Of a DNA stretch of 64,000 bases, positions 1-64,000 are shown one piece after another. The notes beneath the pieces are model-generated. The model did not search any database, had not been told where the DNA came from, and saw only the letters and a list, made by a program, of their open reading frames with translations. Positions within the stretch are counted from its first letter, which is position 1. The number at the start of each line of letters is the position of its first letter. This DNA comes from Candidatus Dadabacteria bacterium (GTDB lineage Bacteria; Desulfobacterota_D; UBA1144; Nemesobacterales; Mycalebacteriaceae), in contig JAPOUR010000032.1 of assembly GCA_026708565.1 (NCBI GenBank), positions 9,081-73,080 on the forward strand. Reading direction: 5' to 3'. A program made the position numbers and the translations under genes.

Positions 1-8678: not shown

Positions 8679-9544
8679 TACTTCTCGCCCCGCTTGTGTT
8701 TTCGTCATGCGCGGGCAAACCGTTTCCCACCGGCATATTTGACAGGGAGGATGTCTTCAAGGTGTGGGCGCTTGCCGACACCCAGCCCATACACCTCTCG
8801 CACAGGAGGGTTTTTGAAAACGCCGTTGACGACATGAACCGGAACACGAGGAATGTTCACATGGCCCTTGTCGCCGGAGACATTGCAGACCGCCCAAGCG
8901 AAGAGGTTTTTGACTGGTATCTCGCGGCGCGGTCAAAATCGTATATTAAATCGTGGAACGAGATCGCGGGCAATCATGACAACAAACCGGACGGCGGCGC
9001 GCTCTTCAGGAAAAAGATCGGCAAATTTCACAGGGCCGTCCTGCGCGGAAACATTCTTTTCATCCTCATATCGGACGAGAAAGAAACCAAATCAACCTTC
9101 ATAAGCGACAAAACTTTTGAGTGGTGGAGGGAAACCGTTGAAAACAACCGGGACAAAATAATAGTCACCGTAACCCACGCGCCGCTTGAGGGAAGCTCAA
9201 TAGCCCTTTCCGGGATGGAAGCCCGCCGGATAGAGCGCTCGGAACGTTTCACCGAAACGCTTAAAAAAGAAAAAGTTGCCCTCTGGCTTTCGGGTCATCT
9301 TCACATCCCGCATTTTTTCCCGCGCACGGTTACGAAAAAAGAAAACCTGAACGGGACGGTTTTTGTTCACATATCCTCCATACGCCCCGAACTGAAAGGT
9401 TTTAAGCAGCCGGAATCCCGCTTTCTCGCATTTTACTGCGGAACAAAAAAAGCGTCCGTATTTTCAAGAAACCATCAAAAAAGAAAATGGCAAAACAGGC
9501 ACGCCAAACATTTGACCCTTTCAAAAACCGTTGAATGCCCGTAG
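8657..9544 (+). CDS. Calcineurin-like metallophosphoesterase, probably a lipoprotein.
   Basis: Signal peptide with lipobox LVFSSC, and the motifs GDIADRPS, GNHD and GHLH. Confidence 0.7.
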   Translation: MRLLFPLILLAPLVFSSCAGKPFPTGIFDREDVFKVWALADTQPIHLSHRRVFENAVDDMNRNTRNVHMALVAGDIADRPSEEVFDWYLAARSKSYIKSWNEIAGNHDNKPDGGALFRKKIGKFHRAVLRGNILFILISDEKETKSTFISDKTFEWWRETVENNRDKIIVTVTHAPLEGSSIALSGMEARRIERSERFTETLKKEKVALWLSGHLHIPHFFPRTVTKKENLNGTVFVHISSIRPELKGFKQPESRFLAFYCGTKKASVFSRNHQKRKWQNRHAKHLTLSKTVECP

Positions 9545-9556
9545 CGCGGGCGAACG

Positions 9557-9946
9557 TTACTTTCCGCCCGAAACGCGCTCCAGAACAACATCCACAATTT
9601 TTTCGTGTATGCCGAGCGGGTCGGTAACGGTGTGCCTGAGGCCGGGGAATTTCCGCGCCGCCGCCCGCGCCATTGAGGGAATGTCAAAGCCCGAATGTTT
9701 TCCGGGAACGAGAAAGTAGGGGTGAACCACCACCTCTTCCGCCCCCATTTCCGCGCATTTTGCAAACGCATCCTCCATTGTCGGGGGGGCTAACTCCATA
9801 TGGCAGTGCTCAACCATGTCAAAGTCCGTATTTCTCGCCTCTATCCTTTGCGCGACAAGGGCGAGCAGCCGGTTTGCCTCATCAACCGTGCTGCCGTGGT
9901 CAACAAGTATCAGGGCTTTTCTAATTTGCCTGTTTTGCCCCGACAT
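9557..9946 (-). CDS. cbiX: Small-form sirohydrochlorin chelatase CbiX(S).
   Basis: 129 aa. The sequence ALILVDHGSTVDEANR...HPYFLVPGKH is typical of CbiX-S. An AGGAA ribosome-binding site is present. Confidence 0.7.
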   Translation of the reverse strand: MSGQNRQIRKALILVDHGSTVDEANRLLALVAQRIEARNTDFDMVEHCHMELAPPTMEDAFAKCAEMGAEEVVVHPYFLVPGKHSGFDIPSMARAAARKFPGLRHTVTDPLGIHEKIVDVVLERVSGGK

Positions 9947-11057
9947 TTTCCAGAACTGTTCCTAAAACTATGTCCGCGCACCTGTTGAATTCCTCAATAA
10001 CAAGATGCTCATTAACCGTGTGGAGTTCATACATGCCCGTTCCGAGATTGACGCACTCTATGCCCTTGCGGTTGAAGAAATTGGCGTCGCACCCGCCGCC
10101 GCTTGTGTGAAAAACCACCGGAAAACCCGTTTCGCGCGCGACACTCTCCACCATTTTTGCAATACGGGAGGATTCGGACACATCCATCAGCGGATAAATG
10201 GGCTCGCGCGTTATCTTCACATCCGGTTTGCCCCCGCGCGCCTTTGCCGATGCGGCGATAAAGCGCTCCTCCATGTGGTCCATCTGCTTTGCGAGTTTTT
10301 CCTCATTGTGGCTTCTTGCCTCGCACAAAAGGGACACGGAACCCGGAATTATGTTGATTGCCGTTCCGCCCGATATCTTCCCCACATTGGCGGTGGTCTC
10401 AAAGTCTATCCTTCCCAGTTTCATCCCTGATATGGCGTCCGCCGCAATTTCTATGGCGCTTACGCCGTCCTCCGGGCACAGGCCGGCGTGCGCCTCAACG
10501 CCCTTTATTTCCACATTCATCATGTCGGAGGCGGGGCATTTGACAACAAGCCGCTCCGGTGTGCTGCTGTCAAGAACTATTCCCTCGGCGGACTCAAACA
10601 GCGAAGGGTCAATATGCTTTGCCCCCAGTAGGCCGACCTCTTCGCATATTGTGAACGCTATCTCAATGTCGCCGTGGGGAAGGGCGTTCTCTTTGAGGGA
10701 GCGCGCGACCTCAACAATCACCGAGACGCCGCTTTTGTCATCGCTGCCCAAAATGGTGTCGCCGCCGCTTCTGAGAAAGCCGTCTTCCACGCGCGGGTTT
10801 ATGCCCCTGCCCGGCGCGACCGTGTCCATGTGGGCGGAAAGAAGAAGGGGAGGGGCGCTTGTGTTGCCCCTTATCTTCACAATCAGGTTTCCGGTGTCGC
10901 CGCCGACTTTTTCTCCGCAGTCATCGTAAGAGCAGTCCGCGCCGAGTTCCCGCATCTGCTTTTCCAGAACCAGCGCGACATCCCTCTCACAACGTGACTC
11001 GCTGTCTATCCGGATGATATCCGTCAGGTGCTCCAGCATTCTCGTGTATGAAATCAT
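9921..11057 (-). CDS. pepT: Peptidase T-like M20 family tripeptidase.
   Basis: Motifs HMDTV and GSDDKSGV. A GGAGG ribosome-binding site lies 7 nt upstream of the ATG of MISYTRMLEHL. The longer ORF-track N-terminus is rejected. Confidence 0.7.
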   Translation of the reverse strand: MISYTRMLEHLTDIIRIDSESRCERDVALVLEKQMRELGADCSYDDCGEKVGGDTGNLIVKIRGNTSAPPLLLSAHMDTVAPGRGINPRVEDGFLRSGGDTILGSDDKSGVSVIVEVARSLKENALPHGDIEIAFTICEEVGLLGAKHIDPSLFESAEGIVLDSSTPERLVVKCPASDMMNVEIKGVEAHAGLCPEDGVSAIEIAADAISGMKLGRIDFETTANVGKISGGTAINIIPGSVSLLCEARSHNEEKLAKQMDHMEERFIAASAKARGGKPDVKITREPIYPLMDVSESSRIAKMVESVARETGFPVVFHTSGGGCDANFFNRKGIECVNLGTGMYELHTVNEHLVIEEFNRCADIVLGTVLENVGAKQAN

Positions 11058-12351
11058 GTTCAATCCTCCCCGAATCGCGCCGGGAAGTATGCTGTCCGCC
11101 AAGCATAAAATCAACACGGCCTGTGAGCGCCTCAAGGTTGTCGCGCATTTTTGCGGACACAAAAACCGCGCCGCGGTATATCAAAGAAAGGTCTTTTATT
11201 CTGCCGGGCGGGGCCGTGTCGGTCTTGTTGAAAGCAAGCAGCCGGGGAATGTCGCCAAACCCCATAAGGCCGATAACATTTTCAACCGCCGTTATTTTGT
11301 CTTCCACAACCGGGTCGCCCGCGTCCGCCACATGAACAAGCAGGCCCGCGCCGCCAATCTCCTCAAGGGTCGCCCTGAAAGCCATTCTCAGGTCGTCCGG
11401 CAGGTCTTTGATAAAACCCACCGTGTCTGTGAGGAGAACAGGGGAGCGCGCCGGGCGGTAAAGGCGGCGGGTCTTTGTGGCGAGGGTGGTGAACATTTTG
11501 TCCGCCGCATCGGCGGGGGCTTTGGTCAGGGCGGCAAACAGGGTGGATTTTCCCGCATTTGTATAGCCCACAAGGGAAACCGCCCGCGAGTTGCCGTCTT
11601 TTATGCGGCGGGTCTTTGTGCGCTCCCTTCTCGCCGATATGCCCTCCATTTGCCGCTCAAGGTCTTTTATCCGCTTCCGCAGGCCCCTTCTCTCTTTTTC
11701 CAAGCGTTTCTCTCCGGGGCCCCTTGTTCCTATACCGGCTCCGGGGTTTGACATCAGCGCCCCGCTTCCCGCAAGGCGGGGAAGGGCGTATTTCAATTCG
11801 GCGAGTTTGACCTGAAGCCTTCCCTCTTTTGAGGACGCCCGGGATGAGAAAATTTCAAGAATCAGTTGCGTCCTGTCAATAATTTTCATGTCAGTGCGGC
11901 TTTGTATCTCGGAAATTTCCGCCGGTTTCAATTCGGTGTCAAAAATTACCGCCCCCGCCCCCTCATGCCTTGCAAGCAGAAGAAGGTCGGAGAGGTTCGC
12001 CTCTCCCAAAACGGTGTTGCCCGTCCTTTTGGAGGGACGGAGCATATGGATGCGCCGCCCGGCAACCTGTTTTCCCGCAGACACCGCAAGCCGCTCAAGT
12101 TCCTCAAGCGAGGCCGCCGCCCCGGCCTGCGTCCCGCGCGAGGCTCCCGCAAGAAAAACACAATCCCGGCCTCGCGGGGCGGCGGGGCGCGCCGCCTCCG
12201 GAACGGCAAGGGCGGTCTGCGAATCAACCCTCACGGCTCTGTAATCCGGAAAGCGGACGGTTTCACATCTGTCCGGGCCGGGAGAGGGGCGGGCAAACTC
12301 AAAACCCGCATGGCCCCGGGGGCCGCCCGGCATTGTTATGACGCCCACCAT
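10987..12351 (-). CDS. hflX: GTPase HflX.
   Basis: HflX N-domain (QVKLAELKYALPRL) and the G-domain motifs GYTNAGKST and DTVGFI. The start is uncertain; the ORF is open back to 12609. The 3' end overlaps the pepT start by 71 bp. Confidence 0.7.
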   Translation of the reverse strand: MVGVITMPGGPRGHAGFEFARPSPGPDRCETVRFPDYRAVRVDSQTALAVPEAARPAAPRGRDCVFLAGASRGTQAGAAASLEELERLAVSAGKQVAGRRIHMLRPSKRTGNTVLGEANLSDLLLLARHEGAGAVIFDTELKPAEISEIQSRTDMKIIDRTQLILEIFSSRASSKEGRLQVKLAELKYALPRLAGSGALMSNPGAGIGTRGPGEKRLEKERRGLRKRIKDLERQMEGISARRERTKTRRIKDGNSRAVSLVGYTNAGKSTLFAALTKAPADAADKMFTTLATKTRRLYRPARSPVLLTDTVGFIKDLPDDLRMAFRATLEEIGGAGLLVHVADAGDPVVEDKITAVENVIGLMGFGDIPRLLAFNKTDTAPPGRIKDLSLIYRGAVFVSAKMRDNLEALTGRVDFMLGGQHTSRRDSGRIEHDFIHENAGAPDGYHPDRQRVTL

Positions 12352-12733
12352 TTCAAGCCGCTCGTTGATAAGGGTGAACCTGTCATTTTCCGTAAGCCCC
12401 CGCCCGTCGGCGCGGGCGCGGATGAGCCTGTAGTTCCTCACCGCCTTTGCCGTGTCGCGGCGTTTTTTGAAAAAGGCGGATATTTCCGCATCGCAACCGT
12501 CTCCGAGAAACACGGCGCAGACCCCGCCTTTCCCGTTGACAAGGGCGGAGACGGGCCTCTTTGCGGCGGAAACCGCCGAGCACAGGGACGCGCCGAACTC
12601 CGGCGTCATAACCCGCCCGGGATTCAGATTTTTATCATACAGTTTGAGAACCAGCCTGACTTCTCTGCTGGTAAGCCCGGACTTCCTTCCGTAAACGGAA
12701 ACAGTCGCTATTGAACTTCTCCTATGATGTTCA

Positions 12734-12838
12734 TCATGGGTTCAAAAAAACATGCGTAAGCGCGGCGATAAACAGTATTGAGCCGACCAGAACAAAAATG
12801 CCCGCTATGTAAATCTCTGCGCCCGTCCGGTTTTTCAT
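12734..12838 (-). CDS. Putative leaderless small hydrophobic peptide of 34 aa (MKNRTGAEIYIAGIFVLVGSILFIAALTHVFLNP), ending in tandem TGA TGA stops.
   Basis: The ATG lies 6 nt downstream of a perfect TATAAT -10 element. The ORF is not in the track because it is shorter than 60 aa. Confidence 0.35.
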   Translation of the reverse strand: MKNRTGAEIYIAGIFVLVGSILFIAALTHVFLNP

Positions 12839-12844
12839 ACCGCT

Positions 12845-12872
12845 ATTATAATGCCGCGCGGGGAGTTGTCAA
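12845..12872 (-). promoter_or_regulatory. Near-consensus sigma-70 promoter on the minus strand: TTGACA, 16-bp spacer, TATAAT.
   Basis: Read directly. The -35 element is at 12867-12872 and the -10 element at 12845-12850, given as the reverse complement. It is the only transcription signal upstream of the small ORF and hflX. Confidence 0.6.
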
Positions 12873-12938
12873 AAGCGGGGCTCGCCGTTAGACTGACTTT
12901 CAACAACGGGCGGCAAAGCCCGCATAAAGGAGAAGACA

Positions 12939-13874
12939 ATGGCGCGTGTTGCAACTATTTCACCGGTGTGGGGATGCGGAGTTGAGGATTTGAGGGCTCT
13001 CGCCCGCGAGGCGGAGGGGGCGGGGTTTGAAGCGATTTTCTCGCCCGAAGTGCCGCCTTACAGCGCCATCTCAAACGCTCAGGTGTTTGCCGAAGCCACA
13101 TCCTCAATCAAGGTCGGCACATGGATCACAAATATCTTTATGCGCAAGCCGGTTATTTGCGCCGCCGAGGCTCTGACCGTTCAGGAGGTTTCCGGCGGCA
13201 GGATGATATTGGGGCTGGGAGTGAGCCACAAGCCGGTCAACGACAAATTCGGCATAGACATGGGAAATCCAGTTGAGTCAATGGAGGACTACATAGCGCA
13301 GATAAGGCCCATACTTGACGGCTCCTCGGAACTGCTGACAATCAAGCGCGAACTGCCCCGCATTCCCGTCCACATAGCGGGGCTTACAAACTCTGCGGCG
13401 CAGTTGGCGGGAAGGGCGGCGGACGGGCTGATGCCCTACATGTCTCCGCCGGAATATGTCAGGCAATTGAAGGAGCGGGTTGCGGAGGGCGCAAAGGAGG
13501 CGGGGAGAGACCCGTCTGCGGTTGAAATTACAAACGGCATTCCGTCTTTCATTTCAGACAGTTTTGATGACGCCGTAAAGGCGGCGAAATTCGGGCTTTC
13601 CGGCTACGCGCGGTTTCCCTTTTATCAGCGTCTCATCACCAACATCGGCCACGGCGAAGTGGTTGAAAAAATCAAAGGGGGAGAAAAACCGCACGAGGCG
13701 TTTACCGATGAACTGATTGACGCGGTGGCGCTTGTGGGCTCCGCAGAGCGCTGCCGCGAGCGGCTTGAAGCCCACAGGGAGGCGGGCGTCAGCCTGCCCA
13801 TCATAGTTCCCGGGGCGGTGGGCAAGCAGAGCAATGTGGAGGTGATGAAAGTTACCTGCGCGGCCTACGGTTAA
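12939..13874 (+). CDS. LLM-family flavin/F420-dependent oxidoreductase (luciferase-like monooxygenase fold).
   Basis: N-terminus MARVATISPVWGCGVEDLRALAREAEGAGFEAIFSPEV, and an AGGAGA ribosome-binding site. Confidence 0.65.
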   Translation: MARVATISPVWGCGVEDLRALAREAEGAGFEAIFSPEVPPYSAISNAQVFAEATSSIKVGTWITNIFMRKPVICAAEALTVQEVSGGRMILGLGVSHKPVNDKFGIDMGNPVESMEDYIAQIRPILDGSSELLTIKRELPRIPVHIAGLTNSAAQLAGRAADGLMPYMSPPEYVRQLKERVAEGAKEAGRDPSAVEITNGIPSFISDSFDDAVKAAKFGLSGYARFPFYQRLITNIGHGEVVEKIKGGEKPHEAFTDELIDAVALVGSAERCRERLEAHREAGVSLPIIVPGAVGKQSNVEVMKVTCAAYG

Positions 13875-15575
13875 TCAGACCGCGCCGCCGTGCAACCCGC
13901 GCAGTTCGCCGCGTTTTTTCTTTCCGTTTTTCGTGCGCGGTATCGCGCCGGTGATGAAAACCTCTTTGGGAATCTTGTAATGCGCAAGGCGGGCGGAGAG
14001 GAAATCCAATATCTCTTTTTTCAGAGTTTCCCCGTCATGCCCGCCGGGGGAGGGAACGACAAACGCCGCCGCGATAACCTTTCCTTCGCCCGCCTCAATC
14101 CCCGCCGCCGCGCAGTCCGCCACTTTCGGGTGCTTTGACAGCGCGGCCTCAATTTCAAAGGGTGAAATCCTGTAACCGAAACTGTTTATCATGTCGTCTT
14201 TTCTGCCAAGCGGCCACAGGTAGCCCTCATCGTCCGCCGTAAAATAGTCGCCGCTAATAAAATCCCCCTTGCGCGAAAACATTTCGCGCGTCTCAGCGGG
14301 GCGGTTCCAGTAGCCGAGCATAATTCCGGGGTCGCCGGGCGATGAGCACAAAACCCCTTCCCCGCCGCCGCGAACCGGCTCTCCGCTTTCGGGGTCGACA
14401 AGAAAACATTTTCGCCCCGGCTGCGGCATTCCCGGAGAGCCGGGCCTGATACCCATCCCCTCCATGTTTGATATGTAATAACTGAACTCGCTCATCCCCA
14501 GCCCTTCGCGTATGTCAACGCCGAAATTATCTTTCCAGACTGAAAAAAGTTCGGGGGTCAGATGCTCGCCCGCGCTGAGGCAATGGGTCAGCCCCGAAAC
14601 ATCGGGAGGCGGGCCGCTTGCCGCGTCTCTCGCCATCTGCCGGAAAACCGTCGGCACGGCCATAAACACATCAACGCGGTGTTTTTTTATCAGGTCAAAC
14701 ATAATGCGCGGATTGTATGCCCCGCCGTAAAGCACCGATGAGCATCCGTGCCGCCATGCGTCAAGGCATCCGGCTCCGAGGGTGTATGTCCAGTTGAGTT
14801 TCCCCGCGTGAAAAACCCGTGGGCGGGAGCGCGCCCCAAGCCAGAACACCGCCGCCGGGTCGCGCCCTATGGCCGCCCTGTGCGCGTGTGCAACCCCCTT
14901 GGGCTCGCCGGTTGTTCCCGATGTGTAGCACAGATAAGCGATGTCTTCGGCGGAAGTGTTTGCGGGCGTGAGTTCGGCGGGGGCATTTTCCGTCAGATTG
15001 TCAATATCCGCGCAACCGGCGGGCGCTTTCCCGCCGGTCGTCCAAACCGCGCTCAAACCGGCCGCCGCCTCCCCGACCCGCCCGTAAATTTCCGGAGAGG
15101 TTACAAGCGCCTTCGCGCCGCTGTCCGCAAGTATGTGGGAAACCTCATGACGGGTAAGCATTGCGCTCGCCGGAATTGGAATCGCGCCGATTTTCATCGC
15201 CGCAAGAAATGAAAACGGAAATTCCGGAACGTTGTCCAACATAACCATCACCCTGTCGCCGCGTTTAACGCCGGAGGCGAGAAATATGTTTGCGATTTTA
15301 TTTGTCTCCGTTTTCAGGTCTGAAAAACTGAACCGTTTCACCTCCCCGTCCCCGCCCTCCCATATAAGGGCGGTTCTGTTTGCAAGGTCGGGATTTGAGG
15401 CGTTCCTGTCCGCGCAGTCAACGCCCGCGTTAAACTTGCGGGGAATGTTCCACTTCCACGAGGCGCAGAGGGCTTTGTAGTCAAAAGGCATGGGTGTAAT
15501 TATTATGAATTGGTCGGGAGTTTCAAAGGGAGGGGGGAACATGAAGGTTATTAAATGCCGCCGTTTTGAGTCCAC
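13875..15575 (-). CDS. AMP-dependent synthetase/ligase, an acyl-CoA synthetase related to acetoacetyl- or acetyl-CoA synthetases.
   Basis: AMP-binding motif YTSGTTGEPKGV. The start is uncertain: a GTG at 15575 or an ATG at 15491. Confidence 0.75.
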   Translation of the reverse strand: MDSKRRHLITFMFPPPFETPDQFIIITPMPFDYKALCASWKWNIPRKFNAGVDCADRNASNPDLANRTALIWEGGDGEVKRFSFSDLKTETNKIANIFLASGVKRGDRVMVMLDNVPEFPFSFLAAMKIGAIPIPASAMLTRHEVSHILADSGAKALVTSPEIYGRVGEAAAGLSAVWTTGGKAPAGCADIDNLTENAPAELTPANTSAEDIAYLCYTSGTTGEPKGVAHAHRAAIGRDPAAVFWLGARSRPRVFHAGKLNWTYTLGAGCLDAWRHGCSSVLYGGAYNPRIMFDLIKKHRVDVFMAVPTVFRQMARDAASGPPPDVSGLTHCLSAGEHLTPELFSVWKDNFGVDIREGLGMSEFSYYISNMEGMGIRPGSPGMPQPGRKCFLVDPESGEPVRGGGEGVLCSSPGDPGIMLGYWNRPAETREMFSRKGDFISGDYFTADDEGYLWPLGRKDDMINSFGYRISPFEIEAALSKHPKVADCAAAGIEAGEGKVIAAAFVVPSPGGHDGETLKKEILDFLSARLAHYKIPKEVFITGAIPRTKNGKKKRGELRGLHGGAV

Positions 15576-15694
15576 CGCCGATGGCTACTGTTGATGAAGA
15601 AGCGTTAACAATCTTCTGCCTCCCCTTGACAACAGCAAAACTATCCCTTTAGACTTTTCGAAGTTGTCGCTTAATTAGCGGGCAACTTGGTCAG

Positions 15695-17512
15695 ATGAAT
15701 CCACTTTACACCAGCGTTAGGCGCGAGACGAAGAGAGCCCTGACCGTCCTTGGGGCGATTCTCTGTTTATTAATTCCGGCGGATTTTGCCAAAGCAGATT
15801 ACAGCGGAAACGGGGCAGAAAACGGGGCAACCGACATGGGCGGAGGCCACCCTTCCACCCCCGGCCCGGACACTACTAATGCGGCGGTGTGGCTCAATTC
15901 ATCCGCTTTCGGCGCGTTTGCACGCACGCAGGGACACGATTCAACTGCCATCGGCGCAAGCACAATTGTTACAGGAAATTCTTCAACAGCCATTGGTTTT
16001 TCGGCGGGGGCCAGAGGGAACAATGCAACGGCTGTCGGCGCGAGGGCTTTTGCGAAAGAAAATTCAACGGCTGTCGGCCAGTTTGCGAGGGCGGACGGAC
16101 TAAATTCAACGGCTGTCGGTCATAGCGCGTGCGCGGTTGAATATAGCGCAACGGCCCTCGGACGCGACGCATTTGCAAGACAGGAAGCAACAGCTCTCGG
16201 CGCGTTTGCGAGGGCGGATGATTATTCAATAGCGTTAGGCGCAAGGGCTTTTGCAAACGGCAGGGGTGGCGCCGTTGCCATTGGGACGGGCTCAAACGCG
16301 ACCGGCACGGACGCAATAGCAATCGGGCGCAATGTGCTCGCCACCGGCGGACAAATCCGCATCGGCAACTCCTCAGTAAGGAATGTGCGGATAGGCGCTT
16401 ACGACTTGAGTGAACTTTCAGGCATTACCGGAGACGGCATAAGCGCCGATGCCGTTGGAGATATAATTACCAATGCGGCAACGGAAGGCGGAACGATTGA
16501 CAGGGCAATTGACAGGGCGTTAAGAGTTGAAACCGAGTCCCGCGCCAATGCCGACAATGCTCTGCGCGCCGACCTCGGCACACAAACCGATATGCGCAAT
16601 TCCAACGGTAGCGCACACGCGCGCATCAATTACATACAAGACGTAATCGGCTCGGCAAACAGCGCTGAACTTATGGCGTGGCGTGTGAATGAAGCCGTTT
16701 CAGCCGTGGATCCGGTTATGCCGGATGAAGAGGGGCAACTCAGTATAAAAATTAACGCTGAAACCGGTGAGATTATCTTGACGGGAGACAGCGTGCGCGC
16801 TCAGGTGGCATCGCTGGTGGCGGCTTTATCCCGCTCCAACAGTCCTCTGGTGGATGCCGAGGGCAATCCGGTCAACACCAGCTTGGGAGAGTTCAATGAA
16901 CTGGACCCCGGCCAAGTGAGCGGCAACCAACGGCTGACATACCTGTTCCGGGCCTTATACGGCGACCCCTCGGTTGCCAGCCCCGGCGATAATGACATTG
17001 ACTCCAACACCCCGCACGCCGACAGCATAGTAGGGCGCATACAACAGGGAGTGTTGCGTAGCGAGGCGGATGTTGCGGCTGACCGTGACACCAATGGCGG
17101 ATTGGCGGGGAACGGCGGTTATCGTGCGGCGCCGACAATCGGCTCAGGCCGCATGGATGCGCCAAACACTGAGGCTGACCGCCAGTTAGTTGTGCAGGAT
17201 ACAAATGTTGACGGCACGGTGCGTCTGAGCACTTTGCCTTTCAGCACCCTGTCCGGCTTAGACCGGCGCGTGGAAGGGTTGGAAAAAGACCTTTCCGCCG
17301 GCATTGCCATGTCAATGGCAATGCAGTCGTCTCTCTTGCCGGGCGAGAGAATGAGCGTGTCTCTCGGTTCCGCAACCTATAATAAAGAATACGCTGCGGC
17401 TTTATCTTTAGGATTACGCATCAACAAGAGGTGGCGGTTCAATACCGGCGTGGGCTGGGGAAGTAGCGGAACCAAACTGGGCGGTCGCTTCGGCGCAACC
17501 TACGGATGGTGA
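15695..17512 (+). CDS. Small trimeric autotransporter adhesin with a signal peptide, a Hep_Hag head, a coiled-coil stalk and a canonical YadA anchor ending ...GRFGATYGW.
   Basis: Signal peptide MNPLYTSV...LLIPADFAKA, head repeats NSTAVG/DSTAIG, and the motif IRIGNSSVRNVRIGAYDL before the stalk. Confidence 0.8.
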   Translation: MNPLYTSVRRETKRALTVLGAILCLLIPADFAKADYSGNGAENGATDMGGGHPSTPGPDTTNAAVWLNSSAFGAFARTQGHDSTAIGASTIVTGNSSTAIGFSAGARGNNATAVGARAFAKENSTAVGQFARADGLNSTAVGHSACAVEYSATALGRDAFARQEATALGAFARADDYSIALGARAFANGRGGAVAIGTGSNATGTDAIAIGRNVLATGGQIRIGNSSVRNVRIGAYDLSELSGITGDGISADAVGDIITNAATEGGTIDRAIDRALRVETESRANADNALRADLGTQTDMRNSNGSAHARINYIQDVIGSANSAELMAWRVNEAVSAVDPVMPDEEGQLSIKINAETGEIILTGDSVRAQVASLVAALSRSNSPLVDAEGNPVNTSLGEFNELDPGQVSGNQRLTYLFRALYGDPSVASPGDNDIDSNTPHADSIVGRIQQGVLRSEADVAADRDTNGGLAGNGGYRAAPTIGSGRMDAPNTEADRQLVVQDTNVDGTVRLSTLPFSTLSGLDRRVEGLEKDLSAGIAMSMAMQSSLLPGERMSVSLGSATYNKEYAAALSLGLRINKRWRFNTGVGWGSSGTKLGGRFGATYGW

Positions 17513-17574
17513 AAACCAACCTCCTTTCTCCCGCTTGAGTTACCCCCCGCTTTCTGTAAACTCCCTTTTCAGTT

Positions 17575-19146
17575 TTGTCATACCTCGCAACCGCCACAGA
17601 GGGAAACCTTACCCTCATTACATTCCTGCCGCTTGCCGGTGTGTGCGCCCTCGCGCTCTTAGGACTGATATTCCGCCTGTCCGATGAAACATTCAAAAAA
17701 ACCGCCTTCGGCTTGAGCGTGCTGGTTTTTCTTGCGTCAGTCCCGCTTTTCACCAACTTTGAACCGGGCGGCGGAATGCAGTTCACACAAAGCGCGGAAT
17801 GGATGCCGGAGTTGGGGGTTGCCTACGGCCTCGGCGTGGACTGGCTCAGCTTAACGCTGGTTATGCTCACAACCTTCCTTACGCCTTTTGCGATCTTGAG
17901 TTCATGGAACATAGCGGAAAGAAAAACCAAAGAGTTCTTCTCGCTCATTCTGATAATAGAGACGGCGGTTGTCGGCACACTCGCGGCGACCGACATGATT
18001 CTGTTTTTCCTCTTCTGGGAGGCGGCGCTTATCCCGATGTATTTTCTGATAGGCGTGTGGGGAACGGAGCGGAGAGTATATGCGGCGGTAAAGTTTTTCC
18101 TTTATACGGCTTTTGGAAGCGCGCTTATGCTCGGAGCAATCTTTTACCTTTACGCCGCGCGGGTGGAACAGTTTGGCTCGCCGTCAATGGCGATTGAAGA
18201 CCTGGTGGCCGTAACAACCGCTTTTGACGGATTTTTAAGCCCTCAGGGGCTGTTGTTCGCGGCGTTTTTTCTTGCTTTTGCAATCAAAGTTCCAGTCATT
18301 CCGTTTCACACATGGCTGCCGGACGCGCACGTGGAAGCGCCCACGGCGGGCAGCGTTATCCTTGCGGGAATACTGCTCAAACTCGGCGTTTACGGAATTC
18401 TGCGTATGCTGTTTCCCTTCTTTCCGGACGCCTCGGCGGCGTTTATGCCGTTTCTTTCCGCCGCCGCAATTGTGGGAATTATTTACGGCGCAATGGTGGC
18501 GTTCTCCCAGAAAGACCTGAAAAAACTGGTCGCCTACTCAAGCGTGAGCCACATGGGCATAATCGTCCTCGGCTTTACCCTGCCCAACATTCAGGGGGTT
18601 GAAGGCGCGGTTTTTCACATGCTCGCCCACGGGGTTTCAACCGGCTCGCTGTTTATGATGGTGGGAATGATGTATGAGAGAAGGCACTCAAAAAAGATAG
18701 CAGATTTCGGCGGCGTGGCGGCTGTGATGCCCGTGTTTGCGGCGTTTTTCATACTGTTTTCGCTCGCGTCCGCAGGCCTCCCTCTGCTGAGCGGATTTGT
18801 GGGGGAGTTTCTGGTGCTTTTAGGCGCTTTCAGGGAGAGTTATTTGAGCGCGGGCCTTGCCGCAACGGGCATAGTGCTTGGAGCGGTTTACATGCTTAAA
18901 GCCGTTCAAAAGGTGTTTTTCGGGCCCGTGGAGAAAGAGCAAAACAAAAAACTGACCGATTTGACCCTGCGGGAGATTGGAGTGATTTTGCCAATGGCGG
19001 CTATAATAGTTGCGCTTGGCGTGTATCCGAAACCGTTTCTCTCGCGTATTGAGCCGGGAGCAAAGCGGTTTATTGCGGAGTTTGCCGCGCAAACGCAAAC
19101 GGGCAAAATGAAGGCGGAAAAACAGTGGGAATTCAGGAAGCGGTAA
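17575..19146 (+). CDS. NuoM/ND4/MnhD-family proton-pumping antiporter-like membrane subunit, orphaned from any complex I or Mrp partners.
   Basis: Motif WLPDAHVEAPTAGSVILAGILLKLGVYG and about 14 transmembrane helices. No other nuo or mrp genes lie nearby. Confidence 0.75.
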   Translation: MSYLATATEGNLTLITFLPLAGVCALALLGLIFRLSDETFKKTAFGLSVLVFLASVPLFTNFEPGGGMQFTQSAEWMPELGVAYGLGVDWLSLTLVMLTTFLTPFAILSSWNIAERKTKEFFSLILIIETAVVGTLAATDMILFFLFWEAALIPMYFLIGVWGTERRVYAAVKFFLYTAFGSALMLGAIFYLYAARVEQFGSPSMAIEDLVAVTTAFDGFLSPQGLLFAAFFLAFAIKVPVIPFHTWLPDAHVEAPTAGSVILAGILLKLGVYGILRMLFPFFPDASAAFMPFLSAAAIVGIIYGAMVAFSQKDLKKLVAYSSVSHMGIIVLGFTLPNIQGVEGAVFHMLAHGVSTGSLFMMVGMMYERRHSKKIADFGGVAAVMPVFAAFFILFSLASAGLPLLSGFVGEFLVLLGAFRESYLSAGLAATGIVLGAVYMLKAVQKVFFGPVEKEQNKKLTDLTLREIGVILPMAAIIVALGVYPKPFLSRIEPGAKRFIAEFAAQTQTGKMKAEKQWEFRKR

Positions 19147-19682
19147 AACAGATACTGACCGAGATCGGCGAAGACCCGGCAAGGGAGGGGCTTGAAGACA
19201 CCCCGCTCCGCATAGAAAGGATGATGAAAGAGATAACGTCCGGCTATGGGAGCGACCCTATGAAGATCGCCCGCGAAGCCGTCTATGAGATAGATTACGA
19301 TGAGATGGTTATCGTTAAAGACACCGAGTTCTACAGCATGTGCGAGCACCATATGCTTCCCTTTTTCGGAAAATGCCATGTCGCATACATTCCCAACAAA
19401 AAGATTATTGGTTTGAGTAAAATACCGCGCATTATTGAAGTATTTTCAAGACGCTTGCAAGTGCAGGAGAGGATGACGGTTCAAATAGCAAACCTGCTTA
19501 AAGAGGCGCTTTCCCCCAAGGGGGTGGCGGTGGTGGTGAAGGGTTACCACCTCTGCATGGCGATGCGCGGGGTGGAAAAATCCGGAGCGAACATGATAAC
19601 AAGTTCAATGAACGGACTGTTCAGGAGCGACGAGCGGTCGCGCGAGGAGTTTTTGAGCCTTATAAAGGAGACCGGGCTTTGA
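19125..19682 (+). CDS. folE: GTP cyclohydrolase I.
   Basis: Motifs CEHHMLPF and GYHLCMAMRG. GTG start. Confidence 0.85.
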   Translation: MGIQEAVKQILTEIGEDPAREGLEDTPLRIERMMKEITSGYGSDPMKIAREAVYEIDYDEMVIVKDTEFYSMCEHHMLPFFGKCHVAYIPNKKIIGLSKIPRIIEVFSRRLQVQERMTVQIANLLKEALSPKGVAVVVKGYHLCMAMRGVEKSGANMITSSMNGLFRSDERSREEFLSLIKETGL

Positions 19683-21007
19683 CGGACGCCACCGTGATTG
19701 TTTGCGGAATGAGCCACAAAACCTCTCCCGTTGAGGAGCGGGAAAGGGTGTCCGTGGGAGGGGAGGAGGCGACAAGAGAGGCGCTTGGGGCTCTGCTTTC
19801 CCGTGAGTCTGTGGATGAGTGCGTAATAGTCTCCACGTGCAACAGGGTTGAGGTGTATGCCGCGTGTGTGAACGGCGCGGAGTGTTTTGACGCCATAAGC
19901 GAATTTCTTTGCGGAGCGCGGGGCGCGGGCGGTGAAGACAGGTTGTATTTTCTTGAGGGGGCGGAAGCGGCGCGTCATCTTTTCAGGGTGTCCGCCGGGC
20001 TGGACTCCATGGTCGTGGGAGAACCGCAAATTTTAGGGCAACTCCGGCGGGCGTATGAAACGGCGCGCGCGGAGGGGGCGACGGGGGCGGCGCTGAACAT
20101 ACTTTTTCAGAGCGCGTTTTCATCGGCGAAGAAAATTAAAAACGAAACCGGCATCGGCTCACACACGGCATCGGTCAGTTCGGTCGCCATTAAACTGGCG
20201 AGAAACATCTTTGGCGACATCTCAAGTTGCTCGGTGATGGTTGTGGGAACGGGCGAAGCGGCAGCCGATGCGGCGGCGCAGCTCGCAAAGAGAGGCGCGG
20301 GCGAAATCCGCATCGCCGCAAGAGACCCGAAAGAGGGCGCAAAACTGGCGGCAATCGTGGGCGGGAAACCCGTCTCAATGGCGGAGATAGGTTTGTGGAT
20401 AAGAAAAACCGACATAGTGATTTCCGCCACCGGCTCATCCAACTACATACTGAAAACCGAAGATCTGGAAGACGCGATGAAACTGAGAAAAAACAAGCCC
20501 GTCTCCCTGATAGACATCGCAGTCCCCAGAGACATAGACCCCGCCGTCCGGGGCATCGGGGGCGTTTTTCTTTACGATATGGACGACCTTCAGAATTTCG
20601 TTGAAAAAAACCGCGACACCCTGCGCCGCAACCTCGGCAGGGCGGAGGAAATGGCGAAAAATGAGAGCCTCAAATTCACATCCCGGCGCGGAGGGCTCAA
20701 GGCGTTTCCCCTCATCGTGGAACTCAGAAAAAAGGCGCGCGCGGTCGTGCGGGAGGAAACCGTCAAAACATTGTCAAAGCTGGATTCACTTGAGCAAAGG
20801 GGCGGCGAAAAAGAGCGGAGGGAACGGCTTATATGGCAACTTTCCGAAACCCTTATGGAGAAATTTCTGCACGCTCCAATGACAAAACTTAAAATGGAAA
20901 CGGCAAACTCCGAAGACAAAAACGCCTATGCGGAGACGGTCAAAACCCTCTTTGACCTGTCCGGGGAACTGTCGGCAGATGAAGATAAAGATAGGAAGCA
21001 GGGGTAG
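19679..21007 (+). CDS. hemA: Glutamyl-tRNA reductase.
   Basis: Motif VSTCNRVEVY and a Rossmann motif VVGTGEAA. Confidence 0.85.
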   Translation: MTDATVIVCGMSHKTSPVEERERVSVGGEEATREALGALLSRESVDECVIVSTCNRVEVYAACVNGAECFDAISEFLCGARGAGGEDRLYFLEGAEAARHLFRVSAGLDSMVVGEPQILGQLRRAYETARAEGATGAALNILFQSAFSSAKKIKNETGIGSHTASVSSVAIKLARNIFGDISSCSVMVVGTGEAAADAAAQLAKRGAGEIRIAARDPKEGAKLAAIVGGKPVSMAEIGLWIRKTDIVISATGSSNYILKTEDLEDAMKLRKNKPVSLIDIAVPRDIDPAVRGIGGVFLYDMDDLQNFVEKNRDTLRRNLGRAEEMAKNESLKFTSRRGGLKAFPLIVELRKKARAVVREETVKTLSKLDSLEQRGGEKERRERLIWQLSETLMEKFLHAPMTKLKMETANSEDKNAYAETVKTLFDLSGELSADEDKDRKQG

Positions 21008-21860
21008 CCCTCTCGCTAAAATTCAGGCGGCGCAGACGGGCGCGCTTTTGACAAAACAGTTCCCCGGACTTAAAACGGAATTTGTTTTTATAAAAACCTC
21101 CGGCGACCGCCGGGGAGCGCCCATAGGCGGCAAGGGCGCGTTTGTGCGGGAGATAGAAGAGGCGCTTGCCTCCGGCGCGGTGGACATCGCCGTCCACAGT
21201 ATGAAAGACATGCCCTCCGCCCTGCCGGACGGCCTCGCCATAGGCGCCGTTCCCCCCCGCGCCGACCCTTCGGACTGCGTTGTTTTTCCGGACGGCGCGG
21301 ACGGCTCTCTGAAAAAAGGCGCGCGCGTGGGCACGGCAAGCCTGAGGAGAAGCTGCCAGGTGCTCGCCATGCGCCCGGATGTTTCCGTTCTTCCGGTGAG
21401 GGGAAACGTGGGGACGCGCATAGACAAAATGAACGCGGGGGAGTTTGACGCGCTTGTTCTCGCAAGCGCGGCCCTTGACAGGCTGGATATGACGGGGCGG
21501 GCGGGCTTGAGATTTAACCCGGCGGAGTTTGTGCCCGCGCCGGGGCAGGGGGCTCTCGCCGTTGAATGCCGCGAGGATGACGCGCAAACCCGCGAGTGGC
21601 TGAGCGCGATTGAGTGCGCGGAGTCGCAAATGTGCGTTGGCATTGAAAGGCAGTTTCTCGCGCGTCTGGGGGGTGACTGTTCCGTTCCCGCCGGTTGCCA
21701 CGCGCGCCGCAGCGGCGGCAAAATAGAGGTTGTCGCCGTGCTCGCCGCAGACGGGCGGGGGGAGGTTCACCGGGAAACGGCGGTTGCGGAAGAGGCGGAC
21801 TGCGGGCGGGTCGGGGCGGAGATCGCGGAAAGAGTGATGTTAAAAGCGGGCGGGCATTGA
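20979..21860 (+). CDS. hemC: Porphobilinogen deaminase (hydroxymethylbilane synthase).
   Basis: N-terminus MKIKIGSRGSPLAKIQ. It overlaps the hemA 3' end by 29 bp. Confidence 0.8.
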   Translation: MKIKIGSRGSPLAKIQAAQTGALLTKQFPGLKTEFVFIKTSGDRRGAPIGGKGAFVREIEEALASGAVDIAVHSMKDMPSALPDGLAIGAVPPRADPSDCVVFPDGADGSLKKGARVGTASLRRSCQVLAMRPDVSVLPVRGNVGTRIDKMNAGEFDALVLASAALDRLDMTGRAGLRFNPAEFVPAPGQGALAVECREDDAQTREWLSAIECAESQMCVGIERQFLARLGGDCSVPAGCHARRSGGKIEVVAVLAADGRGEVHRETAVAEEADCGRVGAEIAERVMLKAGGH

Positions 21861-21896
21861 CCGGGGCGGGCTGCTTGAGTAGAATGTTCCAACTGG

Positions 21897-21973
<77 letters not shown>

Positions 21974-21986
21974 ATAATCTCCAGCA

Positions 21987-22205
21987 ATGTCATTTGAGAA
22001 AAAACTTCAAAAAATAGAGGAAATTTCACGTTCCCTTGAAAACAAGGAAGTTCCCCTTGAAAAAATGATAGAAAACTTTGAGCGGGGCGTCCGCCTCATA
22101 AAAGAGTGCCGCCTTATGCTTGAAGAAACCTCAAAAAAAATTGAGGCACTCGGCGACAAAACGACCGGCGACAAGGCGGACATTCCCGCAAAACGGAAAA
22201 AGTGA
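21987..22205 (+). CDS. xseB: Exodeoxyribonuclease VII small subunit.
   Basis: 72 aa beginning MSFEKKLQKIEEISRSLENKEVPLEKMIENFERGVRL. Confidence 0.8.
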   Translation: MSFEKKLQKIEEISRSLENKEVPLEKMIENFERGVRLIKECRLMLEETSKKIEALGDKTTGDKADIPAKRKK

Positions 22206-23008
22206 AACAGCCGCCATCCGAAATTGACGGTTACATGGACGACCGCAGAAAGCGGGTCGGACAAAAACTTGAGGAATACATCGCCTCGGTGAGGGAAAAA
22301 CATTCCGGGCTTGCGGACGCGGTCTCCCACATCCTGAGAAACGGGAAAAAAATAAGGCCCGTTCTGTGCATGGCGGCGTGCGAATCCGTGGGCGGGCGGG
22401 CGGAAGCCGCCATGCCCGCCGCGTGCGCCATAGAGATGATTCACACCTACTCGCTCATACACGATGACCTGCCCTCAATGGACAATGACGACATGAGGAG
22501 GGGGCTTCCCTCAACCCACAAAAAATTCGGAGAGGCGGCGGCGATTCTCGCGGGCGACCTGCTGCTTACGGATTCTTTCGGTTTTCTCGCCTCGGAGGGA
22601 AGGGCGGCGGGGCTTGCGGACTCAACTTTGCTTGAGATGGTGCGGGTAATTTCGTCCGGCGCGGGGCGGGCGGGCATGGCGGTGGGGCAGATGATGGACC
22701 TTGAGGGAAGGGGGGGAGAGGAGAGTGTTCACCGCTTGAAAACCGGCTCGCTCATTGAGGCGGCGGTGCTGTGCGGCGCGCTTGCGGGCGGGGCGGATGA
22801 AAAACAGACCGCCGCTCTGTCGGGATATGCGCGCGCTACCGGAATGGCATTTCAGGCGGTTGATGACTTGCTGGATACCGGCGAAGGAAAAATGAGGGAA
22901 AGGGCAAGGGAACTTTCACGCGAGGCGGTCGGCAAACTTGAGGATTTTGACGGTGATAAGTCCGTCCTTGCCGGGCTTGCCCTGCGCCTCTGCGAGCGCA
23001 CGGGGTAG
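22202..23008 (+). CDS. ispA: Polyprenyl diphosphate synthase, a geranyl/farnesyl diphosphate synthase of the IspA type.
   Basis: Motif IHTYSLIHDDLPSMDNDDMRRG (DDxxD), with a second Asp-rich motif AFQAVDDLLD. The xseB-ispA gene order is conserved. Confidence 0.8.
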   Translation: MKQPPSEIDGYMDDRRKRVGQKLEEYIASVREKHSGLADAVSHILRNGKKIRPVLCMAACESVGGRAEAAMPAACAIEMIHTYSLIHDDLPSMDNDDMRRGLPSTHKKFGEAAAILAGDLLLTDSFGFLASEGRAAGLADSTLLEMVRVISSGAGRAGMAVGQMMDLEGRGGEESVHRLKTGSLIEAAVLCGALAGGADEKQTAALSGYARATGMAFQAVDDLLDTGEGKMRERARELSREAVGKLEDFDGDKSVLAGLALRLCERTG

Positions 23009-23018
23009 AAAACCCCCG

Positions 23019-23666
23019 CTATTTCTTTTTCTTCCAGTCGGAAAGAAACCTTTCAAGGCCCGCGTCTGAAAGCGGATGCTTGAACATCTGCATTAAAACC
23101 TTGTGCGGAAGCGTTACAACATCCGCCGCCGCAAGGGCGGACTCAACCACATGCATCGGATGGCGCACACTTGCCACAAGCACTTCGGTGGCAAAATCGT
23201 AGTTGTCAAAAATCTGCGAGATGTCTTCCACAAGTTCCATTCCCGAAGTTGACACATCGTCCAGCCGCCCGATGAACGGGCTCACATAAGCCGCGCCCGC
23301 CTTGGCGGCAAGAAGCGCCTGCGAGGGCGTGAAAACAAGGGTTACATTCACCTTTATCCCCTCGGAAGCGAGGGTTTTTGTCGCCTTCACACCGTTTTCC
23401 GTGAGCGGCATTTTGACCACAACAAACTGGTCTATGAGGGCGAGTTTGCGCCCCTCCGCCACCATGTCGCGGTAGTTTGTTGATATGACCTCGGCGCTGA
23501 CCGGCCCCTTGACGATGCCGCATATCTGTTTGACCAGCGCGGCAAAAGACTTCTGCCCGCCCTCGTTTGAAACAAGGCTGGGGTTGGTCGTTACGCCGTC
23601 TATAACTCCGAGAGAAGCCGCGTGCCTTATCTCTTTGAGATTTGCCGAATCAAGAAAAATTTTCAT
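23019..23666 (-). CDS. tal: Transaldolase of the short TalC/FSA family.
   Basis: 215 aa, beginning MKIFLDSANLKEIRHAASLGVIDGVTTNPSL. Confidence 0.8.
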   Translation of the reverse strand: MKIFLDSANLKEIRHAASLGVIDGVTTNPSLVSNEGGQKSFAALVKQICGIVKGPVSAEVISTNYRDMVAEGRKLALIDQFVVVKMPLTENGVKATKTLASEGIKVNVTLVFTPSQALLAAKAGAAYVSPFIGRLDDVSTSGMELVEDISQIFDNYDFATEVLVASVRHPMHVVESALAAADVVTLPHKVLMQMFKHPLSDAGLERFLSDWKKKK

Positions 23667-23768
23667 AACCGCCTCCTTTGCGTCCGCTCATTCTACCACA
23701 AAACGGCATACCGCTTGACAAACCGGACGCGCGGCATCATACTTTGCGCCTGTCAAGAGACACCTGCA

Positions 23769-24095
23769 ATGGCGCTGAGAATAAAATCCGCAAAGAAAAA
23801 ACACAGGCAGAGCCTCAAGAGAAGGGCAAGAAACAGGTTTGTGAAATCATCCTTGAAAACCAAAACAAAAGGTTTTCTCCAAGCCGTTGAAGCAAAAGAC
23901 TTTGCCGCCGCCGACTCCGTTTTCAAGGGTCTCGTATCGGCGTTTGACAAAGCGGCCTCAAAGGGCGTCATACACAAAAGAAACGCTTCCAGAAATGTGG
24001 CGAGAATGTCGCGCAAACTCCATGCGCTTTCGGCGTCCGCCCCCCCTGCGGCATCCGCTCCGGCGGAGGAAAGCGCCGCTACCCCAGCAGATTAA
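23769..24095 (+). CDS. rpsT: 30S ribosomal protein S20.
   Basis: MALRIKSAKKKHRQSLKRRARNRFVKSSLKT matches the S20 N-terminus. The longer ORF-track start is rejected. Confidence 0.8.
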   Translation: MALRIKSAKKKHRQSLKRRARNRFVKSSLKTKTKGFLQAVEAKDFAAADSVFKGLVSAFDKAASKGVIHKRNASRNVARMSRKLHALSASAPPAASAPAEESAATPAD

Positions 24096-25056
24096 CCACC
24101 ATCCGGGTGAGCGCATCATAGCCTCCGGAGCGCGAGGTTTTCAGGGCTTTGTCCGCCTCGGCAAGGCTTGCCACCGCGCGCGCCGCCGCGCCGCGCGGAA
24201 AGTTTGCCGTCTGCTTCCATATATAATGGGCGGCTCCCGGTTTGACTTTCAACTCCTTCGCTATCAGTTTTTTCTGCTCTTCGGGCGGAGAGCCCTTGGC
24301 GCTCTCCCTCACGCATGACGCCCTCAGTATGTTCCTTATCCTTGACGACACAACGGACAGTATGAGAAGCGGCTCGGTCTGATTGCGGAAAGCCATCTCC
24401 GAAAGGATTGAAAGGGCTTCGCCTTTTTTGCCGTCCGCAATGGCGTTGACGAGTTCAAAGGTGTCTCTGTCCGTGCGTTTTTGGAGCGCCCCGTCTATCT
24501 CGCTAACGCCCACACGCGCCCCCGCGCCGTAAACTTCGGAGAGTTTGACAAGTTCGCTTTTGATAACCGCCAAATCTTCGCCCGCCAGTTCGCAAAGGCG
24601 TTCCGCGGCGGGGCGTTTCATATCAAGCCCCGCGGCGCGGGCTTCTTCAACCACCCGCTCCGCAACCTTTCGCGGGTCTTGCTCGGCCTGTTTGACCACA
24701 ACCCCGTCATCGGGCTTGAGGGCGGGTTTTGACGGGTCGGAGGATACAAGAATCAGGCAGGTGTGAGAGCAGGGCGCGGCGCAATACCGCTTGACGAGTT
24801 CCAGCGATTTTTTGTCAAGGGATTCGGCGCGTTTCAGCACGACAACCTTTTTCGGCGAAAACATGGAGGGCGTGGAAACATTTGAGAGAACCTCGCCGAC
24901 CGGGGTTTCATCCGCATAAAACACCGCCGTGTCAGGCGATTCGGACTGTCCAAGAAAACGGGCGGAAATCTCTTCCGTGAACCTGTCGGCAAGAAGCGTC
25001 TGGCCGCCCCTTATCAGGCAGACCGGGCTTCCGGCGGTTGAAGAGTCTTTTTTCAA
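24079..25056 (-). CDS. holA: DNA polymerase III delta subunit.
   Basis: 325 aa with delta-subunit N- and C-domain similarity (LIRGGQ...). Convergent with rpsT. Confidence 0.65.
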   Translation of the reverse strand: MKKDSSTAGSPVCLIRGGQTLLADRFTEEISARFLGQSESPDTAVFYADETPVGEVLSNVSTPSMFSPKKVVVLKRAESLDKKSLELVKRYCAAPCSHTCLILVSSDPSKPALKPDDGVVVKQAEQDPRKVAERVVEEARAAGLDMKRPAAERLCELAGEDLAVIKSELVKLSEVYGAGARVGVSEIDGALQKRTDRDTFELVNAIADGKKGEALSILSEMAFRNQTEPLLILSVVSSRIRNILRASCVRESAKGSPPEEQKKLIAKELKVKPGAAHYIWKQTANFPRGAAARAVASLAEADKALKTSRSGGYDALTRMVVNLLG

Positions 25057-25065
25057 TATCCCGTC

Positions 25066-25479
25066 TCAGAAAATTTCAAGGCGGTTGAAGAAGTAACTGA
25101 TCTCCCTTTCAGCGGACTGCGGGCTGTCTGAGCCGTGAACGACATTTCTTTCAACGCTTTCGGCGTGCAGTTTTCTGATGGTTCCGTCATCCGCCTCGGC
25201 GGGGTTGGTCGCCCCCATTATCTTTCTGACCTTTGCAATGGCGTCTTCTCCCCTCAAGACCATCACAACGCACGGGCCGGACGACATAAAATCGGTGAGG
25301 CTCGCAAAAAACGGGCGTTCCGAATGCTCGGCGTAAAAGCCCTTTGCCCGCTCTCCATCCATCCGTATCATCTTCATTGCCGCCACGGACAGGCCGTTTT
25401 CCTCAAAAGTTCCGATAACTTTCCCAATTAAGTTTCTTGATGTGCCGTCAGGCTTGACGATTGAAAGCGTCTGCTCCAT
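25066..25479 (-). CDS. ndk: Nucleoside diphosphate kinase.
   Basis: [12 protein letters not shown]...NVVHGSDS. An AGGAGA ribosome-binding site lies 8 nt upstream of the ATG at 25479. The 75-aa ORF-track extension is rejected. Confidence 0.85.
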
Positions 25480-25629
25480 TTTCCTTTCTCCTGTTGAACC
25501 CGCTTCGGGCGGGAATTTTCCCACTATATTAACAGCGCGCTCCGCTTTGACAAACGCCCCCGCCCGGACTGCTCCGCTTGACTGCGGGGGGCTTCGGCTG
25601 TAGATTTCGCCCTTCTCTGGAGGAGCACA

Positions 25630-26220
25630 TTGGAAAAAAAATTCATCATCCCTCATGAGCACGCCGTAACAAAAGCGGACAGAAGAGAGGCAAGCGGGCA
25701 CGGCTCGCTTGTTGTCTGGTTCACCGGGCTTCCTTCGTCCGGAAAGTCAACGCTGGCGGGCGAGGTTCAGAAGAAACTTATGGAGCGGGGCGTGCGAACC
25801 TACATTCTTGACGGCGACAACATACGGATGGGGCTGTGCAAGGGGCTGGGGTTTTCCGAAGAGGACCGCGCCGAGAACATAAGAAGAATCGGAGAGGTTT
25901 CAAAGTTGTTTGTTGATGCCGGTGTGGTAACGCTTTCGGCGTTTGTCTCCCCCTACATAAAAGACAGGGACGGGGTGAGGGCGCTGCTTGAAGACGGCGA
26001 ATTTGTTGAGGTGTTTGTGCGCTGCCCCGTTGAAGAGTGCGAAAAGAGGGATGTGAAGGGCCTTTACAAAAAAGCCAGAGCCGGAGAAATCAAAGGGTTT
26101 ACCGGCATTGACGACCCGTATGAAGAGCCCCCCTCTCCGGAGATAATTGTTGATACTGACAAGGAAACCCTTGAGCAGTCCGCAGACAAGGTCTGCGATT
26201 TCATCAAAGACAGAATCTGA
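25630..26220 (+). CDS. cysC: Adenylylsulfate (APS) kinase.
   Basis: P-loop [21 protein letters not shown] ribosome-binding site lies 6 nt before the TTG start. Confidence 0.8.
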
Positions 26221-26281
26221 AAAAGGGCGCGGGCGCGCCGCTTGCCGCCGGGTGTTTTGCCCATTATTCTCAAAGTGAACC

Positions 26282-27538
26282 ATGCCGGACGCTCCCTCAA
26301 TGAAAAACATCGCCGCCGAAGCCCGTCGGGCAACTTCGGCGCTGGCGGTTCTTGACCCGCAAACCAAAAACAAAGCGCTTGAAGCGGTCGCCTCGGCTCT
26401 GCTCGCGGGGCGCGAAAACATAATGCGCGAAAACGCCGAAGACTTGGCGCGGGCGAAAAAGAACGGCATGTCCGCCGCGATGATTGACCGCCTTGCCATT
26501 GATGACAAAAGGTTAACAGCCATGGCGCGGGGAATACGGCAAGTGGCGGCTCTGGAAGACCCTGTGGGAAAAACCGCGCCGTTTTCAACAAGGCCCAACG
26601 GTTTGCGCGTTGAGAAGATGAGAATTCCCCTCGGTGTAATCGGGATTGTCTATGAGTCAAGGCCGAACGTTACGGCGGATGCGGCGGCGTTGTGCCTCAA
26701 GTCCGGCAATGCGGTAATCCTGAGAGGCGGGTCGGAGGCGCTCCGTTCAAACATTGCAATCGGAGAGGTCATAAGAGACTGCTTAAAAGAAAACGGCGTC
26801 CCGCCCGCGGCGGTGAGTGTTGTGCCCGATGCGGACAGAAAACTGGTTCTTGACATGCTCAAACTGGACGGCTTCATAGATTTAATCATCCCGCGCGGCG
26901 GGCAGGCGCTCATAGAGTTTGTTGTGGAAAACTCCGCGATACCGGTATTGAAGCATTACAAGGGGGTGTGTCATGTTTTTGTTGACGAGTTTGCCGACAT
27001 CCCCATGGCGGTTGATATATGCGTAAATGCAAAGGTTCAGCGTCCGGGCGTCTGCAACGCGATGGAAACAATGCTTGTGGATGAAAAGATAGCGGCGGAA
27101 TTTCTTCCCGCCGTCTGGAATGAGTTAAGGGAAAAAGGCGTCTCATTAAAGGGGTGTCCGGAGACGTGTTCAATAATTCCCGATGCCGCGCCCGCAACTG
27201 ATGAGGATTGGGACACTGAATATCTTGCCCCCGTTTTGAATGCGCGGGTGGTTAAAGGCGTTGGCGGGGCAATGGAGCACATAGCCGCGCACGGTTCAAT
27301 GCACACGGACTGCATTGTTACGGAAGACGGGGGCAACGCCCGCCGGTTTCTGCGCGGTGTGGAGTCATCTGCGGTTATGCATAATGCGTCCACGCGCTTT
27401 AATGACGGCTTTGAACTCGGAATGGGGGCGGAGATAGGGATAAGCACCACAAAGATTCACGCCTTCGGCCCGATGGGGCTTGAGGAATTGACTTCGGAGA
27501 AGTTTATTGTCAGAGGGGAAGGGCAGGTTAGGGAGTAG
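26282..27538 (+). CDS. proA: Gamma-glutamyl phosphate reductase.
   Basis: 418 aa with ProA family similarity throughout. Confidence 0.85.
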   Translation: MPDAPSMKNIAAEARRATSALAVLDPQTKNKALEAVASALLAGRENIMRENAEDLARAKKNGMSAAMIDRLAIDDKRLTAMARGIRQVAALEDPVGKTAPFSTRPNGLRVEKMRIPLGVIGIVYESRPNVTADAAALCLKSGNAVILRGGSEALRSNIAIGEVIRDCLKENGVPPAAVSVVPDADRKLVLDMLKLDGFIDLIIPRGGQALIEFVVENSAIPVLKHYKGVCHVFVDEFADIPMAVDICVNAKVQRPGVCNAMETMLVDEKIAAEFLPAVWNELREKGVSLKGCPETCSIIPDAAPATDEDWDTEYLAPVLNARVVKGVGGAMEHIAAHGSMHTDCIVTEDGGNARRFLRGVESSAVMHNASTRFNDGFELGMGAEIGISTTKIHAFGPMGLEELTSEKFIVRGEGQVRE

Positions 27539-27543
27539 CCTTG

Positions 27544-28749
27544 ATGCAAAGATTGACGGACAATCAGTTGCTTAAGTTGTTGAATGACCTTGAGTCCGAC
27601 TGTGCCGAGCGCAAGGAAACATTCAAAGGAGAGGCGTCCAAAAAGGCAAGACAGGCGGTCTGTGCGTTTGCCAATGACCTACCCGGCAACAACCGGCCGG
27701 GTGTGTTGTTTATCGGCGCAAAAGACAACGGCGAACCGAGCGGATTGGATATTACAGATCAACTTCTTTTATCTTTGGCGGACATGAAAACAGACGGCAA
27801 TATCCTGCCTTTGCCCGTGTTGTCGGTGGAAAAACGCACATTGAGGGGGGCGGATATGGCTGTTGTCACAGTCCTGCCGTCCGACATGCCTCCGGTTAGG
27901 TATGCCGGGCGTATATGGACTCGCACCGGTCCGCGCCAGTCCATTGCCAACGAGCAGGAAGAGCGCATCCTTAATGAAAGGCGCAGATACAAAAACCTGC
28001 CGTTTGACCTCCGCCCCGTCCCCAGCGCGACCCTTGCGGATTTGTCAAAGACGATATTTGAGAATGAATATCTGCCCGCCGCATTCGCAAGCGATGTTTT
28101 GGAAGAAAACAACCGAAGTTATGAGGAACGTTTGGCTTCATGCAAAATGCTCTCATTGCAAGACAATGCGCCGACCGTGCTTGGGTTGATTGCAATCGGC
28201 AGAAACCCGCAGGATTTTCTGCCCGGAAATTACATACAGTTCCTGCGTATTGATGGCACTGAACTGGCCGACCCGGTTATAGACAACGCAAAAATCGTTG
28301 GTGATATAGTCAAAATGTTGCGACTGACGGAAGAAAAACTCCAAGCCCATAACCGTGAAGCGGTGGATATTACATCGGGACCAACACATAAATTAGACAG
28401 CGCCTATCCGCATGTGGCGTTGCAACAAATCCTTTACAATGCCGTTCTCCATCGCGCTTATGAAAGTAACAACGCGCCAGTTCGCGTTTACTGGTATAAC
28501 GACCGAATTGAAATCATCAATCCCGGCGGGCCTTATGGAGAGGTTACGGCGGAAAACTTTGGTCAACCGGGCATAACCGGCTACCGCAACCCGAACATAG
28601 CGGATGTGTTAAAAACCTTCGGTTTCATTCAGGCTTTCGGGCGCGGCATAGCCACCGCAAAACGGACAATGGAAGAAAACGGCAACCCGCCGCCGGAGTT
28701 TGAAGTCAACCAGAGTTTTGTAAAATGTATTTTGCGGGGCAAGGTGTGA
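27544..28749 (+). CDS. ATP-binding protein with an AlbA_2 (Schlafen-like, divergent AAA) N-domain and an HATPase_c_4 C-domain. Proteins of this architecture are often annotated as RecG-like regulators.
   Basis: Domain architecture recognised from sequence. GC is about 50%, against about 60% in neighbouring genes. It starts 5 bp after the proA stop. Confidence 0.6.
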   Translation: MQRLTDNQLLKLLNDLESDCAERKETFKGEASKKARQAVCAFANDLPGNNRPGVLFIGAKDNGEPSGLDITDQLLLSLADMKTDGNILPLPVLSVEKRTLRGADMAVVTVLPSDMPPVRYAGRIWTRTGPRQSIANEQEERILNERRRYKNLPFDLRPVPSATLADLSKTIFENEYLPAAFASDVLEENNRSYEERLASCKMLSLQDNAPTVLGLIAIGRNPQDFLPGNYIQFLRIDGTELADPVIDNAKIVGDIVKMLRLTEEKLQAHNREAVDITSGPTHKLDSAYPHVALQQILYNAVLHRAYESNNAPVRVYWYNDRIEIINPGGPYGEVTAENFGQPGITGYRNPNIADVLKTFGFIQAFGRGIATAKRTMEENGNPPPEFEVNQSFVKCILRGKV

Positions 28750-28759
28750 ACGCCGATTC

Positions 28760-30160
28760 TTGTTAACAATGGCAAAGCGAAACTTTGAAAACCGGACACT
28801 GTATCACGGAGACAACCTCAAGTTCTTGATGGAAATGAACTCTGGAACCATTGACTTGGTAGCAACCGACCCGCCGTTCAACAAGAGTAAGGATTTCCAT
28901 GCCACACCAGACAGTTTGGCCAAGGGTGCTAAATTTCAAGACCGATGGTCGTGGAAAAAAGATGTGCAACAGGAATGGGTTGACCAGATAACTGATGACC
29001 ATCCTGCACTCAAGGAATCTATTGAGGCAGCTAGAGCAGCGCACTCCGATGGTATGGGAGCATTTTGTTGCTTCTTAGCGGTGAGGCTTTTGGAAATGAA
29101 GCGCATCCTTAAACAGACTGGCTCCATATACATTCACTGCGACCCTACAGCAAGCCATTACATAAAGACCATTATGGACGCAATTTTCGGCAGGAAAAAT
29201 TTCATCAACGAAATAGTTTGGAACTATGAGAAGTGGACTAATGCGGGGAATATTTTCCAACGAAACCATGATCTAATCTTGTTTTACGGAATGCCAGAGT
29301 ACAAATTCAACAAGCAGTACGGAGAACGCACACAGAGGCAGAAATCACTTATGAAGGCCGGGTACAATTTGGGTTCCAGTAACGGGGTTCGGCTGGTCAG
29401 GATATACGACAAAAATAACCCGAATGTTGTGAAAAAACTCTCGGAATGGAAAGCGGAGGGGCGGGCAGTCTACTATGTGGATGAACCGGAAGGCAAGGCA
29501 CTATCAGATGTTTGGGACATTCCATCCCTGAATGGGCAGGCAAAGGAGCGATACGGCTACCCGACTCAAAAGCCTCTCGCCTTATACGAAAGAATAATAG
29601 AGACATCCAGTGACGAGGGAGATGTCGTTCTTGACCCATTCTGCGGTTGTGCTACGACATTGGTTGCCGCAGAAAGGCTGAAAAGAAAGTGGGTCGGCAT
29701 GGACATATGGGATGAAGCGAAAGATGCTGTCATCAAAAGGTTGTCTAAGGAAGGGAAACTCAATTCTGATCAACTGAGCAGTCCAGAAACTCTCTTCTAC
29801 TGGGATAAGATTATATATGAAACTACGCCGCCAGAACGTGCGGATAATGACATCAAGGAAGACCGTCCCGTATATCAGGTGCCAGAAAGATTTCAAGAGC
29901 CGGGGCAGAAAATGGGGCGACAGGAAATGGTAGAATACCTGCTGAAACACAACGGCCCCGTATGCCAAGGATGCGACAGAGAATTCAGTGATCCTCGCTA
30001 CTTGGAACTAGACCACAATACACCTCGTTCAGATGGGGGGCTCAACCACATAACCAACAGGGTATTACTGTGCGGTCCTTGTAACAGACTGAAAAGCAAT
30101 AGGTTCACCCTGAGTGGATTGCGTAGAGAGAACAAGAAACTCGGTTACATGGCTGATTAA
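28760..30160 (+). CDS. Beta-class DNA N6-adenine/N4-cytosine methyltransferase fused to a C-terminal HNH endonuclease domain.
   Basis: Motif IV LVATDPPF (aa ~35-42) precedes motif I VVLDPFCGCATT (aa ~290). The HNH domain is CQGCDREF...LELDHNTPRSDGG...NRVLLCGPCNRLKSN (aa ~400-450). Confidence 0.75.
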   Translation: MLTMAKRNFENRTLYHGDNLKFLMEMNSGTIDLVATDPPFNKSKDFHATPDSLAKGAKFQDRWSWKKDVQQEWVDQITDDHPALKESIEAARAAHSDGMGAFCCFLAVRLLEMKRILKQTGSIYIHCDPTASHYIKTIMDAIFGRKNFINEIVWNYEKWTNAGNIFQRNHDLILFYGMPEYKFNKQYGERTQRQKSLMKAGYNLGSSNGVRLVRIYDKNNPNVVKKLSEWKAEGRAVYYVDEPEGKALSDVWDIPSLNGQAKERYGYPTQKPLALYERIIETSSDEGDVVLDPFCGCATTLVAAERLKRKWVGMDIWDEAKDAVIKRLSKEGKLNSDQLSSPETLFYWDKIIYETTPPERADNDIKEDRPVYQVPERFQEPGQKMGRQEMVEYLLKHNGPVCQGCDREFSDPRYLELDHNTPRSDGGLNHITNRVLLCGPCNRLKSNRFTLSGLRRENKKLGYMAD

Positions 30161-30184
30161 TAAGCAAATTGGATATGTATTGAC

Positions 30185-31021
30185 TCACTTAGTAGGTAAA
30201 TCTTTATTTGGCGAAAAAAGTTCATGCTCAAAGAAGAAATCCTCTGGCAATTGTATGTTGCATTTAATCCCCATTTTTTCATCGAACAAAACAAATGTCA
30301 TTGTCATATACTTTGATGATAAGCGCATGTAATCGGCCTCCATGAAAGGATTATACCTCACTATTGGCACTAAATGCCCCTTGTGTAAAGGATTGGTGCA
30401 CGGTCTAACATTATGCATTCCAACATGTTGCCACATATTATGTACCGCTCCACTAAGTGGAACATAGGCATATTTATAGGTAGACTCTCTACCTATTTCT
30501 TTTGCCATTTCTCTTGCTGACATACCCGACCATGACCCTACATTAACTTCTGTAGCCCATTCAGCCAACTGACTATTTAACCAAGACTTCTTTCCTTGTA
30601 TCGTTCTTTCTAGCATATCTAAGTCGGAAGGGTCGGTGCATTTACTGATGGATTCTTCCAAGAACTCTATGTATAATTTTTCTTGACCTATACCATACTC
30701 CACATACTGCTTACTACGACTTTTTGGATCTTCCAGTATCCATGCCATAGTGATATACGCTTCTACCATGCATCGAAGAAACAACGGAGCAATGTGTGAA
30801 TTCCAAGTGGACGGAGCGAAAGCCATCTCCGTTGTCAAAATAACCTGTCTAGACAATAAAGCTCCGATACTCTCATGTATATGCTTATCATAAATCTCCG
30901 GTTTGACTTGTTGCCACCGAGCATCAAAACCATCTCTAACAATTTCTACATATACATCGATAAAATCATTCAGTAATTCGTTCTTGTCAGTCTCTACTTT
31001 ATCACTCATTTTGCTCACCAA
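30185..31021 (-). CDS. Hypothetical protein B, 278 aa, in an AT-rich region. It is convergent with the methyltransferase gene, 25 bp away.
   Basis: Long ORF in a locally low-GC segment with no recognisable catalytic motifs. It is overlapped by 20 bp by upstream gene A. Confidence 0.55.
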   Translation of the reverse strand: MVSKMSDKVETDKNELLNDFIDVYVEIVRDGFDARWQQVKPEIYDKHIHESIGALLSRQVILTTEMAFAPSTWNSHIAPLFLRCMVEAYITMAWILEDPKSRSKQYVEYGIGQEKLYIEFLEESISKCTDPSDLDMLERTIQGKKSWLNSQLAEWATEVNVGSWSGMSAREMAKEIGRESTYKYAYVPLSGAVHNMWQHVGMHNVRPCTNPLHKGHLVPIVRYNPFMEADYMRLSSKYMTMTFVLFDEKMGIKCNIQLPEDFFFEHELFSPNKDLPTK

Positions 31022-31772
31022 ACCTACATTGACTAATCTCTACACCGCAGTTCCAAAAACATCTAGCCCAAGTATTGTCGAGATTAAGCACTCCAAATTC
31101 GCCCAATCCATTTATTCGTAAGAGCCCAGCAGCATGTTCCGCTTCCTCGCTACCGGGCTTATTGATAACGGCATCGAAATCTGGCGAATCCATATCAGAT
31201 GGAAAGTGAGTGGTTCCTGTCACAAGGCGGAATAAGAGCATAGCACCGTGTAAAACAATACCGGGTGTCTCGTATTTATTAACCGTTTTTCCTACACATT
31301 CTTTGATACGAAAAACAAGTTCTTCCCTTGAAAATACATTGCTTGGTGGCCCTATGAAGATTAGCGGGCAGTCATCATAGAGTAGCACAAGTGGCGCAAT
31401 AGCATCTCGAATTACATCCAGAATTTCACTTTTCTTGAACAATTCAACTAATCTGATTTTCTGTTTCGTACTCAGGCATCTAAAACTAGATATAAGAGAA
31501 AAGTTGCTCTGCTGGTCATCTTTTTTTATTTCATTTACCGCTATGAAGATTGTTTCCAGTATGCGAGTCCCTTCAATATAGCCAACTTTCTCATTTATAA
31601 GTCCAATCCACACTAATTCTGGGAGCATATCATCTACATAACTTACAGATTTCATAGGAATCTGTTTTATTGGAGGTATAAACCGCTTCCCTATTCTCTT
31701 ATGCCCTTCAAGAACTTTTCGTCTTTGTTGCTTCCCTTTGTTCTTCTGTTCATTGTGACTTTTGACTACCAT
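31002..31772 (-). CDS. Hypothetical protein A, 256 aa, with a basic N-terminus (KNKGKQQRRK). It is the first gene of a two-gene AT-rich cassette.
   Basis: Long ORF with an AT-rich 5' intergenic region upstream (31773-31980) and a 20-bp overlap with gene B. Confidence 0.55.
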   Translation of the reverse strand: MVVKSHNEQKNKGKQQRRKVLEGHKRIGKRFIPPIKQIPMKSVSYVDDMLPELVWIGLINEKVGYIEGTRILETIFIAVNEIKKDDQQSNFSLISSFRCLSTKQKIRLVELFKKSEILDVIRDAIAPLVLLYDDCPLIFIGPPSNVFSREELVFRIKECVGKTVNKYETPGIVLHGAMLLFRLVTGTTHFPSDMDSPDFDAVINKPGSEEAEHAAGLLRINGLGEFGVLNLDNTWARCFWNCGVEISQCRFGEQNE

Positions 31773-31980
31773 CTCAGTACCTTCGCAATGTCTATAATAC
31801 TACATTTCAATACCATCTTATACCACTATCCTCAAACTCCACTTCTGACAAAAGTCTACCTATAGATATCTTGTTCACTCTGAGACGTGAAACACAAGCC
31901 ACACCATTACCACTATAGAGTTGGCTGGTGGTGAAATAGATTCCTGTGCGCGTAAACAAGCAGGTTTGTGTCAACGGCAA

Positions 31981-32178
31981 TCAAACCCGGCTCCAGTCCT
32001 CATAAATCATTTCACGAGTGTCCTCCCATGAAAGATTTTCAAACGGGTTCGGGTCGCCGGGGTTTCCCACAGTTAAATTGCGAGACATCTTGTAATGTTT
32101 TTTGGACTGTTTATCCGAAATGGTCTTGTTAATACCGTCTTCAACAACAGACCGCAAGGTACGCTCCACTTTCTTCAT
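31981..32178 (-). CDS. Small hypothetical protein of 65 aa (MKKVERTLRSVVEDGINK...), starting immediately after the pdaD stop.
   Basis: The ATG sits right after the pdaD stop codon and is preceded by GGTGGGG. Confidence 0.3.
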   Translation of the reverse strand: MKKVERTLRSVVEDGINKTISDKQSKKHYKMSRNLTVGNPGDPNPFENLSWEDTREMIYEDWSRV

Positions 32179-32180
32179 AA

Positions 32181-32741
32181 TCAATTCCCCACCGGCACAT
32201 AAGAGCAAAACACCACCGCCGCCACGACAGTCGTCCACAGCCCCTTTTTATCGCCGAAGGCGCTCTGAGTTACATTCTGCGTCTTCACATCATGCCCGCT
32301 TATCTTCCATATATCTTTCTGCTCATCGTAACTCTTTTCCATGTTGAACGGCGCTCCCAGAGTTGTGGCAAGCATATAGGCGGCAAGGTCTTCCGCATAT
32401 TCACCTGCCTGAGACCTGTTCTGCCCGAAACTGTGATGCTCCGATATGTAGCCGAACCTGCTCTTCTCATTCGGCAACGCCAAACCGGCGGACGCCGCAA
32501 CCAAGCGGTTCGGCTCATTGGTGGCGTTGTCGCTCATGACAACATGAACTATCTGCCCCGGAGAGAGCAGTCTCGCGCCCTTTGAGCGGGGCACTATCTT
32601 ACAGTAGGGGGGAAAGATACTGGACACCCTCACAAGGTTGAACTGCGCTATCTTTGCGTTCCTGAGCGCCATCTCAAAACTGGCAAGTTTTTCCTTGCTT
32701 TTTCCGACTCCCTTTGTAACAAAAGCTGTGGTTGGAATCAT
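32181..32741 (-). CDS. pdaD: Pyruvoyl-dependent arginine decarboxylase.
   Basis: MIPTTAFVTKGVGKSKEKLASFEMALRNAKIAQFNLVRVSSIFPP matches the PdaD N-terminus; 186 aa. Confidence 0.8.
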   Translation of the reverse strand: MIPTTAFVTKGVGKSKEKLASFEMALRNAKIAQFNLVRVSSIFPPYCKIVPRSKGARLLSPGQIVHVVMSDNATNEPNRLVAASAGLALPNEKSRFGYISEHHSFGQNRSQAGEYAEDLAAYMLATTLGAPFNMEKSYDEQKDIWKISGHDVKTQNVTQSAFGDKKGLWTTVVAAVVFCSYVPVGN

Positions 32742-32814
32742 AAAATCTCACCCCCCTCTCTTCGGGCGCGTGATATATATATGCGGTGATGTCTGTTGTC
32801 AATAAGGCGGGAAA

Positions 32815-33660
32815 ATGCGGATAGGATGCCACGTGTCAATCAGCGGGGGAATTGAGAAAGCGCCCCGCCGCGCCGCCGATTTCGGATGCGAATGCTTCCA
32901 GATATTCACCCGGTCTCCACGGGGCGGAAACCCGCCGGAGATTGAAAAATCCGCCGCGCAAAAGTTCCGGTCGGAACGCAAGCGGTTGGGGCTTGCGGAC
33001 TGCTACGTCCACACGCCCTACATAATCAACCTCGCATCGGCAAATCCCGAACTCAGAAAGAAATCAGTCGACATGGTCGCCCGGGACCTTGAGAGAGCGG
33101 AGGCGGTCGGCGCGGCGGCGGTGGTAACCCACATAGGAACGGCGGCGGGAAGCGGCAGGAAGGAGGCAACGGAAAAAGCGGCCGCCTCACTGAGGGAGAT
33201 AACCGCCGCCGCGCGCGGAATAAAAGCCCGGCTTCTGATTGAAAACTCGGCGGGGCAGGGGGCGACACTGGGAAGCGCCTTTGAAGAAATCGCGCGAATA
33301 CTTGACAAGGCGGGCGCGGACACGGGCGTCTGTCTTGACACCGCGCACCTGTTCGGCGCGGGCTACGAACTGAGGTCGCCGGAAGGGTTTGAGGAAACCG
33401 TCCGCTCCATAAAAGCAACCTTTTCGCCCGGACGGGTGGGGCTTGTCCACTGCAACGATTCAAAGGTTGAAAAGGGCTCACGCAAAGACCGCCATGAGCA
33501 CATCGGGCTCGGAACGATAGGAACGGAGGGATTTGAAACCGTCATGGCGTCCGGAGTTTTTGACAAGGTTGATTTCATCGTGGAAACGCCGCCGTCCGGA
33601 AGCGCGGCTGATGTGAAAAAACTTAAAAATATCAGGCGGAAAACAAGTCGCTCCATATAG
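32815..33660 (+). CDS. nfo: Endonuclease IV (AP endonuclease family 2).
   Basis: N-terminus MRIGCHVSISGG, and conserved residues VTHIG and HCNDS. Confidence 0.8.
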   Translation: MRIGCHVSISGGIEKAPRRAADFGCECFQIFTRSPRGGNPPEIEKSAAQKFRSERKRLGLADCYVHTPYIINLASANPELRKKSVDMVARDLERAEAVGAAAVVTHIGTAAGSGRKEATEKAAASLREITAAARGIKARLLIENSAGQGATLGSAFEEIARILDKAGADTGVCLDTAHLFGAGYELRSPEGFEETVRSIKATFSPGRVGLVHCNDSKVEKGSRKDRHEHIGLGTIGTEGFETVMASGVFDKVDFIVETPPSGSAADVKKLKNIRRKTSRSI

Positions 33661-33673
33661 TAGAATACTGCGG

Positions 33674-34531
33674 ATGAAAAACGGCAACATTGGCACAAGA
33701 ATAGCAACGGCGTCCGTCCTGTTTGTCCTGATAACCGCCTTGACCTACATGGGCGGGGTGTATTTTCTGCTTCTCATCGGCTCAATATCAATCGCCGCCA
33801 CACGGGAGGTTCACCGGCTTCTTGCCCCCGGCGGACTGCTCCCCGGCAAGGGGGCGCTTATGGCGGGAGTGGCTCTTGTGCTCGCGGGAGCCCATTTGGG
33901 AGAGCAGTATTTTTTAATCGTCTTTTATGTGGCGGTAACGGGAGTTCTTACAGTTCACCTTGCGCTTGGCGCGGATGACATATCGGAATATGTGAGGCGG
34001 GCGGGAATGTCTCTTGTCGCGCTGACACTTCTTGCAATGATGACGGGCTTCGCCGTGCTCCTCAGAAACATAGGCGACCCGCTTGAAGGCGCGGGGCCGC
34101 CGGTGTGGGCGTGGTTGAAAAATGAGTTGGGCTTTTTCCTTGTGGCAATGGCGTTTCTGTGCGGAGCCGCGAATGACTCGGCTGCCTACTTTGCGGGCAA
34201 GTGGGCGGGGAAAACCAAACTGGCGCCGAACATAAGCCCGGGCAAAACCGTTGAGGGCGGCGTGGCGGGAGTGGCGGCGTCCGTGGGAACGGCGCTTCTT
34301 GTAAACTCCGTTTTCGGCTCGCCTTTTTCAATCGCGCTCGCGTCTGTTTGCGGGTTGCTTGCCGGGGTTCTTTCCGTAACCGGAGACCTCATTGAGTCCG
34401 CCATAAAGCGGAATTGCAACGCCAAGGACTCCGGCACAATGCTGCCCGGACACGGCGGGGTTTTTGACCGCTTTGACGGAATGATATTCGTGTTCCCGGC
34501 GTTTTACATAATCGCCGCGCTGTTGCGTTAG
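33674..34531 (+). CDS. cdsA: Phosphatidate cytidylyltransferase.
   Basis: C-terminal signature SAIKRNCNAKDSGTMLPGHGGVFDRFDG. Polytopic membrane protein. Confidence 0.8.
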   Translation: MKNGNIGTRIATASVLFVLITALTYMGGVYFLLLIGSISIAATREVHRLLAPGGLLPGKGALMAGVALVLAGAHLGEQYFLIVFYVAVTGVLTVHLALGADDISEYVRRAGMSLVALTLLAMMTGFAVLLRNIGDPLEGAGPPVWAWLKNELGFFLVAMAFLCGAANDSAAYFAGKWAGKTKLAPNISPGKTVEGGVAGVAASVGTALLVNSVFGSPFSIALASVCGLLAGVLSVTGDLIESAIKRNCNAKDSGTMLPGHGGVFDRFDGMIFVFPAFYIIAALLR

Positions 34532-34539
34532 CCGCCCCG

Positions 34540-37500
34540 CTAACGGAAATCTATGTTAAAAATCAAATCAACCCCCGGTGTAAGCCCGCCCGCCACGCCT
34601 TCCACAGTGAAGTGGTCGCTCAGCAGATAGCGCGCGACAAACCTGCTTCTGTAGGAGGTTGATATGGGCAGGGGAGTCTCGCTTACCCTCTGGTAGGTGG
34701 TGTAAAGCCGGTCGGTGATATATGTTCCCGCCTCTATTTCGGATTCAAGTATCCCGCCGCCTCTTCTTGTTATGCTGAAAACATCCACAAAGCCGAGCGG
34801 ATTGCTTTCAACCAGTGAAGAAAAAAGCTGGTCTGCGGCATAACCGAAAGCCGAATAGCCGCCGTTCTCCCGCCGCCCGTCAACCGCGTCCGCTATGTCA
34901 ATGGCGCGGTCGTTTTTGCCTCTGGTAAGCAGGGCGAGAATTATCTCATCCTCCTTCATCGCGGGAACGCTTGAGAGGGTCAAACCGAGCGCGTCCGCCT
35001 CGCCGTGAAGGCCCGCCTTGACTGACAGACCGGTCCTCTCATACAGGGCGTTTATGTCAACAATCGGCATCAAATGCTCCCTCGCGGAAAGTGATATGGA
35101 GCCGCGGTCAATATCAAACTGCTTGCCGAGCAATGTGTATGAGCCCCTGATGACATTCAACTCGCCTTCAACCGAACTGAAATCGTTTCCGGGTTGCATT
35201 ATTATGCGCAAATCGCCCGACAGAATGGAGTTAACCCTGTCCAGCCGGAAACGGGTGTCATCGGATATGCGCAACCGGAAATCCAAATCCGAAGTCTGGG
35301 TGAAAAACCCGAGATCTTTTCCCTCGGCAAACTTTTCGCCGTCAGCGGAGTCGGGGGAGTCAACATAAACCAGCCCGCCGACCTCCAGATTTGCTTCTTT
35401 CCTGAGCCAGATATTGGCGTTCCGTGTTTTCAGGTCTTCCGCCCGGATGCGTATGTTTCTGCCTTTTCCATCAACAAAAAGCGTTCCCAGAAAGCCCGAA
35501 TACAAATGCGAAATGTGCAGAAATATGCCGTCAAGGGCGGCCTCGCCGGAGTAGGAAAAATCTTCCGTCTTGAAAGTCCCGTTCAGCAAAGCCGTCCCGA
35601 AAGGGTCCCGGATGCCGAGGGAAGAGTGTATTGAGCCGCCGTCAAATTCCAGTTCGCCAAACTCCACCTCCATCACTTCCGTCCAGTCGCCGACCTTCAC
35701 CCTTGCGGAGTCAAAATTTACTTTGCCTCTCATGTCAATGCCCTCGGCGGCTTTGAAAACCGTCAAATTGCCGCTGAAACCGCCGTCAAGGTTGCGAATC
35801 TTGTCGGACAGCAAAGCCAGAGGTTTGAGTGTGAAATCTTCCGCCTTCAGATTCAGGTCATAAATTGCGGGACCGCGCACAAGCCAATTGAGCCGGGGGG
35901 ATTCACCGGCGGCGGGAGAAAGCCCTCCGGAAAGGTCAAGGAAGCCGCGCCCGCCGTCAATAAGCAGGTTGAATGACATGCGCTCCGAAGAGTCCCGGCG
36001 GACAACCCTCAGGTTTGCGCCGTCTCCCGACGCGCCCCGGTAGCGAATATTCAAATCGGCGGCGGGCCAGAGCGCCGCGCCGTCAACGGAAATGCTGCCG
36101 TCAATTATCCCCCTGTGCGCGAAAAGGGGAGGGTAAAACGGCTCAAACAACCTTGTGCTGACGCCTAAAAAATCTGCGACAACCTTGATTTCAGGCTGCT
36201 CCGCGCCGTTTCCGTAAGAGCCTTGAAAGCGCAAAACGGACTTGTCGCCAAACATCTCCGCCGCTTCCACGTCAACCATGCCGTCCGACACTTTGACGGA
36301 AAACGGGCGTGAGAGCGCAAGGGAAAAACCTCCAGCCTTTGCCTTAAACTTGTCCACCCGCGCGCCTTCCGGAGACACCTCGCCCTCAATATCAAAAGCG
36401 GCGGAATCCTTAAACTCCGCCTTCGCAACCGCTTTGCCCTCCGCAAGTTTGAGCCCGGCTTTCCCGGCAACCGTGTCGCCGTAGGAAAACTCACGCACGG
36501 ACGATTCCAGAAACACCTTGTCCGCAATGGCCGCGCGGAGCGGAAGCGGAATATGAAAATCAAATTTTCCCTCTTCAAGCCCTAATTTCTTCCCCCTGAG
36601 GGAAAAGGAAAAATCTCCGGCCTCCGCGCTTCCCGAAACGGACATTTCCCCGCCGCGCAATTTTTCAAAGACCCCCTCCGATTTAACGGAGCCGGTCATT
36701 TCGTAAAGGTTGAGCGCTCTGGTCATATCCGAGAGGTAGAAAACATCATCGGCCTCAACCTTGTATTGCGCGGTAATGTCGCCCTTGTGGGAGCGGGCTT
36801 CGGCCTCAACGAGAAAGTTGCGGGATTTAATCATAAATCTGCCCGGGTCAATCTCCCCTCCTTTCAGGGCGAGCAGAAAATACGACTCAATGCTTTTTAC
36901 TCCGAACAGGTCAAGCGCGTTGCGGTAGTTTTTGGGCACATTGCCGGAGATGACAAAGGCTCCGTCCTCTCTTCTCAGCGAGCCCGTGAACTTTATTCCC
37001 CCGGCGGGGAGTTCTCTTTTGAACACGTCCGCCACAAACTCAAACTCTCTTTTTGAAGCGGAAGACGCGCCGGGCGCTTCAACCTTCATCCTGACATTGG
37101 AACTTATCCCGCCCATAAAAACATTTCCGAGGATTGACAACTCCCCGTCCTTCTCAAGCGTGACCGAACTGAGAGACAGGCCGCTTTTGCGCCCCCACAA
37201 AACGGCGTCGGAAACGGAGACGCTTCCCTCCCACGGGGAGTCCGGAGCGCCGGGGGCCGAAACATCAAACTCCGCGCGAGCGGTTCCCCTTTGAGTCTCA
37301 ATCACTCCGTTGCCCTCCGCGCCGGTCAAAACCTCCGGCCCGCCCGGCGCAAGCAAAACGTGAAGGGCAAGGTCGCTGACGGAAACATTCATATCGGGGA
37401 GCGACACTCTCCCGTCCGCAAGGCTCACTTTCAGAGACTTTTCGTCCGGAGCAAACGAGACGCGCGCATTGTGGATTGCGATTTCCCTGCCCCGAAACAG

Positions 37501-37962
37501 AAGAAGCGAATCCGTAACCTTGAGCCGGGGAATGCCGATTGCCGGAACGGACGGGAGAGAGGCGGAGCCTGAAGGCGCGCCGCCGTCCCCGCCGGGCGGC
37601 GGGAGAGCCGCCCTGAGCCCTTCTATCCCAATCTCCGCCGAAGAGAGCGGGCCTCCGAGCAAAACGGAAAGGGCGGACTTGTAACCGATAAAAACCGAGT
37701 TTGCGCTCGCAACCGTTTCGCCCCTGCGGGAAACGGACGCCCCGCTAATCTCAAACCCTCCGGAAACCGCTTTGACGGCGGGGACAGAGACATCAAATTC
37801 CGGTGGAAGCGACCGCCGGATGCGGCTCTCAATCGCGTCTCCAAGCCGTCCCGCATCTTCCGGCTGCGCCTGTTGCGCGGAGGCGGAGAACGCAAAGAAC
37901 AGCAGGGCGGCGGCTCCGGGCAACAGTGATTTCTTCAAATAGTTCAAAGGCAAAATTTCCAC
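34540..37962 (-). CDS. tamB: TamB/AsmA-family translocation and assembly module protein, with a DUF490-type C-terminus.
   Basis: 1140 aa with an N-terminal signal/anchor and C-terminal ...VARYLLSDHFTVEGVAGG...IFNIDFR. The start is uncertain (GTG at 37962 or TTG at 37935). Confidence 0.7.
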   Translation of the reverse strand: MEILPLNYLKKSLLPGAAALLFFAFSASAQQAQPEDAGRLGDAIESRIRRSLPPEFDVSVPAVKAVSGGFEISGASVSRRGETVASANSVFIGYKSALSVLLGGPLSSAEIGIEGLRAALPPPGGDGGAPSGSASLPSVPAIGIPRLKVTDSLLLFRGREIAIHNARVSFAPDEKSLKVSLADGRVSLPDMNVSVSDLALHVLLAPGGPEVLTGAEGNGVIETQRGTARAEFDVSAPGAPDSPWEGSVSVSDAVLWGRKSGLSLSSVTLEKDGELSILGNVFMGGISSNVRMKVEAPGASSASKREFEFVADVFKRELPAGGIKFTGSLRREDGAFVISGNVPKNYRNALDLFGVKSIESYFLLALKGGEIDPGRFMIKSRNFLVEAEARSHKGDITAQYKVEADDVFYLSDMTRALNLYEMTGSVKSEGVFEKLRGGEMSVSGSAEAGDFSFSLRGKKLGLEEGKFDFHIPLPLRAAIADKVFLESSVREFSYGDTVAGKAGLKLAEGKAVAKAEFKDSAAFDIEGEVSPEGARVDKFKAKAGGFSLALSRPFSVKVSDGMVDVEAAEMFGDKSVLRFQGSYGNGAEQPEIKVVADFLGVSTRLFEPFYPPLFAHRGIIDGSISVDGAALWPAADLNIRYRGASGDGANLRVVRRDSSERMSFNLLIDGGRGFLDLSGGLSPAAGESPRLNWLVRGPAIYDLNLKAEDFTLKPLALLSDKIRNLDGGFSGNLTVFKAAEGIDMRGKVNFDSARVKVGDWTEVMEVEFGELEFDGGSIHSSLGIRDPFGTALLNGTFKTEDFSYSGEAALDGIFLHISHLYSGFLGTLFVDGKGRNIRIRAEDLKTRNANIWLRKEANLEVGGLVYVDSPDSADGEKFAEGKDLGFFTQTSDLDFRLRISDDTRFRLDRVNSILSGDLRIIMQPGNDFSSVEGELNVIRGSYTLLGKQFDIDRGSISLSAREHLMPIVDINALYERTGLSVKAGLHGEADALGLTLSSVPAMKEDEIILALLTRGKNDRAIDIADAVDGRRENGGYSAFGYAADQLFSSLVESNPLGFVDVFSITRRGGGILESEIEAGTYITDRLYTTYQRVSETPLPISTSYRSRFVARYLLSDHFTVEGVAGGLTPGVDLIFNIDFR

Positions 37963-38038
37963 GCGGCGTTGTCATACTTTACAACAATCGCCGCCGGTTG
38001 TAGTATAATTTCAAATTCTCGGAATTGAACTCCTCCGA

Positions 38039-43118
<5,080 letters not shown>

Positions 43119-43181
43119 AATGGAAACACTCTCAGGGTGGAGTATACTCTATGCGGCGCGGGCATTTGCGCGCGGGATGTT

Positions 43182-43979
43182 TTGAATCAGACAATCAAAG
43201 CGACTGTTCTCGGATGCGCCACCTCAACGGGCGTTCCGGTTGTGGGGTGCGACTGCGCCGTATGCGGCGGCGGCGCGCCGGAAAACAACCGCACCCGCAG
43301 TTCCATTCTTGTGGAAACCGGCGGGCTGAACATCCTCATAGACACATCAACCGATTTGAGGGCGCAGGCGCTGCGCTGCGGCCTGTCGCGCATAAGCGCG
43401 GTGCTTTTCACCCACTCCCACGCCGACCACACAAACGGCATAGACGATCTCAAGCCCTTCACCCGTTTCGGAAAAGACGCGATAGACTGTTACGCAAACC
43501 CCGACACCGCCGCGCGGCTGAGAAACAATTTCAACTACATATTCGGAGACGCAAAAGCGGCCGATGAGAGGCCCAACCTCCGGCTGAACGAGATAACGGG
43601 CGATTTTTCCCTTGGCGGTGTCCGGATCATCCCGCTGGATATCAGGCACGGCAAGTGGAACATTCTGGGCTACCGGATAGGGGGGCTCGCCTACATAACG
43701 GACTGCAACGGAATTCCGCCCGAATCCATGGAAAAACTGAGGGGCCTTGACCTCCTCATAATCAGCGCGCTCCGCTACAAGCCGCACCCGTCCCATTTCA
43801 ACATTGAGGAAACATTAAACCGGATAGAATCCCTGTCGCCCCGGAGGGCGGCGCTGACGCACATGAGTTGCGACCTTGACTATTTTGAACTGAAAAAAAC
43901 GCTTCCTGAAAATGTTGAGCCCGCAAGGGACGGAGCGGTTTTTGAAATTACGGGCGCGGAGGTGAAGACGGTTGCCTGA
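43182..43979 (+). CDS. MBL-fold metallo-hydrolase (PhnP-like phosphodiesterase family).
   Basis: Motif FTHSHADHTNGIDDL. The TTG start was chosen because the upstream ORF-track extension overlaps polX and is non-homologous. The start is uncertain. Confidence 0.6.
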   Translation: MNQTIKATVLGCATSTGVPVVGCDCAVCGGGAPENNRTRSSILVETGGLNILIDTSTDLRAQALRCGLSRISAVLFTHSHADHTNGIDDLKPFTRFGKDAIDCYANPDTAARLRNNFNYIFGDAKAADERPNLRLNEITGDFSLGGVRIIPLDIRHGKWNILGYRIGGLAYITDCNGIPPESMEKLRGLDLLIISALRYKPHPSHFNIEETLNRIESLSPRRAALTHMSCDLDYFELKKTLPENVEPARDGAVFEITGAEVKTVA

Positions 43980-45210
43980 TATGCGTTCCCTTGTGGAAAA
44001 ACTTTCCGTTAAATCGGATTCCAAAATTGTGATGTGCGTTCTTGACGGCCTTGGCGGCCTGCCGGTAAAAGGGAAGACCGAACTTCAAAGCGCAAAGACT
44101 CCCAACCTTGACCGTCTGGCTCGCTCCGCTTCGTGCGGATTTCACCTGCCGGTCGCGCGGGGGATAACGCCCGGAAGCGGAGCCGCCCATCTGGGGCTTT
44201 TCGGCTACGACCCGCTTGAGTGCGGGATGGGAAGAGGCGTGGTGGAAGCGGCGGGGCTTGGAATTAAAATCGGGAAAAACGACCTTGTGGCAAGAGGCAA
44301 CTTCGCCACCGCCGGGGAGCGGGGCGGCAAACTGATTGTAACCGACAGAAGGGCGGGAAGAATATCAACAAAAAGCGCCGCCGCTCTTGCGGAAAAACTG
44401 TCGGGCGGCATAAAGAAAGCGGGAAACGCGCGCGTCAGGATATACCCGGGGCTTGAGCACAGGTTTGTCGCGGTGTTCAGTTTTCCGCGCCCCGTGCCGG
44501 ACGGAGGGGAAATCAAAGACACCGACCCCCAAAAGGAGGGGGCGGCCGTTGACCTGACTCCGAAAACCGCTTCAAGAAAACCCGCAACAGTGGCCGCCGC
44601 GCGCGCGGCGGGGATTTTCGGCGCAAAGGCGCGGGAAATACTAAAAGGGGAAAAAAAGGCAAACTGCGTTCTGCTCCGGGGATTCTCCACACCGCCGGAC
44701 CTCAGCCCGTTCGGGAAAACCTACGGGCTGCGCGCCGCGTGCGTCGCCTCATATCCCATGTATCGCGGAGTTGCGGGCGGCATTTTAGGAATGGAAATAA
44801 AAGACCCGGAAGACGGCGGCATACAAAGTGCGGTTGAACGCGCCGCGAGTGTTGCGGGGGATTTTGATTTTGTTTACGCGCACATAAAATCCACGGACAG
44901 GCACGGCGAGGACGGCGACTTCAAAAAGAAGGCCGCCGCCATAGAGGAGTTTGACAAAATGCTGCCGCGCCTTCTTGCGGCAAAGCCCGATGTTCTGGTA
45001 ATCACCGGAGACCACTCAACACCCGCGCTGATGTCATCCCACAGCTGGCATCCCGTTCCGCTGTTGATAAAATCGCGCTTCAGCATAGGCGGGACGCGCG
45101 GCTTTGATGAAATCCGCTGCCGGGACGGCGAACTCGGAATTGTGCGGTCGGTTGAGATAATGCCCCTCGCTCTCGCGCACGCCGGACGGCTTGCGAAATT
45201 TGGAGCCTGA
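43972..45210 (+). CDS. apgM: Cofactor-independent phosphoglycerate mutase of the archaeal type.
   Basis: 412 aa beginning MPDMRSLVEKLSV...VLDGLGGLP, with the metalloenzyme core. Confidence 0.75.
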   Translation: MPDMRSLVEKLSVKSDSKIVMCVLDGLGGLPVKGKTELQSAKTPNLDRLARSASCGFHLPVARGITPGSGAAHLGLFGYDPLECGMGRGVVEAAGLGIKIGKNDLVARGNFATAGERGGKLIVTDRRAGRISTKSAAALAEKLSGGIKKAGNARVRIYPGLEHRFVAVFSFPRPVPDGGEIKDTDPQKEGAAVDLTPKTASRKPATVAAARAAGIFGAKAREILKGEKKANCVLLRGFSTPPDLSPFGKTYGLRAACVASYPMYRGVAGGILGMEIKDPEDGGIQSAVERAASVAGDFDFVYAHIKSTDRHGEDGDFKKKAAAIEEFDKMLPRLLAAKPDVLVITGDHSTPALMSSHSWHPVPLLIKSRFSIGGTRGFDEIRCRDGELGIVRSVEIMPLALAHAGRLAKFGA

Positions 45211-45238
45211 TGTCTTTGTGATATTATTGCGTTGCCCA

Positions 45239-45321
45239 GCCGAAGTGGCGGAATTGGCAGACGCGCTATCTTGAGGGGGTAGTGCCCTTGTGGCGTGGGG
45301 GTTCGAGTCCCCCCTTCGGCA
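45239..45321 (+). tRNA. tRNA-Leu, anticodon GAG, class II with a long variable arm.
   Basis: Acceptor stem GCCGAAG/CTTCGGC, D-arm GCGGAATTGGCAGACGCG, anticodon loop TTGAGGG, T-arm GGGGGTTCGAGTCCCCC. Confidence 0.85.
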
Positions 45322-45332
45322 AATCCGCAAAA

Positions 45333-46052
45333 TTAATTTGTTGTTTCCTGAGGAGTCTCCGGTGTTTCCTGTTCCGGTGTTTGCGGAACATCTTCCGATG
45401 TTTCAGGCGAAACTTCCGACACTTCTTCTATCTCCTCCGCCGCCGGGTCAGGCAGTGTCGTGGCAAACTGTCTGAGCAGTTGGTCGGCTCTTTCCTTGTC
45501 GCCGTTTTTTCCGTAAGCGGTCGCAAGAATGGGCAAAACCCTCCTGCGGTGAGCCGGGCTTTCCACGAACAACTCCTCCAAATACCTTATGGCGTCAATC
45601 CATCTCTCCAGACGAAAACTGGAAAAACCCGCCATAAAAAGCGCCTCGCGCCTCAAAATTTTGTCCTGTGAATCTGAAAGAAACCCGCTCATGCGTTCAA
45701 GAGAGAGTTCATCCTCTTCTTTTGCAAAAAGTATAGCGCCCTCGTAATACTCGGCGGTCCGGGCGGTTTTTACGCCTTCAAACCGCTCTCTTACCTCACC
45801 GAGGATTTCCAGAGAGCCGTCCATGTCGCCGCTTTCATAAGCAAGAAGCGCGGCCTCCATTTGGCCGCCCGCCTCCATCAGGGTCTTCTCCCTCGCGCTT
45901 GAAAAAACCGCATAGGCGACAAACGCCGCCACCGGTATCAGGGCAAGCGCGGCAAGCAGAAGGCCGCTTGTGTTGCGAACTCTGTCAAGAAGGCTTTGCG
46001 GAGCGGCGGACGGGAGAGCGTCTGCGTCGCCGTTTGTGTTGTTGTCATTCAT
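45333..46052 (-). CDS. Membrane-anchored tetratricopeptide-like protein with an acidic C-terminal tail.
   Basis: One transmembrane helix (LLLAALALIPVAAFVAYAVF), TPR-like helical content, and a PETPQE-rich tail. Confidence 0.5.
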   Translation of the reverse strand: MNDNNTNGDADALPSAAPQSLLDRVRNTSGLLLAALALIPVAAFVAYAVFSSAREKTLMEAGGQMEAALLAYESGDMDGSLEILGEVRERFEGVKTARTAEYYEGAILFAKEEDELSLERMSGFLSDSQDKILRREALFMAGFSSFRLERWIDAIRYLEELFVESPAHRRRVLPILATAYGKNGDKERADQLLRQFATTLPDPAAEEIEEVSEVSPETSEDVPQTPEQETPETPQETTN

Positions 46053-46082
46053 AGCGCGGCGGTTATCATACTTTTTGAAGGG

Positions 46083-47414
46083 ATGAGAGGCAAGACATTG
46101 ATTGCGTTTTTATGCGCGGCTCTGGCGTGGGCGATTCCCGCCGGTTCGGCGACTGACGGCGGATTGCCTGAAAAAATCGTGCTTTCAGTTCCTCTTGACG
46201 GAACGGTGAATCCGTTCTCGGCGGACTTCATACAAACCGCCATAGCGGCGGCGGAAGAGCAAAAAGCCGAAGCCGTCCTGCTGGTTATAGACACTCCGGG
46301 CGGGTTGCTCAACTCAACAAAGGAAATTGTCAAAAGCATTCTGAACTCTCCCGTGCCGGTGGTGGCTTACGTTTCCCCCGCCGGGGCCACGGCAACTTCT
46401 GCGGGGGCGTTCATATTTCTCGCCTCCCACATAGCGGCGATGGCTCCGGGCACAAGCGTGGGAGCAGCCCACCCGGTCGCCGGGTCGGGCAAGGAGGTGG
46501 AGGGCAAAGGCGGGGAGAAGGTTGTCAACTTCGCTTCCTCATACATAGAGAGCATAGCGCGCGAGCGGGGGCGCAACTCAAAGTGGGCTGTCAAGGCGGT
46601 AAAGGAAAGTTCATCGGTAACATGGAAATACGCGGTGAAAAACAACATAGCCGACTTTTCCGCGCCGGATGCGGCGGCTCTGCTTGAGATGATTGACGGA
46701 ACAAAAGTCAGCATCGGGGAGAAGACGCGAAAACTGTCAACTTCAGGGGCGACAATCATCACTCACCGAATGACCGCGCGCCAGCGCATGGGCAACATTC
46801 TCGGCTCGCCCGACATTGCATACCTGCTTCTCTCCCTCGGCTCGCTGGGGATTTTGATGGAGATATACAACCCCGGAAGCATTTTCCCCGGCGTGGTGGG
46901 AATCATATCGCTTATGCTTGCCTTCGCCTCGCTTCAAGTGCTTCCTTTCAGTTATGCGGGGCTTGGGCTCATAGTGGTGGGGGCGGCTCTGATGATGGCC
47001 GAGTTTTTCGTAACCAGTTACGGGCTTCTCGCACTTGCGGGAACGGTGTCTTTAATCGCCGGGGGCGTTCTGCTTTTTGATCCGGCGCAGACGGGCGGCC
47101 TGAGCGTGAATTTCAGAACTCTCGCGGCGGTCGGCGGAACTTTTGCCGCTATTCTCGGCTTTGTGGTGGTGGCGGCGGCACGCTCGCCAAAAGTCCCCTA
47201 CCTTGGAGAGACCGTTCCGGCGGGCGGAAGAGAGGGGGTTGTTGTTGACTGGCAACAGGGCGGGGGTATAGTGCAAGTGGGCGGCGAATACTGGAAGGCG
47301 GAAAGCGCGGGGCCTCCCTTGTCAAAGGGCGACCGTGTAAAGGTCAGCGGCAAGGCGGACGGGCTGAAGTTGAAAGTGGAGCGCAAAACTCAAAAGAGCG
47401 GAGGAAAACAATGA
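46083..47414 (+). CDS. NfeD-family membrane-bound ClpP-class serine protease, partnered with a stomatin operon.
   Basis: Signal peptide, ClpP-like domain ([12 protein letters not shown]), transmembrane segments and a C-terminal OB domain. The ribosome-binding site GAAGGG precedes the ATG at 46083. Confidence 0.75.
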
Positions 47415-48211
47415 GCACACCTTTTTTACTTGCGGCGATAGGGGCTTTGCTCCTGTTTATGGGGGCAAAGATACTCAAAGAGTATGAGCGGGGGGTGGTT
47501 ATGCGTCTTGGCCGCGTGGTCGGCATCAAGGGGCCGGGGTTTGTCTGGATAATCCCCTTCATAGATAAGATGACAAAGATAAGCCTTCGCGTAATCGCGA
47601 TGGATGTTCCGCCTCAGGATGTCATCACCAAAGACAATGTTTCAGTGAAGGTGAACGCCGTTCTTTATTTCAGGGTCGTCAACCCGATAAACACCATAGT
47701 GAAGGTTGAGAATTACTATTACGCCACGTCCCAACTTGCGCAGACAACACTGCGGAGTGTGCTGGGGCAGGTTGAGTTGGATGAGTTGCTGACCGAAAGG
47801 GAGGAGCTCAATATGAAGTTGCAGGAGATTCTGGATTCTCAAACGGATGACTGGGGAATCAAGGTTACTCTTGTGGAGGTCAAGCATGTTGACCTGCCTC
47901 AGGAGATGCAGCGGGCGATGGCTCAGCAAGCCGAAGCGGAGAGGGAGAGAAGGGCGCGAATAATAAGCGCGGAGGGAGAGTTTCAGGCGTCGCAGAAAAT
48001 ATCCGAGGCGTCCGAGGTTCTTTCAAAAAATCCCGTGTCTCTTCAGTTGAGGTATTTGCAGGCAATGTCGGACATATCGGGCGAGCACAATTCAACCATC
48101 ATTCTGCCGCTTCCGATTGACATACTGAAGCCGTTTGCGGAAAGAGCCGCGGGCGGCGCTCCGATTCAAAAAGCGGTGAGCGGGAAAGACCCTTTCAAAG
48201 CGCCGGAGTGA
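47411..48211 (+). CDS. SPFH/band-7 stomatin-like protein.
   Basis: Sequence ...[30 protein letters not shown]..., overlapping nfeD by 4 bp. The nfeD-stomatin operon is canonical. Confidence 0.8.
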
Positions 48212-48241
48212 TAGAGCAGTGTAAGACTGTTTCGCGTTGTT

Positions 48242-49546
48242 ATGATTAAACATCTCAAGATGAGCAATGTGGGACCAGCTCCGGCTATGGAGTTGGAGTT
48301 TGGCGACAGACTGAACCTGCTCACGGGGGATAATGGATTAGGCAAGAGTTTTCTGCTGGATATAGCATGGTGGGCGATGACCCGCATATGGCCAGCGGAG
48401 TTAAACACGAATCTGACATCGGGCAGGGTGGCGTTGCCTACTGAGAAGAAACAGAAATCTGAAATCAGTTATTCCTTCTCCGCATTCTCTACGAACACAA
48501 AACCACATACCAGCACTTATGAACCGGAAATCCAAAGTTGGTCTGCTCCAAGTTGGCCTGCTCCAAAAGGGAGACCCCCAAACCCCGGATTGGTGTTTTA
48601 TGCCTTGGCCGACGGTAGTTTTGCAGTTTGGGACCCCGCCAGAAATTACTGGACAGCACAAACCGGGAACGGAGAACGTCCGGTTGCTTATGTGTTCAGC
48701 CCCAAAGAGGTATGGGATGGATTGCAACGCAAAGACGGTTCTTGGCTTTGCAACGGACTGATTCGCGATTGGGCTGGCTGGCAAAAAGAAAAAGGACAAG
48801 CTTTCCAGTCCTTAAAGGATGTGCTGGAGGTTTTGTCACCGTCCACTGAGGAAAAGATTACTCCCGGCGAGTTGACACGCATCAGTTTGGATGATGTGCG
48901 AGACATGCCGACATTGAAAATGCCTTACGGTCAGGATGTCGCCGTAGTCCATGCGTCTGCGGGAATGCGCCGGATTATTTCTCTGGCTTACTTTCTGGTC
49001 TGGTGCTGGGAAGAACATGTCAAAGCCAAGAAATTGCAGGGAGATGAAGATGAACCGGAAAAAGGTGTGGTCTTTCTGGTTGATGAAGTTGAGGCACACC
49101 TCCATCCGAAATGGCAACGCATGGTAATCCCGTCCCTTCTAAAGGTTATGGAAACTCTAACAGAATCCGTCCCTGTGCAACTGATAGTAGCAACTCATTC
49201 ACCCTTGGTTATGGCCTCGGTGGAAACGCTGTTTGACAACGAGAAGGATGCTTGGTTTGACCTTGACCTTAAAGACAATGAAGTCGTTCTAACCCCTCGG
49301 CCCTTTGTAAGGCAAGGTAATGTTGCTCATTGGCTGACAAGCGCAGCCTTTGATTTGGAGTCCGCTTACGGCTCTGATGAAATCAAAAAAGTACTGGAAG
49401 AAGCCTCCTTTGCTTTGAGCAATGAAAATTTCAGTAAAGAAGAAGCAAAAAAGTTAGATAAGCGCCTGAGAAAAGTCTTGTCAAGTACCGACCCCTTATG
49501 GGCACGGTGGCGTTTTGAGGGCGAAAAAAGAGGGTGGCTACGATGA
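48242..49546 (+). CDS. ptuA: Septu PtuA-like ABC-type ATPase of the AAA_15/AAA_21 family.
   Basis: Walker A LLTGDNGLGKSF and Walker B/H-loop VVFLVDEVEAHLHP...VATHSP, with a long insert between them. It is coupled by a 13-bp overlap to an HNH gene. GC is about 49%. Confidence 0.65.
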   Translation: MIKHLKMSNVGPAPAMELEFGDRLNLLTGDNGLGKSFLLDIAWWAMTRIWPAELNTNLTSGRVALPTEKKQKSEISYSFSAFSTNTKPHTSTYEPEIQSWSAPSWPAPKGRPPNPGLVFYALADGSFAVWDPARNYWTAQTGNGERPVAYVFSPKEVWDGLQRKDGSWLCNGLIRDWAGWQKEKGQAFQSLKDVLEVLSPSTEEKITPGELTRISLDDVRDMPTLKMPYGQDVAVVHASAGMRRIISLAYFLVWCWEEHVKAKKLQGDEDEPEKGVVFLVDEVEAHLHPKWQRMVIPSLLKVMETLTESVPVQLIVATHSPLVMASVETLFDNEKDAWFDLDLKDNEVVLTPRPFVRQGNVAHWLTSAAFDLESAYGSDEIKKVLEEASFALSNENFSKEEAKKLDKRLRKVLSSTDPLWARWRFEGEKRGWLR

Positions 49547-50148
49547 TTCATGTCAAGTTGCGACCGGAGCCTGATACATTCAATAGCAGGGTTAGGCAAA
49601 AAGGTCATGCTTGGATGAACAAACACCAGACTCTACCGCCCAGCAATAAATTCCCTCGCTACTGGAAAGATTGTCTGGATGATTTGCGTTCAAGTTATAA
49701 AGACCATTGCGCTTACCTCGCCGTACAGATTGAAGAAGTTGAAGGAGAATACCCTTCTGTGGATCACTTCTTAGCAAAATCGAGACGACCCGACCTTGCA
49801 TACGAATGGAGCAACTATCGTCTTTCATGCTCAGAAATAAATAGTCTCAAAGGCAACTCTGATGATGTATTAGACCCGTTTGAAATAAAGAACAACTGTT
49901 TTCATCTTGATCTTGAATTTTTAATCGGGCATATCTACTCCAATAAGGCACTACCGCCTGACCAAAGAGAGGGGATTCAAGCGACTATAGATAAGCTCAG
50001 ATTGAACAATGATAAATATCGGGAGATGAGGGAGCAACATTACCAAGATTGCCGTGAGGGACACTACGACAGCGATTACTTGAAACGCATATCTCCCTTT
50101 GTTTGGTCGGAGGCTAAACGGCAGGGGTTGCTGAAAGATAACGGCTAA
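49534..50148 (+). CDS. ptuB: Septu PtuB-like HNH endonuclease of the TIGR02646-like family, with a partly degenerate zinc finger.
   Basis: Sequence HCAYL...VDHFLAKSRRPDLAYEWSNYRLSCSEINSLKGN retains the HNH His/Asn residues, but the second Cys of each CxxC pair is replaced. Confidence 0.6.
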   Translation: MATMIHVKLRPEPDTFNSRVRQKGHAWMNKHQTLPPSNKFPRYWKDCLDDLRSSYKDHCAYLAVQIEEVEGEYPSVDHFLAKSRRPDLAYEWSNYRLSCSEINSLKGNSDDVLDPFEIKNNCFHLDLEFLIGHIYSNKALPPDQREGIQATIDKLRLNNDKYREMREQHYQDCREGHYDSDYLKRISPFVWSEAKRQGLLKDNG

Positions 50149-50183
50149 CCAACCACCCGTATTGGAGTTGAGAGGAAACAAAC

Positions 50184-51035
50184 ATGAAAACAGAAACCAA
50201 AGGCGGCAGGACCGCCCTGATAAGGGCTGCAAAAGAAGGCGATACCAATAAGATACGGAAATTGCTGAAAGCAGGGGCAAACATAGAAGCAAAGGATAAT
50301 GAGGGTAGGACGGCTCTTATAATCGCAACAGAATATGAGCGCTCTCAAGCAATGGGGTTACTGTTGAAAGCAGGAGCGGATACAGAGGCAAGAGCAAAGA
50401 AGCGCAGACGGACATCTCTGATGATTGCGGCGGCAAGAAGCGGAACAGGTAGGGTGGCTGAACTACTGAAAGCAGGGGCAAACACAGAAGCAAAAGATAA
50501 TGAGGGCAGGACGGCTCTTATAATCGCAACAGAATATGAGCGCTCTCAAGCAATGGGGTTACTGTTGAAAGCAGGAGCGGATACAGAGGCAAGAGCAAAG
50601 AAGCGCAGACGGACATCTCTGATGATTGCGGCGGCAAGAAGCGGAACAGGTAGGGTGGCTGAACTACTGAAAGCAGGGGCAAATACAGAAGCAAAGGATA
50701 ATGAGGGTAAGACGGCTCTTATAATCGCAGCAGAAAACGGGCACTCTCAAACAACGGCGGAGCTACTGGAAGCGGGAGCAGACATAGAAGCAAAAGATAA
50801 ATATGGCGGAACAGCCCTTATAGTAGCAGTAGGAAACGAACATCATAAAGTAACGGCGGAACTACTGAAAGCAGGAGCGGCAAAAGGTGAAAATGGCAGA
50901 AAACTTCACAAAGCAACAGCCCTTCGGGAAGCAAGAGACCTCTGGGAGAAAACAAGAAAAACCAATATAAGTAGCAAGACCACCCTAATAAAGGCTACCA
51001 AAAAGGCGATACCAACAAGATACGAGAATTGCTGA
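50184..51035 (+). CDS. Ankyrin-repeat protein, N-terminal part of a probably frameshifted gene.
   Basis: About 8 ANK repeats (GRTALIIA...LLKAGA). The reading frame continues in the +2 frame after an A5GG tract at 51000-51006. Confidence 0.6.
   Translation: MKTETKGGRTALIRAAKEGDTNKIRKLLKAGANIEAKDNEGRTALIIATEYERSQAMGLLLKAGADTEARAKKRRRTSLMIAAARSGTGRVAELLKAGANTEAKDNEGRTALIIATEYERSQAMGLLLKAGADTEARAKKRRRTSLMIAAARSGTGRVAELLKAGANTEAKDNEGKTALIIAAENGHSQTTAELLEAGADIEAKDKYGGTALIVAVGNEHHKVTAELLKAGAAKGENGRKLHKATALREARDLWEKTRKTNISSKTTLIKATKKAIPTRYENC
50271..50740. repeat. Near-perfect 201-bp tandem repeat, about 2.3 copies, encoding 67-aa double-ANK units.
   Basis: Units start at 50271, 50472 and 50673. 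Copies 1 and 2 differ at only a few positions. Confidence 0.9.
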
Positions 51036-51940
51036 AAACAGGGGCAAACATAGAAGCAAAAGATAACCGAGGCAGGACGGCTCTTATAATCGCAACAGAA
51101 TACGAGCACTCTCAAGCAATGGGGTTACTGTTGAAAGCGGGAGCAGATACAGAAGCAAGGAGAGAGATGCGTAGGTGGACACCTCTGATGATTGCGGCAA
51201 GATTTGAAACAAGTAATCTGGCGGAACTGCTGAAAGCAGGGGCAGACACAGAAGCAAAGGATAATGAGGGCAAGACAGCCCTTATAATCGCAGCAGAATA
51301 CGGGTGCTCTCAAGCAACGGCGGAGTTACTGAAAGCGAAGGCAGACATAGAAGCAAAGGATACATATGGCAGAACAGCCCTTAGAGTAGCAACAGGAAAA
51401 AGACGCCATAAAGTAACGGCGCAACTGCTGAAGGCAGGGGCGAGAGTAGAGGAAGCGAAGGCAGGGGCAAAAGTAGGGGAAGCAAGAGAAACCAATATAA
51501 AAGTTCAGAGCCCGGATGCCCATAAAGTTTCTTTCTCCACAGAAGCGGAGTTAGAAAACTTTATTTGTTCGCATTGGTACCACACTATCTTTGGCAATGC
51601 TTTTGACATTTACAAAGACACGGAAGGGCGAAGCGGCAAGCAATACCCCACGGACCTGAGAGAGCGGATTGATATTCTTGCCATAAGCAATGACAAGGAA
51701 ACTTTTCTTGTCATTGAACTGAAAGTGGGCAAAGCCCCCGATACCGTTGTCGCACAATGCCAGCGTTACATGGGCTTTGTCAAAGACAAAGTGGCAAAGA
51801 ACGGCCAGAAAGTGCGGGGAGCCATAGTAGCCACAGAAAAAGACAAGAAGATGGAACGGGCTTTGTCAGAAGCATCTAATGTTGACTTCTACACCTACAA
51901 GGTTGACTATAAGGCCGTTCAAATGAGCAGAGTTGAGTGA
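51029..51940 (+). CDS. Ankyrin repeats followed by a C-terminal PD-(D/E)xK nuclease-like domain (NucS/DUF91-like or Shedu-like). This is probably the 3' part of the same gene as 50184..51035.
   Basis: ANK repeats, then RIDILAISNDKETFLVIELKVGKAPDTVVAQCQRYMGFV, which carries the D...E-x-K core and the QxxRYMG motif. Confidence 0.55.
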   Translation: MLKTGANIEAKDNRGRTALIIATEYEHSQAMGLLLKAGADTEARREMRRWTPLMIAARFETSNLAELLKAGADTEAKDNEGKTALIIAAEYGCSQATAELLKAKADIEAKDTYGRTALRVATGKRRHKVTAQLLKAGARVEEAKAGAKVGEARETNIKVQSPDAHKVSFSTEAELENFICSHWYHTIFGNAFDIYKDTEGRSGKQYPTDLRERIDILAISNDKETFLVIELKVGKAPDTVVAQCQRYMGFVKDKVAKNGQKVRGAIVATEKDKKMERALSEASNVDFYTYKVDYKAVQMSRVE

Positions 51941-52488
51941 GTTCCGCCGATTTGGAAAAACTCCCGCCACTGTTTATAATGCGCGCAAATACCGGATTTG
52001 CGGTGCCCGAAATGGTTTTCAGTCAGAACGAAATAGGGTCGGAACGACTGCTTTTTGAAGTGTCAAAAAGCGCCGGGTGGCTGACCAATATAGAAGAAAT
52101 GGCGGACGGCAGCGGGGAAACAACCCTCGGCTCCCGCATTCTTTTCAGCGCGGGCGTTGAGAAGATCGGCGCACAACTGCATGTCTGCGGCGAAGTGTCG
52201 TTTGAGGTTGTGTCGCGCTGCTCAAGATGCCTCGGCTCTGCAAAAGAACGGGTGCGCAGCCCGATAGAGTCCTTTCTGCCCATGCCCGGCGGCGGAAACG
52301 TCATAGACATCTCGGACGATATGAGGGAACATGTGGCAATGGCAATGCCGCAGAGAGTGGTGTGCCGGAGCGAGTGCAAAGGACTTTGCGCCGGATGCGG
52401 GGCAAACTTGAATGAAGGTTTCTGCGATTGCGCAAGCGACCGGACTGACCCGCGCCTCGGCGCGCTGAAAGACGCCCGGACGGCCTGA
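51937..52488 (+). CDS. yceD: YceD/DUF177 family protein, needed for large ribosomal subunit and 23S rRNA accumulation.
   Basis: C-terminal Cys cluster CSRCLG...CRSECKGLCAGCGANLNEGFCDC. Its position immediately upstream of rpmF is conserved. The start is uncertain. Confidence 0.7.
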   Translation: MSSADLEKLPPLFIMRANTGFAVPEMVFSQNEIGSERLLFEVSKSAGWLTNIEEMADGSGETTLGSRILFSAGVEKIGAQLHVCGEVSFEVVSRCSRCLGSAKERVRSPIESFLPMPGGGNVIDISDDMREHVAMAMPQRVVCRSECKGLCAGCGANLNEGFCDCASDRTDPRLGALKDARTA

Positions 52489-52509
52489 AAGCGGCAAGGA
52501 GAAAAAACA

Positions 52510-52713
52510 ATGGCGGTTCCAAAAAGAAAAACATCAACATCAAAATCAAGGAAGAGAAGAACGCACTACAAAGCGGCCGTGCCCGCCAGTTCCATGTGCC
52601 CCGAATGCAACGAGAAGATGCACCCCCACAGAGCCTGCCCCCACTGCGGCTACTACAAGGGGAAAACCTACATGAGAGAAACCGGAGAAGCGGAGGATGA
52701 CGGGGACGAATGA
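52510..52713 (+). CDS. rpmF: 50S ribosomal protein L32.
   Basis: MAVPKRKTSTSKSRKRRTHYK...CPECNEKMHPHRACPHCGYY. Confidence 0.9.
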   Translation: MAVPKRKTSTSKSRKRRTHYKAAVPASSMCPECNEKMHPHRACPHCGYYKGKTYMRETGEAEDDGDE

Positions 52714-52753
52714 AACCCCCGGCGCCGCGCGGACGGCCTGAAGAAAAGACCAG

Positions 52754-53671
52754 ATGACATCGTTTGTTTTCCCCGGACAAGGTTCGCAAAGTGTCGGCAT
52801 GGGAAAAGACCTGTGCGACAACTTTGCCGAGGCGCGCGCCGTCTTTGAAGAGGCGGGCGACGCCATATCAGGCGATATGAAAGCGCTGTGCTTTGACTCC
52901 GATGAGCAGACCCTCAGCCTGACCTTCAACGCCCAGCCCGCCATACTGACCGTGAGCATCGCGGCGCTTGCCGTGTTGCGGAGTGAAAAGGATATAAAGC
53001 CCGGCTTTGTGGCGGGACACAGCCTCGGAGAGTATTCCGCGCTTGTGTGCGCGGGCGCAATTGATTTTGCGGACGCGGTGCGGACGGTGAGGGAAAGAGG
53101 CCGGTTTATGCAGGAGACGGTTGCGGCGGGAGACGGAGCGATGGCCGCAATCATAGGGCTCGGAAGGGAAGAGGTCGGGAACATATGCAAAGAATGCTCC
53201 GAAGACGGCGGGGGCGTGTGGCCGGCAAACTACAACTCACCGGAACAGACAGTAATATCCGGAGTGGCGGGCGCGGTGGAAAGAACATCCGCAACCGCCC
53301 TTGAGCGCGGGGCGAAAAGGGCGATTCCCCTGAAAGTCAGCGCGCCGTTCCACTGCCCGCTTATGAAACCGGCGGCGGAAAAACTCGCCGGTTTTCTGGA
53401 AGGCGTCGCCATAGGAGATGTTGAAATTCCGGTTGTAACAAACCTTCACGCGAAAGAGAATTCAGACCCCGCAAAGGTGAAAGGGATTCTGCTTGACCAG
53501 ATAACAAATCCGGTCAGGTGGACGGAATCGGTTTCACGAATGGCGGAGAAAGGGACGGACAGATTTATTGAAATAGGGCCCGGCAGGGCGCTGTGCGGAC
53601 TCATAAGAAGAACGGCGGCGGGGGCGGAAACCCTCAATCTTGAAATGGCGGAACAGTTAAATAGGATTTAG
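52754..53671 (+). CDS. fabD: Malonyl-CoA:ACP transacylase.
   Basis: Motifs FVFPGQGSQ and GHSLGEYSAL. Confidence 0.9.
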   Translation: MTSFVFPGQGSQSVGMGKDLCDNFAEARAVFEEAGDAISGDMKALCFDSDEQTLSLTFNAQPAILTVSIAALAVLRSEKDIKPGFVAGHSLGEYSALVCAGAIDFADAVRTVRERGRFMQETVAAGDGAMAAIIGLGREEVGNICKECSEDGGGVWPANYNSPEQTVISGVAGAVERTSATALERGAKRAIPLKVSAPFHCPLMKPAAEKLAGFLEGVAIGDVEIPVVTNLHAKENSDPAKVKGILLDQITNPVRWTESVSRMAEKGTDRFIEIGPGRALCGLIRRTAAGAETLNLEMAEQLNRI

Positions 53672-53675
53672 CGCT

Positions 53676-54413
53676 ATGCTGGAAAACAAAACGGCGCTTG
53701 TTACCGGAGGGTCAAGGGGGATAGGAAGACAGACCGCAACAGACCTTGCAACCGAGGGATGCCATGTGATAGTCAACTACCACTCAAGCCCGGATGCGGC
53801 AAACGAAACCCTTGAAGCAATTGAAAAAAGCGGGGGCAGCGGAGAGGTGTTGAAGTTTGATGTTTCAGACTACGGGGCAACGGAAAAAGCGCTCTCCCCG
53901 GTTGTGAACAAAAGGGGAATTGACATAGTGGTCAACAACGCCGGCATTACCAGAGACAAACTTTTTGTCAGAATGGCGGAGAAAGACTGGGACGCGGTTG
54001 TTGACACCAACCTCAAGGGCATATTCAACTGCACAAAAGCGGTTGTGAGAAGCATGCTTAAAAAGAGATACGGAAGGATAATAAACATCACTTCCGTTGT
54101 CGGGGAGATGGGCAATCCGGGGCAGATAAACTACTCCTCGGCAAAGGCCGGTATAATAGGGTTCACGCGGTCGGCGGCAAAGGAGTTCGCCTCGCGCGGG
54201 GTAACCGTGAACGCCGTCAGCCCGGGGTTTGTGGAGACCGACATAACCGCCCCCATACCGGAAGAGATGAAAAGCGCCTACCTTGAATCCATACCGCTTG
54301 GCAGATACGGAACAGTGGAAGACATCTCCGGAGCGGTCATCTTTCTGGCGTCCGAAAAGGCGTCATACATCACCGGAGAGGTCATAAGGGTAAACGGCGG
54401 TCTTTACATTTAG
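53676..54413 (+). CDS. fabG: 3-oxoacyl-ACP reductase.
   Basis: Motifs TGGSRGIGR and NYSSAKAG; 245 aa. Confidence 0.9.
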
Positions 54414-54460
54414 GCGGAAAAAGGGATATAACAGACAAAACCAAATCAGGAGGGTTAACA

Positions 54461-54709
54461 ATGTCTCAAGAAAAAGAAACGGAAATGGCGGGCAAAATCA
54501 AAAGCATGATTGCCCAGCAATTCGGCAAATCAGCCGATGAAATTGAACTTGAAATGTCATTCATTGACGACCTCGGAGCCGACTCCCTTGACCTCGTGGA
54601 ACTTGTAATGTCCATAGAGGATGAGTTCGGCATTGAGATTCTTGATGAAGATGTGGAGAAGATAGCCACCGTTCAGGACGCGATTGACTTCATCAGCAAG
54701 GAGAACTGA
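54461..54709 (+). CDS. acpP: Acyl carrier protein.
   Basis: Motif [13 protein letters not shown]. An AGGAGGG ribosome-binding site is present. Confidence 0.9.
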
Positions 54710-54714
54710 AGCGG

Positions 54715-55947
54715 ATGGCTCGCAGGGTCGTTATCACCGGACTCGGTCTCATAACTCCTCTCGGTATAGGAAACAAAGAAACATGGGAAGGCGTCTGCTC
54801 CGGCAGGAGCGGCATCGGGCCTATAACCAGATTTGACGTTTCGGGGCATAAAACCCGCATAGCGGGCGAGTTGAAGGGTTTCAACGCCGGGGATTTCATG
54901 ACCGAGAAAGAAGCCCGCAGGGATGACCCCTTTATCCATTACGCCGTTGCCGCCACCCGCCTTGCCCTTGAAGATTCGGGCATTGAGGTAACCGATGAAC
55001 TCTCTCCGAGGCTGGGGGTTATTGTGGCGTCGGGCATCGGCGGGACGATAACCTACTGCGACATGGTGCGGACTCTTGACAAAAAGGGGCCCTCCAGAGT
55101 TTCGCCGTTTTTCATTCCCAATGTTGTAACAAACATGGCTGCGGGCTATATCTCCATAAAGTTCAACGCGCGCGGGCCCAACTGCAGCACCACAACCGCA
55201 TGCGCGGCAAGCGGGCATTCGCTTTCGCTTGCGGCAATGCTGATAAAGAACGGCGATGCGGACGCGATGATAGCCGGCGGGAGCGAAGCCCCTCTGGTTT
55301 CCCTCACAGTGGCGGGCTTCAATGTGATCAAGGCGCTGTCCACCAGAAACGATGAGCCCGAAGCGGCCTCAAGGCCGTTTGATATGGACAGAGACGGCTT
55401 CATCCTCTCCGAGGGGGCGGGGATAGTAATCCTTGAAGAGTTTGAGCGGGCGAAAGCGCGCGGGGCGGATATATACGCCGAAGTGCTGGGAGCGGGAATG
55501 AGCGGAGACGCGCATCACATCACCGCGCCCTCCCTTGACGGCCCCGTCCGGTGCATGCGCATGGCTCTTGAAAACTCCGGCCTGAACCCCGAAGATATTG
55601 ACTACATCAACGCCCACGGCACTTCAACAAAACTTAACGACGCCAATGAGACCGCCGCCGTCAAAGAGGTGTTCGGAGAAAGGGCGCACAAAATTCCGGT
55701 CAGTTCAACCAAGTCAATGACCGGGCACATGCTCGGAGCGGCCGGAACCGTTGAGGCGTGCCTGACCGCTCTGGCGATAAAGAACTCCGTCATACCGCCG
55801 ACAATCAATCAGGGGACAAAAGACCCCGAATGCGACCTTGACTATGTGCCCAACGAAGCGCGGGGCGGAAAACTGAAAACCGCCATCTCAAACACCTACG
55901 GCTTTGGCGGCACAAACTCCGTAATAGCTCTGGGTCGTGTAGAATAA
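54715..55947 (+). CDS. fabF: 3-oxoacyl-ACP synthase II.
   Basis: 410 aa with Cys-His-His active-site context (TACAAS, HGTST, HMLGAAG). Confidence 0.9.
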   Translation: MARRVVITGLGLITPLGIGNKETWEGVCSGRSGIGPITRFDVSGHKTRIAGELKGFNAGDFMTEKEARRDDPFIHYAVAATRLALEDSGIEVTDELSPRLGVIVASGIGGTITYCDMVRTLDKKGPSRVSPFFIPNVVTNMAAGYISIKFNARGPNCSTTTACAASGHSLSLAAMLIKNGDADAMIAGGSEAPLVSLTVAGFNVIKALSTRNDEPEAASRPFDMDRDGFILSEGAGIVILEEFERAKARGADIYAEVLGAGMSGDAHHITAPSLDGPVRCMRMALENSGLNPEDIDYINAHGTSTKLNDANETAAVKEVFGERAHKIPVSSTKSMTGHMLGAAGTVEACLTALAIKNSVIPPTINQGTKDPECDLDYVPNEARGGKLKTAISNTYGFGGTNSVIALGRVE

Positions 55948-55977
55948 AACCCGCCAAAAAAAAAACCAGACGGAACA

Positions 55978-58632
55978 ATGCAGGATAACTTTAATACTCT
56001 GACCGGAATTGAAGCGGGCGGTAAAAAATACTCGGTTTACTCCCTGAGCAAACTTGCCGGAGAACTCGGAAAGGACATGACGGCCCTCCCGTTCTCCATC
56101 AGGATACTTCTTGAAAACGCCCTCAGAAATATAGACGGCAAGACCGTTACCGCAGAGCATGTGCTCGCCCTTGCGGACTGGAAGGGCGGAAAGAGCGGGC
56201 GGGAAATCCCCTACAAACCCGCAAGGGTCATCCTTCAGGATTTCACGGGCGTTCCGTGCGTGGCGGACCTTGCGTCAATGCGCGCCGCCGTCCGTCAAAT
56301 TCCCGGGGCGGACTATTCGCGCATAAATCCCGTTGTTCCCGTTGACCTCGTTATAGACCACTCCATACAGGTTGACCACTTCTCGGGAAAAGACTCTTTT
56401 TCAAAAAATGTTGAGATTGAATACAAGCGAAACAGCGAACGCTACAGGTTTCTAAAGTGGGCTCAAAACTCGTTTGACAACTTCAGAGTGGTGCCGCCCG
56501 GCACGGGCATAGTGCATCAGGTCAACCTTGAGTGTCTGGCAGATGTGGTCGTGTCATCGGAAGGAGTGGCGTATCCCGACACCCTTGTCGGCACGGATTC
56601 CCACACAACCATGATAAACGGCCTCGGCGTTTTAGGCTGGGGCGTGGGCGGAATAGAGGCAGAGGCGTGCATGTTGGGGCAACCGCTTTATATGGTGATG
56701 CCCGAAGTTGTGGGCTTCAAGATAAAGGGGCGCGCGGGCGAGGGGATAACCGCCACCGATGTTGTCCTCACGGTGACGGAGATGCTCAGGAAAAAGGGCG
56801 TGGTCGGCAAATTTGTGGAATTCTACGGAGACGGGCTGGACGGCCTTGCGCTTTCAGACAGGGCGACCATAGCGAACATGGCTCCGGAATACGGCGCAAC
56901 CATGGGATTTTTCCCGGTGGATTCCGAAACCCTCCGCTATATAAGCGCAACCGGCAGGGGTGAAAAAACTGAACTCATTGAGAAATACTCCGAAGAGCAG
57001 GGGCTGTTCAGGCGCGCCGGGCATGAACCGGAATACACGGACACGCTTGAACTTGACCTTTCGGCGGTTGAACCCTCGGTTGCCGGGCCGGACAGACCTC
57101 AAGACAGGGTTCCCCTTGCAAACTTGAAACAGTCGTATGAAAAAAGTCTTGCTGAGAAAGCCGACGGCGGAACGGATGAAGCGGCGGTTGTAAACATGGG
57201 CGGAAGCAGCCATGAGATTGGCGACGGCTCAGTTGCCATAGCCGCCATCACAAGTTGCACCAACACATCAAACCCGTCCGTCATGGTGGCGGCCGGACTG
57301 CTCGCGCGCAAGGCGGTGGAGAAGGGCCTTTCAGTCCGCCCGTATGTGAAGACAAGCCTCGCTCCGGGTTCGCGCGTTGTTACGGATTACCTTTCCGGAG
57401 CGGGATTGCTTGAGCCTCTGGAGGCACTGGGTTTCAACCTTGTGGGATACGGCTGCACAACCTGCATCGGCAACAGCGGCCCGCTTCCAAAAGAGGTTGA
57501 GGAAGGCATCAGGAGCGCAAACCTGACTTGCGCGGCCGTGCTCAGCGGAAACAGAAACTTTCAGGGAAGAATCCACCCGCTGGTCAAATTCTCCTACCTT
57601 GCATCGCCCCCGCTTGTGGTTGCTTTCGCGCTTGCGGGAACTGTGGACACGGACATTCTCTCATCCCCCATAGGGCGGGGCGCGGACGGAGGGGATGTTT
57701 ACCTGAAAGACATATGGCCGTCTCAGGACGAGATAAAAGAGACCGTTTCAAACGTCATCACCCCGGAGATGTTCAAGAGCCGGTATTCGGAGGTTTTTGA
57801 GGGAGACGAAATGTGGTCGGCGCTGCCCACGCCGCAAAGCCCCATATACGAGTGGGACGAGCAGTCCACCTATATTCAAAACCCGCCTTTCTTTGACAAT
57901 TTTCTATCCGGCGGGGGAAGACCGTCCGGGTGCTCCGGCGCAAGGGCTCTCGCCGTTCTGGGAGATTCCGTAACGACAGACCACATCTCGCCCGCCGGGG
58001 TTATACAGCCGGACGGGCCCGCGGGCAAATACCTGATATCAAAAGGCGTGGATGTCAAAGACTTCAACAGTTTCGGCTCCCGGCGCGGAAACCACGAGGT
58101 GATGATGAGGGGGACGTTTGCCAACATACGGATAAGAAACCTTATGGTTCCGCAAACCGAAGGCGGCGTGACCGTTCACGCGCCTTCGGGCGAGACTATG
58201 CCCATTTATGACGCCGCGATGAGGTATATGGAAGAGGAAACTCCGTTGCTCATCATAGCGGGCAAAGAATACGGAACGGGAAGCTCGCGGGACTGGGCGG
58301 CCAAGGGAACCGCTCTGCTGGGGGTCAAATACGTAATAGCCGAGAGTTACGAGAGGATTCACCGCAGCAATCTGGTGGGCATGGGCGTCCTGCCGCTACA
58401 GTTCAGAGAGGGGGAAAACGCCAAGACCATAGGGCTTACGGGTTTTGAAACCTTCTCCGTCCAAGCCCCGGACGGAGGGCTTGCGCCCGGAGCGGAGATG
58501 GAGATTACAGCGACGGGCGGCGGGGAAGAGAAAAGGTTCAAGGCAATCTGCCGTCTGGACAGCCCGGTTGAAGTGGGATATTATAAAAACAGCGGTATTC
58601 TCCAAACTGTTCTGAAGCAGATGGTTGAATGA
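55978..58632 (+). CDS. acnA: Aconitate hydratase A.
   Basis: 884 aa with Fe-S ligand motifs and an aconitase swivel domain. Confidence 0.85.
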
Positions 58633-58691
58633 TATTTTGCTTGCAGAGCGGGTATTTATTTGTTACAGTGGGTATTCTTAGGTAATTGTAG

Positions 58692-59630
58692 TTGGTGATG
58701 TGGAGAAGAAATAAAGGAGTTGGAGACCGTTTTGACCCGTTGTCGGGCGGGGAGTCTCCCGGACATAGAAGCAGGAATAAAGGGAACGGAGGCCATTTTG
58801 ACCCGTTTCCAAGGCGGTGGTGGGCTGATGAAAAACAGCAACCGAAGACGGTGTTTTTCAGATACCTTGCCGTGATTGCAGCGTGTCTCGGCGGTGGCAT
58901 TGCCTTGTTTTTCTTGGTCGGAAGTAGCGAAACAAAGAACAGCCTTACCGACAAGGCATTCATCCGGAGTGCCAACAACAGGGACATAGAAAAGGCCATC
59001 AAGAACGGCGCGGATGTCAACGGAAGAAACAGAGACGGCTATTCTCCGCTTATGTTGGCTGCAATTGTGAGGACGGATTTGCGCGCGTTTGAGTCCCTCG
59101 TGAAAAACGGCGCGGACATCAACGGAAGAAACAAGAGCGGTATGACCCCCCTCATGGTGGCGGCGCGCCACAACTCAAATCCGGAGATTCTTCGCTTTCT
59201 CATAGACAAGGGCGCAAGAGTGAATGCCTTGACGCCCGACAGGGAAACGCCCCTTATGTTTGCGGCGTGGGAAAACACCGAGCAAGTTGTCAAAACCCTC
59301 ATAGAACAGGGCGCGAATGTAAGAGCGGTTGATTCAGTAGGCGAAACTGCCCTGATGAAAGCCTCATGGAACAATGAAAGGAAGGAGGTCATAGTCACCC
59401 TTGTAGAGGCGGGGGCGGATGTCAATGCAACCGGGCTTGACGGCAGAACATCTCTAATCAAAGCCGCATGGAACAACAAGAATCCCGAAGTGGTGATAGA
59501 ACTCATCAAGAACGGAGCAAACACAAACAAGACGGACAAAAACGGTAAGAAGCCCATAGAACTTCTTCTGGAAAACGAACACCTGAAAGACACAAAAGCC
59601 TACTGGGAACTCAAGCAACTTGACTATTGA
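58692..59630 (+). CDS. Membrane-anchored ankyrin-repeat protein with about 7 ANK repeats. The start is uncertain; an alternative GTG lies at 58851, just before the transmembrane helix.
   Basis: Transmembrane segment FFRYLAVIAACLGGGIALFFLVG, followed by ANK repeats (GYSPLMLAA..., GMTPLMVAA...). Confidence 0.6.
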   Translation: MVMWRRNKGVGDRFDPLSGGESPGHRSRNKGNGGHFDPFPRRWWADEKQQPKTVFFRYLAVIAACLGGGIALFFLVGSSETKNSLTDKAFIRSANNRDIEKAIKNGADVNGRNRDGYSPLMLAAIVRTDLRAFESLVKNGADINGRNKSGMTPLMVAARHNSNPEILRFLIDKGARVNALTPDRETPLMFAAWENTEQVVKTLIEQGANVRAVDSVGETALMKASWNNERKEVIVTLVEAGADVNATGLDGRTSLIKAAWNNKNPEVVIELIKNGANTNKTDKNGKKPIELLLENEHLKDTKAYWELKQLDY

Positions 59631-59735
59631 AGAGACCCGGTCGTTTGACAACAAAATCTGACAAATTATTATCTTGTGCTGTCTTAAAGAGACAGGTTTC
59701 TTAAACCCGTTGAAATGACAAGGAGAAAAAAAGCC

Positions 59736-61112
59736 ATGCCCGAAGGAAAGCAGATAACCATCAAAGAGGGAAAACTTCAGGTTCCGGACAATCCGGTAAT
59801 CCCCTTCATAGAGGGAGACGGAACCGGGCCCGACATCTGGAGGTCGTCCCAACATGTGTTTGACTCCGCCGTGGAGAAAGCATACGGCGGAAAAAGAAAA
59901 ATTGACTGGCTTGAGGTTCTCGCCGGTGAGAAGGCGTTTAACGAAACCGGAAACTGGCTTCCGGAGGAAACTCTTGAAGGATTCAGAAAATATCTGGTGG
60001 GCATCAAAGGCCCGCTGACAACCCCCATCGGGGGAGGCATAAGAAGCCTCAACGTCGCCCTCAGGCAGATACTTGACCTGTATGTCTGCCTGCGCCCCGT
60101 AAAGTGGTATGAGGGTGTCCCCAGTCCGGTAAAACGCCCTCAGGATGTTGACATGGTTATCTTCCGCGAGAACTCCGAAGATATCTATGCGGGAATTGAA
60201 TGGAAGTCCGGAACGCCGGAGGCGAAGAAGATAATCAAATACCTCCGCGAAGAAATGAAGGTGGAGAAGATTCGCTTTCCGAAAACTTCGGGAATAGGCA
60301 TCAAGCCGGTCTCTCAGGAGGGAACTTCGCGTCTGGTAAGGGCGGCAATCCGCTACGCTTTGGAGCACAACCGCCGGAGTGTCTGTTTTGTCCACAAGGG
60401 CAACATAATGAAATTCACCGAGGGAGCATTCAAAGACTGGGGCTTTGAAGTGGCGACCTCCGAGTTCAGAGACCGGACCGTAACCGAGAGAGAAAGCTGG
60501 ATTCTTGACAACAAGGACAGAGACTCCGGGATAAGCGTGGAAGACAACGCGAAGAAGATAGACCCCGGATACGACATGATGACAGACTCCCAGAAGGCCG
60601 AGTTGCTGGGCGAGGTTGAGGAGGTCGTCAAATCAATTTACCCCTCGCACGGAAACGGGAAGTACCGCGAGAAACTTCTGGTTAAAGACGCCATTGCGGA
60701 CATAACGCTCCAGCAGGTTCTCACCCGCGCCAAAGAGTTTGACGTGATAGCGACCATGAACCTTAACGGCGACTATCTTTCCGATGCGCTCGCCGCTCAG
60801 GTGGGCGGAATAGGAATCGCTCCCGGCGCAAACATAAACTATGAAACCGGGCACGGCATCTTTGAGGCAACACACGGAACCGCGCCGAAATATGCCGGTC
60901 AGGACAAAGTGAATCCGAGTTCTGTAATTCTCTCCGGAGTAATGATGTTCCGCCACATGGGATGGAACGAGGCCGCGGACCTGATTGAGAACGGCATGGC
61001 AACGGCAATCGGAAACAAAACCGTAACCTACGATTTTGAACGCCTCATGGACGGCGCGACCCTTCTCAAATGCAGCGAGTTCGGCGCCGCCATAGTTGAC
61101 AACATGGGCTGA
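59736..61112 (+). CDS. icd: NADP-dependent isocitrate dehydrogenase of the prokaryotic homodimeric type.
   Basis: An AAGGAG ribosome-binding site lies upstream of the ATG at 59736; the 59715 start in the ORF track is the ribosome-binding site itself. Full-length IDH homology. Confidence 0.85.
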
Positions 61113-61129
61113 AGAAACCCTGCGGTGCA

Positions 61130-62062
61130 ATGGCAAGAGCAAAAGTATCCATCATAGGCGGCGGCAATGTGGGGGCGACCGCCGCCCTGCGCGTCGCCGA
61201 GATGGAGATCGGCGATGTGGTGATAGTTGACATTGTTGAGGGCATGCCTCAGGGCAAGGCGCTTGACCTGCGGCAGATGTGCGCCGTGCTCGGTCTCAAT
61301 GCTGAAGTTGCCGGAAGCAATGAATATGAGGAGACGGCGGGTTCCGATGTTGTAATCATCACCTCCGGCATTCCCCGGAAACCCGGAATGAGCAGGGACG
61401 ACCTGCTCGCCACAAATACAAAAATAGTTCAGGATGTCGCGGGACGCGCCGCAAAACTGTCACCGGATGCGGTGTTGATACTGGTAACCAACCCCCTTGA
61501 CGCAATGGTTTACGCCGCTTACAAAACAAGCGGATTTCCGAAGGAGCGGGTCATCGGAATGGCGGGTGTTCTTGACTCCGCGCGCTTCAAGGCGTTCATT
61601 GCCTCGGAACTTAATGTTTCGGTTGAAAACATAGACGCCTTTGTTCTCGGCGGACACGGAGACGACATGGTGCCGCTTGCCCGCTACACGACGGTTTCCG
61701 GCATACCCCTCACGGACATTTTGCCGCAAGACAGAATAGACGCGCTTGTGGAGCGGACGCGCAAGGGCGGGGCGGAAATAGTCGGGCTTTTGAAAACCGG
61801 AAGCGCTTTCTACGCGCCCGGAGCGGCGGCGGCGCAGATGGCCGAGGCAATAATAAAGGACAAAAAACAGATACTGCCGTGTTGTGTTCTCGCCGAAGGC
61901 GTTTACGGCATTGACGGCATCTTTACGGGGCTTCCCGTAAAATTGGGGGCCGGGGGAGCGGAAGAGATAGTTGAGATAGAACTCACTGCGCGCGAAGCGG
62001 AAGAGTTGCGCCTGTCATCCTCAAGGGTGAAGGAGTTGTGCGACAAAATAGACGCGCTTTGA
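61130..62062 (+). CDS. mdh: Malate dehydrogenase of the LDH-like family.
   Basis: [13 protein letters not shown] Rossmann motif; 310 aa. Confidence 0.85.

Positions 62063-64000: not shown

Follow-up and report, generated by a model that had tools for sequence, protein, structure and literature searches.

How a short open reading frame placed directly behind a promoter of perfect consensus relates to the gene that follows it is the question raised by a locus in the stretch of Candidatus Dadabacteria DNA analyzed here (64,000 nucleotides, hereafter the window). Promoter and ORF lie inside a divergent intergenic region of 329 nt between hflX on the minus strand, with its annotated ATG at 12609, and a gene for a luciferase-like oxidoreductase on the plus strand, with its ATG at 12939. 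The public record of the downstream gene product (P0001) is named GTPase HflX of Candidatus Dadabacteria bacterium, and Candidatus Mycalebacterium zealandia is found among its close relatives. In the following, the peptide ORF is denoted uORF1 and a second, shorter ORF between uORF1 and hflX is denoted uORF2. The coordinates of all features are listed in Table 1.

The locus was compared with ten further lineages whose HflX is 57–80% identical (L004, L005, and L007 to L014), as well as with two outgroup loci, L015 and L016, whose HflX is approximately 40% identical. The eleven lineages, that is, the window together with the ten relatives, constitute a single clade, and counts out of eleven are not counts of independent events. 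The contig of L014 (run SRR29844789) has its first base at nucleotide 6 of uORF1, which would hint at a transcription start nearby if the run is RNA-derived.

Table 1. Elements of the hflX 5' region and their positions in the window.
Feature	Position	Strand	Support or remark
-35 hexamer TTGACA	12867..12872	(-)	12/12 promoter match together with the -10 hexamer
-10 hexamer TATAAT, without TG extension	12845..12850	(-)	16-nt spacer to the -35 hexamer
uORF1, encoding a hydrophobic single-pass peptide of 34 aa, predicted to be leaderless	12734..12838	(-)	conserved in 11/11 lineages
uORF2 (MMNIIGEVQ*)	12708..12737	(-)	ATG overlaps the uORF1 stop (cATGATGa), TAG overlaps the hflX ATA (ATAG)
Shine-Dalgarno AGGAG of hflX, 7 nt before ATA	12719..12723	(-)	core kept in 11/11 lineages
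ATA, non-canonical codon proposed as the true start of hflX	12709..12711	(-)	ATAG invariant, aligns with outgroup Met1
Unannotated hflX codons 2-34, ATVSVYGRKSGLTSREVRLVLKLYDKNLNPGRV	12610..12708	(-)	in-frame conservation and outgroup homology
hflX as publicly annotated, 540 aa, GTPase HflX	10987..12609	(-)	P0001 100% identical

On the minus strand of the window, the elements follow one another in the order TTGACA, a 16-nt spacer (ACTCCCCGCGCGGCAT), TATAAT, AGCGGT, and the ATG of uORF1 (12838–12836). The first-pass annotation had pointed to a consensus promoter 6 nt before an ATG, and this observation is confirmed: both hexamers of the sigma-70-type consensus (TTGACA and TATAAT, 16–18 nt apart) match in full, and the site is the only 12/12 match within the 64 kb. 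In dinucleotide shuffles, the mean number of exact matches to TTGACA-N16-18-TATAAT is 0.01, with one match in 1 of 100 shuffles. The second-best site in the window scores 11/12 and all others score at most 10/12. The G+C content, previously put at about 60% for the genome, was measured as 54.7% for the window. In an alignment of the upstream regions, TTTGACA is identical in all ten lineages that cover the promoter, and TTATAAT is kept in nine of these ten, the exception being L013 with TATACT. The length of the spacer stays within 16–18 nt across lineages, while the spacer sequence and the flanks diverge. This pattern of conservation shows that purifying selection acts strongly on the consensus sigma-70 promoter.

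The product of uORF1 in the window is MKNRTGAEIYIAGIFVLVGSILFIAALTHVFLNP, followed by TGA TGA. The ORF is present in 11 of 11 lineages, with a length of 33–35 aa and a stop codon that keeps its position. The peptide is 74–88% identical in the ten other Dadabacteria lineages, whose HflX sequences reach only 57–80%, and the peptide alignment has a mean column identity of 84%. Over a core of 30 codons the pooled estimates are pS = 0.635 and pN = 0.099 (pN/pS = 0.16), and the median pairwise dN/dS is 0.09. Synonymous sites are near saturation: the residues T5, G6, G13, A25, L27, T28, L32, and P34 are invariant, yet each of them is encoded by 3–5 different codons. The ORF therefore combines amino-acid-level purifying selection and free synonymous variation with a fixed length and frame, as is characteristic of small coding ORFs, and on this evidence uORF1 is a real, essentially unannotated protein-coding gene. 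Conservation of the amino acid sequence in relatives had been set in advance as a check on which the first-pass annotation was to stand or fall; the check was run and passed. We consider it extremely improbable that the promoter alone is functional and that the 34 codons merely constitute an untranslated leader. Such a chance ORF would agree with the observation that gene callers passed over uORF1 in 10 of the 11 lineages and that public records lack the exact peptide. However, the conserved length and stop, the low pN/pS, the near-saturated synonymous change, and the lack of a conserved RNA structure speak for translation, and a chance ORF is contradicted by the codon-substitution pattern already.

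The composition of the peptide provides an indication of its role. A positively charged N-terminus (MKNRTG) is followed by a hydrophobic helix at approximately residues 9–32, with a Kyte-Doolittle maximum of 2.65 in a 19-residue window. Small residues are arranged along one face of the helix (G13, G/A19-S20, A25-S/A26), and its ends carry the invariant polar residues E8, Y10, T28, and H29. The N-terminal charge, the helix face, and the invariant residues at the helix ends, along with conservation over the full length, suggest that uORF1 does more than fill space. Its composition points to a single-pass membrane micro-protein, which is probably functional in its own right and made from the same message as HflX. 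Searches of Pfam, NCBIfam, and PDB gave no family match to the peptide at a meaningful score, and a concatenate of three peptide variants, used as a protein query, gave no match at E≤1. An exhaustive phmmer search of 1.84 billion cluster representatives returned one match, P0121, a 34-aa gene call on a TARA contig, which is the copy of lineage L008 (L008 1772..1876) and the sole public gene call for uORF1. Of two peptide-pattern scans of JGI metagenomes, the first returned nothing and the second only a duplicate of the copy in L010.

A further possibility put forward from the sequence of the window was a type-I-toxin-like membrane peptide. A small hydrophobic peptide with a single helix (maximum 2.65, as above) behind a strong promoter does have the hydrophobic character of such toxins. 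The comparison across genomes does not sustain this proposal, and we regard it as very improbable. There is no match to a toxin family in Pfam, NCBIfam, or PDB, and neither an antisense promoter nor an Rfam sRNA was detected over the ORF, although a novel sRNA is conceivable; the only plus-strand site points away from it. Toxins are usually patchy and multicopy in their distribution, whereas uORF1 is single-copy and every recovered copy (from the 11 lineages and one peptide-only metagenome scan) is located 5' of the housekeeping gene hflX, in strict synteny and also in a streamlined genome.

The position of the uORF1 start codon relative to the promoter is likewise conserved. In the ten lineages that cover the promoter, the distances between the -10 hexamer and the ATG are 6, 7, 10, 10, 7, 8, 7, 10, 8, and 8 nt, and no Shine-Dalgarno sequence was found within these distances in any of the ten. 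The transcription start is predicted at, or a few nucleotides from, A 12838, and the first nucleotides of the predicted transcript are unpaired in single-sequence folds. The leaderless-type geometry noted earlier for the window, with an ATG just after the -10 hexamer, is thus kept throughout the clade, at 6–10 nt and alongside the conserved hexamers. From the short distances free of a Shine-Dalgarno sequence and from their conservation, we infer that the uORF1 mRNA is leaderless or near-leaderless across the clade. For the three lineages whose ATG is located 10 nt past the -10 hexamer, a leader of 2–4 nt is likely. In a crude scan, a leaderless-like -10 geometry was observed at only one of the 49 long ORFs of the window, so that the arrangement is not the rule here.

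The comparison also bears on the start of hflX. Over the 102 nt directly 5' of the annotated ATG, conservation follows the reading frame of hflX, with changes at third positions; the stretch reads ...VYGRKSGLTSREVRLVLKLYDKNLNPGRV-MTPEF. Between the upstream stop and 12609, the hflX frame contains no ATG, GTG, or TTG. The in-frame conservation reaches exactly to the tetranucleotide ATAG, which is invariant in 11 of 11 lineages, and a GGAG, GAGG, or GGGG core is located 7–9 nt 5' of the ATA in all of them. For the unannotated codons 2–34 we obtained pS = 0.509 and pN = 0.208 (pN/pS = 0.41). When the extended HflX is used as a query, all twelve Dadabacteria clusters cover 93–96% of it and lack the N-terminal stretch; among the outgroup HflX sequences of approximately 40% identity, most cover 96–100% of the query and a few truncated calls cover 85–88%. 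The N-termini of outgroup HflX (MHISKIYGKTSGLT... and MQEVFGNTLGLKPSQ...) align with the unannotated stretch, and the ATA at 12711–12709 aligns exactly with Met1 of the outgroup HflX P0013. The 34 residues missing from the annotation include the invariant G8, G12, L13, and Y25. Modeled with AlphaFold2, the extended protein has a pLDDT of 86–91 at residues 11–40, with a strand at residues 6–8 and a helix at residues 15–26.

From the in-frame conservation, the outgroup N-termini, and an ATA at the N-terminus in 11 of 11 lineages with no canonical start in frame, we place the initiation of hflX in this clade at a conserved ATA, 34 codons 5' of every public annotation, and all public HflX calls in the clade would accordingly be 34 aa short. 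The ATG at 12609 was rejected as the start codon: no conserved Shine-Dalgarno sequence precedes it, and the 34 codons upstream of it are conserved, homologous to the outgroup, and confidently folded. The ATA is one transition away from ATG and has never changed in the 11 lineages (all of one clade), which argues for selection that holds ATA as such. The first-pass annotation had described the region, in one of its readings, as the promoter and upstream ORF of an hflX gene with an ambiguous start. This description is supported and can be sharpened, as the start is most plausibly the invariant ATA 22 nt past the peptide stop, to which uORF1 is linked by a second mini-ORF.

This mini-ORF, uORF2, has a length of 7–9 codons and spans the Shine-Dalgarno sequence of hflX. 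In 11 of 11 lineages its start codon, ATG or TTG, falls at -1 to +4 nt relative to where the uORF1 stop codon begins and is in frame with the TAG that overlaps the hflX ATA. At the junction between uORF1 and uORF2, the sequence TGATG shares the A of the TGA; L013 has TTGA, which is also present as an extra overlap in several other lineages, and L004 has TGA-T-ATG. For L008 and L011, the start-codon script listed in-frame TTGs located far upstream, and the start assigned in these two is the ATG of TGATG as it stands in the sequence. The tandem TGA TGA stops described for the window are a misreading that is specific to this one sequence: the supposed tandem stop is the start of uORF2 (ATG ATG A...) read in another frame, and what the relatives share is TGATG or TTGA, a start that overlaps a single stop. 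Overlapping or abutting stop and start codons, as known from translational coupling, are hence found at both junctions (UGAUG, UUGA, or UGA-U-AUG at the first and AUAG at the second) in 11 of 11 lineages. Ten lineages have 22 nt between the uORF1 stop and the ATA. L004 has 21 nt; there the spacer is 1 nt shorter, the ATG of uORF2 is shifted to match, and the frame to the TAG is kept. The peptide encoded by uORF2 shows no conservation (MMNIIGEVQ, MRKRKSQ, MSERGKNQ, and others), which would fit an element whose role is purely positional. The evidence for uORF2 consists of this one compensated indel together with the start codons in 11 of 11 lineages, and its open frame could in part result from constraints that act on codon 2 of hflX, the Shine-Dalgarno sequence, and the stop context.

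Other ways in which the leader could act on hflX were considered. An Rfam scan of positions 12300–13100 at E≤10 gave sub-threshold noise only, and no terminator was found between uORF1 and hflX (12610–12840). RNAalifold gave consensus energies of -1.9 kcal/mol for the junction and -4.5 kcal/mol for the whole 175-nt leader, with no covariation, and single-sequence folds of the leader differ between lineages. With differing folds, weak consensus energy, and no covariation, a riboswitch, an attenuator, or another conserved RNA structure was rejected. A fusion of uORF1 to HflX by read-through or by a +1 frameshift, resulting in a membrane-tethered HflX, was rejected as well: the relative frame is +1 in ten lineages and 0 in L004, L005 and L007 have stop codons in the hflX frame on the way from the uORF1 stop to the ATA, and no slippery site is conserved. 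A frameshift from uORF2 into hflX was set aside in view of the missing conserved slippery heptamer and the unconserved uORF2 peptide.

The end of the uORF1 peptide raises the possibility of a sensory leader, in which the nascent chain would stall the ribosome at Pro-UGA, in the manner of TnaC, or would do so in the presence of a drug, in the manner of hflXr and erm leaders, and thereby modulate hflX. A C-terminal proline before a stop codon slows termination, and across lineages the peptide always ends in (N/K)-Pro-TGA-T, similar to TnaC. The peptide is also more conserved than HflX itself, and hflX paralogues in Firmicutes are under the control of a translated leader ORF (PMC6310831; motif uORFC-6-1, PMC8632094). 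Nonetheless, we consider such an arrest leader improbable. The components of an hflXr-type attenuator are absent: there is no Arg-Leu-Arg (RLR) motif in a leader of about 14 aa, the peptide having 33–35 aa, and no terminator, antiterminator, or alternative hairpin with covariation was found. A ribosome held at the UGA would stand approximately 13 nt from the Shine-Dalgarno sequence, with no RNA switch there to operate. Moreover, conservation extends across all 34 residues and is not focused on a C-terminal motif. Selection along the whole peptide and a pattern resembling a transmembrane helix with a face of small residues make a functional membrane micro-protein more likely than a pure arrest peptide.

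The reading that we favor, and hold to be moderately probable, is that the region controls the hflX operon from its 5' end and is conserved as such in Candidatus Dadabacteria. In this reading, a relay from leaderless initiation via reinitiation to an AUA start controls HflX and the uORF1 peptide is itself functional. RNA polymerase would start at or beside the A of the uORF1 AUG, and ribosomes would load on this 5'-terminal AUG and synthesize the 34-aa peptide. They would terminate at Pro-UGA and restart on the overlapping AUG of uORF2; the ribosomes translating uORF2 would then cross the Shine-Dalgarno sequence of hflX, terminate at the UAG, and restart one nucleotide back on the AUA, an otherwise poor codon, aided by the Shine-Dalgarno sequence. 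The synthesis of HflX would thus be set by a chain of termination and reinitiation that begins at the leaderless uORF1, rather than by independent entry of ribosomes. The terms leaderless and reinitiation are used here on the grounds of geometry and conservation. An AUA with a good Shine-Dalgarno sequence can initiate de novo, so that the coupling may not be obligatory; in an optimized context in vitro, AUA behaved like AUG (PMC5499595). No uORF1 was found at the outgroup hflX loci L015 and L016, and the device would therefore be confined to the sampled Dadabacteria, having arisen within them or at their base.

Part of this evidence is shared by a simpler account, which we rate as possible but rather unlikely, namely an ordinary operon whose first gene encodes a stand-alone small membrane protein, with overlaps that reflect routine coupling and an ATA that merely keeps HflX low. 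Selection at the amino acid level along the whole peptide and the lack of a regulatory RNA structure in the leader are what such an operon would show, and overlaps of stop and start codons are common in compact genomes (one of the relatives has a chromosome of 1.4 Mb). It leaves unexplained, however, why three invariant modes of initiation are stacked in all 11 lineages, that is, a leaderless AUG, an exactly bridging mini-ORF, and an unchanging ATA, and why the promoter is held at perfect consensus.

If the relay operates as proposed, its steps have a property in common. It is mainly 70S particles that bind leaderless mRNAs, and excess IF3 inhibits the translation of such mRNAs (review PMC9031893). 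Overexpression of IF3 markedly cuts re-initiation in E. coli (PMC2268962), and IF3 discriminates against non-canonical start codons (PMC9723500). Initiation at non-AUG codons is preferentially reduced by ppGpp and when nutrients are limiting (PMC5499595). HflX, in turn, splits 70S ribosomes (summarized in PMC6310831). Three initiation events, each of a kind that is sensitive to excess IF3 in E. coli and that favors 70S particles or ribosomes not yet recycled, would therefore stand in series before a 70S-splitting factor, an arrangement that suggests a feedback in which the synthesis of HflX serves as a gauge of the state of the ribosomes. More HflX would be made as 70S ribosomes that are vacant or poorly recycled build up relative to IF3, and less once HflX has split them. 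We put this extension forward tentatively and regard it as more doubtful than the relay from which it is derived.

The results have consequences at several levels. Across a candidate phylum, a translation factor that is universally conserved would have its annotation corrected, with an ATA start and 34 conserved residues that are absent from public records. The uORF1 peptides form a new and strongly conserved family of micro-proteins, represented by one gene call among approximately 15 billion public proteins. The leader would also provide a portable test bed of approximately 170 nt, in which leaderless initiation, re-initiation, and a non-AUG start are placed in series before a 70S-dissociating factor. 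Should the relay respond to the balance of 70S ribosomes and IF3, it would represent a new form of autoregulation of ribosome recycling, distinct from the hflXr attenuators that sense antibiotics. If true, it would be a translational homeostat that is built only from the geometry of reading frames and that co-produces a conserved membrane micro-protein.

Literature searches on hflX in connection with leader peptides and attenuation, leaderless or 70S initiation, and uORFs, and on leaderless uORFs, coupling, and small membrane proteins, brought up no account in which a leaderless, conserved transmembrane peptide is combined with a bridging mini-ORF and with a restart on hflX at AUAG. What appears new here is the initiation of hflX at ATA and the proposed relay in two steps, both located just outside the interval that had been flagged in the first-pass annotation, together with the peptide family. 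Several known systems resemble individual parts of the arrangement. The gene infC, which encodes IF3, is autoregulated by means of its AUU start codon; as with hflX in Dadabacteria, a gene for a translation factor has a conserved non-canonical start that is one mutation away from AUG, which would make its synthesis sensitive to the fidelity of initiation. The present case differs in that the gene is hflX, the codon is AUA, and initiation would occur by reinitiation after uORFs. With respect to the arrest peptides TnaC, SecM, and MifM, the Pro-UGA end of uORF1 resembles that of TnaC, but its conservation is not focused on the C-terminus and there is no RNA switch.

The leader rli80 of hflXr in Listeria and the uORFC-6-1 leaders of Bacillales (PMC6310831, PMC8632094) also consist of a translated short ORF right before a gene of the hflX family and, as proposed here, govern its expression via the behavior of the ribosome. 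These leaders encode approximately 14 aa with Arg-Leu-Arg, have covarying terminator and antiterminator hairpins, and respond to macrolides and lincosamides, whereas the Dadabacteria leader encodes 34 hydrophobic residues, is predicted to be leaderless, and would be linked to hflX by overlapping frames and an AUA start. In mycobacteria, leaderless short ORFs (PMC4633059; bioRxiv 10.1101/834739) are likewise unannotated. The mRNA of the operon starts directly with their AUG, as predicted for uORF1, and their translation affects the genes downstream. The characterized ones sense cysteine by means of poly-Cys codons and act by attenuation; the Dadabacteria peptide is transmembrane-like and is followed by a mini-ORF and a non-canonical main start. 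The 5'-terminal uAUGs of E. coli (PMC4965119) are similar to the proposed arrangement insofar as a 5'-terminal AUG is recognized by ribosomes before a main gene led by a Shine-Dalgarno sequence; their ORFs are very short and, unlike uORF1, encode unconserved peptides. Finally, classical translational coupling, for example between gene V and gene VII of M13 (PMC2268962; review PMC12548453), shares with the hflX region the UGAUG and UUGA overlaps and, as proposed for hflX, proceeds by downstream initiation of the ribosome that has just terminated; such re-initiation is depressed by excess IF3. In comparison with these systems, the proposed arrangement in Dadabacteria would be a relay of two steps, with a bridging ORF of 7–9 codons, an AUAG overlap with a restart on AUA, and a leaderless beginning.

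The conserved N-terminal 34 residues of HflX, counted from the proposed ATA start at 12711, are absent from all public Dadabacteria calls (P0001–P0012). These calls start at the internal ATG 12609, with the exception of P0009, whose called start is a different internal ATG. A further ATA codon lies within uORF1, the predicted leaderless 34-aa peptide gene upstream of hflX: Ile11 is encoded by ATA in all 11 lineages (the window and ten relatives), and the next nucleotide is likewise always a purine (ATAG or ATAA). At the remaining four Ile positions of the peptide ATT, ATC and ATA are used freely. The ATA of Ile11 is thus under a synonymous constraint.

We note that ATA as an hflX start may also be in use beyond the uORF1-bearing clade. 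In the outgroup locus L016 (2001-2075) the annotated hflX start is a TTG located 24 codons upstream of the position that aligns with Met1 of other HflX proteins, and the aligned position itself reads GGAAGGAAACC-ATAG. The second outgroup locus, L015 (1964-2003), also lacks uORF1; its hflX starts with GTG, preceded at a distance of 8 nt by TATAAT, with TGGTATAAT located upstream of the latter. The AGGAG of this locus abuts the GTG and is therefore too close to serve as a Shine-Dalgarno sequence. hflX of L015 may itself be leaderless.

With respect to the 5' end of the uORF1 transcript, the contig of the related lineage L014 (1-100; logan SRR29844789_390741) starts at nucleotide 6 of uORF1, 5 nt past the point where transcription is predicted to begin. 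Should run SRR29844789 be RNA-derived, the contig start would constitute direct evidence for this 5' end.

Downstream, the 3' end of hflX is overlapped by ~53 nt by a gene encoding an M20-family peptidase (boundaries taken from the call on the identical contig L001), which is followed by cbiX. The gene order is retained in most relatives. Given the overlap and the subsequent cbiX, the promoter at 12872 probably drives a four- or five-cistron operon.

Positions of features in the window
Feature	Position	Strand	Remark
hflX with N-terminal extension	10987-12711	-	ATA 12711 start vs public calls
hflX/M20-family peptidase overlap	10987-11039	-	
uORF1 codon 11	12806-12808	-	Ile11
Candidate divergent promoter	12866-12894	+	TTGTCA, 17 nt, TAGACT; 9/12
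Acyl-CoA synthetase ORF	13875..15575		
Promoter-like site and ATG	15485-15526	-	TTGAAA, 16-nt spacer, AATAAT, ATG 7 nt on
YadA-anchor protein (605 aa)	15695-17512	+	

Two further promoter-like sites are listed above. The plus-strand site, whose TTGTCA comes from the reverse complement of the uORF1 -35 box, may act, back to back with the uORF1 promoter, as a divergent promoter for a luciferase-like oxidoreductase (ATG 12939); its flanks are poorly conserved among relatives. The minus-strand site falls inside the 5'-terminal part of the acyl-CoA synthetase ORF. Its ATG (MPFDYKAL...) may mark a second leaderless start, and the called upstream GTG or ATG starts may be wrong.

Two genes upstream of the uORF1/hflX promoter region, the YadA-anchor protein combines its anchor with head-like repeats. 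It is of the trimeric autotransporter adhesin type, which is unusual in a marine lineage that is free-living and streamlined.

Follow-up and report, generated by a model that had tools for sequence, protein, structure and literature searches.

On a Candidatus Dadabacteria chromosome, the core genes proA and pdaD converge on a short run of genes whose base composition departs from that of its surroundings. This raises the question of whether these genes are an inherited part of the chromosome or exchangeable cargo and, in the latter case, what that cargo would do. A preliminary description of the same DNA had read the run as a horizontally acquired defence island. Here, we examine the locus within its 64-kb window, that is the whole stretch of DNA that was analysed. 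Sample labels and the presence of ankyrin genes suggest that the host is a sponge symbiont.

A low-GC interval between two core genes

The interval and its flanks are as follows:
26282-27538, plus strand: proA (glutamate-5-semialdehyde dehydrogenase), left core flank (NCBIfam PRK00197, 8e-182)
27539-32180, no strand: variable interval as a whole (the island), bounded by the proA and pdaD stop codons
32181-32741, minus strand: pdaD (pyruvoyl-dependent arginine decarboxylase), right core flank (Pfam PF01862, 2.1e-58)

The interval spans 4642 bp and has a GC content of 44.8%, compared to 55.4% in the remaining window, the lowest value of any stretch of its size within the 64 kb. Outside the island, 4.6-kb windows (n = 501) averaged 55.3% (sd 2.1%, minimum 48.2%), placing the island about 5 sd below this mean, and the six lowest-GC 1-kb windows all fell inside the island. 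The sliding-window check proposed in the preliminary description thus came out in its favor. The drop it had reported is real, although the immediate flanks measure 55.9% and 55.7% rather than 'about 60%'. Within the island, GC amounts to 48.6% at 27544-30160 and averages 39.6% at 30160-32000; the value of about 35% ascribed to the latter part matches its 400-bp minimum (35.5% at 31400-31799), not its mean. The proA stop codon ends at 27538 and the first island gene begins only 5 nt further on, just as had been noted.

Third-position GC (GC3) followed the same trend, falling stepwise from 0.62-0.66 in host genes to 0.57 in the first island gene, 0.52 in the second and 0.35-0.37 in the two minus-strand genes. 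Both measures (GC by about 5 sd; GC3 of 0.35-0.57 versus 0.62-0.66) set the island apart from the host genome, as is typical of defence islands. With its three compositional strata in GC3, the island is pieced together from modules that move independently and does not stem from one acquisition.

Three alleles in closely related genomes

An exact look-up of the PdaD protein returned 13 contigs, whose flanks and proA-pdaD intervals we compared by blastn. These contigs carry three alleles of the interval. The flanks of contigs with the window allele are 99.9% identical to the window and those of the other two alleles 98.3-98.5%, with proA conserved at about 98.5% across all three. The short allele (L081) comprises 663 bp with one 206-aa ORF, which gave no family match. 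The third allele (L083 and L085) holds the same Schlafen-like gene as the window, followed by McrBC and vapBC. Across alleles, the slot measures 0.7-5.7 kb; four more contigs terminate 0-141 bp beyond the pdaD stop codon.

Homology between the window and L081 stops at 27536 and picks up again at 32181, and in all three alleles the breakpoints coincide with the stop codons of proA and pdaD. The island coordinates initially drawn from the sequence agree with these comparative breakpoints almost to the base. Against L083, homology runs on to 28758 and returns at 31944, delimiting two inner segments:
28759-31943, no strand: inner cassette, in whose place the L083/L085 allele has McrB, McrC and the greater part of vapC (blastn versus L083)
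31944-32176, no strand: 233-bp segment common to the McrBC allele (95% identity), made up of vapB without its 5' third, plus 40 nt from the start of vapC (blastn, junction sequences)

In more distant syntenic relatives, proA and pdaD are still neighbors with genes between them, namely unrelated core genes (recN, a sigma factor, rfbC or rmuC). The comparison with relatives suggested in the preliminary description thus shows that the content of the gap differs between them; proA was directly adjacent to pdaD in no genome seen. Taken together, the locus shows variable content between conserved core flanks in close relatives, and its cargo consists mostly of known or candidate defence genes (MTase_II, DitA and Schlafen in the window; McrB, McrC and vapBC elsewhere), features that mark a defence hotspot.

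A Schlafen-like protein with an intact nuclease motif

The polymorphism, breakpoints, composition, domain content and conserved motifs are observed directly, as is the autonomy of each module, whereas we infer every biochemical activity of the island modules as well as their anti-phage role. The first module is shared with the McrBC allele:
27544-28749, plus strand: prokaryotic Schlafen-like protein, 401 aa, N-terminal SLFN_AlbA_2 and C-terminal HATPase_c_4 (Pfam PF04326, 1.1e-10; PF13749, 3.9e-19)

Profile searches recovered both the AlbA_2 and the HATPase_c_4 domain that had been claimed for this gene. SLFN_AlbA_2 scored 42.5 bits against a cut-off of 25.3, covering residues 18-134. The Ex4ExK motif is intact (ESDCAERK, residues 17-24, with E17, E22 and K24) and identical in the L083 copy, to which the protein is identical at 396 of 401 positions. 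The protein also matches the phage family phrog_12156 (6.6e-34).

In prokaryotic Schlafens (pSlfn), Ex4(E/D)xK is the conserved catalytic motif and fusions to the HisKinase clan are the commonest architecture (34%); 69.6% of pSlfn genes lie within 10 kb of a defence gene, while 30.4% do not (Taboada et al., bioRxiv 10.1101/2025.07.24.666596). The window protein resembles these proteins in its PF04326 domain, the Ex4ExK motif at the expected place, the HisKinase-clan fusion (the 'pSlfn-HisKinase' class of Taboada et al.) and the defence-island setting. In contrast to this HATPase_c_4 fusion, the members validated as protective are DUF262-Slfn and Ig-like-Slfn fusions. Cleavage of tRNA and abortive infection have been shown for one member, RorSlfn5, whose sensor domain differs (Taboada et al., bioRxiv 10.1101/2025.07.24.666596), and another preprint reports that a Schlafen protein from enterococci is defensive. 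By analogy with the tested bacterial Schlafens, the nuclease and its GHKL-like HATPase_c_4 partner would form an RNase in a latent state, probably one that targets tRNA, and its C-terminal domain may sense infection and thereby induce growth arrest.

A single-chain methyltransferase-HNH fusion

The second gene encodes two enzymatic domains in one ORF, in keeping with the earlier reading of a methyltransferase-HNH fusion:
28769-30160, plus strand: single-chain DNA methyltransferase-HNH fusion, 463 aa (Pfam PF01555, N6_N4_Mtase, 1.2e-46; PF01844, 3.3e-9; PADLOC MTase_II, 3e-67)
29963-30103, plus strand: HNH nuclease domain of the fusion (Pfam HNH, residues 402-448 of the 466-aa ORF)

Judged by its motif order (DPPF at 34, then PTQKP at 265 and DPFCG at 289), the methyltransferase belongs to the beta class. 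The C-terminal HNH part shows CQGC at 399, DH at 415, NH at 426 and CGPC at 435, and its best NCBIfam matches are the HNH domains of IscB and Cas9d. Both domains were present in all 120 of the best homologues, and conservation of the catalytic motifs reaches at least 95% for either domain in these 120 fused proteins. The family is large and the gene also stands alone in other genomes: one homologue is found by itself among housekeeping genes (L095), another within a defence island (L096). Phage and plasmid records cover the methyltransferase part only, except for one plasmid record spanning at least 80% of the protein.

The fusion is reminiscent of Type IIC enzymes such as MmeI, Eco57I and BtgZI, in which methyltransferase and nuclease are parts of the same chain and the gene may occur by itself, with no separate methyltransferase gene. 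Characterised Type IIC enzymes, however, combine an N-terminal PD-(D/E)XK nuclease with a gamma-class methyltransferase, while the window protein carries a beta-class methyltransferase and a C-terminal HNH domain; it thus lacks the canonical architecture of PD-(D/E)XK plus a gamma-class NPPY/F/W methyltransferase. BtgZI, with an alpha-class methyltransferase and a C-terminal PD-(D/E)XK variant, differs from it as well. As the combination of a beta-class methyltransferase with HNH occurs in no characterised Type IIC enzyme, the nuclease could also serve something other than restriction. The most plausible role is that of a one-chain restriction-modification enzyme, in which a beta-class (DPPF, probably N6-adenine) methyltransferase would modify its own site on host DNA and a zinc-ribbon HNH nuclease would nick or cut unmethylated incoming DNA.

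A DitA homologue split into two genes

The lowest-GC part of the island holds an operon on the opposite strand:
31002-31772, minus strand: first operon gene, 256 aa, no Pfam family, N-terminal half of DitA (model positions 5-235 of 486; PADLOC DitA, 7e-9)
30185-31009, minus strand: second operon gene, 274-aa DUF5677 protein, C-terminal half of DitA (model positions 307-449 of 486; Pfam PF18928, 1.5e-20; PADLOC DitA, 5e-12)

The preliminary description had listed two overlapping unknown genes here. Overlap and strand are correct, with the ATG of the second gene overlapping the upstream stop codon by 8 nt (ATGAGTGA), but the genes are not unknown: PADLOC identifies them as a split DitA homologue. 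DitA (PDLC03826) is the only PADLOC family matched by either protein, and the two matches are collinear. Homologues of 262-283 aa span 91-99% of the long ORF of the 274-aa protein, the AF2 model of which reaches a pLDDT of 93. In fused relatives (514-583 aa), the match to DitA extends over the full model, with E-values down to 9e-36, and the N-domain profile collects 1192 cluster representatives. The two genes were adjacent, overlapping or abutting, in seven out of seven contexts, indicating a conserved two-gene operon. Three of these seven contexts consist of housekeeping genes; elsewhere, the neighbors include SIR2_2 and a transposase, HicAB with DUF4365 and IS91, or Prok-E2_E with ThiF and WYL. 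A conserved third gene beside the pair was found in none of the relatives examined, and structure models gave no informative fold match among solved structures.

Aditi is reportedly a gene pair, DitA plus DitB, named in Millman et al. 2022. No domain family has been assigned to it. The window pair is like Aditi in its collinearity with the DitA profile and in the end-to-end match of its fused relatives. Unlike Aditi, DitA is here divided between two translationally coupled genes, with DitB found neither in the window nor beside the relatives examined: searches for DitB returned no match for the two DitA-like proteins (E up to 10) or the other three island ORFs (E up to 0.01). PADLOC rules would therefore not call an Aditi system, and the modest E-values to the DitA model mark the pair as a distant branch. 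A DUF5677 ORF on its own gave no protection in E. faecalis, as reported in the preprint describing the enterococcal Schlafen defence. The all-alpha pair may together correspond to one DitA and thus form a two-subunit, Aditi-like module working without DitB.

A vapB relic at the right boundary

The last ORF had been noted simply as a small ORF; its presence is confirmed, and its identity can be refined by comparison with L083:
31981-32178, minus strand: truncated vapB-like antitoxin remnant, 65 aa from an internal ATG (C-terminal ~60 residues match the 83-aa VapB-like protein of L083)

The ORF extends to 32238, overlapping pdaD. In L083, the intact 83-aa VapB-like protein is followed by a 143-aa PIN protein (vapC). 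The small ORF shares its C-terminal ~60 residues with this antitoxin but has lost the N-terminus and about 100 bp upstream, and its cognate PIN toxin is absent. With vapB reduced to two-thirds (the 3' part) and vapC to 40 nt, the window thus contains a relic rather than the intact antitoxin and subsequent PIN toxin gene that make up a VapBC system.

Origin of the island and mode of exchange

The tight packing behind proA, the near-host GC (53%) of the 5' third of the first island gene and the persistence of proA and pdaD as neighbors with genes between them in distant relatives would all suit an ancient, vertically inherited core region of merely odd composition. This reading is already refuted by the three different contents found with identical PdaD and ~98.5% flanks, with breakpoints at the stop codons: the conserved gene order and composition that the preliminary description had named as its refutation are not seen among relatives, the gap holds unrelated core genes in distant ones, and each module recurs in unrelated phyla and contexts. 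We consider it practically discarded. A chimera of assembly or binning, joining foreign DNA to a Dadabacteria contig, would account for the sharp change in composition and for the several contigs that break here, all the more as the source is a metagenome-assembled genome. It is nonetheless highly improbable, as at least three contigs (L082, L084, L090), which come from different samples and sources, contain these junctions at 99.9% identity, long contigs (57.7 and 71.6 kb) span both junctions, and the 256-aa and methyltransferase-HNH proteins have also been deposited from an NCBI Dadabacteria MAG. Moreover, the alternative alleles have the Schlafen gene and the vapB segment inside the island in common, which a random chimera would not yield.

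Foreign composition, a vapB relic of a kind often carried by mobile elements, the phrog_12156 match and the transposases adjoining homologous modules elsewhere (L096, L102, L103) could instead point to what is left of a prophage, integrative element or transposon once inserted here. However, none of the island genes encodes an integrase or transposase domain, the boundaries show only short, chance-level direct or inverted repeats, and no tRNA lies next to the island (the nearest being 21.9 and 45.2 kb away), so recombinase, att or terminal repeats and tRNA target are all missing. The island also lacks phage structural or replication genes, and PHROG matches of its other proteins are absent or fall into generic methyltransferase and HNH families. 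With breakpoints at core-gene stop codons in three alleles and a nested swap via internal homologous segments, a mobile-element remnant appears unlikely. Only slightly less so is a set of acquired genes that are not primarily defensive, with an epigenetic or selfish role (addiction- or homing-like) for the methyltransferase-HNH protein, DNA-binding regulation by the Schlafen/HATPase_c_4 protein and a housekeeping or stress function for the DUF5677 pair. Proteins of the COG2865 type often carry annotations as regulators or as RecG-like, nearly a third of pSlfn genes lie away from defence genes, the split pair and the fusion often sit amid housekeeping genes, DUF5677 by itself was not protective in one test, and the fold searches were uninformative. 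Against this stand the co-occurrence of defence-type genes in one polymorphic slot, the classical restriction system McrBC in the alternative allele, the intact and strongly conserved nuclease motifs, and the fact that the sole PADLOC family matched by the pair is a validated defence protein.

We conclude that the proA-pdaD gap is very probably a recombination-exchangeable slot for defence genes, in which strains differ in cargo and the window allele holds independently acquired, self-contained modules. The view of a horizontally acquired defence island is thus supported by the three alleles, by MTase_II, DitA and Schlafen in the window and by McrBC and vapBC in the other allele; the recommended PADLOC check returned MTase_II (3e-67) for the fusion and DitA for the minus-strand pair. 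Alleles are most likely swapped by homologous recombination after DNA uptake from related strains, which would act either on the core genes at the flanks or on the inner segments common to alleles, namely the Schlafen gene and the vapB remnant; this mode of exchange is deduced from two observations, that mobility genes are lacking and that the breakpoints are sharp.

Comparison with known defence hotspots

The slot itself is an ordinary kind of feature, whereas its contents are mostly uncharacterised families. It is possible, albeit far from assured, that the pair and its fused 514-583-aa form constitute an autonomous, widespread DitA-related anti-phage system without DitB and that, separately, the beta-class methyltransferase-HNH proteins represent single-chain restriction-modification enzymes of a large class yet to be characterised. 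If true, either would be a new entry in the defence catalogue.

As in the E. coli immigration control region (hsd-mcrBC-mrr), a fixed slot between conserved flanks holds alternative restriction or defence cassettes depending on the strain. Replacement of McrBC by another system is documented at such slots (review PMC12707154; E. coli defence-island repertoire PMC10121019); here, the alternatives are McrBC plus vapBC, the methyltransferase-HNH fusion together with the split DitA pair, and a short allele of one gene. In contrast to the E. coli region, the present slot is found in a different, uncultivated phylum between convergent proA and pdaD flanks, is far smaller, has its breakpoints exactly at two stop codons and carries cargo drawn largely from uncharacterised families.

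Composition and boundaries of the island

The interval between the stop codons of the convergent core genes proA (left, +) and pdaD (right, -), at 27539-32180, had a GC content of 44.8%, against 55.4% in the remainder of the window; 4.6-kb stretches outside it averaged 55.3% (s.d. 2.1%) with a minimum of 48.2%. The sliding-window trough started just past proA and ended at pdaD, and the six lowest 1-kb GC windows of the 64 kb all lay within the island. The low-GC island of the preliminary description is real, although two of its figures shifted: the immediate flanks, put at about 60% GC, measured about 56%, and the value of about 35% assigned to 30160-32000 corresponds to the 400-bp minimum (35.5%), the mean of that region being 39.6%. 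Its gene list was reproduced by our ORF map and Pfam matches.

Main coding features of the island
27544-28749 (+), Schlafen-like protein of 401 aa, N-terminal SLFN_AlbA_2 and C-terminal HATPase_c_4
28769-30160 (+), methyltransferase (MTase)-HNH fusion in a single ORF, N6_N4_Mtase (1.2e-46) and HNH (3.3e-9)
31772-30185 (-), DitA-like gene pair, a 256-aa protein, then a DUF5677 protein

Third-position GC decreased stepwise from 0.62-0.66 in host genes to 0.57 in the first island gene, 0.52 in the second and 0.35-0.37 in the minus-strand pair, pointing to several acquisitions rather than one. An Rfam scan of the island returned no family at or above threshold, and a promoter and terminator scan of the same interval yielded nothing informative.

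Elsewhere in the window, a second low-GC patch (48242-51940, +; 1-kb windows of 45-48% GC) holds four co-directional genes encoding an AAA_21/AAA_15 ATPase (434 aa), a 204-aa ORF with no Pfam match and two ankyrin-repeat proteins, the second of which carries a C-terminal PD-(D/E)XK nuclease domain. This patch could be one more locus that was acquired or serves in defence, and its ankyrin repeats fit a sponge-symbiont origin.

Three alleles between near-identical flanks

The closest ProA among GTDB species representatives was only about 60% identical, indicating that the organism has no close sequenced relative in that set, which was of use for distant synteny only. None of the four distant syntenic genomes found (L005, L008, L010 and L049) carried the island genes. 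In three of them proA and pdaD are still close, and recN, alone or together with a sigma-70-like factor, rfbC or rmuC, lies between them (L005:11268-14885, L010:11259-15620, L049:11372-13033). Neither recN nor the sigma factor is present within the 64-kb window, so recN was moved or lost from that position in the window's lineage.

Exact-sequence look-up gave no match for the window's ProA and 13 contigs for its PdaD, drawn from several metagenomes and one NCBI metagenome-assembled genome; the NCBI name of the source is Candidatus Dadabacteria. Comparison by blastn revealed flanks of 98.3-98.5% identity, rising to 99.9% for contigs carrying the window's allele, around an interval that occurs in three states.

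States of the proA-pdaD interval among the contigs compared by blastn
Allele A: L081 (a 1.2-Mb contig); 663 bp with one 206-aa ORF instead of 4.6 kb
Allele B: the window's own; also in contigs L082, L084 and L090
Allele C: contigs L083 and L085; first island gene retained, then McrB, McrC, a PIN-domain VapC and a VapB-like antitoxin replacing 28759-31943

Homology to allele A ends inside the proA stop codon (TAG versus TGA) and restarts with the final base of the stop codon of pdaD. The 206-aa ORF of this allele (L081:10606-11226, -), whose start overlaps the proA stop, had no match in Pfam, PADLOC, PHROGs or PDB sequences; by eye, we had the impression of a putative PD-(D/E)xK-like motif. On the same contig, the NAD-dependent DNA ligase gene (L081:1224-3372) is annotated in two pieces, of 493 and 52 aa, against about 684 aa in the other contigs, through a frameshift or through misassembly.

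Alleles B and C share two homologous arms, the Schlafen gene and a 233-bp segment, between which the inner cassette differs. The C-terminal ~60 residues of the small ORF adjoining pdaD are shared with the VapB-like protein that is intact in allele C; in the window, the ~100 bp holding the vapB start are missing and vapC is reduced to 40 nt. At the other arm, the Schlafen-like proteins of the two alleles agree in 396 of 401 residues, so this gene travels independently of the inner cassette.

Four further metagenomic contigs (L086, L087, L088 and L089) terminate right at the edge of the hotspot, 0-141 bp past the pdaD stop codon. As assemblers break where haplotypes diverge, these ends suggest that several alleles coexist in single samples.

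An ancient core region, with the same gene order and composition across relatives, had been named as the finding that would overturn horizontal acquisition; the slot proved polymorphic rather than a conserved core arrangement. The contigs with exact PdaD matches, the blastn allele comparison and the reading of the junctions exclude both a core region and an assembly chimera, and the three alleles between near-identical flanks support the horizontally acquired defence island originally proposed. A decayed mobile element is possible but finds little positive support: a toxin-antitoxin relic lies in the island and the Schlafen-like protein matches a phage family; we found no integrase or transposase in the island region, no tRNA near the island and only chance-level repeats in a scan of the island region. 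Individual island genes could possibly be non-defensive in role. For the exchange of alleles, we favor recombination with DNA from related strains, either in the core genes on both sides or in the arms shared inside the interval, which would give a population with varied defences at one address, each module acting alone.

Schlafen-like protein

ESDCAERK at residues 17-24 of the first island protein corresponds to the Ex4(E/D)xK catalytic motif conserved in 5,930 prokaryotic Schlafens (pSlfns), of which 34%, the largest architectural class, are fused to a histidine-kinase-clan domain and 69.6% are encoded no more than 10 kb from a defence gene (Taboada et al., bioRxiv 10.1101/2025.07.24.666596). 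With its domains and catalytic motif, and in the light of this survey, we place the window protein in the pSlfn family. The same work demonstrated tRNA cleavage and abortive infection for one pSlfn, whose sensor domain, however, differs from the HATPase_c_4 of the window protein, and a second preprint found an enterococcal Schlafen protein strongly protective. By analogy, the Schlafen-HATPase_c_4 architecture would be active in defence, probably as an infection-triggered RNase.

Methyltransferase-HNH fusion

PADLOC assigned the fusion to the Type II methyltransferases. Its motifs follow the beta-class order, with IV (DPPF) ahead of I (DPFCG), and the C-terminus reads CxxC...DH...NH...CxxC. The family is large, the database search being saturated (7,999 of 8,000 candidates scored). 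Both domains were present in all of the best 120 of these matches (53-60% identity, 409-514 aa), and in their alignment both catalytic motif sets were at least 95% conserved. Of two genomes whose gene context was examined, one has the fusion on its own amid metabolic genes and the other has it within a defence island. Phage and plasmid collections contained relatives of the MTase part only, except for one plasmid record spanning at least 80% of the protein. In NCBIfam, the top scores of the HNH domain (29963-30103, +) were to the HNH domains of two RNA-guided nucleases, IscB (1.1e-9) and Cas9d, which suggests that these HNH lineages may be closely related.

The DPPF motif presumably indicates N6-adenine methylation, which McrBC is not known to target; we therefore set aside the notion that the McrBC of allele C and the MTase exclude each other through McrBC attack on a methylated genome. 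The fusion would be a self-contained modify-and-cut enzyme, and its family is a possible source of new single-chain restriction-modification enzymes.

Split DitA-like pair

The minus-strand genes overlap by ATGAGTGA. The 256-aa protein belongs to no Pfam family. The only PADLOC model matched is DitA (486 positions), by the 256-aa protein at 5-235 and by the DUF5677 protein at 307-449. DitA is reportedly one of the two genes of Aditi, said to come from work by Millman et al. in 2022. A single frameshifted DitA pseudogene is ruled out: the 256-aa protein has homologues that stand alone in several phyla (80, of about 246 aa), the DUF5677 partner is always a separate gene whose homologues (262-283 aa) cover the window's long ORF, and the two genes are adjacent, overlapping or abutting in all seven contexts, the window included. 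Nor are the halves paralogues (hhalign probability 0.1%).

Exhaustive profile searching returned 1192 cluster representatives, most as long as the split form; among the best 150, nine are fused forms of 514-583 aa, with DUF5677 in the C-terminal half, that match DitA end to end. One fused form is a solitary gene flanked by ispG and an aldo-keto reductase gene. A partial gene (L097:3-566, +) lies 5' of another, of 540 aa, with an 8-nt overlap and weak PADLOC matches to DolB (Dodola, 1.7e-6) and PDC-M37B. PADLOC searches of the island proteins found no DitB-like protein. Confident AF2 models of the pair (pLDDT 87 and 93) were all-alpha, with no informative neighbors among solved structures and no Foldseek match among viral models.

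Neighbors of the pair were defence, toxin-antitoxin or mobile genes in 4/7 contexts and housekeeping genes in 3/7, again counting the window. It lies directly 3' of Prok-E2_E and ThiF in L091:4893-8558, directly 3' of the gene for a SIR2_2 protein of 646 aa and followed by a transposase in L102:5946-9389, and between HicA/HicB-like genes in L103:7525-9878; these could be functional partners or merely defence-island neighbors. In one published test a DUF5677 ORF on its own was not protective, and the literature we found on DitA, DitB and Aditi consisted of list-type mentions. Homologues and contexts together identify the pair as an autonomous, mobile, DitA-related two-gene module, which would constitute a system separate from the other two modules.

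Relation to known systems

Established views are unchanged by the island as such; its interest lies in the uncharacterised families gathered in one place, which highlights three that are abundant in metagenomes, namely Schlafen-HATPase_c_4, the beta-class MTase-HNH and the split DitA-like pair. While related to DitA, the pair lacks the DitB that defines Aditi, and its split and fused forms, independent of DitB, offer concrete constructs for dissecting Aditi-type systems. Combined Type IIC enzymes described so far join a PD-(D/E)XK nuclease to a gamma-class or alpha-class methyltransferase, whereas the window fusion joins a beta-class MTase to HNH, an architecture for which we found no paper; if it restricts DNA, it would be another architecture of the same idea. 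The island as a whole provides a clean, base-resolved natural case in which a chromosomal defence slot has exchanged its cassettes, from an uncultivated lineage without any genetics, and is another case of a well-known kind, comparable to the immigration control region of E. coli (PMC12707154).

Follow-up and report, generated by a model that had tools for sequence, protein, structure and literature searches.

A compact beta-class methyltransferase–HNH nuclease fusion from Candidatus Dadabacteria, probably a minimal single-chain restriction-modification enzyme

The fusion gene and its surroundings

[quoted passage not shown] The longest open reading frame, 28760..30160 on the + strand, opens at a TTG codon at 28760 and would encode 466 aa. 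However, both the alignment of family N-termini and an identical public protein (MCY4047260.1, P0001; 463 aa, 100% identity) support the ATG at 28769 (MAKRNF...) as the start, and the protein is thus likely to be 463 aa rather than 466 aa long. The first-pass annotation of this DNA had described a single-chain fusion of 466 aa; the fusion stands, and the length is the only correction that it needs. Proteins of the MCY4047260.1 type carry "DNA methyltransferase" as their sole public label.

Table 1. Position of the fusion gene and of the regions of its product in the window (aa in the 463-aa numbering)
Feature	Coordinates	Strand	Basis
Complete MTase-HNH gene, 463 aa plus stop	28769..30160	+	ORF list; 100% identity to public protein; family N-terminus alignment
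Catalytic lobe, beta-class Type III Mod-like MTase, aa 1-151	28769..29221	+	PF01555; PADLOC MTase_II + MTase_III
TRD slot, aa 152-262	29222..29554	+	between motif VIII and motif X
AdoMet-binding lobe, aa 263-325, with motif X GYPTQKP and motif I LDPFCGCATT (nt 29630-29659)	29555..29743	+	PF01555
MTase-to-HNH linker, aa 326-398, ~70 aa	29744..29962	+	40-56% identity; low pLDDT
C-terminal HNH (beta-beta-alpha-metal) nuclease, Cys4 zinc site, aa 399-463	29963..30157	+	PF01844

The gene has a GC content of 0.47, compared with about 0.55 for the host, and it adjoins DitA-like and AlbA_2/HATPase_c_4 genes; the low-GC island around it is small and contains further genes of the defence type. As for the upstream AlbA_2/HATPase_c_4 gene and the DitA-like genes, we rejected them as functional partners, as they adjoin the fusion in this genome only; a full-text literature search for DitA/DUF5677 returned unrelated papers only. 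No helicase or other partner gene of the fusion was found within the window. Upstream of the gene, no sigma-70-like promoter site was detected on the + strand, and co-transcription with the upstream gene is possible. No simple-sequence repeats of the kind linked to phase variation were found within the gene.

A beta-class methyltransferase and an HNH domain in one polypeptide

The MTase part matches the Pfam family PF01555 (N6_N4_Mtase) over aa 31-324 with an E value of 1.2e-46, above the gathering score. Its motifs follow the circularly permuted order of beta-class enzymes, IV, VIII, TRD, X and I, with DPPF at aa 34-37, NEIVW at aa ~147-151, GYPTQKP at aa ~263-269 and LDPFCGCATT at aa 288-297, and the catalytic lobe spans the segment from DPPF (nt 28868-28879) to NEIVW. 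In an AlphaFold2 model of the protein (pLDDT 75.9), the fold matches are beta-class N6-adenine MTases, namely CcrM, which ranks first, M.BceJIV, RsrI and MboIIA, at E values of 1e-15 to 1e-16; the strongest PDB alignments are concentrated in the AdoMet-binding lobe, aa 263-325. Motif positions, Pfam family and fold matches thus bear out the earlier assignment to the beta class, made from the position of motif IV ahead of motif I. The Asp, instead of Ser, of the DPPF motif and the adenine specificity of the best matches suggest that the product is m6A. PADLOC recognises the MTase part of the fusion only, with its MTase_II and MTase_III models (MTase_III, E 5e-37). The NCBIfam CcrM model gives 73.6 bits against a cut-off of 830.

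The C-terminal domain matches PF01844 (HNH) over aa 402-448 with an E value of 3.3e-9, which also exceeds the gathering score, while HNH_5 and Endonuclease_7 match below their curated cut-offs. The local NCBIfam match of this tail is to the HNH of IscB. Both CxxC pairs (C399-x-x-C402 and C435-x-x-C438), the D415-H416 pair, N430 and N439 are in place, and the model places a beta-beta-alpha core at residues 412-414 (beta), 433-435 (beta) and 436-442 (helix). Judged by its residues and its modelled core, the domain thus has what is expected of an HNH nuclease. The first-pass annotation had read all of these residues correctly, and with the MTase motifs they are 95-100% kept in 98 full-length relatives, so the match is not due to chance. 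Conservation of the linker between the two domains is partial (PPxRTD, EPxG), and a flexible chain is predicted; the pLDDT falls below 50 at residues 334-345 and 365-378. The model does not place the HNH domain with confidence relative to the DNA cleft, and its confidence is also low at TRD residues 202-238. Beyond the MTase and HNH families, Pfam returned only a sub-threshold match to N6_Mtase, a methylase family.

A large family with two conserved catalytic centres

The same two domains are found in all 120 homologues among the matches listed, whose lengths range from 409 to 514 aa. One metagenome collection contains at least 486 relatives, and about 300 representative clusters at 50% identity bear the HNH tail. 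The relatives belong to both Bacteria and Archaea, and the MAGs rich in them are assigned to Dadabacteria, Poribacteria, Chloroflexota, Cenarchaeum and Nitrosopumilus. The architecture had been called atypical at first; it does differ from the characterised Type IIG/IIL enzymes, but by these counts it is not rare. The family is large and apparently has not been studied so far; our search of the full-text literature found neither a description of it nor published cleavage data.

Conservation was scored over 98 full-length members that share 38-60% identity. DPPF, DPF.G, C399, C402, D415, C435 and N439 are kept in all 98, H416 in 97, and N430 and C438 in 95 each; both catalytic centres are thus under purifying selection. 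Mean pairwise identities, computed by region among 38 members, reach 78% in the catalytic lobe, 70% over aa 249-325 and 79% in the HNH domain, with 40-56% in the linker.

Both domains lie in one uninterrupted ORF in 101 of the 129 family ORFs in our loci. Copies split by frameshifts are nevertheless common (L023, L024, L026, L037 and L038, plus many short HNH-only ORFs); they could reflect decay, hinting at weak selection or toxicity, or errors in long-read assemblies. The short ORFs annotated as "HNH endonuclease" are not separate genes. They lie directly behind an MTase ORF, with 65-80% identity to the tail of the fusion, and are split copies as well. We rejected a plasmid-borne family, as well as a phage origin or a homing endonuclease, on the basis of the database searches: of 72,556 plasmid records searched, 715 have a match, and only 1 of these extends over 80% or more of the query; among phage records, none reaches 80% coverage of the protein. 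Only six viral contigs match the fusion, three of them without HNH.

Exchange of the target recognition segment

The segment between motifs VIII and X, the slot of the target-recognition domain (TRD), is hypervariable and differs sharply from the rest of the protein. Among the same 38 members, the sub-slice aa 173-248 has a mean identity of 14%, and its length varies from 31 to 125 aa. Clustering on a tight core-TRD slice gave 32 classes among 207 members, one of which includes the window protein. In 512 pairs of proteins, scaffolds at least 85% identical carry TRDs without detectable similarity; conversely, in 78 pairs the TRDs are at least 50% identical on scaffolds that are less than 62% identical. 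From these comparisons, it is clear that TRDs have been shuffled between scaffolds across the family. Tandem paralogues within one contig have the same character, with scaffolds 80-95% identical and TRDs merely 12-27% identical. Locus L040 has four such copies, and L076 and L087 have two each; the L087 pair shares 95% of the scaffold. A conserved scaffold with a shuffled TRD is a known pattern of Type III mod alleles, of HsdS and of the MmeI family.

A solitary gene, sometimes carried by IS1595-family elements

Across about 100 independent contexts, the fusion gene stands alone. Neighbourhood look-ups and clustering of the neighbour families over 111 loci yielded no conserved partner, be it a Res-like helicase, a second methyltransferase or a specificity subunit. 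The only neighbour family that recurs across unrelated genomes in the ~100 independent contexts is an IS1595-family transposase.

In three loci the fusion is enclosed in a bounded IS1595-family unit: L014 at 4895-8397, with an 8-bp target-site duplication (TTTCCTTT), L038 at 492-4192, likewise with an 8-bp duplication (AAAACTTA), and L023, whose duplication matches at 7 of 8 positions. Partial units were found in L007, L041, L063 and L107. The motif of the inverted-repeat tip occurs 11 times, against 0.11 expected. For the IS1595 family, transporter insertion sequences (tIS) that carry passenger genes are established as a class (PMC11891212, citing Siguier 2009; PMC5704250). Our units are built like ISNha5, MTnSag1 and tISCpe8 (PMC5704250, PMC11891212): their DDE transposase has a zinc ribbon (PF12762, PF12760), terminal inverted repeats of 24-50 nt enclose at least one passenger, and 8 bp of target sequence are duplicated. 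They differ in their cargo, which is an MTase-nuclease fusion instead of a regulator or resistance gene. We found no description of an IS1595 element with methyltransferase cargo in the full-text literature. Any trace of IS1595 is confined to ~10 of the roughly 100 independent contexts. The window copy is not a tIS passenger: it lies outside any such element, with no convincing IS remnants or flanking repeats around it, no transposase similarity and no IR-tip motif.

A sister architecture and comparison with known systems

The nearest relatives that lack HNH are gp48 of Streptomyces phage Hippo (547 aa) and a plasmid protein of Rhizobium sp. Pop5 (WP_008534093.1, 581 aa), both 38-39% identical to the fusion across aa 11-325 and likewise annotated solely as methyltransferases. 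At the equivalent C-terminal position, they have an Mrr_cat nuclease of the PD-(D/E)xK type, a fold unrelated to HNH. Whereas the HNH form is all but missing from cultured phages and plasmids, this sister form does occur there. That two unrelated nuclease folds sit on one scaffold argues that nuclease activity is the selected function.

As in the Type IIC/IIG/IIL enzymes (MmeI, BpuSI, Eco57I and the TspGWI/TaqII family), nuclease and MTase form one polypeptide encoded by a solitary gene, and a single TRD presumably steers both activities. A conserved scaffold with exchangeable specificity is shared with the MmeI family as well (PMC2731913, PMC4833311). However, in the characterised enzymes of these types a PD-(D/E)XK nuclease at the N-terminus is followed by a gamma-class MTase and a C-terminal TRD, over ~850-1100 aa (PMC2582602, PMC3185434), whereas the fusion fits into 463 aa, with the TRD in the middle of a beta-class MTase and the HNH at the C-terminus. 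Since it does not have the prototype architecture of more than 850 aa, it would be a new structural variant outside the MmeI and BpuSI sequence families.

The resemblance to the Mod subunits of Type III systems (EcoP15I Mod, Mbo45V Mod, modA/modH) lies in the beta-class N6-adenine MTase with the same order of motifs, and in a TRD between motifs VIII and X that is shuffled like alleles while the scaffold is conserved. EcoP15I and Mbo45V Mod are also among the fold matches (4zcf, 7dsu). In contrast to a Type III system, no Res helicase-nuclease gene is adjacent in ~100 contexts and the nuclease, an HNH, is fused; in contrast to the phase-variable modA/modH, the gene is free of simple-sequence repeats. 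As for the Type IIS systems MboII, HpyAV and MnlI, they use the same two catalytic modules, a beta-class MTase and an HNH nuclease, and the best fold matches of our model include M.MboIIA (1g60) and M1.HpyAVI (5hfj). R.MboII, R.HpyAV and R.MnlI belong to the HNH enzymes and cleave at a distance of a few bases from their site (PMC4081073). In these systems the nuclease stands apart as a protein that recognises DNA through a domain of its own, whereas the HNH of the fusion has no such domain and is tethered to the MTase. Lastly, 32 TRD classes, TRD shuffling, several paralogues per contig and a patchy spread in Bacteria and Archaea argue that the fusion is not an orphan housekeeping MTase of the CcrM/Dam kind, with one specificity and vertical inheritance.

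Discussion

We consider it probable that the fusion is a minimal single-chain restriction-modification enzyme, with one TRD that steers both methylation and cleavage. It would be a Type IIC/IIG enzyme in function and a Type III Mod-like beta-class N6-adenine MTase by ancestry. Three options had been put forward at the outset, a minimal restriction-modification fusion, a modification-dependent nicking enzyme and a nuclease regulated by its own MTase, and the first is now the most favoured, owing to the hypervariability and shuffling of the TRD, the conserved catalytic residues in both domains, the solitary gene and the displacement of the nuclease fold in the sister family. By analogy, it is also relevant that beta-class MTases and HNH nucleases already form working Type IIS systems as separate proteins. 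The mobility of the gene, with its IS1595-family units, its presence in Bacteria and Archaea and its low GC content, fits a selfish or defence gene. On the other hand, a fused enzyme must avoid cutting host sites ahead of their methylation.

It is tempting to picture how such an enzyme might operate. The central TRD would read a short DNA sequence, and the MTase core, with AdoMet, would place m6A on the host copies of this target. The HNH domain, on its flexible linker of ~70 aa, would cut or nick at or near unmarked sites. Beta-class MTases of this kind act as dimers, and an MTase dimer would pair two HNH sites and might thereby make a double-strand break. With recognition in one exchangeable cassette, a TRD swap would retarget both activities at once; the shuffling of TRDs and the tandem paralogues with different TRDs would both follow from this. 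The gene would spread horizontally by itself, and in some lineages an IS1595-family transposon would carry it as a passenger. The m6A chemistry, the cleavage of unmodified DNA, the dimerisation, the position of the cut and the role in defence or addiction are what we infer for the fusion; the sequence analysis itself establishes the domain architecture, the conserved catalytic residues, the variable and shuffled TRDs, the solitary context, the carriage by transposons and the displaced nuclease fold of the sister family.

Other readings of the same architecture need to be weighed. The fusion might serve the maintenance of the DNA that carries it, such as an IS1595-family transposon, with phage defence as a by-product. 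Loss of the element would then entail loss of methylation, and the residual nuclease would cut the cell, in a form of post-segregational killing. The bounded and partial units, the excess of the IR-tip motif and the precedent of tIS passengers speak for such an addiction role, yet IS1595 traces in so few contexts, and none at the window copy, make us regard it as unlikely. Its biochemistry would be the same as that of a restriction-modification enzyme; it is the beneficiary that differs, not the mechanism. We find it decidedly unlikely that the protein is a solitary MTase whose HNH serves purposes other than restriction, such as nicking in repair or recombination, or cutting for homing or for the movement of genes or transposons. 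The lack of a partner gene and the sole annotation as methyltransferase would suit this idea, as would the transposon association of some loci and an HNH of the McrA/IscB/Cas9-like type, shared with nucleases of mobile elements. However, shuffled TRDs, up to four per contig, are unexpected for an enzyme with a fixed housekeeping or homing target, and the distribution is patchy, with horizontal transfer. In addition, the three target-site duplications are of unrelated sequence, and hence there is no fixed insertion site for homing.

A modification-dependent, Type IV-like nuclease, or an HNH gated allosterically by the AdoMet or DNA state of the MTase, was suggested by the first-pass annotation. 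It has precedents, since HNH is a common effector of modification-dependent enzymes such as McrA, TagI and VcaM4I (PMC12707154). Nothing in our analysis supported it, however: Pfam detected no modification-reader domain, neither SRA, EVE/PUA, winged helix nor RAMA, and a pure Type IV enzyme would have no use for an MTase active site that is intact and conserved. We therefore hold this reading to be very improbable. CcrM-type beta-class MTases require an extra C-terminal DNA-binding domain. As CcrM is the top fold match, the HNH might conceivably be a catalytically silent zinc finger that mediates DNA binding or dimerisation of an ordinary MTase. This is hardly credible, given that conservation extends beyond the zinc cysteines to the His that acts as general base and to the Asp and Asn that bind metal, 95-100% kept, and that the sister family replaces HNH with another nuclease fold and not with another DNA-binding fold.

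If the minimal restriction-modification fusion is active as proposed, some 450 residues suffice for a working system, with a generic HNH tethered to a Type III-like MTase, a third structural solution next to the MmeI/BpuSI-type and Type ISP enzymes. At least 32 natural TRD cassettes on one scaffold would then make a ready panel of new specificities, and the family would be a simple system for working out recognition rules, like the MmeI family at half the size. Its carriage by IS1595-family elements would clearly exemplify how an insertion sequence can move an immunity or addiction gene. It is possible, though somewhat less likely than not, that these proteins of 409-514 aa are the smallest known class of self-sufficient restriction-modification enzymes, retargetable by TRD swaps, arranged in tandem arrays of multiple specificities and carried as IS1595-family cargo across bacteria and archaea. 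Were this true, they would represent an immunity or addiction gene that is borne by transposons and reprogrammable in nature, and new sequence-specific nucleases could be built on their compact scaffold. If the family is active, the restriction capacity of uncultivated symbionts is probably under-counted, with "DNA methyltransferase" as the only label. Both PF01555 and PF01844 are reported to be enriched in sponge microbiomes (PMC12284385), and the MTase-HNH family may contribute to that enrichment.

A conserved family fusing a beta-class methyltransferase to an HNH domain

The methyltransferase-HNH gene of the window lies in an open reading frame (28760-30160, + strand) that encodes 466 aa when counted from TTG, the length reported in the first-pass annotation. 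Translation most likely begins at the ATG at 28769, given that the N-termini of the family line up at MAKRNF and that the identical public protein, MCY4047260.1, has 463 aa; the likely protein is therefore three residues shorter. The earlier reading of beta-class motifs (DPPF, LDPFCGCATT) and of an HNH domain with both CxxC pairs, the DH and the N was correct. The N6_N4_Mtase (E 1.2e-46) and HNH (E 3.3e-9) Pfam matches both exceed the gathering score. NCBIfam gave only local matches below threshold, in which the N-terminal part resembled adenine methyltransferases, CcrM among them, and the tail resembled the IscB or Cas9d HNH, and PADLOC recognised the methyltransferase alone, via Type II and Type III models.

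An AlphaFold2 model built from the family alignment (pLDDT 75.9, pTM 0.67) displays the C-terminal beta-beta-alpha core; the TRD and linker are modelled with low confidence. Its fold resembles those of the beta-class N6-adenine methyltransferases CcrM, M.BceJIV, RsrI, MboIIA and M1.HpyAVI, as well as the Type III Mod subunits of EcoP15I and Mbo45V. None of the structure matches was a solved structure spanning both the methyltransferase and the HNH. No sigma-70-like site belonging to the gene was found upstream. As no simple repeats were found within the gene, phase variation is unlikely.

What had been taken for an atypical architecture is instead that of a large conserved family. The 120 homologues listed (409-514 aa, 53-60% identical to the window protein) all carry both Pfam domains, and they cover 94-100% of the query, or 98-100% for all except three. 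Most are unnamed, and the only name is 'DNA methyltransferase', given to five proteins from Dadabacteria, Nitrospinae, Chloroflexi and Gammaproteobacteria. A genome scan revealed copies in Poribacteria, in Anaerolineae and in the archaea Nitrosopumilus and Cenarchaeum, and a single metagenome collection accounts for at least 486 relatives. The linker-plus-HNH tail alone matches 300 representative clusters, many of them fragments (E<=1e-10; 1.84 billion representatives searched). Cultured phage records yielded no full fusion at >=80% coverage and plasmid records a single one among 715 with a match; in viral contigs the full fusion is rare. This distribution is probably why the family escaped study. 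Full-text literature searches aimed at the family, which do not extend to REBASE, brought up no published account; on that basis this abundant and unannotated family of compact enzymes is apparently uncharacterised.

Conserved active sites and shuffled recognition domains

Among 98 full-length fusion ORFs from the fetched loci, whose identity to the query is 38-60%, DPPF, DPF.G, C399, C402, D415, C435 and N439 are each present in all 98, H416 in 97, and N430 and C438 in 95. Such near-invariance indicates that selection maintains both active sites. The stretch between motifs VIII and X is the variable part of the protein (Table), and it matches the location of the TRD in beta-class enzymes. The core TRDs of 207 unique members fall into 32 classes. 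In 512 pairs of these members the scaffolds are at least 85% identical and TRD similarity is undetectable, while in 78 pairs the scaffolds are less than 62% identical and the TRDs 50-78% identical. The class of the window's TRD has 23 members, whose scaffold identity to the window protein varies widely. Several contigs, including the fetched loci L040 (four copies), L076 and L087 (two each), harbour tandem paralogues; copies that share a contig have scaffold identities of 80-95% against TRD identities of only 12-27%, and in L087 the two genes overlap, stop to start. Type III mod alleles, HsdS subunits and the MmeI family likewise combine a conserved scaffold with recognition cassettes that are shuffled, a pattern that points to selection for diversity in DNA specificity.

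Three loci (L028, L029, L030) contain 612-aa ORFs that align to query residues 1-440 and run about 150 aa further. Their C-terminus may be different or degenerate; the Pfam scan of the L030 ORF gave no HNH match.

Coordinates of the fusion, its neighbourhood and related loci, with regional identities (mean pairwise, 38 aligned members); L-handles are fetched loci, and motifs and HNH residues follow the 463-aa numbering
Feature	Locus	Coordinates	Strand	Details
N6_N4_Mtase	window protein	aa 31-324		
HNH	window protein	aa 402-448		
Motif IV	window protein	34-37		DPPF
Motif X	window protein	about 263-269		GYPTQKP
Motif I	window protein	288-297		LDPFCGCATT
HNH residues	window protein	C399-x-x-C402, D415-H416, N430, C435-x-x-C438, N439		
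Catalytic N-lobe	family			identity 78%
Motif X-I block	family			identity 70%
HNH	family			identity 79%
TRD sub-slice, motif VIII to motif X	family	aa 173-248		identity 14%; length 31-125 aa
GC along island	window			proA 0.55; AlbA_2/HATPase_c_4 0.51; methyltransferase-HNH 0.47; two DitA-like ORFs 0.39-0.40
AlbA_2 (Schlafen) + HATPase_c_4 protein	window	27541-28749	+	402 aa
DUF5677 ORF	window	30185-31021	-	278 aa; matches PADLOC DitA positions 307-449 (C-terminal part)
ORF without Pfam match	window	31002-31772	-	256 aa; matches PADLOC DitA positions 5-235 (N-terminal part)
Paralogue arrays, tandem or clustered (two to four copies per contig)	L040	1842-5778, 9985-11223		
	L076	4708-7257		
	L087	4032-6658		
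Further arrays, tandem or clustered	L080, L086, L005			
Transposon unit	L014	4895-8397		24-nt terminal inverted repeats around transposase, two small ORFs and fusion; perfect 8-bp duplication TTTCCTTT at its borders
Transposon unit	L038	492-4192		50-nt inverted repeats; perfect 8-bp target-site duplication AAAACTTA
Transposon unit	L023	1957-5711		flanks agree at 7/8 positions
Element	L107	4729-7529		both repeats present, duplication absent
Sister gene	L111	2465-4108		Hippo gp48
Sister gene	L112	2992-4737		Rhizobium sp. Pop5 plasmid
Frameshift-split copies	L023	2970-4372		
	L024	2685-4243		
	L026, L037, L038			

Genomic context and mobility

The fusion is solitary amid unrelated housekeeping genes in the seven neighbourhoods inspected. 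When neighbours were clustered across 111 loci (about 100 independent contexts), an IS1595-family DDE transposase (PF12762 and PF12760) was the sole family to recur across unrelated genomes. Complete bounded units were delineated in three loci (L014, L038, L023), an element without duplication in the IMG/VR viral contig L107, and partial elements in L007, L041 and L063. The common repeat tip GGGRATTATAWAC occurs 11 times where 0.11 occurrences are expected (0.91 Mb). Transporter ISs of the IS1595 family that carry passenger genes form an established class (PMC11891212, PMC5704250). The bounded units identify the fusion as a transposon passenger in some lineages, the association being found in only about 10% of contexts. 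Around the window copy, no transposase similarity, repeat-tip motif or convincing flanking repeats were found.

As side observations, the L023 element also contains an OMPdecase ORF (4590-5363), and the transposon-borne copy of L014 is surrounded by a dense island of defence genes (1-4500 and 8700-15341). These encode HsdM and HsdS of Type I, an AAA_15/AAA_21 ATPase, a protein with DUF4365 and TPR, and a C5 methyltransferase adjoining a HEF_HK histidine kinase.

The window copy itself lies within a mosaic low-GC island; host-like GC returns at 32181, and host genes nearby range from 0.53 to 0.59. The preceding AlbA_2/HATPase_c_4 gene begins 2 nt past the proA stop, and its own end is 19 nt ahead of the fusion's start codon. 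Its product has weak PADLOC matches to pAgo-associated models, and no such gene adjoins the fusion in the other loci (111 loci). The overlapping ORFs at 30185-31772 resemble a DitA-like defence gene (PADLOC model, 486 residues) that is either split or made up of two ORFs. A second low-GC stretch (48001-52000; GC 0.475-0.478, AT skew unusually high, up to 0.37) may be another acquired island.

Displacement of the nuclease in a sister architecture

The nearest HNH-less relatives, gp48 of Streptomyces phage Hippo (547 aa) and a Rhizobium plasmid protein (581 aa), are 38-39% identical to the query over aa 11-325. The top-listed Streptomyces and Mycobacterium phage matches span that region too. Both sister proteins, annotated as methyltransferases only, carry an Mrr_cat/NA-iREase1 PD-(D/E)xK nuclease at about aa 402-516, where the family has its HNH. 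That two unrelated nuclease folds occupy one position of one scaffold is an argument that selection acts to maintain nuclease activity.

The HNH subtype is joined almost exclusively to this scaffold; in a few outlying database proteins (P0277, P0286; 541-582 aa) it accompanies an N-terminal bacterial PH domain (bPH_3), with no methyltransferase. The protein database also holds about 230 short 'HNH endonuclease' ORFs, 65-80% identical to the fusion tail. We rejected these as separate genes because each lies directly 3' of a methyltransferase ORF: they are frameshift-split fusion copies, which may represent decay to pseudogenes or (long-read) assembly error.

Proposed function

The fusion is probably a single-chain restriction-modification enzyme. 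This was the leading hypothesis of the first-pass annotation, and it is the best-supported reading in view of the domain architecture, the conserved active sites, the shuffled TRDs, the solitary gene context, the mobility and the displaced nuclease. The TRD would recognise a DNA site, the Mod-like core would put a methyl group on adenine, and the tethered HNH would cleave nearby DNA devoid of the mark. CcrM, RsrI and MboIIA are dimers; a dimeric fusion would bring two HNH sites together and might thereby generate a double-strand break.

The same chemistry could serve selfish addiction on behalf of mobile DNA, with only the beneficiary differing, which we regard as unlikely. It is slightly more doubtful that the protein is a solitary methyltransferase whose HNH serves some purpose other than restriction, for instance homing or nicking during repair, as the hypervariable TRD and target duplications unrelated to one another both argue against it. 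A modification-dependent or self-gated nuclease is very unlikely, since a reader domain is absent. We give least credence to a catalytically silent HNH, in view of the conserved catalytic residues and of the nuclease displacement in the sister architecture.

As a single-chain restriction-modification enzyme, the fusion would belong by function to Type IIC/IIG. However, the characterised prototypes of that type exceed 850 aa and are structurally defined by a PD-(D/E)XK nuclease at the N-terminus, a methyltransferase of the gamma class and a TRD at the C-terminus, a definition that does not describe it. It is also akin to a Type III Mod subunit, but without a Res partner. The Type IIS systems MboII, HpyAV and MnlI comprise the same two modules (PMC4081073), whereas here both are fused and the nuclease has lost its own recognition domain. 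The fusion embodies no new principle; rather, it belongs to a compact family whose proposed mechanism is clear and can be tested, whose specificity is modular and which transposons carry in some lineages.

What the first reader, a model, noticed from the sequence alone, without database searches (positions are those of the whole stretch)
30185..31772. Overlapping two-gene cassette of unknown function in the most AT-rich part of the island; candidate novel defence or toxin module
Genes A (256 aa, basic N-terminus) and B (278 aa) overlap by 20 bp and are transcribed toward the methyltransferase-HNH gene, terminating 25 bp from its stop. An AT-rich promoter region lies at 31773-31980. Neither protein shows a motif I can assign. 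The composition, the tight coupling and the placement next to a restriction-modification-like gene and a Schlafen-like ATPase are hallmarks of uncharacterised anti-phage or abortive-infection operons.
Basis: inference. Interest (0 to 1): 0.75.

Follow-up and report, generated by a model that had tools for sequence, protein, structure and literature searches.

The report
Split DitA-like gene pair without DitB
The two overlapping genes are real and together equal one protein, DitA, of the validated but mechanistically unknown Aditi anti-phage system; here it is split into two genes and lacks the usual partner DitB, so it is a likely but untested defence variant, not a wholly new system.

Summary
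Gene A (31002-31772, minus strand, 256 aa) and gene B (30185-31009, 274 aa from the conserved ATG) lie in a 40 % GC segment of a 55 % GC Candidatus Dadabacteria genome.

They are not motif-less. B carries Pfam DUF5677. A and B match, in order, the N- and C-terminal halves of DitA of the Aditi defence system:
- PADLOC DitA profile: A on positions 5-235, B on 307-449.
- hhalign against canonical DitA: 97.9 % and 95.9 % probability.
- Natural single-chain fusions of 514-583 aa bridge the two halves.

A followed by B is an obligate, translationally coupled pair in 31 non-redundant loci from at least 15 phyla. Their sequence distances co-vary (r = 0.92).

Canonical Aditi also needs DitB. DitB is absent from the window and from all 44 related non-canonical loci, although my DitB model finds it in the canonical controls. 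No other neighbour is conserved, and the methyltransferase-HNH gene recurs in only one other locus.

A has no solved structural relative. B is a helical bundle with an invariant His/Cys cluster.

Best reading: a two-subunit, DitB-independent DitA-like module, probably anti-phage. Homology is firm. Function and mechanism are inferred.

The parts
31002..31772 (-). Gene A, 256 aa. It is the homologue of the N-terminal half of DitA. It has a basic N-terminal arm with the conserved motif L-x-G-H-K-R-x-G-K-R-F-I-P-P, then LPELxWIGL, and a C-terminal W-x2-FW...S-x-C-E motif.
   Evidence: - ORF listing.
- PADLOC DitA E 7e-9, profile positions 5-235 of 486.
- hhalign against verified S. kuerlensis DitA: 97.5 % probability, E 8e-12.
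- hhalign against a 34-sequence canonical DitA alignment: 97.9 %, E 5e-13, A 19-256 aligned to DitA 5-241.
- 80 close homologues.
30185..31009 (-). Gene B, 274 aa from ATG 31009 (278 aa from TTG 31021). It is a DUF5677 protein and the homologue of the C-terminal half of DitA. Its helical bundle ends in a conserved H190-x2-W193 ... C204-x-N-P-x-H209-x2-H212-x-V-P215 cluster.
   Evidence: - Pfam PF18928 E 1.5e-20, 74.4 bits.
- PADLOC DitA E 5e-12, profile positions 307-449.
- hhalign against canonical DitA: 95.9 %, E 6e-9, B 67-250 aligned to DitA 296-475.
- More than 205 homologues; all 120 listed carry PF18928.
- Model pLDDT 88.7.
- Residues conserved across split, fused and canonical forms.
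31002..31009 (-). The A-stop / B-start overlap ATGAGTGA, a translational-coupling junction. GGTGAG lies 5 nt upstream of the ATG.
   Evidence: The sequence itself. In all 31 non-redundant split loci an ATG (GTG in L032) for B lies within -20 to +7 nt of A's stop codon, and -8 is the commonest spacing.
31773..31942 (-). 170-nt leader upstream of A that belongs to the low-GC segment. Any promoter of the cassette must lie here or further upstream, but none was identified.
   Evidence: No sigma-70-like match on the minus strand. GC is 0.413 over 31773-31980. The right limit is set by the point where similarity to an intact vapC ends.
31913..31984 (-). Truncated vapC (PIN toxin) start. It is not part of the module but marks the cassette's right border. 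TTG at 31984 begins LIAVDTNLLVYAHR, which matches an intact VapC for 14 codons (to about 31943). The frame then diverges and stops at 31913.
   Evidence: Frame translation. tblastn hits lie next to each other on a Gemmatirosa plasmid. The intact 144-aa partner there is a Pfam PIN domain (E 9e-10), preceded by a VapB-like antitoxin.

Best explanation
A and B are the two halves of a DitA-type protein, encoded as separate, translationally coupled genes. They most likely assemble 1:1 into a heterodimer that reconstitutes the single-chain DitA architecture of an N-domain plus DUF5677. Unlike canonical Aditi (DitA + DitB), this lineage has no DitB and no other conserved partner, so the DitA-like core must act alone or through host factors.

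I propose that it is a stand-alone anti-phage module acquired by horizontal transfer. A, with its basic N-terminal arm, would be the recognition part. B, with its invariant Arg/Lys/Ser/His residues and His/Cys cluster, would be the metal-binding effector or structural centre. A's invariant C-terminal Cys249 may complete that site at the A-B interface.

Shown: the homology, the split/fusion relationship, obligate co-occurrence, absence of DitB, and horizontal-transfer signatures.
Inferred: physical complex formation, metal binding, anti-phage activity, and any biochemical activity.
For: Homology to DitA:
- A and B hit PADLOC DitA in order, on profile positions 5-235 and 307-449.
- Profile-profile matches to canonical DitA are 97.9 % (E 5e-13) and 95.9 % (E 6e-9). 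The match of A to the experimentally verified S. kuerlensis DitA is 97.5 %.
- All 120 listed canonical DitA relatives carry DUF5677.

Split/fusion relationship:
- Nine of the top 150 representatives of the A family are 514-583 aa. These, plus the fused ORF in L016, match the DitA profile nearly end to end.
- Rhizobium indicum carries a 523-aa fusion.
- In L005 and L011, A and B are in the same frame separated by one stop codon.

Obligate pair:
- In 32 of 32 informative genome loci, B-homologous sequence follows A directly.
- There are 31 non-redundant intact split loci with coupled junctions.
- The A and B distance matrices correlate at r = 0.92 (Mantel test, 0 of 2000 permutations).
- Residues conserved in all three forms lie in both halves.

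No DitB and no other partner:
- My DitB HMM finds the canonical controls at 1e-80 to 1e-104 but nothing in the window or in 44 other loci.
- No other flanking family is conserved.

Mobility and defence context:
- The pair's GC is below that of its flanks in 28 of 34 loci.
- In the window the segment truncates a vapC gene.
- Neighbours elsewhere include E2/ThiF, AAA_15/AriA/GajA-like, SIR2, MADS, RM and HicAB genes and an integron integrase.
- Aditi protects B. subtilis from phages (10.1101/2022.05.11.491447).
Against: - No experiment exists on any DitB-less or split form.
- Similarity to validated DitA is remote: about 22-26 % identity, and only 33 and 43 bits on the PADLOC profile.
- Of two canonical Aditi operons tested, only one protected.
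- One DUF5677 ORF tested in Enterococcus faecalis was not among the protective genes (PMC12632615).
- Several copies sit alone among housekeeping genes rather than in defence islands.
Confidence: 0.5

Rival explanations
1. The pair is a selfish addiction (toxin-antitoxin-like) cassette with no anti-phage role. One product would be toxic and the other would neutralise it, so the pair persists by post-segregational killing.
For: It is a compact two-gene operon with overlapping genes, patchy distribution and low GC, and it occurs as a lone insertion among housekeeping genes. It lies next to or inside TA loci: a vapBC remnant in the window and HicAB in L048. It may be an integron cassette in L007.
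Against: Neither protein matches any toxin or antitoxin family in Pfam, NCBIfam or PADLOC. Both are large (256 and 274 aa) and equally conserved. Stable natural fusions, and the single-chain canonical DitA, show that the halves are two domains of one protein rather than antagonists. Broken copies have lesions in both genes, not in one only.
Confidence: 0.15
2. The pair is a non-defence accessory function, for example a stress, regulatory or nucleic-acid-processing factor. It would share ancestry with DitA but not its role.
For: Homology to DitA is remote. DitB, which may give Aditi its defence function, is missing. Many neighbours are ordinary metabolic genes. No relatives were found on viral contigs, and only three on 72,556 plasmids.
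Against: The distribution is sporadic across at least 15 phyla, with 45-70 % identity between distant phyla, and there are composition signs of transfer. Roughly a tenth of immediate neighbours carry defence-type domains. No conserved metabolic or regulatory partner exists.
Confidence: 0.2
3. The pair is a canonical-type Aditi whose DitB equivalent is encoded elsewhere in the genome, or is too divergent to detect. The cassette alone would then be incomplete.
For: Only 64 kb of this genome and at most 10 kb of flank per related locus were examined. DitB evolves fast and has no Pfam domain.
Against: In canonical loci DitB overlaps the DitA stop codon, and my HMM detects it at 1e-80 to 1e-104 across Bacillota and a Humimicrobiaceae MAG. 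No DitB-sized co-oriented ORF follows the pair or the fusions. No conserved family of any kind is present in the flanks of 35 loci.
Confidence: 0.1
4. The pair is a decayed pseudogene: a once-fused DitA-like gene broken by a frameshift in this genome.
For: A and B are in different frames and overlap, as a frameshift would produce. Truly fragmented copies exist elsewhere (L029, L031, L038-L040).
Against: The split architecture has its own ATG and ribosome-binding site and is conserved in 31 non-redundant loci. Mean column identity is 48 % for A and 58 % for B, and no internal stops occur. Split forms far outnumber fusions among close relatives, about 140 to 9 in the top 150.
Confidence: 0.02

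Closest known systems
Aditi defence system (DitA + DitB; Millman et al. 2022, verified operon from Saccharibacillus kuerlensis)
   Same: A plus B are collinear with DitA and homologous to it: N-domain plus DUF5677. They share these motifs:
- L-x-[GD]-H-...-K-[RF]-[IF]-x-P
- LPE-x2-W-[IL]-GL
- FW...S-x-C-E
- Y-G-[IL]-G-Q-x-K-L
- H-x2-W...C-x-[NS]-P-x-H-x2-H-x-[VI]-P
. Both are compact operons with overlapping genes, and neither has a known mechanism.
   Different: - Here DitA is encoded as two genes of 256 and 274 aa, not one of about 480-490 aa.
- DitB is absent from the window and from every related locus.
- Sequence identity to canonical DitA is only about 22-26 %, so PADLOC or DefenseFinder rules that require both genes should not call it Aditi (inference from the missing DitB).
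- Canonical Aditi relatives recovered here are mainly from Bacillota. This family spans Dadabacteria, Chloroflexota, Acidobacteriota, Pseudomonadota, Myxococcota, Planctomycetota and others.
Pfam DUF5677 (PF18928) proteins
   Same: B is a bona fide member: 74.4 bits against a cut-off of 27.1, and all 50 aligned relatives match.
   Different: The Pfam model covers only B residues 50-197 of the 274-aa protein and stops before the conserved Cys/His hairpin. Pfam assigns no function. The obligate A partner is not part of the Pfam definition.
Fused or split single-protein defence modules such as fused toxin-antitoxin defence proteins (for example CapRel); analogy only, from my own knowledge
   Same: Sensor and effector parts can be encoded either as one chain or as two coupled genes, and the unit works without further partners.
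   Different: There is no sequence or fold similarity. No toxin domain was identified here.

Membership tests
Aditi (DitA + DitB) | A DitA homologue (N-domain followed by DUF5677) is present | tested here: met
   PADLOC DitA is hit by A (profile 5-235) and by B (307-449). hhalign gives 97.9 % and 95.9 % against canonical DitA. Natural fusions match the profile end to end.
Aditi (DitA + DitB) | DitA is a single polypeptide of about 480-490 aa | tested here: not met
   The window encodes two ORFs of 256 and 274 aa in different frames with an 8-nt overlap. Canonical members are 479-501 aa.
Aditi (DitA + DitB) | A DitB gene (about 360-370 aa) lies immediately downstream of, and overlaps, DitA | tested here: not met
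   The DitB HMM and phmmer find nothing in the window or in 44 non-canonical loci. The positive controls L043 to L045 score 1e-80 to 1e-104. hhalign of B against DitB gives 0.2 % probability.
Aditi (DitA + DitB) | Confers resistance to phage when expressed | not testable with these tools
   This needs cloning and phage challenge. Only the S. kuerlensis DitAB operon has been verified.
Pfam DUF5677 (PF18928) | Score above the Pfam gathering threshold | tested here: met
   B scores 74.4 bits against a cut-off of 27.1, E 1.5e-20.
Type II toxin-antitoxin module | One product belongs to a known toxin family or the other to a known antitoxin or DNA-binding family | tested here: not met
   Pfam, NCBIfam, PADLOC and PHROGs give no such match for A or B.
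Type II toxin-antitoxin module | Toxicity of one product is neutralised by the other | not testable with these tools
   This needs expression experiments.
Restriction-modification-linked operon with the adjacent methyltransferase-HNH gene | Conserved co-occurrence of the pair with the methyltransferase-HNH gene | tested here: not met
   A homologous methyltransferase-HNH neighbour is seen only in the window and L017. N6_N4_Mtase and HNH each occur in 2 of 135 flanking ORFs. In the window the genes are convergent.
Integron gene cassette | Located in an attC-bounded cassette next to an intI integrase | tested here: inconclusive
   In L007 an IntI4-like integrase (E 4e-71) lies 341 bp upstream and divergent. 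Hairpin inverted repeats bracket the pair and a co-oriented ORF array follows. The attC R/L boxes were not verified. No such arrangement is seen at the window copy.

The most novel reading that the evidence does not exclude
The DitA-like A/B pair and its fused forms may be an unrecognised, widespread stand-alone defence family: about 300 representatives at 50 % identity score E <= 1e-30, from at least 15 phyla. It would work without DitB. That would show that DitA is the self-sufficient sensor-effector core of Aditi. It would be built from an N-domain with no solved structural relative and a DUF5677 bundle with an inter-subunit His/Cys metal site.
Probability: 0.38. Interest if true: 0.6.

Novelty: new variant of a known kind. 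Interest (0 to 1): 0.45.

Why it matters
Aditi is one of the validated anti-phage systems for which nothing is known. It has no recognised domains beyond a DUF, no solved structure and no known trigger.

A large natural family that keeps only the DitA part, mostly split exactly at the domain boundary, offers three things:
- A minimal system to test whether DitA alone defends.
- Nature's own definition of the two folding units, useful for expression and structural work.
- A short list of residues conserved across all forms for mutagenesis: A E52, R219 and C249; B R79, K111, R166, S186, H190, C204, H209 and H212.

It also shows that rules requiring DitA and DitB together would miss this family, so Aditi-like systems outside Bacillota are probably undercounted.

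Tried and rejected
- **Structure-based function assignment.**
  - No PDB sequence matches the DitA profile.
  - The AlphaFold-database libraries were not installed.
- **Weak recurrent Pfam signals** across all 49 A and 50 B relatives. Nothing appeared beyond DUF5677. DUF5996 in 2 of 50 and DUF6806 in 4 of 49 are too weak to use.
- **HEPN, HD, HKD, His-Me and DinB-like motifs** were looked for by eye in B and not found (inference only).
- **A conserved third gene.** All-against-all clustering of ORFs within 6 kb of the pair in 35 loci found only tyrosine recombinases at variable positions (7 loci) and families limited to 2 loci.
- **DitB as a hidden relative of B.** Rejected: hhalign probability 0.2 %.
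- **Phage or plasmid carriage.** No viral-contig relatives of A or B were found, though those scans are limited by their search patterns. Only 3 plasmid hits were found for B.
- **Promoter and terminator signals** at the window copy. No minus-strand sigma-70 match upstream of A, and no terminator between the convergent stops.
- **Literature** on an Aditi mechanism, trigger or escape mutants. None found.
- **attC verification in L007.** Hairpins are present, but there is no repeated attC family and the boxes could not be confirmed.

Full report
**1. The observation**

The window holds two minus-strand ORFs exactly where stated. A is 31002-31772 (256 aa, ATG). B is 30185-31021 (278 aa from the first TTG).
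- GC is 0.398 for A and 0.388 for B, against 0.547 for the window.
- A's first 40 residues contain 12 K/R and 2 D/E.
- B's stop lies 24 nt from the stop of a convergent 466-aa gene that combines an N6_N4 DNA methylase with an HNH nuclease domain. Beyond that gene lies a 402-aa SLFN/AlbA_2 + HATPase_c_4 protein.

Three details need correcting.
- B most likely begins at the ATG at 31009 (GGTGAG, 5 nt, ATG), which gives an 8-nt ATGAGTGA overlap.
- The 208-nt 'promoter region' is not more AT-rich than the genes (GC 0.413) and has no sigma-70-like match on the coding strand.
- The proteins are not motif-less (see section 2).

**2. What the proteins are**

B is a clear member of Pfam DUF5677 (74.4 bits, cut-off 27.1). 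Against PADLOC-DB, A and B both hit one model, DitA, in order. A residues 20-250 cover profile positions 5-235 (E 7e-9). B residues 81-226 cover positions 307-449 of 486 (E 5e-12).

DitA is one of the two proteins of Aditi, a system shown to protect B. subtilis from phages. Its authors found no recognisable domain in it (10.1101/2022.05.11.491447). From their Table S2 I took the verified S. kuerlensis DitA (483 aa, first 399 available) and DitB (372 aa).
- A 49-sequence profile of A aligns to verified DitA residues 5-235 with 97.5 % probability.
- Against a 34-sequence alignment of canonical DitA proteins, profile A gives 97.9 % (E 5e-13; A 19-256 to DitA 5-241). Profile B gives 95.9 % (E 6e-9; B 67-250 to DitA 296-475).
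- All 120 listed canonical DitA relatives carry DUF5677.

So A plus B together equal one DitA.

**3. Split and fused forms, and co-occurrence**

A has 80 and B more than 205 close homologues. The window copy of A is 100 % identical to a Candidatus Dadabacteria MAG protein.

A scan of one genome per species returned 38 loci from at least 15 phyla. HMM searches of their ORFs gave this breakdown:
- 4 loci end right after A.
- 2 hold only short A-like remnants.
- In all 32 others, B-homologous sequence follows A directly. Of these, 26 are intact split pairs, 1 is a single 539-aa fused ORF (L016, Pirellulaceae), and 5 are fragmented copies.

Seven further contexts from metagenome assemblies all show A followed by B.

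Across the 31 non-redundant split loci:
- An ATG (GTG in L032) for B lies within -20 to +7 nt of A's stop, and -8 is commonest, as in the window.
- In L005 and L011 the two genes are in one frame separated by a single stop codon.
- Pairwise distances of A and of B correlate at r = 0.92 (Mantel test, 0 of 2000 permutations).

An exhaustive profile search with A found 1,217 representatives at 50 % identity with E <= 1e-3. This count includes canonical DitA N-domains. 300 of them score E <= 1e-30. Nine of the best 150 are 514-583 aa long. These nine, and the L016 fusion, match the PADLOC DitA profile nearly end to end (E 1e-10 to 9e-36). A Rhizobium indicum megaplasmid carries a 523-aa fusion.

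These fusions show that A and B are two domains of one functional unit. They also rule out a private frameshift in this genome.

**4. What is missing, and the surroundings**

In canonical loci, DitA is followed by an overlapping 362-364-aa gene. My DitB HMM recognises that gene at 1e-80 to 1e-104. The same HMM, and phmmer, find nothing in the window or in the 44 non-canonical loci. DitB is unrelated to B. No co-oriented DitB-sized ORF follows the fusions.

Clustering ORFs within 6 kb of the pair in 35 loci found no conserved partner. The only family seen in more than two loci is a tyrosine recombinase at varying positions.

Of 135 immediate neighbours, no Pfam family occurs more than twice and no PADLOC family more than four times. 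By my rough count about a tenth are defence-type: methyltransferase-HNH, ThiF/E2, AAA_15/AriA/GajA-like, SIR2, MADS, NsnB, a type III methyltransferase, PDDEXK and HD-CE. Many others are housekeeping genes. In L046, L047 and L049 the pair is a lone insertion among metabolic genes.

Signs of mobility:
- The pair's GC is below its flanks in 28 of 34 loci, by 6.4 points on average.
- In the window, the right end of the low-GC segment cuts a vapBC locus. The vapB-like ORF (31981-32178) is intact. The vapC/PIN frame matches an intact homologue for only 14 codons.

No relatives were found on viral contigs, and few on plasmids.

**5. Structure and conserved residues**

Both AlphaFold models are confident (pLDDT 87.5 and 88.7) and all-alpha.
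- B resembles only generic helical bundles.
- No PDB sequence matches the DitA profile.

Residues conserved in split, fused and canonical forms alike are A L21, F31, P34, P51, E52, W55, G64, R219, F239 and W240, and B R79, I86, G106, G108, K111, L112, R166, A169, S186, H190, W193, H209 and P215. The profile alignment also pairs B C204 and H212 with DitA C428 and H436, and A C249 with DitA C231.

In B, the His/Cys residues sit on a short helix and a predicted beta-hairpin. A's C-terminal tail has low confidence when modelled alone.

**6. How it most likely works**

Shown: the pair is a split DitA homologue, inherited as a unit, translationally coupled, horizontally mobile and independent of DitB.

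Inferred: A and B form a 1:1 complex equivalent to single-chain DitA. The His/Cys cluster binds a metal, possibly completed by A's C249 at the interface. The complex is a self-contained anti-phage module. I put this at about 0.5.

The rivals are a non-defence accessory role (0.2), a selfish addiction cassette (0.15), dependence on an unlinked DitB-like gene (0.1) and a pseudogene (0.02).

Cautions:
- Identity to validated DitA is only about 22-26 %.
- Only one of two canonical Aditi operons protected.
- A DUF5677 ORF tested in Enterococcus did not protect (PMC12632615).
- Aditi's own mechanism is still listed as unknown in a 2026 review.

**7. Comparison and novelty**

The pair works like, and descends from, Aditi's DitA. 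It fails two defining features of the Aditi system, a single-chain DitA and an adjacent DitB, so I do not file it as Aditi.

It is best described as a new variant of a known kind: a DitB-less, mostly split DitA-like family. I found no description of it in the searchable literature.

**8. Limits**

- No multimer model could be run.
- The defence-neighbourhood estimate is rough and has no background control.
- The viral and genome scans rely on short peptide patterns and may miss divergent members.

Noticed in passing
window 31913-32178 (minus strand): A vapBC-type toxin-antitoxin locus is cut at the right border of the low-GC segment. The 65-aa vapB-like ORF (31981-32178) is intact and starts 3 nt after the arginine decarboxylase gene. 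The overlapping vapC/PIN frame (TTG at 31984) matches an intact Gemmatirosa VapC for 14 codons, then diverges and stops.
   Followed up: yes
window 27541-30160 (plus strand): Two further defence-type genes sit between proA and the cassette. One is a 402-aa SLFN/AlbA_2 + HATPase_c_4 protein. The other is a 466-aa fusion of an N6_N4 DNA methyltransferase with a C-terminal HNH nuclease. Their GC (0.51 and 0.47) differs from that of the A/B pair (0.39), which suggests separate acquisitions. A related but larger methyltransferase-HNH gene lies upstream of the pair in L017.
   Followed up: partly
L007 8293-11712 (MAG Desulfobacterium, OY771474.1): An IntI4-like integron integrase (E 4e-71) lies 341 bp upstream of the A/B pair and is transcribed divergently. 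Hairpin inverted repeats (9796-9868 and 11627-11712) bracket the pair, and a co-oriented ORF array follows. The pair may be an integron cassette there. The attC boxes were not verified.
   Followed up: partly
L005 2110-3765; L011 9965-11416: In these two loci A and B are in the same reading frame and separated by a single stop codon. Split and fused forms are therefore one point mutation apart.
   Followed up: partly
L051 5224-6795 (Rhizobium indicum JKLM 12A2 plasmid pPR12A201, NZ_CP054022.1): A cultured, pea-nodule Rhizobium carries a 523-aa fused A-B protein on a conjugative megaplasmid, with no DitB. Alteromonas marina AD001, Alteromonas sp. KUL42, LOR and IB21, and Thioalkalivibrio sp. 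XN8 carry split pairs. These are convenient sources for experiments.
   Followed up: partly
L029, L031, L038, L039, L040: These copies of the pair are fragmented or frameshifted, with both genes affected. They are either decaying copies or assembly errors in MAGs. L041 and L042 hold only short A-like remnants without B.
   Followed up: no
window 49001-52000: A second low-GC stretch (GC 0.45-0.48) has an unusually strong AT skew, up to 0.43. It may be another acquired segment. It was not examined.
   Followed up: no
L001 5878-7933; L003 6669-7922; L048 8525-10878: Immediate neighbours of the pair elsewhere include a Prok-E2/ThiF (E1-E2) pair with WYL and HTH-peptidase M78 genes, an AAA_15/AAA_21 ATPase, and HicA/HicB modules on both sides of the pair.
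   Followed up: partly

What the first reader, a model, noticed from the sequence alone, without database searches (positions are those of the whole stretch)
48242..50148. Septu-like PtuA/PtuB pair whose HNH partner has a degenerate zinc finger
PtuA-like ABC ATPase (Walker A GDNGLGKS, Walker B/H-loop DEVEAHLHP...ATHSP) is translationally coupled to a 204-aa HNH protein of the TIGR02646 type. In PtuB the usual HCAYCE and CxxCN zinc ligands read HCAYL and CSEIN, so two of four Cys are lost while the catalytic H and N residues remain. This suggests a diverged Septu variant, or one that needs a different partner.
Basis: partly seen in the sequence, partly recalled or inferred. Interest (0 to 1): 0.6.

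Follow-up and report, generated by a model that had tools for sequence, protein, structure and literature searches.

The report
Ordinary Septu pair, zinc-finger-less PtuB clade
This is a standard two-gene Septu anti-phage system (ATPase PtuA plus HNH nuclease PtuB), and the "missing" zinc-binding cysteines are the normal state of a large PtuB lineage that defence databases already cover, not a defect of this copy.

Summary
Window 48242-49546 (+) encodes a 434-aa ABC-type ATPase with intact Walker A, Walker B and H-loop. It overlaps a downstream HNH gene by ATGA. The best PtuB start is ATG 49543, giving 201 aa, not 204.

PADLOC Septu models match both proteins over their full length: PtuA PDLC00307 at 7e-177 and PtuB PDLC00348 at 4e-69. 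An AlphaFold model of PtuB (pLDDT 92.6) has only solved PtuB chains among its significant PDB matches.

PtuB does read C56-A-Y-L59 and C96-S-E-I99-N100, but this is not private decay. No member of the clade has all four Cys among 120 close homologues and 149 representatives clustered at 50% identity. D/E74-H75, N91, N100 and K103 are nearly invariant, and dN/dS is about 0.3. The clade has at least 522 clusters at 50% identity.

The E. coli ATCC 25922 PtuB, which has a solved structure, also lacks the canonical arrangement. Homologous cassettes stand alone as two genes, so no extra partner is indicated.

The pair is a new member of a known kind. It lies in a 3.7-kb low-GC islet at a defence hot spot. 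A near-identical strain carries a ptuB allele only 51% identical, which is the more interesting side observation.

The parts
48242..49546 (+). ptuA: 434-aa ABC/SMC-type ATPase (Septu PtuA, PADLOC type I family)
   Evidence: ORF. PADLOC PDLC00307 PtuA1 at 7.1e-177, residues 1-432 on model positions 1-422 of 424. Pfam AAA_21 at 3.8e-24 and AAA_15 at 2.6e-17. It is 58-74% identical to the PtuA proteins that sit next to clade PtuBs in L002, L004 and L005.
48326..48349 (+). PtuA Walker A, GDNGLGKS (K35)
   Evidence: Translation. Invariant in the four-sequence alignment A2.
48956..48973 (+). PtuA signature-like motif SAGMRR (residues 239-244)
   Evidence: Translation. S239, G241, R243 and R244 are invariant in A2. 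Calling it the ABC signature motif is inferred from its position.
49073..49093 (+). PtuA Walker B, FLVDEVE (D281, E282)
   Evidence: Translation. D281 and E282 are invariant in A2.
49193..49204 (+). PtuA H-loop, THSP (H319)
   Evidence: Translation. Invariant in A2.
49543..50148 (+). ptuB: 201-aa HNH nuclease (Septu PtuB). ATG 49543 overlaps the ptuA stop as ATGA. GTG 49534 is the mechanical alternative start.
   Evidence: ORF and DNA. PADLOC PDLC00348 PtuB1 at 4.2e-69, model positions 1-194 of 198. AF2 model pLDDT 92.6. All 11 Foldseek PDB matches with E <= 0.001 are PtuB chains from Septu or retron I-A.
49708..49851 (+). PtuB beta-beta-alpha-metal core, C56 to K103. Catalytic D74-H75, N91, N100 and K103. 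The former zinc-ligand positions read C56, L59, C96, I99.
   Evidence: Translation. Strands 72-75 and 92-95 and helix 97-103 in the model. Column counts. HMM alignment to Ec78 PtuB and 9n69_F.
49957..50148 (+). PtuB C-terminal helical domain (helices 139-151, 157-171, 177-193), the presumed PtuA-docking domain
   Evidence: Secondary structure of the model. The docking role is inferred from Ec78 and Septu structures, where three C-terminal PtuB helices bind the PtuA C-terminal extension (PMC12673091; PMC12819146).

Best explanation
This is a stand-alone type I Septu anti-phage system with two genes, ptuA and ptuB, which overlap and are probably translationally coupled. By analogy with characterised Septu systems, PtuA (an ABC/SMC-like ATPase) oligomerises into a scaffold. 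Its C-terminal extension holds the C-terminal three-helix domain of PtuB. Nucleotide-bound PtuA keeps the HNH nuclease quiet until infection releases that inhibition. PtuB then cuts nucleic acid (DNA nicking or tRNA cleavage, depending on the system), which arrests growth or aborts the infection. This PtuB belongs to a large lineage that has replaced the structural Cys4 zinc site of retron-type PtuB with hydrophobic residues (L59 and I/M99) while keeping a Cas9-like D-H...N...N active site. The nuclease is therefore expected to be active without a structural zinc. Shown here: gene structure, family and fold membership, intact catalytic motifs, clade-wide absence of the Cys4 site, purifying selection, two-gene autonomy, and location in an inserted islet. 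Inferred: complex formation, ATP control, the trigger, the substrate and hydrophobic packing of the former zinc site.
For: PADLOC Septu models give the best, full-length hits to both proteins. The PtuB model is confident, and its 11 significant PDB matches are all PtuB chains, with probability 1.00 and TM 0.55-0.66. PtuA's significant PDB sequence matches are all PtuA or retron I-A ATPases. ATPase motifs are intact and conserved.

In 120 homologues, H75 and N100 are present in 120/120, N91 in 119/120 and D/E74 in 120/120, and positions 59 and 99 are never Cys. In 149 representatives at 50% identity, 0 have Cys at all four positions and only 4 have three or more. The clade has 522 clusters at E <= 1e-30.

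dN/dS is 0.11-0.18 for PtuA and 0.25-0.33 for PtuB. Six homologous loci hold the two-gene cassette alone. No RT gene or retron RNA is nearby.

The segment is an insertion. GC is 0.44-0.51 against 0.55-0.60 in the flanks. Three related Thermodesulfobacteriota genomes have Band7 directly followed by YceD.

[quoted passage not shown] Septu EcB88 cleaves tRNA-Tyr and needs the Walker and HNH residues (PMC13096335).

Zinc-less precedent: PMC12673091 states that, unlike the other HNH domains it compared (including SpCas9), PtuB contains a zinc finger. E. coli ATCC 25922 PtuB (8EE7) has no Cys at the positions aligned with ligands 2 and 3.
Against: I found no experimentally tested member of this clade. 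In retron Eco7 PtuB the Cys4 zinc finger is needed for defence: the quadruple Ala mutant is dead (PMC12673091). Activity without it is therefore inferred from conservation, not shown. NCBIfam TIGR02646 and the Ec78 PtuA and PtuB equivalog models all score below their curated cutoffs. I could not read the model coordinates, so packing of C56, L59, C96 and I99 at the old zinc site was not checked. No promoter or terminator was identified for the pair.
Confidence: 0.85

Rival explanations
1. PtuB here is a decaying or catalytically dead nuclease. Loss of the zinc ligands destabilises the HNH fold, so the locus is a remnant or PtuB serves only as a non-catalytic adaptor.
For: Two of the four canonical Cys are missing. 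In retron Eco7 PtuB, mutating the four Cys abolishes defence (PMC12673091). The neighbouring ankyrin/nuclease gene carries a frameshift, so some decay does occur in this islet.
Against: The same substitutions hold across a clade of at least 522 clusters at 50% identity. D/E74, H75, N91, N100 and K103 are 98-100% conserved. dN/dS is 0.25-0.33. The ORF is intact and identical in length to its homologues. AF2 predicts a confident beta-beta-alpha fold.
Confidence: 0.05
2. The system needs a third component. The downstream ankyrin-repeat/PD-(D/E)XK protein (50184-51940) would be a functional partner or sensor, making this a three-gene Septu variant.
For: The gene lies 36 bp downstream on the same strand within the same low-GC islet. 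It recurs with PtuAB in the two sister strains L001 and L076. Its nuclease domain matches the PADLOC candidate PDC-S02 at 3.7e-50.
Against: None of six more distant loci with clade PtuAB has an ankyrin or PD-(D/E)XK neighbour. PDC-S02 is catalogued as a candidate in its own right. The gene is split by a 1-nt deletion in the window and in L001, while ptuAB stays intact. In L076 ptuB has been swapped while the ankyrin part stays 90-100% identical, so the two evolve independently.
Confidence: 0.07
3. The pair is the effector module of a type I-A retron (type II Septu), or belongs to another ATPase-nuclease system such as PARIS, Gabija or OLD.
For: The best PDB sequence matches of PtuA are retron Ec83 and Ec78 ATPases. 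PADLOC AriA and retron ATPase_I-A/HNH_I-A models give secondary hits at 1.5e-39, 2.7e-23 and 1e-11.
Against: These hits are far weaker than the Septu models at 7e-177 and 4e-69. No reverse transcriptase lies within 10 kb on either side (gene list), and the only Rfam match at E <= 1 in 45000-54000 is a tRNA. PtuA is 434 aa, against 542-552 aa for the retron-associated PtuA chains matched. The NCBIfam Ec78 equivalogs score 77.8 against a cutoff of 500, and 38.2 against 150. No TOPRIM or DUF4435 domain appears in either protein.
Confidence: 0.03

Closest known systems
E. coli ATCC 25922 Septu PtuAB (PDB 8EE4, 8EE7, 8EEA; Li et al. 2024 NSMB, read only through citing papers)
   Same: It is a stand-alone two-gene ATPase + HNH system. 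PtuB has the same fold (Foldseek E 8.9e-06, probability 1.00). Its PtuB also lacks Cys at the positions aligned with zinc ligands 2 and 3. A C-terminal helical PtuB domain and a PtuA C-terminal extension are present.
   Different: Sequence similarity is very low. PtuB reaches only E 2.6e-06 in a profile search and 19% identity in the structural alignment. PtuA matches at E 8.5e-07 over about 100 residues. The E. coli proteins are 465 and 243 aa, against 434 and 201 aa here. The last catalytic residue appears to be His in E. coli (GGHA, read from an OCR'd alignment) and Asn (N100) here.
Retron Eco7/Ec78 and Eco4/Ec83 PtuAB (type II Septu; PDB 9vh1, 9nnb, 9kjx, 9e8z and others)
   Same: The ATPase core and the HNH + C-terminal domain architecture are homologous. 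These chains are among the best structural matches, with TM up to 0.66.
   Different: These systems need RT, ncRNA and msDNA. Their PtuA is about 550 aa, with an N-terminal extension and helical flap (PMC12819146). Their PtuB has a Cys4 zinc finger (C43, C46, C78, C90) that is essential for defence (PMC12673091). The window's PtuB reads C56, L59 and C96, with no equivalent of C90.
Septu EcB88 (E. coli JBBDAGI-19-0041; PMC13096335)
   Same: It is a stand-alone PtuAB in which the Walker A/B and H-N-H residues are required. The H75 and N91 numbering happens to coincide with the window's PtuB.
   Different: It belongs to a different clade. PtuB is 219 aa with CAYC ... C-x4-C, so four Cys are present (OCR'd alignment). 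PtuA is 452 aa. Its target is the tRNA-Tyr variable loop. The target of the window's system is unknown.
Cas9 HNH domain
   Same: It has a D-H...N...N active-site layout and no structural Cys4 zinc site. PMC12673091 sets the zinc finger of Eco7 PtuB apart from other HNH domains. Weak profile and fold matches were found.
   Different: It is a domain inside a large RNA-guided enzyme, with no ATPase partner. Similarity is limited to the beta-beta-alpha core.

Membership tests
Septu (type I, stand-alone PtuAB) | PtuA: ABC/SMC-like AAA_15/AAA_21 ATPase recognised by Septu PtuA profiles | tested here: met
   PADLOC PDLC00307 PtuA1 at 7.1e-177, full length. Pfam AAA_21 and AAA_15 score above their cutoffs.
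Septu (type I, stand-alone PtuAB) | PtuB: HNH nuclease recognised by Septu PtuB profiles, with the PtuB fold | tested here: met
   PADLOC PDLC00348 PtuB1 at 4.2e-69, full length. All 11 Foldseek PDB matches with E <= 0.001 are PtuB chains.
Septu (type I, stand-alone PtuAB) | ptuA and ptuB adjacent, on the same strand, in one operon | tested here: met
   ATGA start/stop overlap at 49543-49546. The same arrangement appears in homologous loci.
Septu (type I, stand-alone PtuAB) | Catalytic motifs intact (Walker A/B in PtuA, H-N-H/N in PtuB); both are required in tested systems | tested here: met
   K35, D281/E282 and H319 in PtuA; D74-H75, N91 and N100 in PtuB. All are conserved. The requirement was shown for EcB88 (PMC13096335).
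Septu (type I, stand-alone PtuAB) | No associated reverse transcriptase or msr-msd RNA (separates type I from retron-linked type II) | tested here: met
   Genes within 10 kb on either side are housekeeping genes or the ankyrin gene. The Rfam scan of 45000-54000 finds only a tRNA.
Septu (type I, stand-alone PtuAB) | Protects against phage; PtuA-PtuB complex with ATP-inhibited nuclease | not testable with these tools
   This needs plaque assays and biochemistry. I found no tested member of this clade in the papers searched.
Retron I-A-type PtuB (Ec78/Eco7) | Cys4 structural zinc finger (C43, C46, C78, C90 in Eco7) | tested here: not met
   Aligned positions read C56, L59 and C96, with no fourth Cys (I99). 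0 of 149 clade representatives have four Cys. This is not a defining feature of Septu as a whole, because ATCC 25922 PtuB also departs from it.
NCBIfam TIGR02646 (retron system putative HNH endonuclease subfamily) | Score at or above the curated cutoff (52.15 bits) | tested here: not met
   44.2 bits, E 1.9e-11. The protein is related but below the cutoff. Some homologues are labelled TIGR02646 by JGI.
NCBIfam NF041760 / NF041761 (retron Ec78 PtuA / PtuB equivalogs) | Score at or above the curated cutoffs (500 and 150 bits) | tested here: not met
   77.8 and 38.2 bits.
PARIS / Gabija / OLD | TOPRIM or DUF4435 nuclease, fused to or partnered with the ABC ATPase | tested here: not met
   No TOPRIM or DUF4435 hit in either protein. 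The partner is an HNH protein. The AriA hit at 1.5e-39 covers only the generic AAA_21 core and is far below the PtuA score.

The most novel reading that the evidence does not exclude
The zinc-less PtuB lineage may be a functionally distinct Septu branch in which the segment from ptuA codon ~60 to ptuB codon ~183 acts as an exchangeable specificity cassette. Two strains whose flanks are 98-100% identical carry ptuB alleles only 51% identical at the protein level, with sharp recombination edges. This would mean that the central and C-terminal parts of PtuA, together with PtuB, determine which phage trigger, phage inhibitor or nucleic-acid target is recognised. It would also mean they are under diversifying selection by allele replacement, with the loss of the rigid zinc site perhaps allowing this fast evolution.
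Probability: 0.15. Interest if true: 0.45.

Novelty: new member of a known kind. Interest (0 to 1): 0.2.

Why it matters
For the finding as posed, it matters little. The pair is a routine Septu locus that PADLOC would call automatically, in an uncultured Thermodesulfobacteriota genome.

Two points have modest value. First, the Cys4 zinc finger reported as essential in retron Eco7 PtuB is absent from a very large stand-alone PtuB lineage. It should therefore not be treated as a family hallmark or used to call PtuB genes degenerate.

Second, the locus is a clear natural example of defence-gene turnover. One chromosomal site is empty in some genomes and holds Septu or CRISPR-Cas in others. Within Septu, the nuclease allele has been replaced between near-identical strains. 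A member of this clade would be a compact, zinc-independent PtuAB for biochemical work.

Tried and rejected
1. phmmer of PtuB alone against PDB sequences found nothing. A 61-sequence profile was needed to reach the solved PtuB chains.

2. I tried to recover the full ATCC 25922 PtuB sequence. tblastn of a 42-aa fragment against plasmids found nothing. The protein search with a 53-aa fragment returned only partial Salmonella-type proteins. The rest came from an OCR'd supplementary alignment, which contains reading errors, so residue-level statements about that protein are approximate.

3. Li et al. 2024 (PMC12318543) is not in the library. Its results are cited only through other papers.

4. I asked whether Septu EcB88, whose H75/N91 numbering matches the window, belongs to this clade. 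It does not: its PtuB has CAYC ... C-x4-C and is 219 aa. The Salmonella clade cassette has no DNA match in 5,426 complete E. coli genomes.

5. The promoter and terminator scan gave no useful operon boundaries.

6. No direct repeat of 8 bp or more is shared between the two islet edges (48120-48300 and 51800-52050), and no integrase is present. The islet is not an obvious integrative element.

7. I considered and rejected shifted Cys ligands, a retron effector, and PARIS/Gabija/OLD.

Full report
**1. What is in the sequence**

Window 48242-49546 (+) is a 434-aa ORF, followed by an overlapping ORF that ends at 50148. The mechanical start of the second ORF is GTG 49534, giving 204 aa. The ATG at 49543 is a better start for three reasons:
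- It overlaps the upstream stop codon as ATGA.
- The PADLOC model begins at that residue.
- Homologues begin MIxV.

PtuB is therefore best taken as 201 aa, 49543-50148.
- PtuA: GDNGLGKS (29-36), DEVEAHLHP (281-289), ATHSP (317-321).
- PtuB, ATG numbering: HCAYL (55-59), VDHF (73-76), WSNYRL (89-94), CSEIN (96-100).

**2. Family assignment**

- PADLOC Septu models are the best hits to both proteins and cover them end to end. PtuA1 PDLC00307 scores 7.1e-177 (586.6 bits) and PtuB1 PDLC00348 scores 4.2e-69 (230.1 bits).
- Hits to AriA, retron ATPase_I-A and HNH_I-A are far weaker and cover only the shared cores.
- Pfam finds only the generic AAA_21 and AAA_15 domains in PtuA, and nothing above its cutoffs in PtuB.
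- NCBIfam TIGR02646 matches PtuB at 44.2 bits, below its cutoff of 52.15. The Ec78 PtuA and PtuB equivalogs score far below their cutoffs.
- All 12 PDB sequence matches to PtuA at E <= 0.001 are PtuA or retron I-A ATPases.
- A 61-sequence profile of PtuB reaches the solved PtuB chains 8ee7_C, 9n69_F and 9vh1_F, among others.
- An AlphaFold2 model built on that alignment is confident, with mean pLDDT 92.6 and pTM 0.87. It shows strand 72-75, strand 92-95 and helix 97-103, the beta-beta-alpha-metal motif, followed by C-terminal helices.
- All 11 Foldseek matches to the PDB with E <= 0.001 are PtuB chains from Septu or type I-A retrons, at probability 1.00 and TM 0.55-0.66. Cas9 HNH domains follow.
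- No reverse transcriptase lies within 10 kb on either side. The only Rfam match in 45000-54000 is a tRNA at 45239-45321.

The pair is therefore a stand-alone (type I) Septu system.

**3. The "degenerate zinc finger"**

In retron Eco7/Ec78 PtuB, a zinc ion is bound by C43, C46, C78 and C90, and the quadruple Ala mutant loses defence (PMC12673091). The HMM alignment places the window's C56 on C43, L59 on C46 and C96 on C78. C90 lies in an insertion that the window's protein lacks. Position 99, where TIGR02646-type proteins carry the second Cys of CxxCN (my recollection of that model, not checked here), is Ile.

It is not a property of this gene alone.
- Among the 120 best of 341 homologues, C56 is invariant and position 59 is Leu in 111 and never Cys. 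Position 96 is Cys in 100 and Ser in 19. Position 99 is Met in 80, otherwise Ile, Val, Pro, Ala or Leu, and never Cys.
- An exhaustive profile search found 522 clusters at 50% identity with E <= 1e-30.
- In the 149 best representatives, none has Cys at all four positions and only 4 have three or more.
- The only columns with at least 40% Cys or His are 44, 56, 75 and 96. The ligands have therefore not moved elsewhere.
- The active site is held fixed in those representatives: D/E74 in 149/149, H75 in 146, N91 in 148, N100 in 148, K103 in 147, W89 in 148 and D111 in 149.
- dN/dS against three divergent alleles is 0.25-0.33 for PtuB and 0.11-0.18 for PtuA.

This is a functional, zinc-finger-less PtuB lineage with a Cas9-like D-H...N...N site. 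PMC12673091 notes that the HNH domains it compared, including SpCas9, lack the zinc finger.

The E. coli ATCC 25922 Septu, which has solved structures and is described as functional by the citing papers, also departs from the Cys4 pattern. It reads LCCYSE...HIEH...NLAAS, and no Cys follows for about 30 residues. That last point rests partly on 88%-identical partial homologues and on an OCR'd alignment.

**4. PtuA**

The PtuA proteins that sit next to clade PtuBs in three other genomes are 58-74% identical to the window's. Walker A (K35), the SAGMRR signature-like motif, Walker B (D281, E282), the H-loop (H319) and the C-terminal WRWRF...GWL tail are all invariant among them.

**5. Autonomy and context**

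In six homologous loci, the cassette is PtuA (422-426 aa) plus PtuB (199-202 aa), with no conserved third gene. In Salmonella, Pantoea and a JGI metagenome contig it lies between ppa and a GGACT-family gene next to tamB. In L005 it lies inside a cobalamin gene cluster, and in L002 beside a restriction-like cluster. In the short contig L079 the only downstream neighbour is an unrelated minus-strand ORF.

In the window the pair opens a 3.7-kb low-GC islet, with GC 0.44-0.51 against 0.55-0.60 in the flanks. The islet lies between a Band7/stomatin gene (47411-48211) and yceD-rpmF-fabD-fabG.
- Three related Thermodesulfobacteriota MAGs (L006, L007, L009; Band7 83-89% identical) have Band7 followed directly by YceD.
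- A fourth (L008) carries Cas_GSU0053, Cas_GSU0054 and Cas3-HD genes at that site.

The site is therefore a defence hot spot. No direct repeat of 8 bp or more is shared between the two islet edges, and no integrase is present.

**6. Strain comparison**

- The window is 99.8% identical to ENA contig ERZ27276908:k141_17025 (L001), apart from one extra 201-bp ankyrin repeat unit.
- L076 is a 1.2-Mb contig from ERZ21788732. Its flanking proteins are 97.5-100% identical to the window's and the flanking DNA is 98-100% identical.
- Between about 48400 and 50100, identity to L076 drops to 70-89% across ptuA and 58-64% across ptuB.
- PtuB is 51% identical at the protein level, yet its last 18 residues are identical.
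- Divergence of that size between such close strains can only come from recombinational allele replacement.
- The incoming allele is also of the zinc-less type (CAYL ... CSTMN).

**7. Mechanism**

Complex architecture, ATP control and target are inferred from characterised systems:
- EcSeptu forms a 6:2 PtuA:PtuB assembly.
- ATP lowers its DNA-nicking activity.
- PtuB docks through three C-terminal helices onto the PtuA C-terminal extension.
- Substrates differ between systems: plasmid nicking, ssDNA or tRNA-Tyr (PMC12640716; PMC12819146; PMC13096335).

The window's proteins have all the corresponding parts. The trigger and substrate are unknown. Packing of L59 and I99 against C56 and C96 in place of zinc is inferred, because I could not read the model coordinates.

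**8. Verdict**

"Septu" is confirmed. "Degenerate", "diverged variant" and "needs another partner" are not supported. This is a new member of a known kind that existing defence-system models already cover. The side observations on the hot spot and the allele swap are more interesting than the zinc ligands, but both are familiar kinds of defence-island dynamics.

Noticed in passing
window 48400-50100, compared with L076:4880-6560: A near-identical strain (flanks 98-100% nt identical; Band7 100% and NfeD 99% aa identical) has 70-89% nt identity across most of ptuA and only 58-64% across ptuB. PtuB is 51% identical at the protein level, but its last 18 residues are identical. This is allele replacement by recombination inside the Septu operon.
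   Followed up: partly
window 48212-51936; L006, L007, L009 around 7700-7830; L008:7783-14019: The Band7|YceD junction is a variable defence hot spot. It is empty in three related Thermodesulfobacteriota MAGs. It holds Septu plus an ankyrin/nuclease gene in the window, L001 and L076. In L008 it holds CRISPR-Cas genes (Cas_GSU0053, Cas_GSU0054, Cas3-HD). No direct repeat of 8 bp or more is shared between the two islet edges.
   Followed up: partly
window 50184-51940 (+): Two ankyrin-repeat ORFs (50184-51035 and 51029-51940) look like one gene of about 585 aa, made of ankyrin repeats plus a C-terminal NucS-like PD-(D/E)XK domain. The nuclease domain matches PADLOC candidate PDC-S02 at 3.7e-50 and the repeats match PDC-M72A. 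The gene is split by a 1-nt deletion near 51000-51006: AAAAAGGCGAT here against AAAGAAGGCGAT in the paralogous stretch at 50233-50244. L076 reads through this point (KATKKGDTNKIRELL). L001 has the same frameshift as the window.
   Followed up: partly
window 50265-50754: A 201-bp tandem repeat (2.4 copies, 95% matches) encodes two ankyrin repeats per unit. The window has one more unit than the otherwise 99.8%-identical contig L001. This may be true copy-number variation or an assembly collapse in L001.
   Followed up: no
window 51450-51900, compared with L076: There is a second dip in strain-to-strain identity (77-81% nt) across the PD-(D/E)XK domain of the ankyrin gene, while the ankyrin part stays 90-100% identical. 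Some of the dip may come from indel errors in the L076 assembly, which also splits yceD, fabG and fabF.
   Followed up: no
window 48535-48566: A 15-bp tandem duplication inside ptuA (2.1 copies) produces SWSAP/SWPAP. It accounts for a 5-aa insertion that is absent from the PtuA of L002, L004 and L005.
   Followed up: no
window 45239-45321 (+): A tRNA gene (Rfam RF00005, 49.1 bits) lies about 3 kb upstream of the islet. A TPR gene, an NfeD gene and the Band7 gene separate it from the islet, so it is not at the insertion boundary.
   Followed up: no

Follow-up and report, generated by a model that had tools for sequence, protein, structure and literature searches.

A rare ankyrin-repeat nuclease gene on a Septu-bearing islet of Candidatus Dadabacteria, split by a one-nucleotide deletion and probably a young pseudogene

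Results

Two ORFs downstream of Septu are the halves of one gene

In the 64,000-nucleotide stretch of Candidatus Dadabacteria DNA analysed here (the window), genes for the Septu ATPase PtuA and the Septu HNH nuclease PtuB are followed, 35 nt beyond the end of PtuB, by two adjacent ORFs that both encode ankyrin (ANK) repeats (Table 1). A preliminary description of this DNA had placed such an ORF pair directly downstream of Septu, and both the pair and its location are borne out. Against NCBIfam TIGR02646, PtuB scores 44.2 bits, which is below the cutoff of 52.15. The four genes make up an islet with a GC content of 43–50%, compared with 55–60% in its flanks. Six sister assemblies (L102, L104, L106, L107, L110, and L111) lack it, and in these the empty site joins window positions ~48209 and ~51944 via about 90 bp.

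ORF1 starts at an ATG with a Shine-Dalgarno-like GAGAGGA upstream. By repeat parsing it is laid out as R1 R2 R3 R2 R3 R4 R5, a C-cap and linker, and the start of a second ankyrin block (block B), and its stop lies 10 codons past the frameshift described below. ORF2 has three candidate starts of its own: TTG 51029, ATG 51167, and ATG 51188. The last is the one chosen by public gene callers and gives the 250-aa protein P0001. Homology to repeat R1 runs in frame 0 up to the shift and continues in the frame of ORF2 beyond it. A -1 shift in which G51005 is read twice merges the two ORFs seamlessly into 585 aa. The joined product reads LIKATKK followed directly by GDTNKIRELLKTGANIE, mirroring the N-terminal LIRAAKEGDTNKIRKLLKAGANIE, and its trans-frame peptide is LIKATKKGDTNK. 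The join point had been proposed at the AAAAAGG of 51000–51006, and it is here that the reading frame of a related genome, L112, is uninterrupted. Because L112 is in frame at this same site, the fused ORF is the ancestral one and the two ORFs are halves of a single ANK-nuclease gene. Its ancestral product is a cytoplasmic protein of 585 aa with 12 ankyrin repeats and a NucS_C-like PD-(D/E)xK nuclease domain. The overall pattern of ankyrin repeats, nuclease, join, and upstream Septu genes is not due to chance.

Table 1. Features of the islet and of the split gene, in window coordinates
Feature	Position	Strand	Remarks
Islet of 3.7 kb (PtuA, PtuB, ORF1, ORF2)	48210..51943		Between a band-7/SPFH gene and yceD
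PtuA, Septu ATPase	48242..49546	+	PADLOC PDLC00307, E 7e-177; Pfam AAA_21, AAA_15
PtuB, Septu HNH nuclease	49534..50148	+	PADLOC PDLC00348, E 4e-69
ORF1	50184..51035	+	283 aa, frame 0; ANK block A, then start of block B
Two tandem 201-bp units (repeats R2-R3)	50304..50705	+	TRF period 201, 95% match
Internal tandem duplication junction, end of duplicated module (..KTRKTNIS/SKTTLIKA..)	50950..50972	+	Direct repeat D6, repeat anatomy
Frameshift site C.AAA.AAG.G	50999..51006	+	One base fewer than the in-frame L112 allele ACT AAA AAA GGC
ANK block B (rest of R1'', R2''-R5'') and linker	51005..51481	+	ORF2 frame
ORF2	51029 (TTG)..51940	+	303 aa; frame open from 50975
27-bp tandem duplication in linker	51430..51483	+	
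NucS_C-like PD-(D/E)xK nuclease domain	51482..51937	+	C-terminal half of PADLOC PDC-S02
Catalytic codons	D 51671-73, E 51716-18, K 51722-24, Q 51755-57, Y 51767-69	+	

The ankyrin array grew by tandem duplication

Matches above gathering to the Pfam models Ank_2 (200 bits, E 5e-60) and Ank (174 bits over nine stretches, E 5e-53) establish membership in the ankyrin-repeat class, and manual parsing resolves 7 + 5 = 12 repeats. Two tandem duplications built the array, an in-frame one of a 5-repeat ankyrin module and a younger one of 201 bp. The direct repeat D6 lies at 50950–50970 and 51480–51500, and blocks A and B share ~85% DNA identity with a dN/dS of 0.42. The two 201-bp units encode the same protein and differ at three nucleotides, all synonymous, and L103 has a single unit only. 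Repeat number itself is variable, with 3, 4, 5, 10, or 12 repeats found among near-identical strains.

The C-terminal domain is that of the PDC-S02 family

A nuclease motif (D...ExK and QxxRYMG) had been recognised in the preliminary description, and the D, ExK, Q, and Y residues can all be located in the C-terminal domain. Searched in isolation, this domain scores above gathering with Pfam PDDEXK_4 (27.4 versus 22.3) and NucS_C (25.6 versus 24), in agreement with the nuclease fold that had been proposed. Of the two likenesses suggested at that stage, the one to NucS stands through the NucS_C match. The one to Shedu is rejected at family level, the window protein having no match to DUF4263 at E<=1 in Pfam or to SduA in PADLOC.

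The window protein matches the PADLOC profile PDLC04824 (PDC-S02) with an E value of 1.3e-50, over profile positions 175–306 of 308 only, whereas canonical PDC-S02 members match positions 1–307. Profile positions 1–174 find no match in the window protein or in its paralogs P0005 and P0272 (see below). The C-terminal nuclease is the same, with 40–55% identity to canonical members and all invariant residues in common (D64, E79, K81, D87, Q92, and Y96, each kept in the window domain). Canonical members are ~310 aa long and have a predicted EVE/YTH-like N-terminal domain of ~170 aa, in the place of which the Dadabacteria variant carries 5–12 ankyrin repeats. Structure prediction suggests that the usual N-terminal domain is an EVE/YTH-like modified-base reader, which would give the family the layout of a modification-dependent restriction enzyme, and that in the Dadabacteria lineage this reader has been replaced by ankyrin repeats. 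The JGI label for PDC-S02 members is 'restriction system protein', with Pfam NucS_C/YhcG_C.

Ankyrin repeats in place of the usual N-terminal domain are a rare feature of PDC-S02, a family of roughly 2,600 members and more than 1,800 cluster representatives: among the top 152 representatives, only P0001 and P0005 carry them. As to the earlier idea of a new single-protein effector, the nuclease domain is the known C-terminal half of PDC-S02, and the rare element is the ankyrin N-terminus. The family is a candidate defence family that is itself unvalidated; its sole representative assayed to date did not protect cells from T7, T5, or T4 (10.1101/2024.09.26.614923).

Intact paralogs adjoin AbiE, not Septu

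The preliminary description had called for a search for ANK-PD-(D/E)xK fusions elsewhere, and two intact single-ORF paralogs were found, P0005 (343 aa) and P0272 (313 aa). P0272 and the frameshifted L001 come from one metagenome assembly. Both paralogs adjoin AbiEi/AbiEii rather than Septu. A PtuA/PtuB-like neighbour is present at 0 of the 80 nuclease-family loci, where two weak ATPase matches were the only signal, and the two Septu relatives inspected (PtuA relatives P0294 and P0302) have unrelated genes downstream. The arrangement of Septu with an ANK-nuclease gene was seen only in the same-species island. Taken together, the AbiE-side paralogs, the neighbourhoods of the 80 loci, and the differing genes downstream of the PtuA relatives rule out the third Septu gene that had been proposed. 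The ANK-nuclease gene was probably co-acquired with Septu on the islet, yet probably is not a Septu component.

In a wider search of JGI metagenomes with P0005, every locus recovered had either the nuclease or ankyrin repeats but not both, and a scan of genome contigs with the pattern [VT][VI]GQ..RYM[GS], which excludes the ANK subfamily (VVAQCQRYMG), returned canonical family loci only. A phage origin was rejected: no relative turned up in IMG/VR, and GenBank phages gave only generic ankyrin matches, none covering the nuclease. Our literature search on ANK plus PD-(D/E)xK defence proteins found nothing specific.

The frameshift is real and most likely an ordinary mutation

At the frameshift site, L112 has a tract of A6 with an adjacent C/T substitution, and the A5 tract is identical in three assemblies, including the window. 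The A6 allele is the sole indel between L112 and the window in ~1480 nt of the ankyrin region, and the ATG start of L112 is intact. The nuclease domain of L112 (ERZ21788732 contig_5), in the part that corresponds to window 51574–51940, contains 13 deletions of 1–11 nt, one of which removes the E-L of the ExK motif; its nuclease region is 22% divergent, as against a neighbouring dS of ~0.1. Part of this decay may be long-read assembly noise; if the deletions are real, they would amount to a second inactivation, independent of the frameshift. The two other frameshifted assemblies (L001/L103 and L002/L105), both from short reads, differ from the window by SNPs and one 201-bp unit, and the three diverge by only ~0.1%. 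Because these two assemblies carry the same A5GG, the frameshift at 50999–51006 is real in the DNA and not an assembly error.

Of the explanations for the break, a sequencing or assembly error, with an in-frame gene in the true genome, had been put forward in the preliminary description. The homopolymer does lie inside highly repetitive ankyrin DNA, contigs L108 and L109 break within the ANK-nuclease gene, and L112 is in frame. However, A5GG is shared by the window and by ERZ27276908 and ERZ23500915, which add at least two samples, although the three differ elsewhere, and ACT AAAAAA versus ACC AAAAA is a substitution plus an indel, so not a simple length miscall. We therefore reject an error as very unlikely. 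Programmed -1 frameshifting or transcriptional slippage at A.AAA.AAG would instead give two products at a set ratio, one with ankyrin repeats only and the other the complete ANK-nuclease. The required shift is -1, the joined product is seamless, and an A-site AAG after AAA is a slip-prone lysine context (A_AAG); dnaX and IS911 use A_AAA_AAG. The heptamer here, however, is C_AAA_AAG, in which the P-site tRNA would re-pair with CAA, and only the A-site A_AAG part fits the slippery pattern X_XXY_YYZ. Folding gave no downstream stimulatory RNA structure (z -0.13, -0.67, and +0.25 for 60, 90, and 120 nt), and a 106-nt segment spanning the shift site gave z +0.69. A clear internal Shine-Dalgarno motif is absent, an A5 tract is too short for efficient transcriptional slippage, and the site is not conserved, L112 being in frame and P0005 and P0272 being single ORFs. 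With no heptamer, no downstream structure, and no conservation, recoding is improbable; neither it nor phase variation, both raised earlier, finds support in the RNA fold z-scores or the in-frame L112 allele. Most likely, the frameshift is a common mutational event with no role in recoding.

A real mutation could still have left a functional split, with ORF1 as a free 7-repeat ankyrin protein and ORF2 as an ANK-nuclease of five repeats or shorter, the products working separately or together. Translation of ORF2 would then start at ATG 51167, at ATG 51188, or, through re-initiation, at TTG 51029, a codon that overlaps the stop of ORF1 (TTGCTGA). From the TTG, ORF2 is approximately co-linear with the intact paralog P0005 minus ~20 N-terminal residues. 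Each in-frame ATG has a Shine-Dalgarno-like string ahead of it (AAGGAG at 51157-62, AGGTGG at 51173-78), neither ORF is interrupted, and three assemblies share the allele. We nevertheless consider a functional split rather unlikely: the 5' end of ORF2 has neither a canonical start nor a Shine-Dalgarno motif, the Shine-Dalgarno-like strings sit in purine-rich ankyrin codons that also occur in block A and are probably coincidental, a start at either ATG would fall within an ankyrin repeat and truncate it, and the related genome L112 is in frame. Between the window and L112, dN/dS is 0.30 and 0.47 in the two halves, both below 1. Together with the synonymous-only differences of the 201-bp units, these values fit selection until recently, or still, and they are compatible with a young pseudogene and a functional split alike. 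That ORF2 still runs for 303 codons without a stop and retains all its catalytic residues, and that the frameshift allele is present in several samples, are observations that speak against a pseudogene; an intact ORF2 is powerless to reject a young one, because the three frameshifted assemblies differ by so little. The numbering of neighbouring protein accessions suggests that NCBI annotated two CDSs and not a pseudogene. On balance we favour, with a probability of roughly 0.55, a rare ANK-nuclease gene that lies with Septu on the islet, is not a Septu component, and was split by a 1-nt deletion to become a young pseudogene. Standard decoding of the window allele would then produce the ANK-only 283-aa protein and leave the nuclease half without a proper start, and at best the allele would give a weakly expressed, N-terminally truncated ANK-nuclease.

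Discussion

The layout of the intact protein recalls several known systems. Solenoid-repeat ligand sensors are coupled to nucleases in Avs/STAND proteins, with TPR sensors, and in eukaryotic RNase L, with an ankyrin sensor. Compared with Avs, RNase L, and CifB-like proteins, the window protein is far smaller and has no NTPase switch, kinase, or KEN domain, and no sequence relationship to them was detected beyond generic domains. With NucS/EndoMS (PDB 2vld, 5gke) it has in common the RecB-like NucS_C domain with D/ExK/Q..Y motifs and a NucS-like fold, but the N-terminal domain of NucS/EndoMS is absent and ankyrin repeats stand in its place. The NCBIfam NucS equivalog NF003270 gives 35.4 bits against a cut-off of 216 bits, over profile positions 161–237 only, and NucS/EndoMS belongs to a DNA-repair context whereas the window gene lies in a defence islet. 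Shedu (SduA, DUF4263) is likewise a single protein of defence islands, in which the N-terminal part is regulatory and the C-terminal part is a PD-(D/E)xK nuclease. The same logic of N-terminal reader and C-terminal nuclease is found in PUA/EVE-nuclease modification-dependent restriction enzymes such as VcaM4I and EVE-HNH (PMC7897488, PMC6765204), and the canonical PDC-S02 relatives carry a predicted EVE-like reader. Those enzymes, however, use a modified-base pocket and an HNH nuclease, in contrast to the putative protein-binding ankyrin array and PD-(D/E)xK nuclease of the window protein.

Any defence role of the ANK-nuclease is putative and unproven. It might instead be a symbiont toxin, a eukaryote-like ankyrin effector that, like the CifB-type ANK/nuclease toxins, targets the DNA of a host or competitor. 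Rickettsia and Wolbachia CifB-like toxins combine NucS/EndoMS-like PD-(D/E)xK domains with ankyrin repeats (PMC6133264), and ankyrin proteins are enriched in sponge metagenomes (PMC8163846). The organism is a Candidatus Dadabacteria, the sample labels suggest sponge metagenomes, and the N-terminus of P0002, the closest stand-alone homolog, resembles a signal peptide. Such a role is nonetheless improbable: the ANK-nuclease proteins lack a signal peptide and are not encoded beside a secretion system, their loci lie in variable islets directly next to modules of defence or toxin-antitoxin type (Septu, AbiE), and the nuclease domain comes from PDC-S02, a family embedded in defence loci.

For the intact protein, a defence mechanism can be sketched from its domains. 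The ankyrin array would bind a protein, the most plausible ligands being proteins of a phage or host proteins that a phage has altered; this contact would position or de-repress the D-ExK nuclease, and the activated nuclease would then cut DNA. The intact ANK-nuclease may in this way combine sensor and effector in one polypeptide that moves with defence islets. The fuller proposal sees the intact form, represented by P0005, P0272, and the ancestral 585-aa protein, as a new type of anti-phage sensor-effector made of a single protein. Here, on the framework of a nuclease resembling modification-dependent restriction enzymes, the EVE reader would have been swapped for a phage-protein-recognising ankyrin array, rapid changes in repeat number would diversify specificity, and the frameshift and the nuclease loss in L112 would be off-switches for a costly or self-toxic effector. 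We regard this proposal as unlikely, if tentatively conceivable.

The window copy is broken and stands outside Septu. Activity of the intact proteins would show that the nuclease of PDC-S02, a candidate defence family of very wide distribution, is re-targetable, from a nucleic-acid reader to protein-binding repeats, and the exchange of an EVE-like domain for ankyrin repeats, if true, would parallel sensor swapping in Avs/NLR-type immunity. Active proteins would also offer a compact system of ~310–340 aa for studying ankyrin-mediated recognition in bacteria. For canonical PDC-S02, the analysis provides a testable assignment, a predicted EVE-like reader joined to a NucS-like nuclease, arranged as in modification-dependent restriction enzymes.

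A frameshift divides an ankyrin-nuclease gene

The two ORFs downstream of the Septu genes join seamlessly if ACC AAA AAG is read and a -1 shift then re-reads G51005, giving a 585-aa protein whose junction, ...LIKATKK followed by GDTNKIRELLKTGANIE, mirrors the N-terminal LIRAAKEGDTNKIRKLLKAGANIE. In this fused protein, Pfam detects ankyrin (ANK) repeats (Ank_2, E 5e-60; Ank, E 5e-53) and, at the C terminus, PDDEXK_4 (27.4 bits; gathering 22.3) and NucS_C (25.6; gathering 24). ORF calls, Pfam, and PADLOC bear out in every detail what the preliminary description had observed: two ANK ORFs, an AAAAAGG joint, C-terminal nuclease motifs, and Septu upstream.

Features of the ANK-nuclease gene and its island (window coordinates)
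Feature	Position	Details
Island	~48210-51943	between band-7 gene and yceD
Junction repeats, GAGCAG(T/A)GT	48214-48222; 51925-51933	imperfect, 9 bp
Septu genes	48242-50148	PtuA, PtuB
ORF1	50184-51035	frame 0; 283 aa
ORF2	51029-51940	TTG start; 303 aa; frame open from 50975
AAAAAGG tract	51000-51006	
ANK block A		R1-R2-R3-R2-R3-R4-R5, then C-cap and linker (..ALREARDLWEKTRKTNIS)
ANK block B		R1''-R2''-R3''-R4''-R5'', then linker, then nuclease
201-bp R2-R3 units	50304-50705	2 copies in window, L105, L112; 1 in L103
Linker end ACCAATATAA	50961-70; 51491-500	present twice
27-bp linker duplication	51430-51483	tandem; 89% identity

The exact allele, CCAAAAAGGCGATACC, is identical in two further public assemblies of the same population, ERZ27276908 k141_17025 (L001/L103) and ERZ23500915 scaffold_58 (L002/L105), so an error confined to a single assembly is excluded. 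Both carry scattered SNPs relative to the window, and L001 lacks one 201-bp unit, leaving its ORF1 at 216 aa. A more distant relative with the same island, L112 (ERZ21788732 contig_5, 1.2 Mb; dS ~0.1 to the window), reads GCT ACT AAA AAA GGC GAT ACC and is in frame; the window allele lacks one of these bases and has another substituted. Because L112 is in frame, the frameshift site is the sole indel over ~1480 nt of ANK sequence between the two, and the L112 ATG start is intact, the in-frame 12-repeat fusion reconstructed earlier from the window was the ancestral state.

Growth of the repeat array

Each repeat of block B has its counterpart in block A (78% amino-acid and ~85% DNA identity). 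Because of this mirroring and the recurrence of the linker end, the gene must have grown by in-frame tandem duplication of a whole 5-repeat module, with a junction near 50971. The frameshift lies inside R1'', ~30 nt downstream of that junction, and is an event separate from the duplication. Later than the module duplication, R2-R3 was itself duplicated as a 201-bp unit (TRF, 95% match); the two units differ at three positions, all synonymous.

Repeat number changes among near-identical strains, as it does in the intact paralog (3 in P0272, 4 in P0005). The 27-bp duplication between block B and the nuclease stands in place of a C-cap-like segment kept by block A and P0005.

The nuclease belongs to the PDC-S02 family

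When 1.84 billion cluster representatives were scanned in full with HMMER, 1814 matched the nuclease domain at E<=1e-3, and 628 did so at E<=1e-10; the domain is almost always C-terminal. With a profile as query, 2639 proteins matched at E<=1e-10. Family members are labeled 'restriction system protein' at JGI, with precomputed Pfam domains NucS_C and YhcG_C, and their invariant D64, E79, K81, D87, Q92, and Y96 are all kept in the window protein. The domain had been described as NucS/Shedu-like. The NucS part of that description is supported at the domain level by profile matches in the PDB to NucS (2vld, 4e-7) and EndoMS (1.5e-3); assignment as a NucS ortholog was rejected (NCBIfam equivalog 35 bits against a 216-bit cut-off; no NucS N-terminal domain). 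Likeness to Shedu holds only at the superfamily level, as no DUF4263 or SduA profile in Pfam or PADLOC matches the window protein and comparison of the nuclease domain with SduA scores only 7.9, 6.1, and 5.5.

The PADLOC candidate defense family PDC-S02 (PDLC04824) matches the domain at E 1e-50, over profile positions 175-306 of 308 only; canonical members (P0009, P0010, P0015) match over positions 1-307 (E 1e-107 to 1e-113). In comparisons with known structures, the N-terminal domain of canonical PDC-S02 scores 10.2 with the EVE protein PH1033, 9.7 with the EVE-HNH restriction enzyme VcaM4I, 8.0-9.4 with YTH domains, 6.8 with THYN1, and 6.4 with the McrB N-terminal domain. From these EVE/YTH scores, the canonical family is predicted to be laid out as modification-dependent restriction enzymes are (compare PMC6765204, PMC7897488), with a PUA/EVE-type reader and a PD-(D/E)xK nuclease. 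Among the best 152 cluster representatives, ANK replaces the usual N terminus only in P0001 (the window gene) and P0005; such domain-swapped members of the family are rare. PDC-S02 is a candidate system only; one representative failed to protect E. coli from T7, T5, or T4 (10.1101/2024.09.26.614923).

The nearest stand-alone homolog of the domain, P0002 (161 aa, ENA; 59% identity), has a signal-peptide-like N terminus, MKKHFILTLSFLCLLSATPAEA, which hints at a secreted version of the nuclease.

Intact paralogs, Septu neighbors, and the island

Two paralogs from Candidatus Dadabacteria MAGs, named 'endonuclease NucS' by NCBI, are single intact ORFs: P0005 (343 aa; N-cap, 4 ANK repeats, C-cap, linker, and a nuclease 74% identical to that of the window protein) and P0272 (313 aa, one repeat fewer). 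Both lie directly downstream of AbiEi/AbiEii at another chromosomal locus, between carB and thiC. Metagenome assembly ERZ27276908 holds both P0272 and the frameshifted L001, so this population also has an intact paralog. The stretch between the ANK-nuclease and thiC is variable (L003 9033-9735 vs L116 6943-12470), with nothing in one strain and ~5 kb in another, including a 968-aa Calx-beta/autotransporter protein.

PADLOC identifies PtuA (E 7e-177) and PtuB (E 4e-69), the latter ending 35 nt before ORF1. The proposal that the gene encodes a third Septu component fails: the paralogs adjoin AbiE, a clear PtuA/PtuB relative is encoded at 0 of 80 nuclease-family genomic loci (two weak ATPase matches only), and unrelated genes follow PtuB in both relatives inspected. 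The ANK-nuclease is instead a separate module landing beside different defense or toxin-antitoxin cassettes. This PtuA subtype retains 65-88% amino-acid identity across distant phyla, in Planctomycetota, Negativicutes, Spirochaetaceae, Accumulibacter, and Pseudomonas aeruginosa; conservation this unusual suggests that it spread widely and recently by horizontal transfer.

The island is inserted in the window, L103, L105, and L112. Six sister assemblies that match the window exactly in FabF protein (L102, L104, L106, L107, L110, L111) have only ~90 bp between the band-7 gene and yceD. L108 and L109 begin within the nuclease domain, so those samples carry the island too. Because of the empty sites and a drop in GC across the island (43-50% vs 55-60% in the flanks), we conclude that the two Septu genes and the ANK-nuclease enter or leave the genome together, as a single 3.7-kb block. 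The 9-bp repeat at both junctions could represent either microhomology or the insertion's target-site signature; GAGCAGAGT occurs once in the empty site (L104 5260-5275).

State of the gene

L112 keeps an intact ANK array, with no deletions in the region adjoining the nuclease. The nuclease domain (L112 10180-10660, window 51574-51940) has 13 deletions of 1-11 nt, one taking out E-L of the ExK motif, ~78% identity (~22% mismatches), and readable fragments over all three frames. If this decay is real, the full-length protein has been inactivated by different routes in two lineages. The divergence exceeds the neighboring dS of ~0.1, and single-base indels also occur in L112 housekeeping genes; hence, part of the decay could be long-read assembly noise. 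That the nuclease is pristine in the window lineage carries little weight: with only ~0.1% difference among the three frameshifted assemblies, a young pseudogene would show the same picture. dN/dS is 0.42 between blocks A and B, and 0.30 (block A) and 0.47 (block B) between the window and L112; with the synonymous unit differences, these values show past purifying selection, fitting continuing and ended constraint alike.

Our favored reading, at a probability of roughly 0.55, is that a recent frameshift broke this copy of a rare ANK-guided NucS-like nuclease, which shares a mobile islet with Septu. It is unlikely that the locus is functionally divided between an ANK protein and a short ANK-nuclease: purine-rich SD-like strings precede ATG 51167 and ATG 51188, the latter chosen by public gene callers to give the 250-aa P0001, but both starts sever a repeat, and the 5' end of ORF2 has no canonical start, its TTG 51029 overlapping the ORF1 stop (TTGCTGA). 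A role outside defense, as an effector or toxin of a symbiont akin to the CifB-type ANK/nuclease proteins (PMC6133264), is improbable.

Low-level recoding is equally improbable, as the site is C_AAA_AAG rather than X_XXY_YYZ and the shift is kept neither in L112 nor in the paralogs; slippage of a single tRNA on A_AAG may still occur at a low level. Predicted folds were no better than shuffled sequence, either 3' of the site (60/90/120 nt; z -0.13, -0.67, +0.25) or across it (106-nt window; z +0.69). The programmed frameshift once entertained for this break therefore finds no support in heptamer, downstream structure, or conservation, and A5 would be a short tract for phase variation. A sequencing or assembly artifact is very improbable, given an allele common to two more assemblies that differ elsewhere by SNPs.

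In the intact protein, the ANK array would serve to sense a protein ligand, with DNA cleavage falling to the D-ExK nuclease. The links to Septu and Shedu fall and, in our favored reading, the window copy is broken, but the ANK-nuclease architecture is real and unusual, a new domain-swap variant of a known candidate family.
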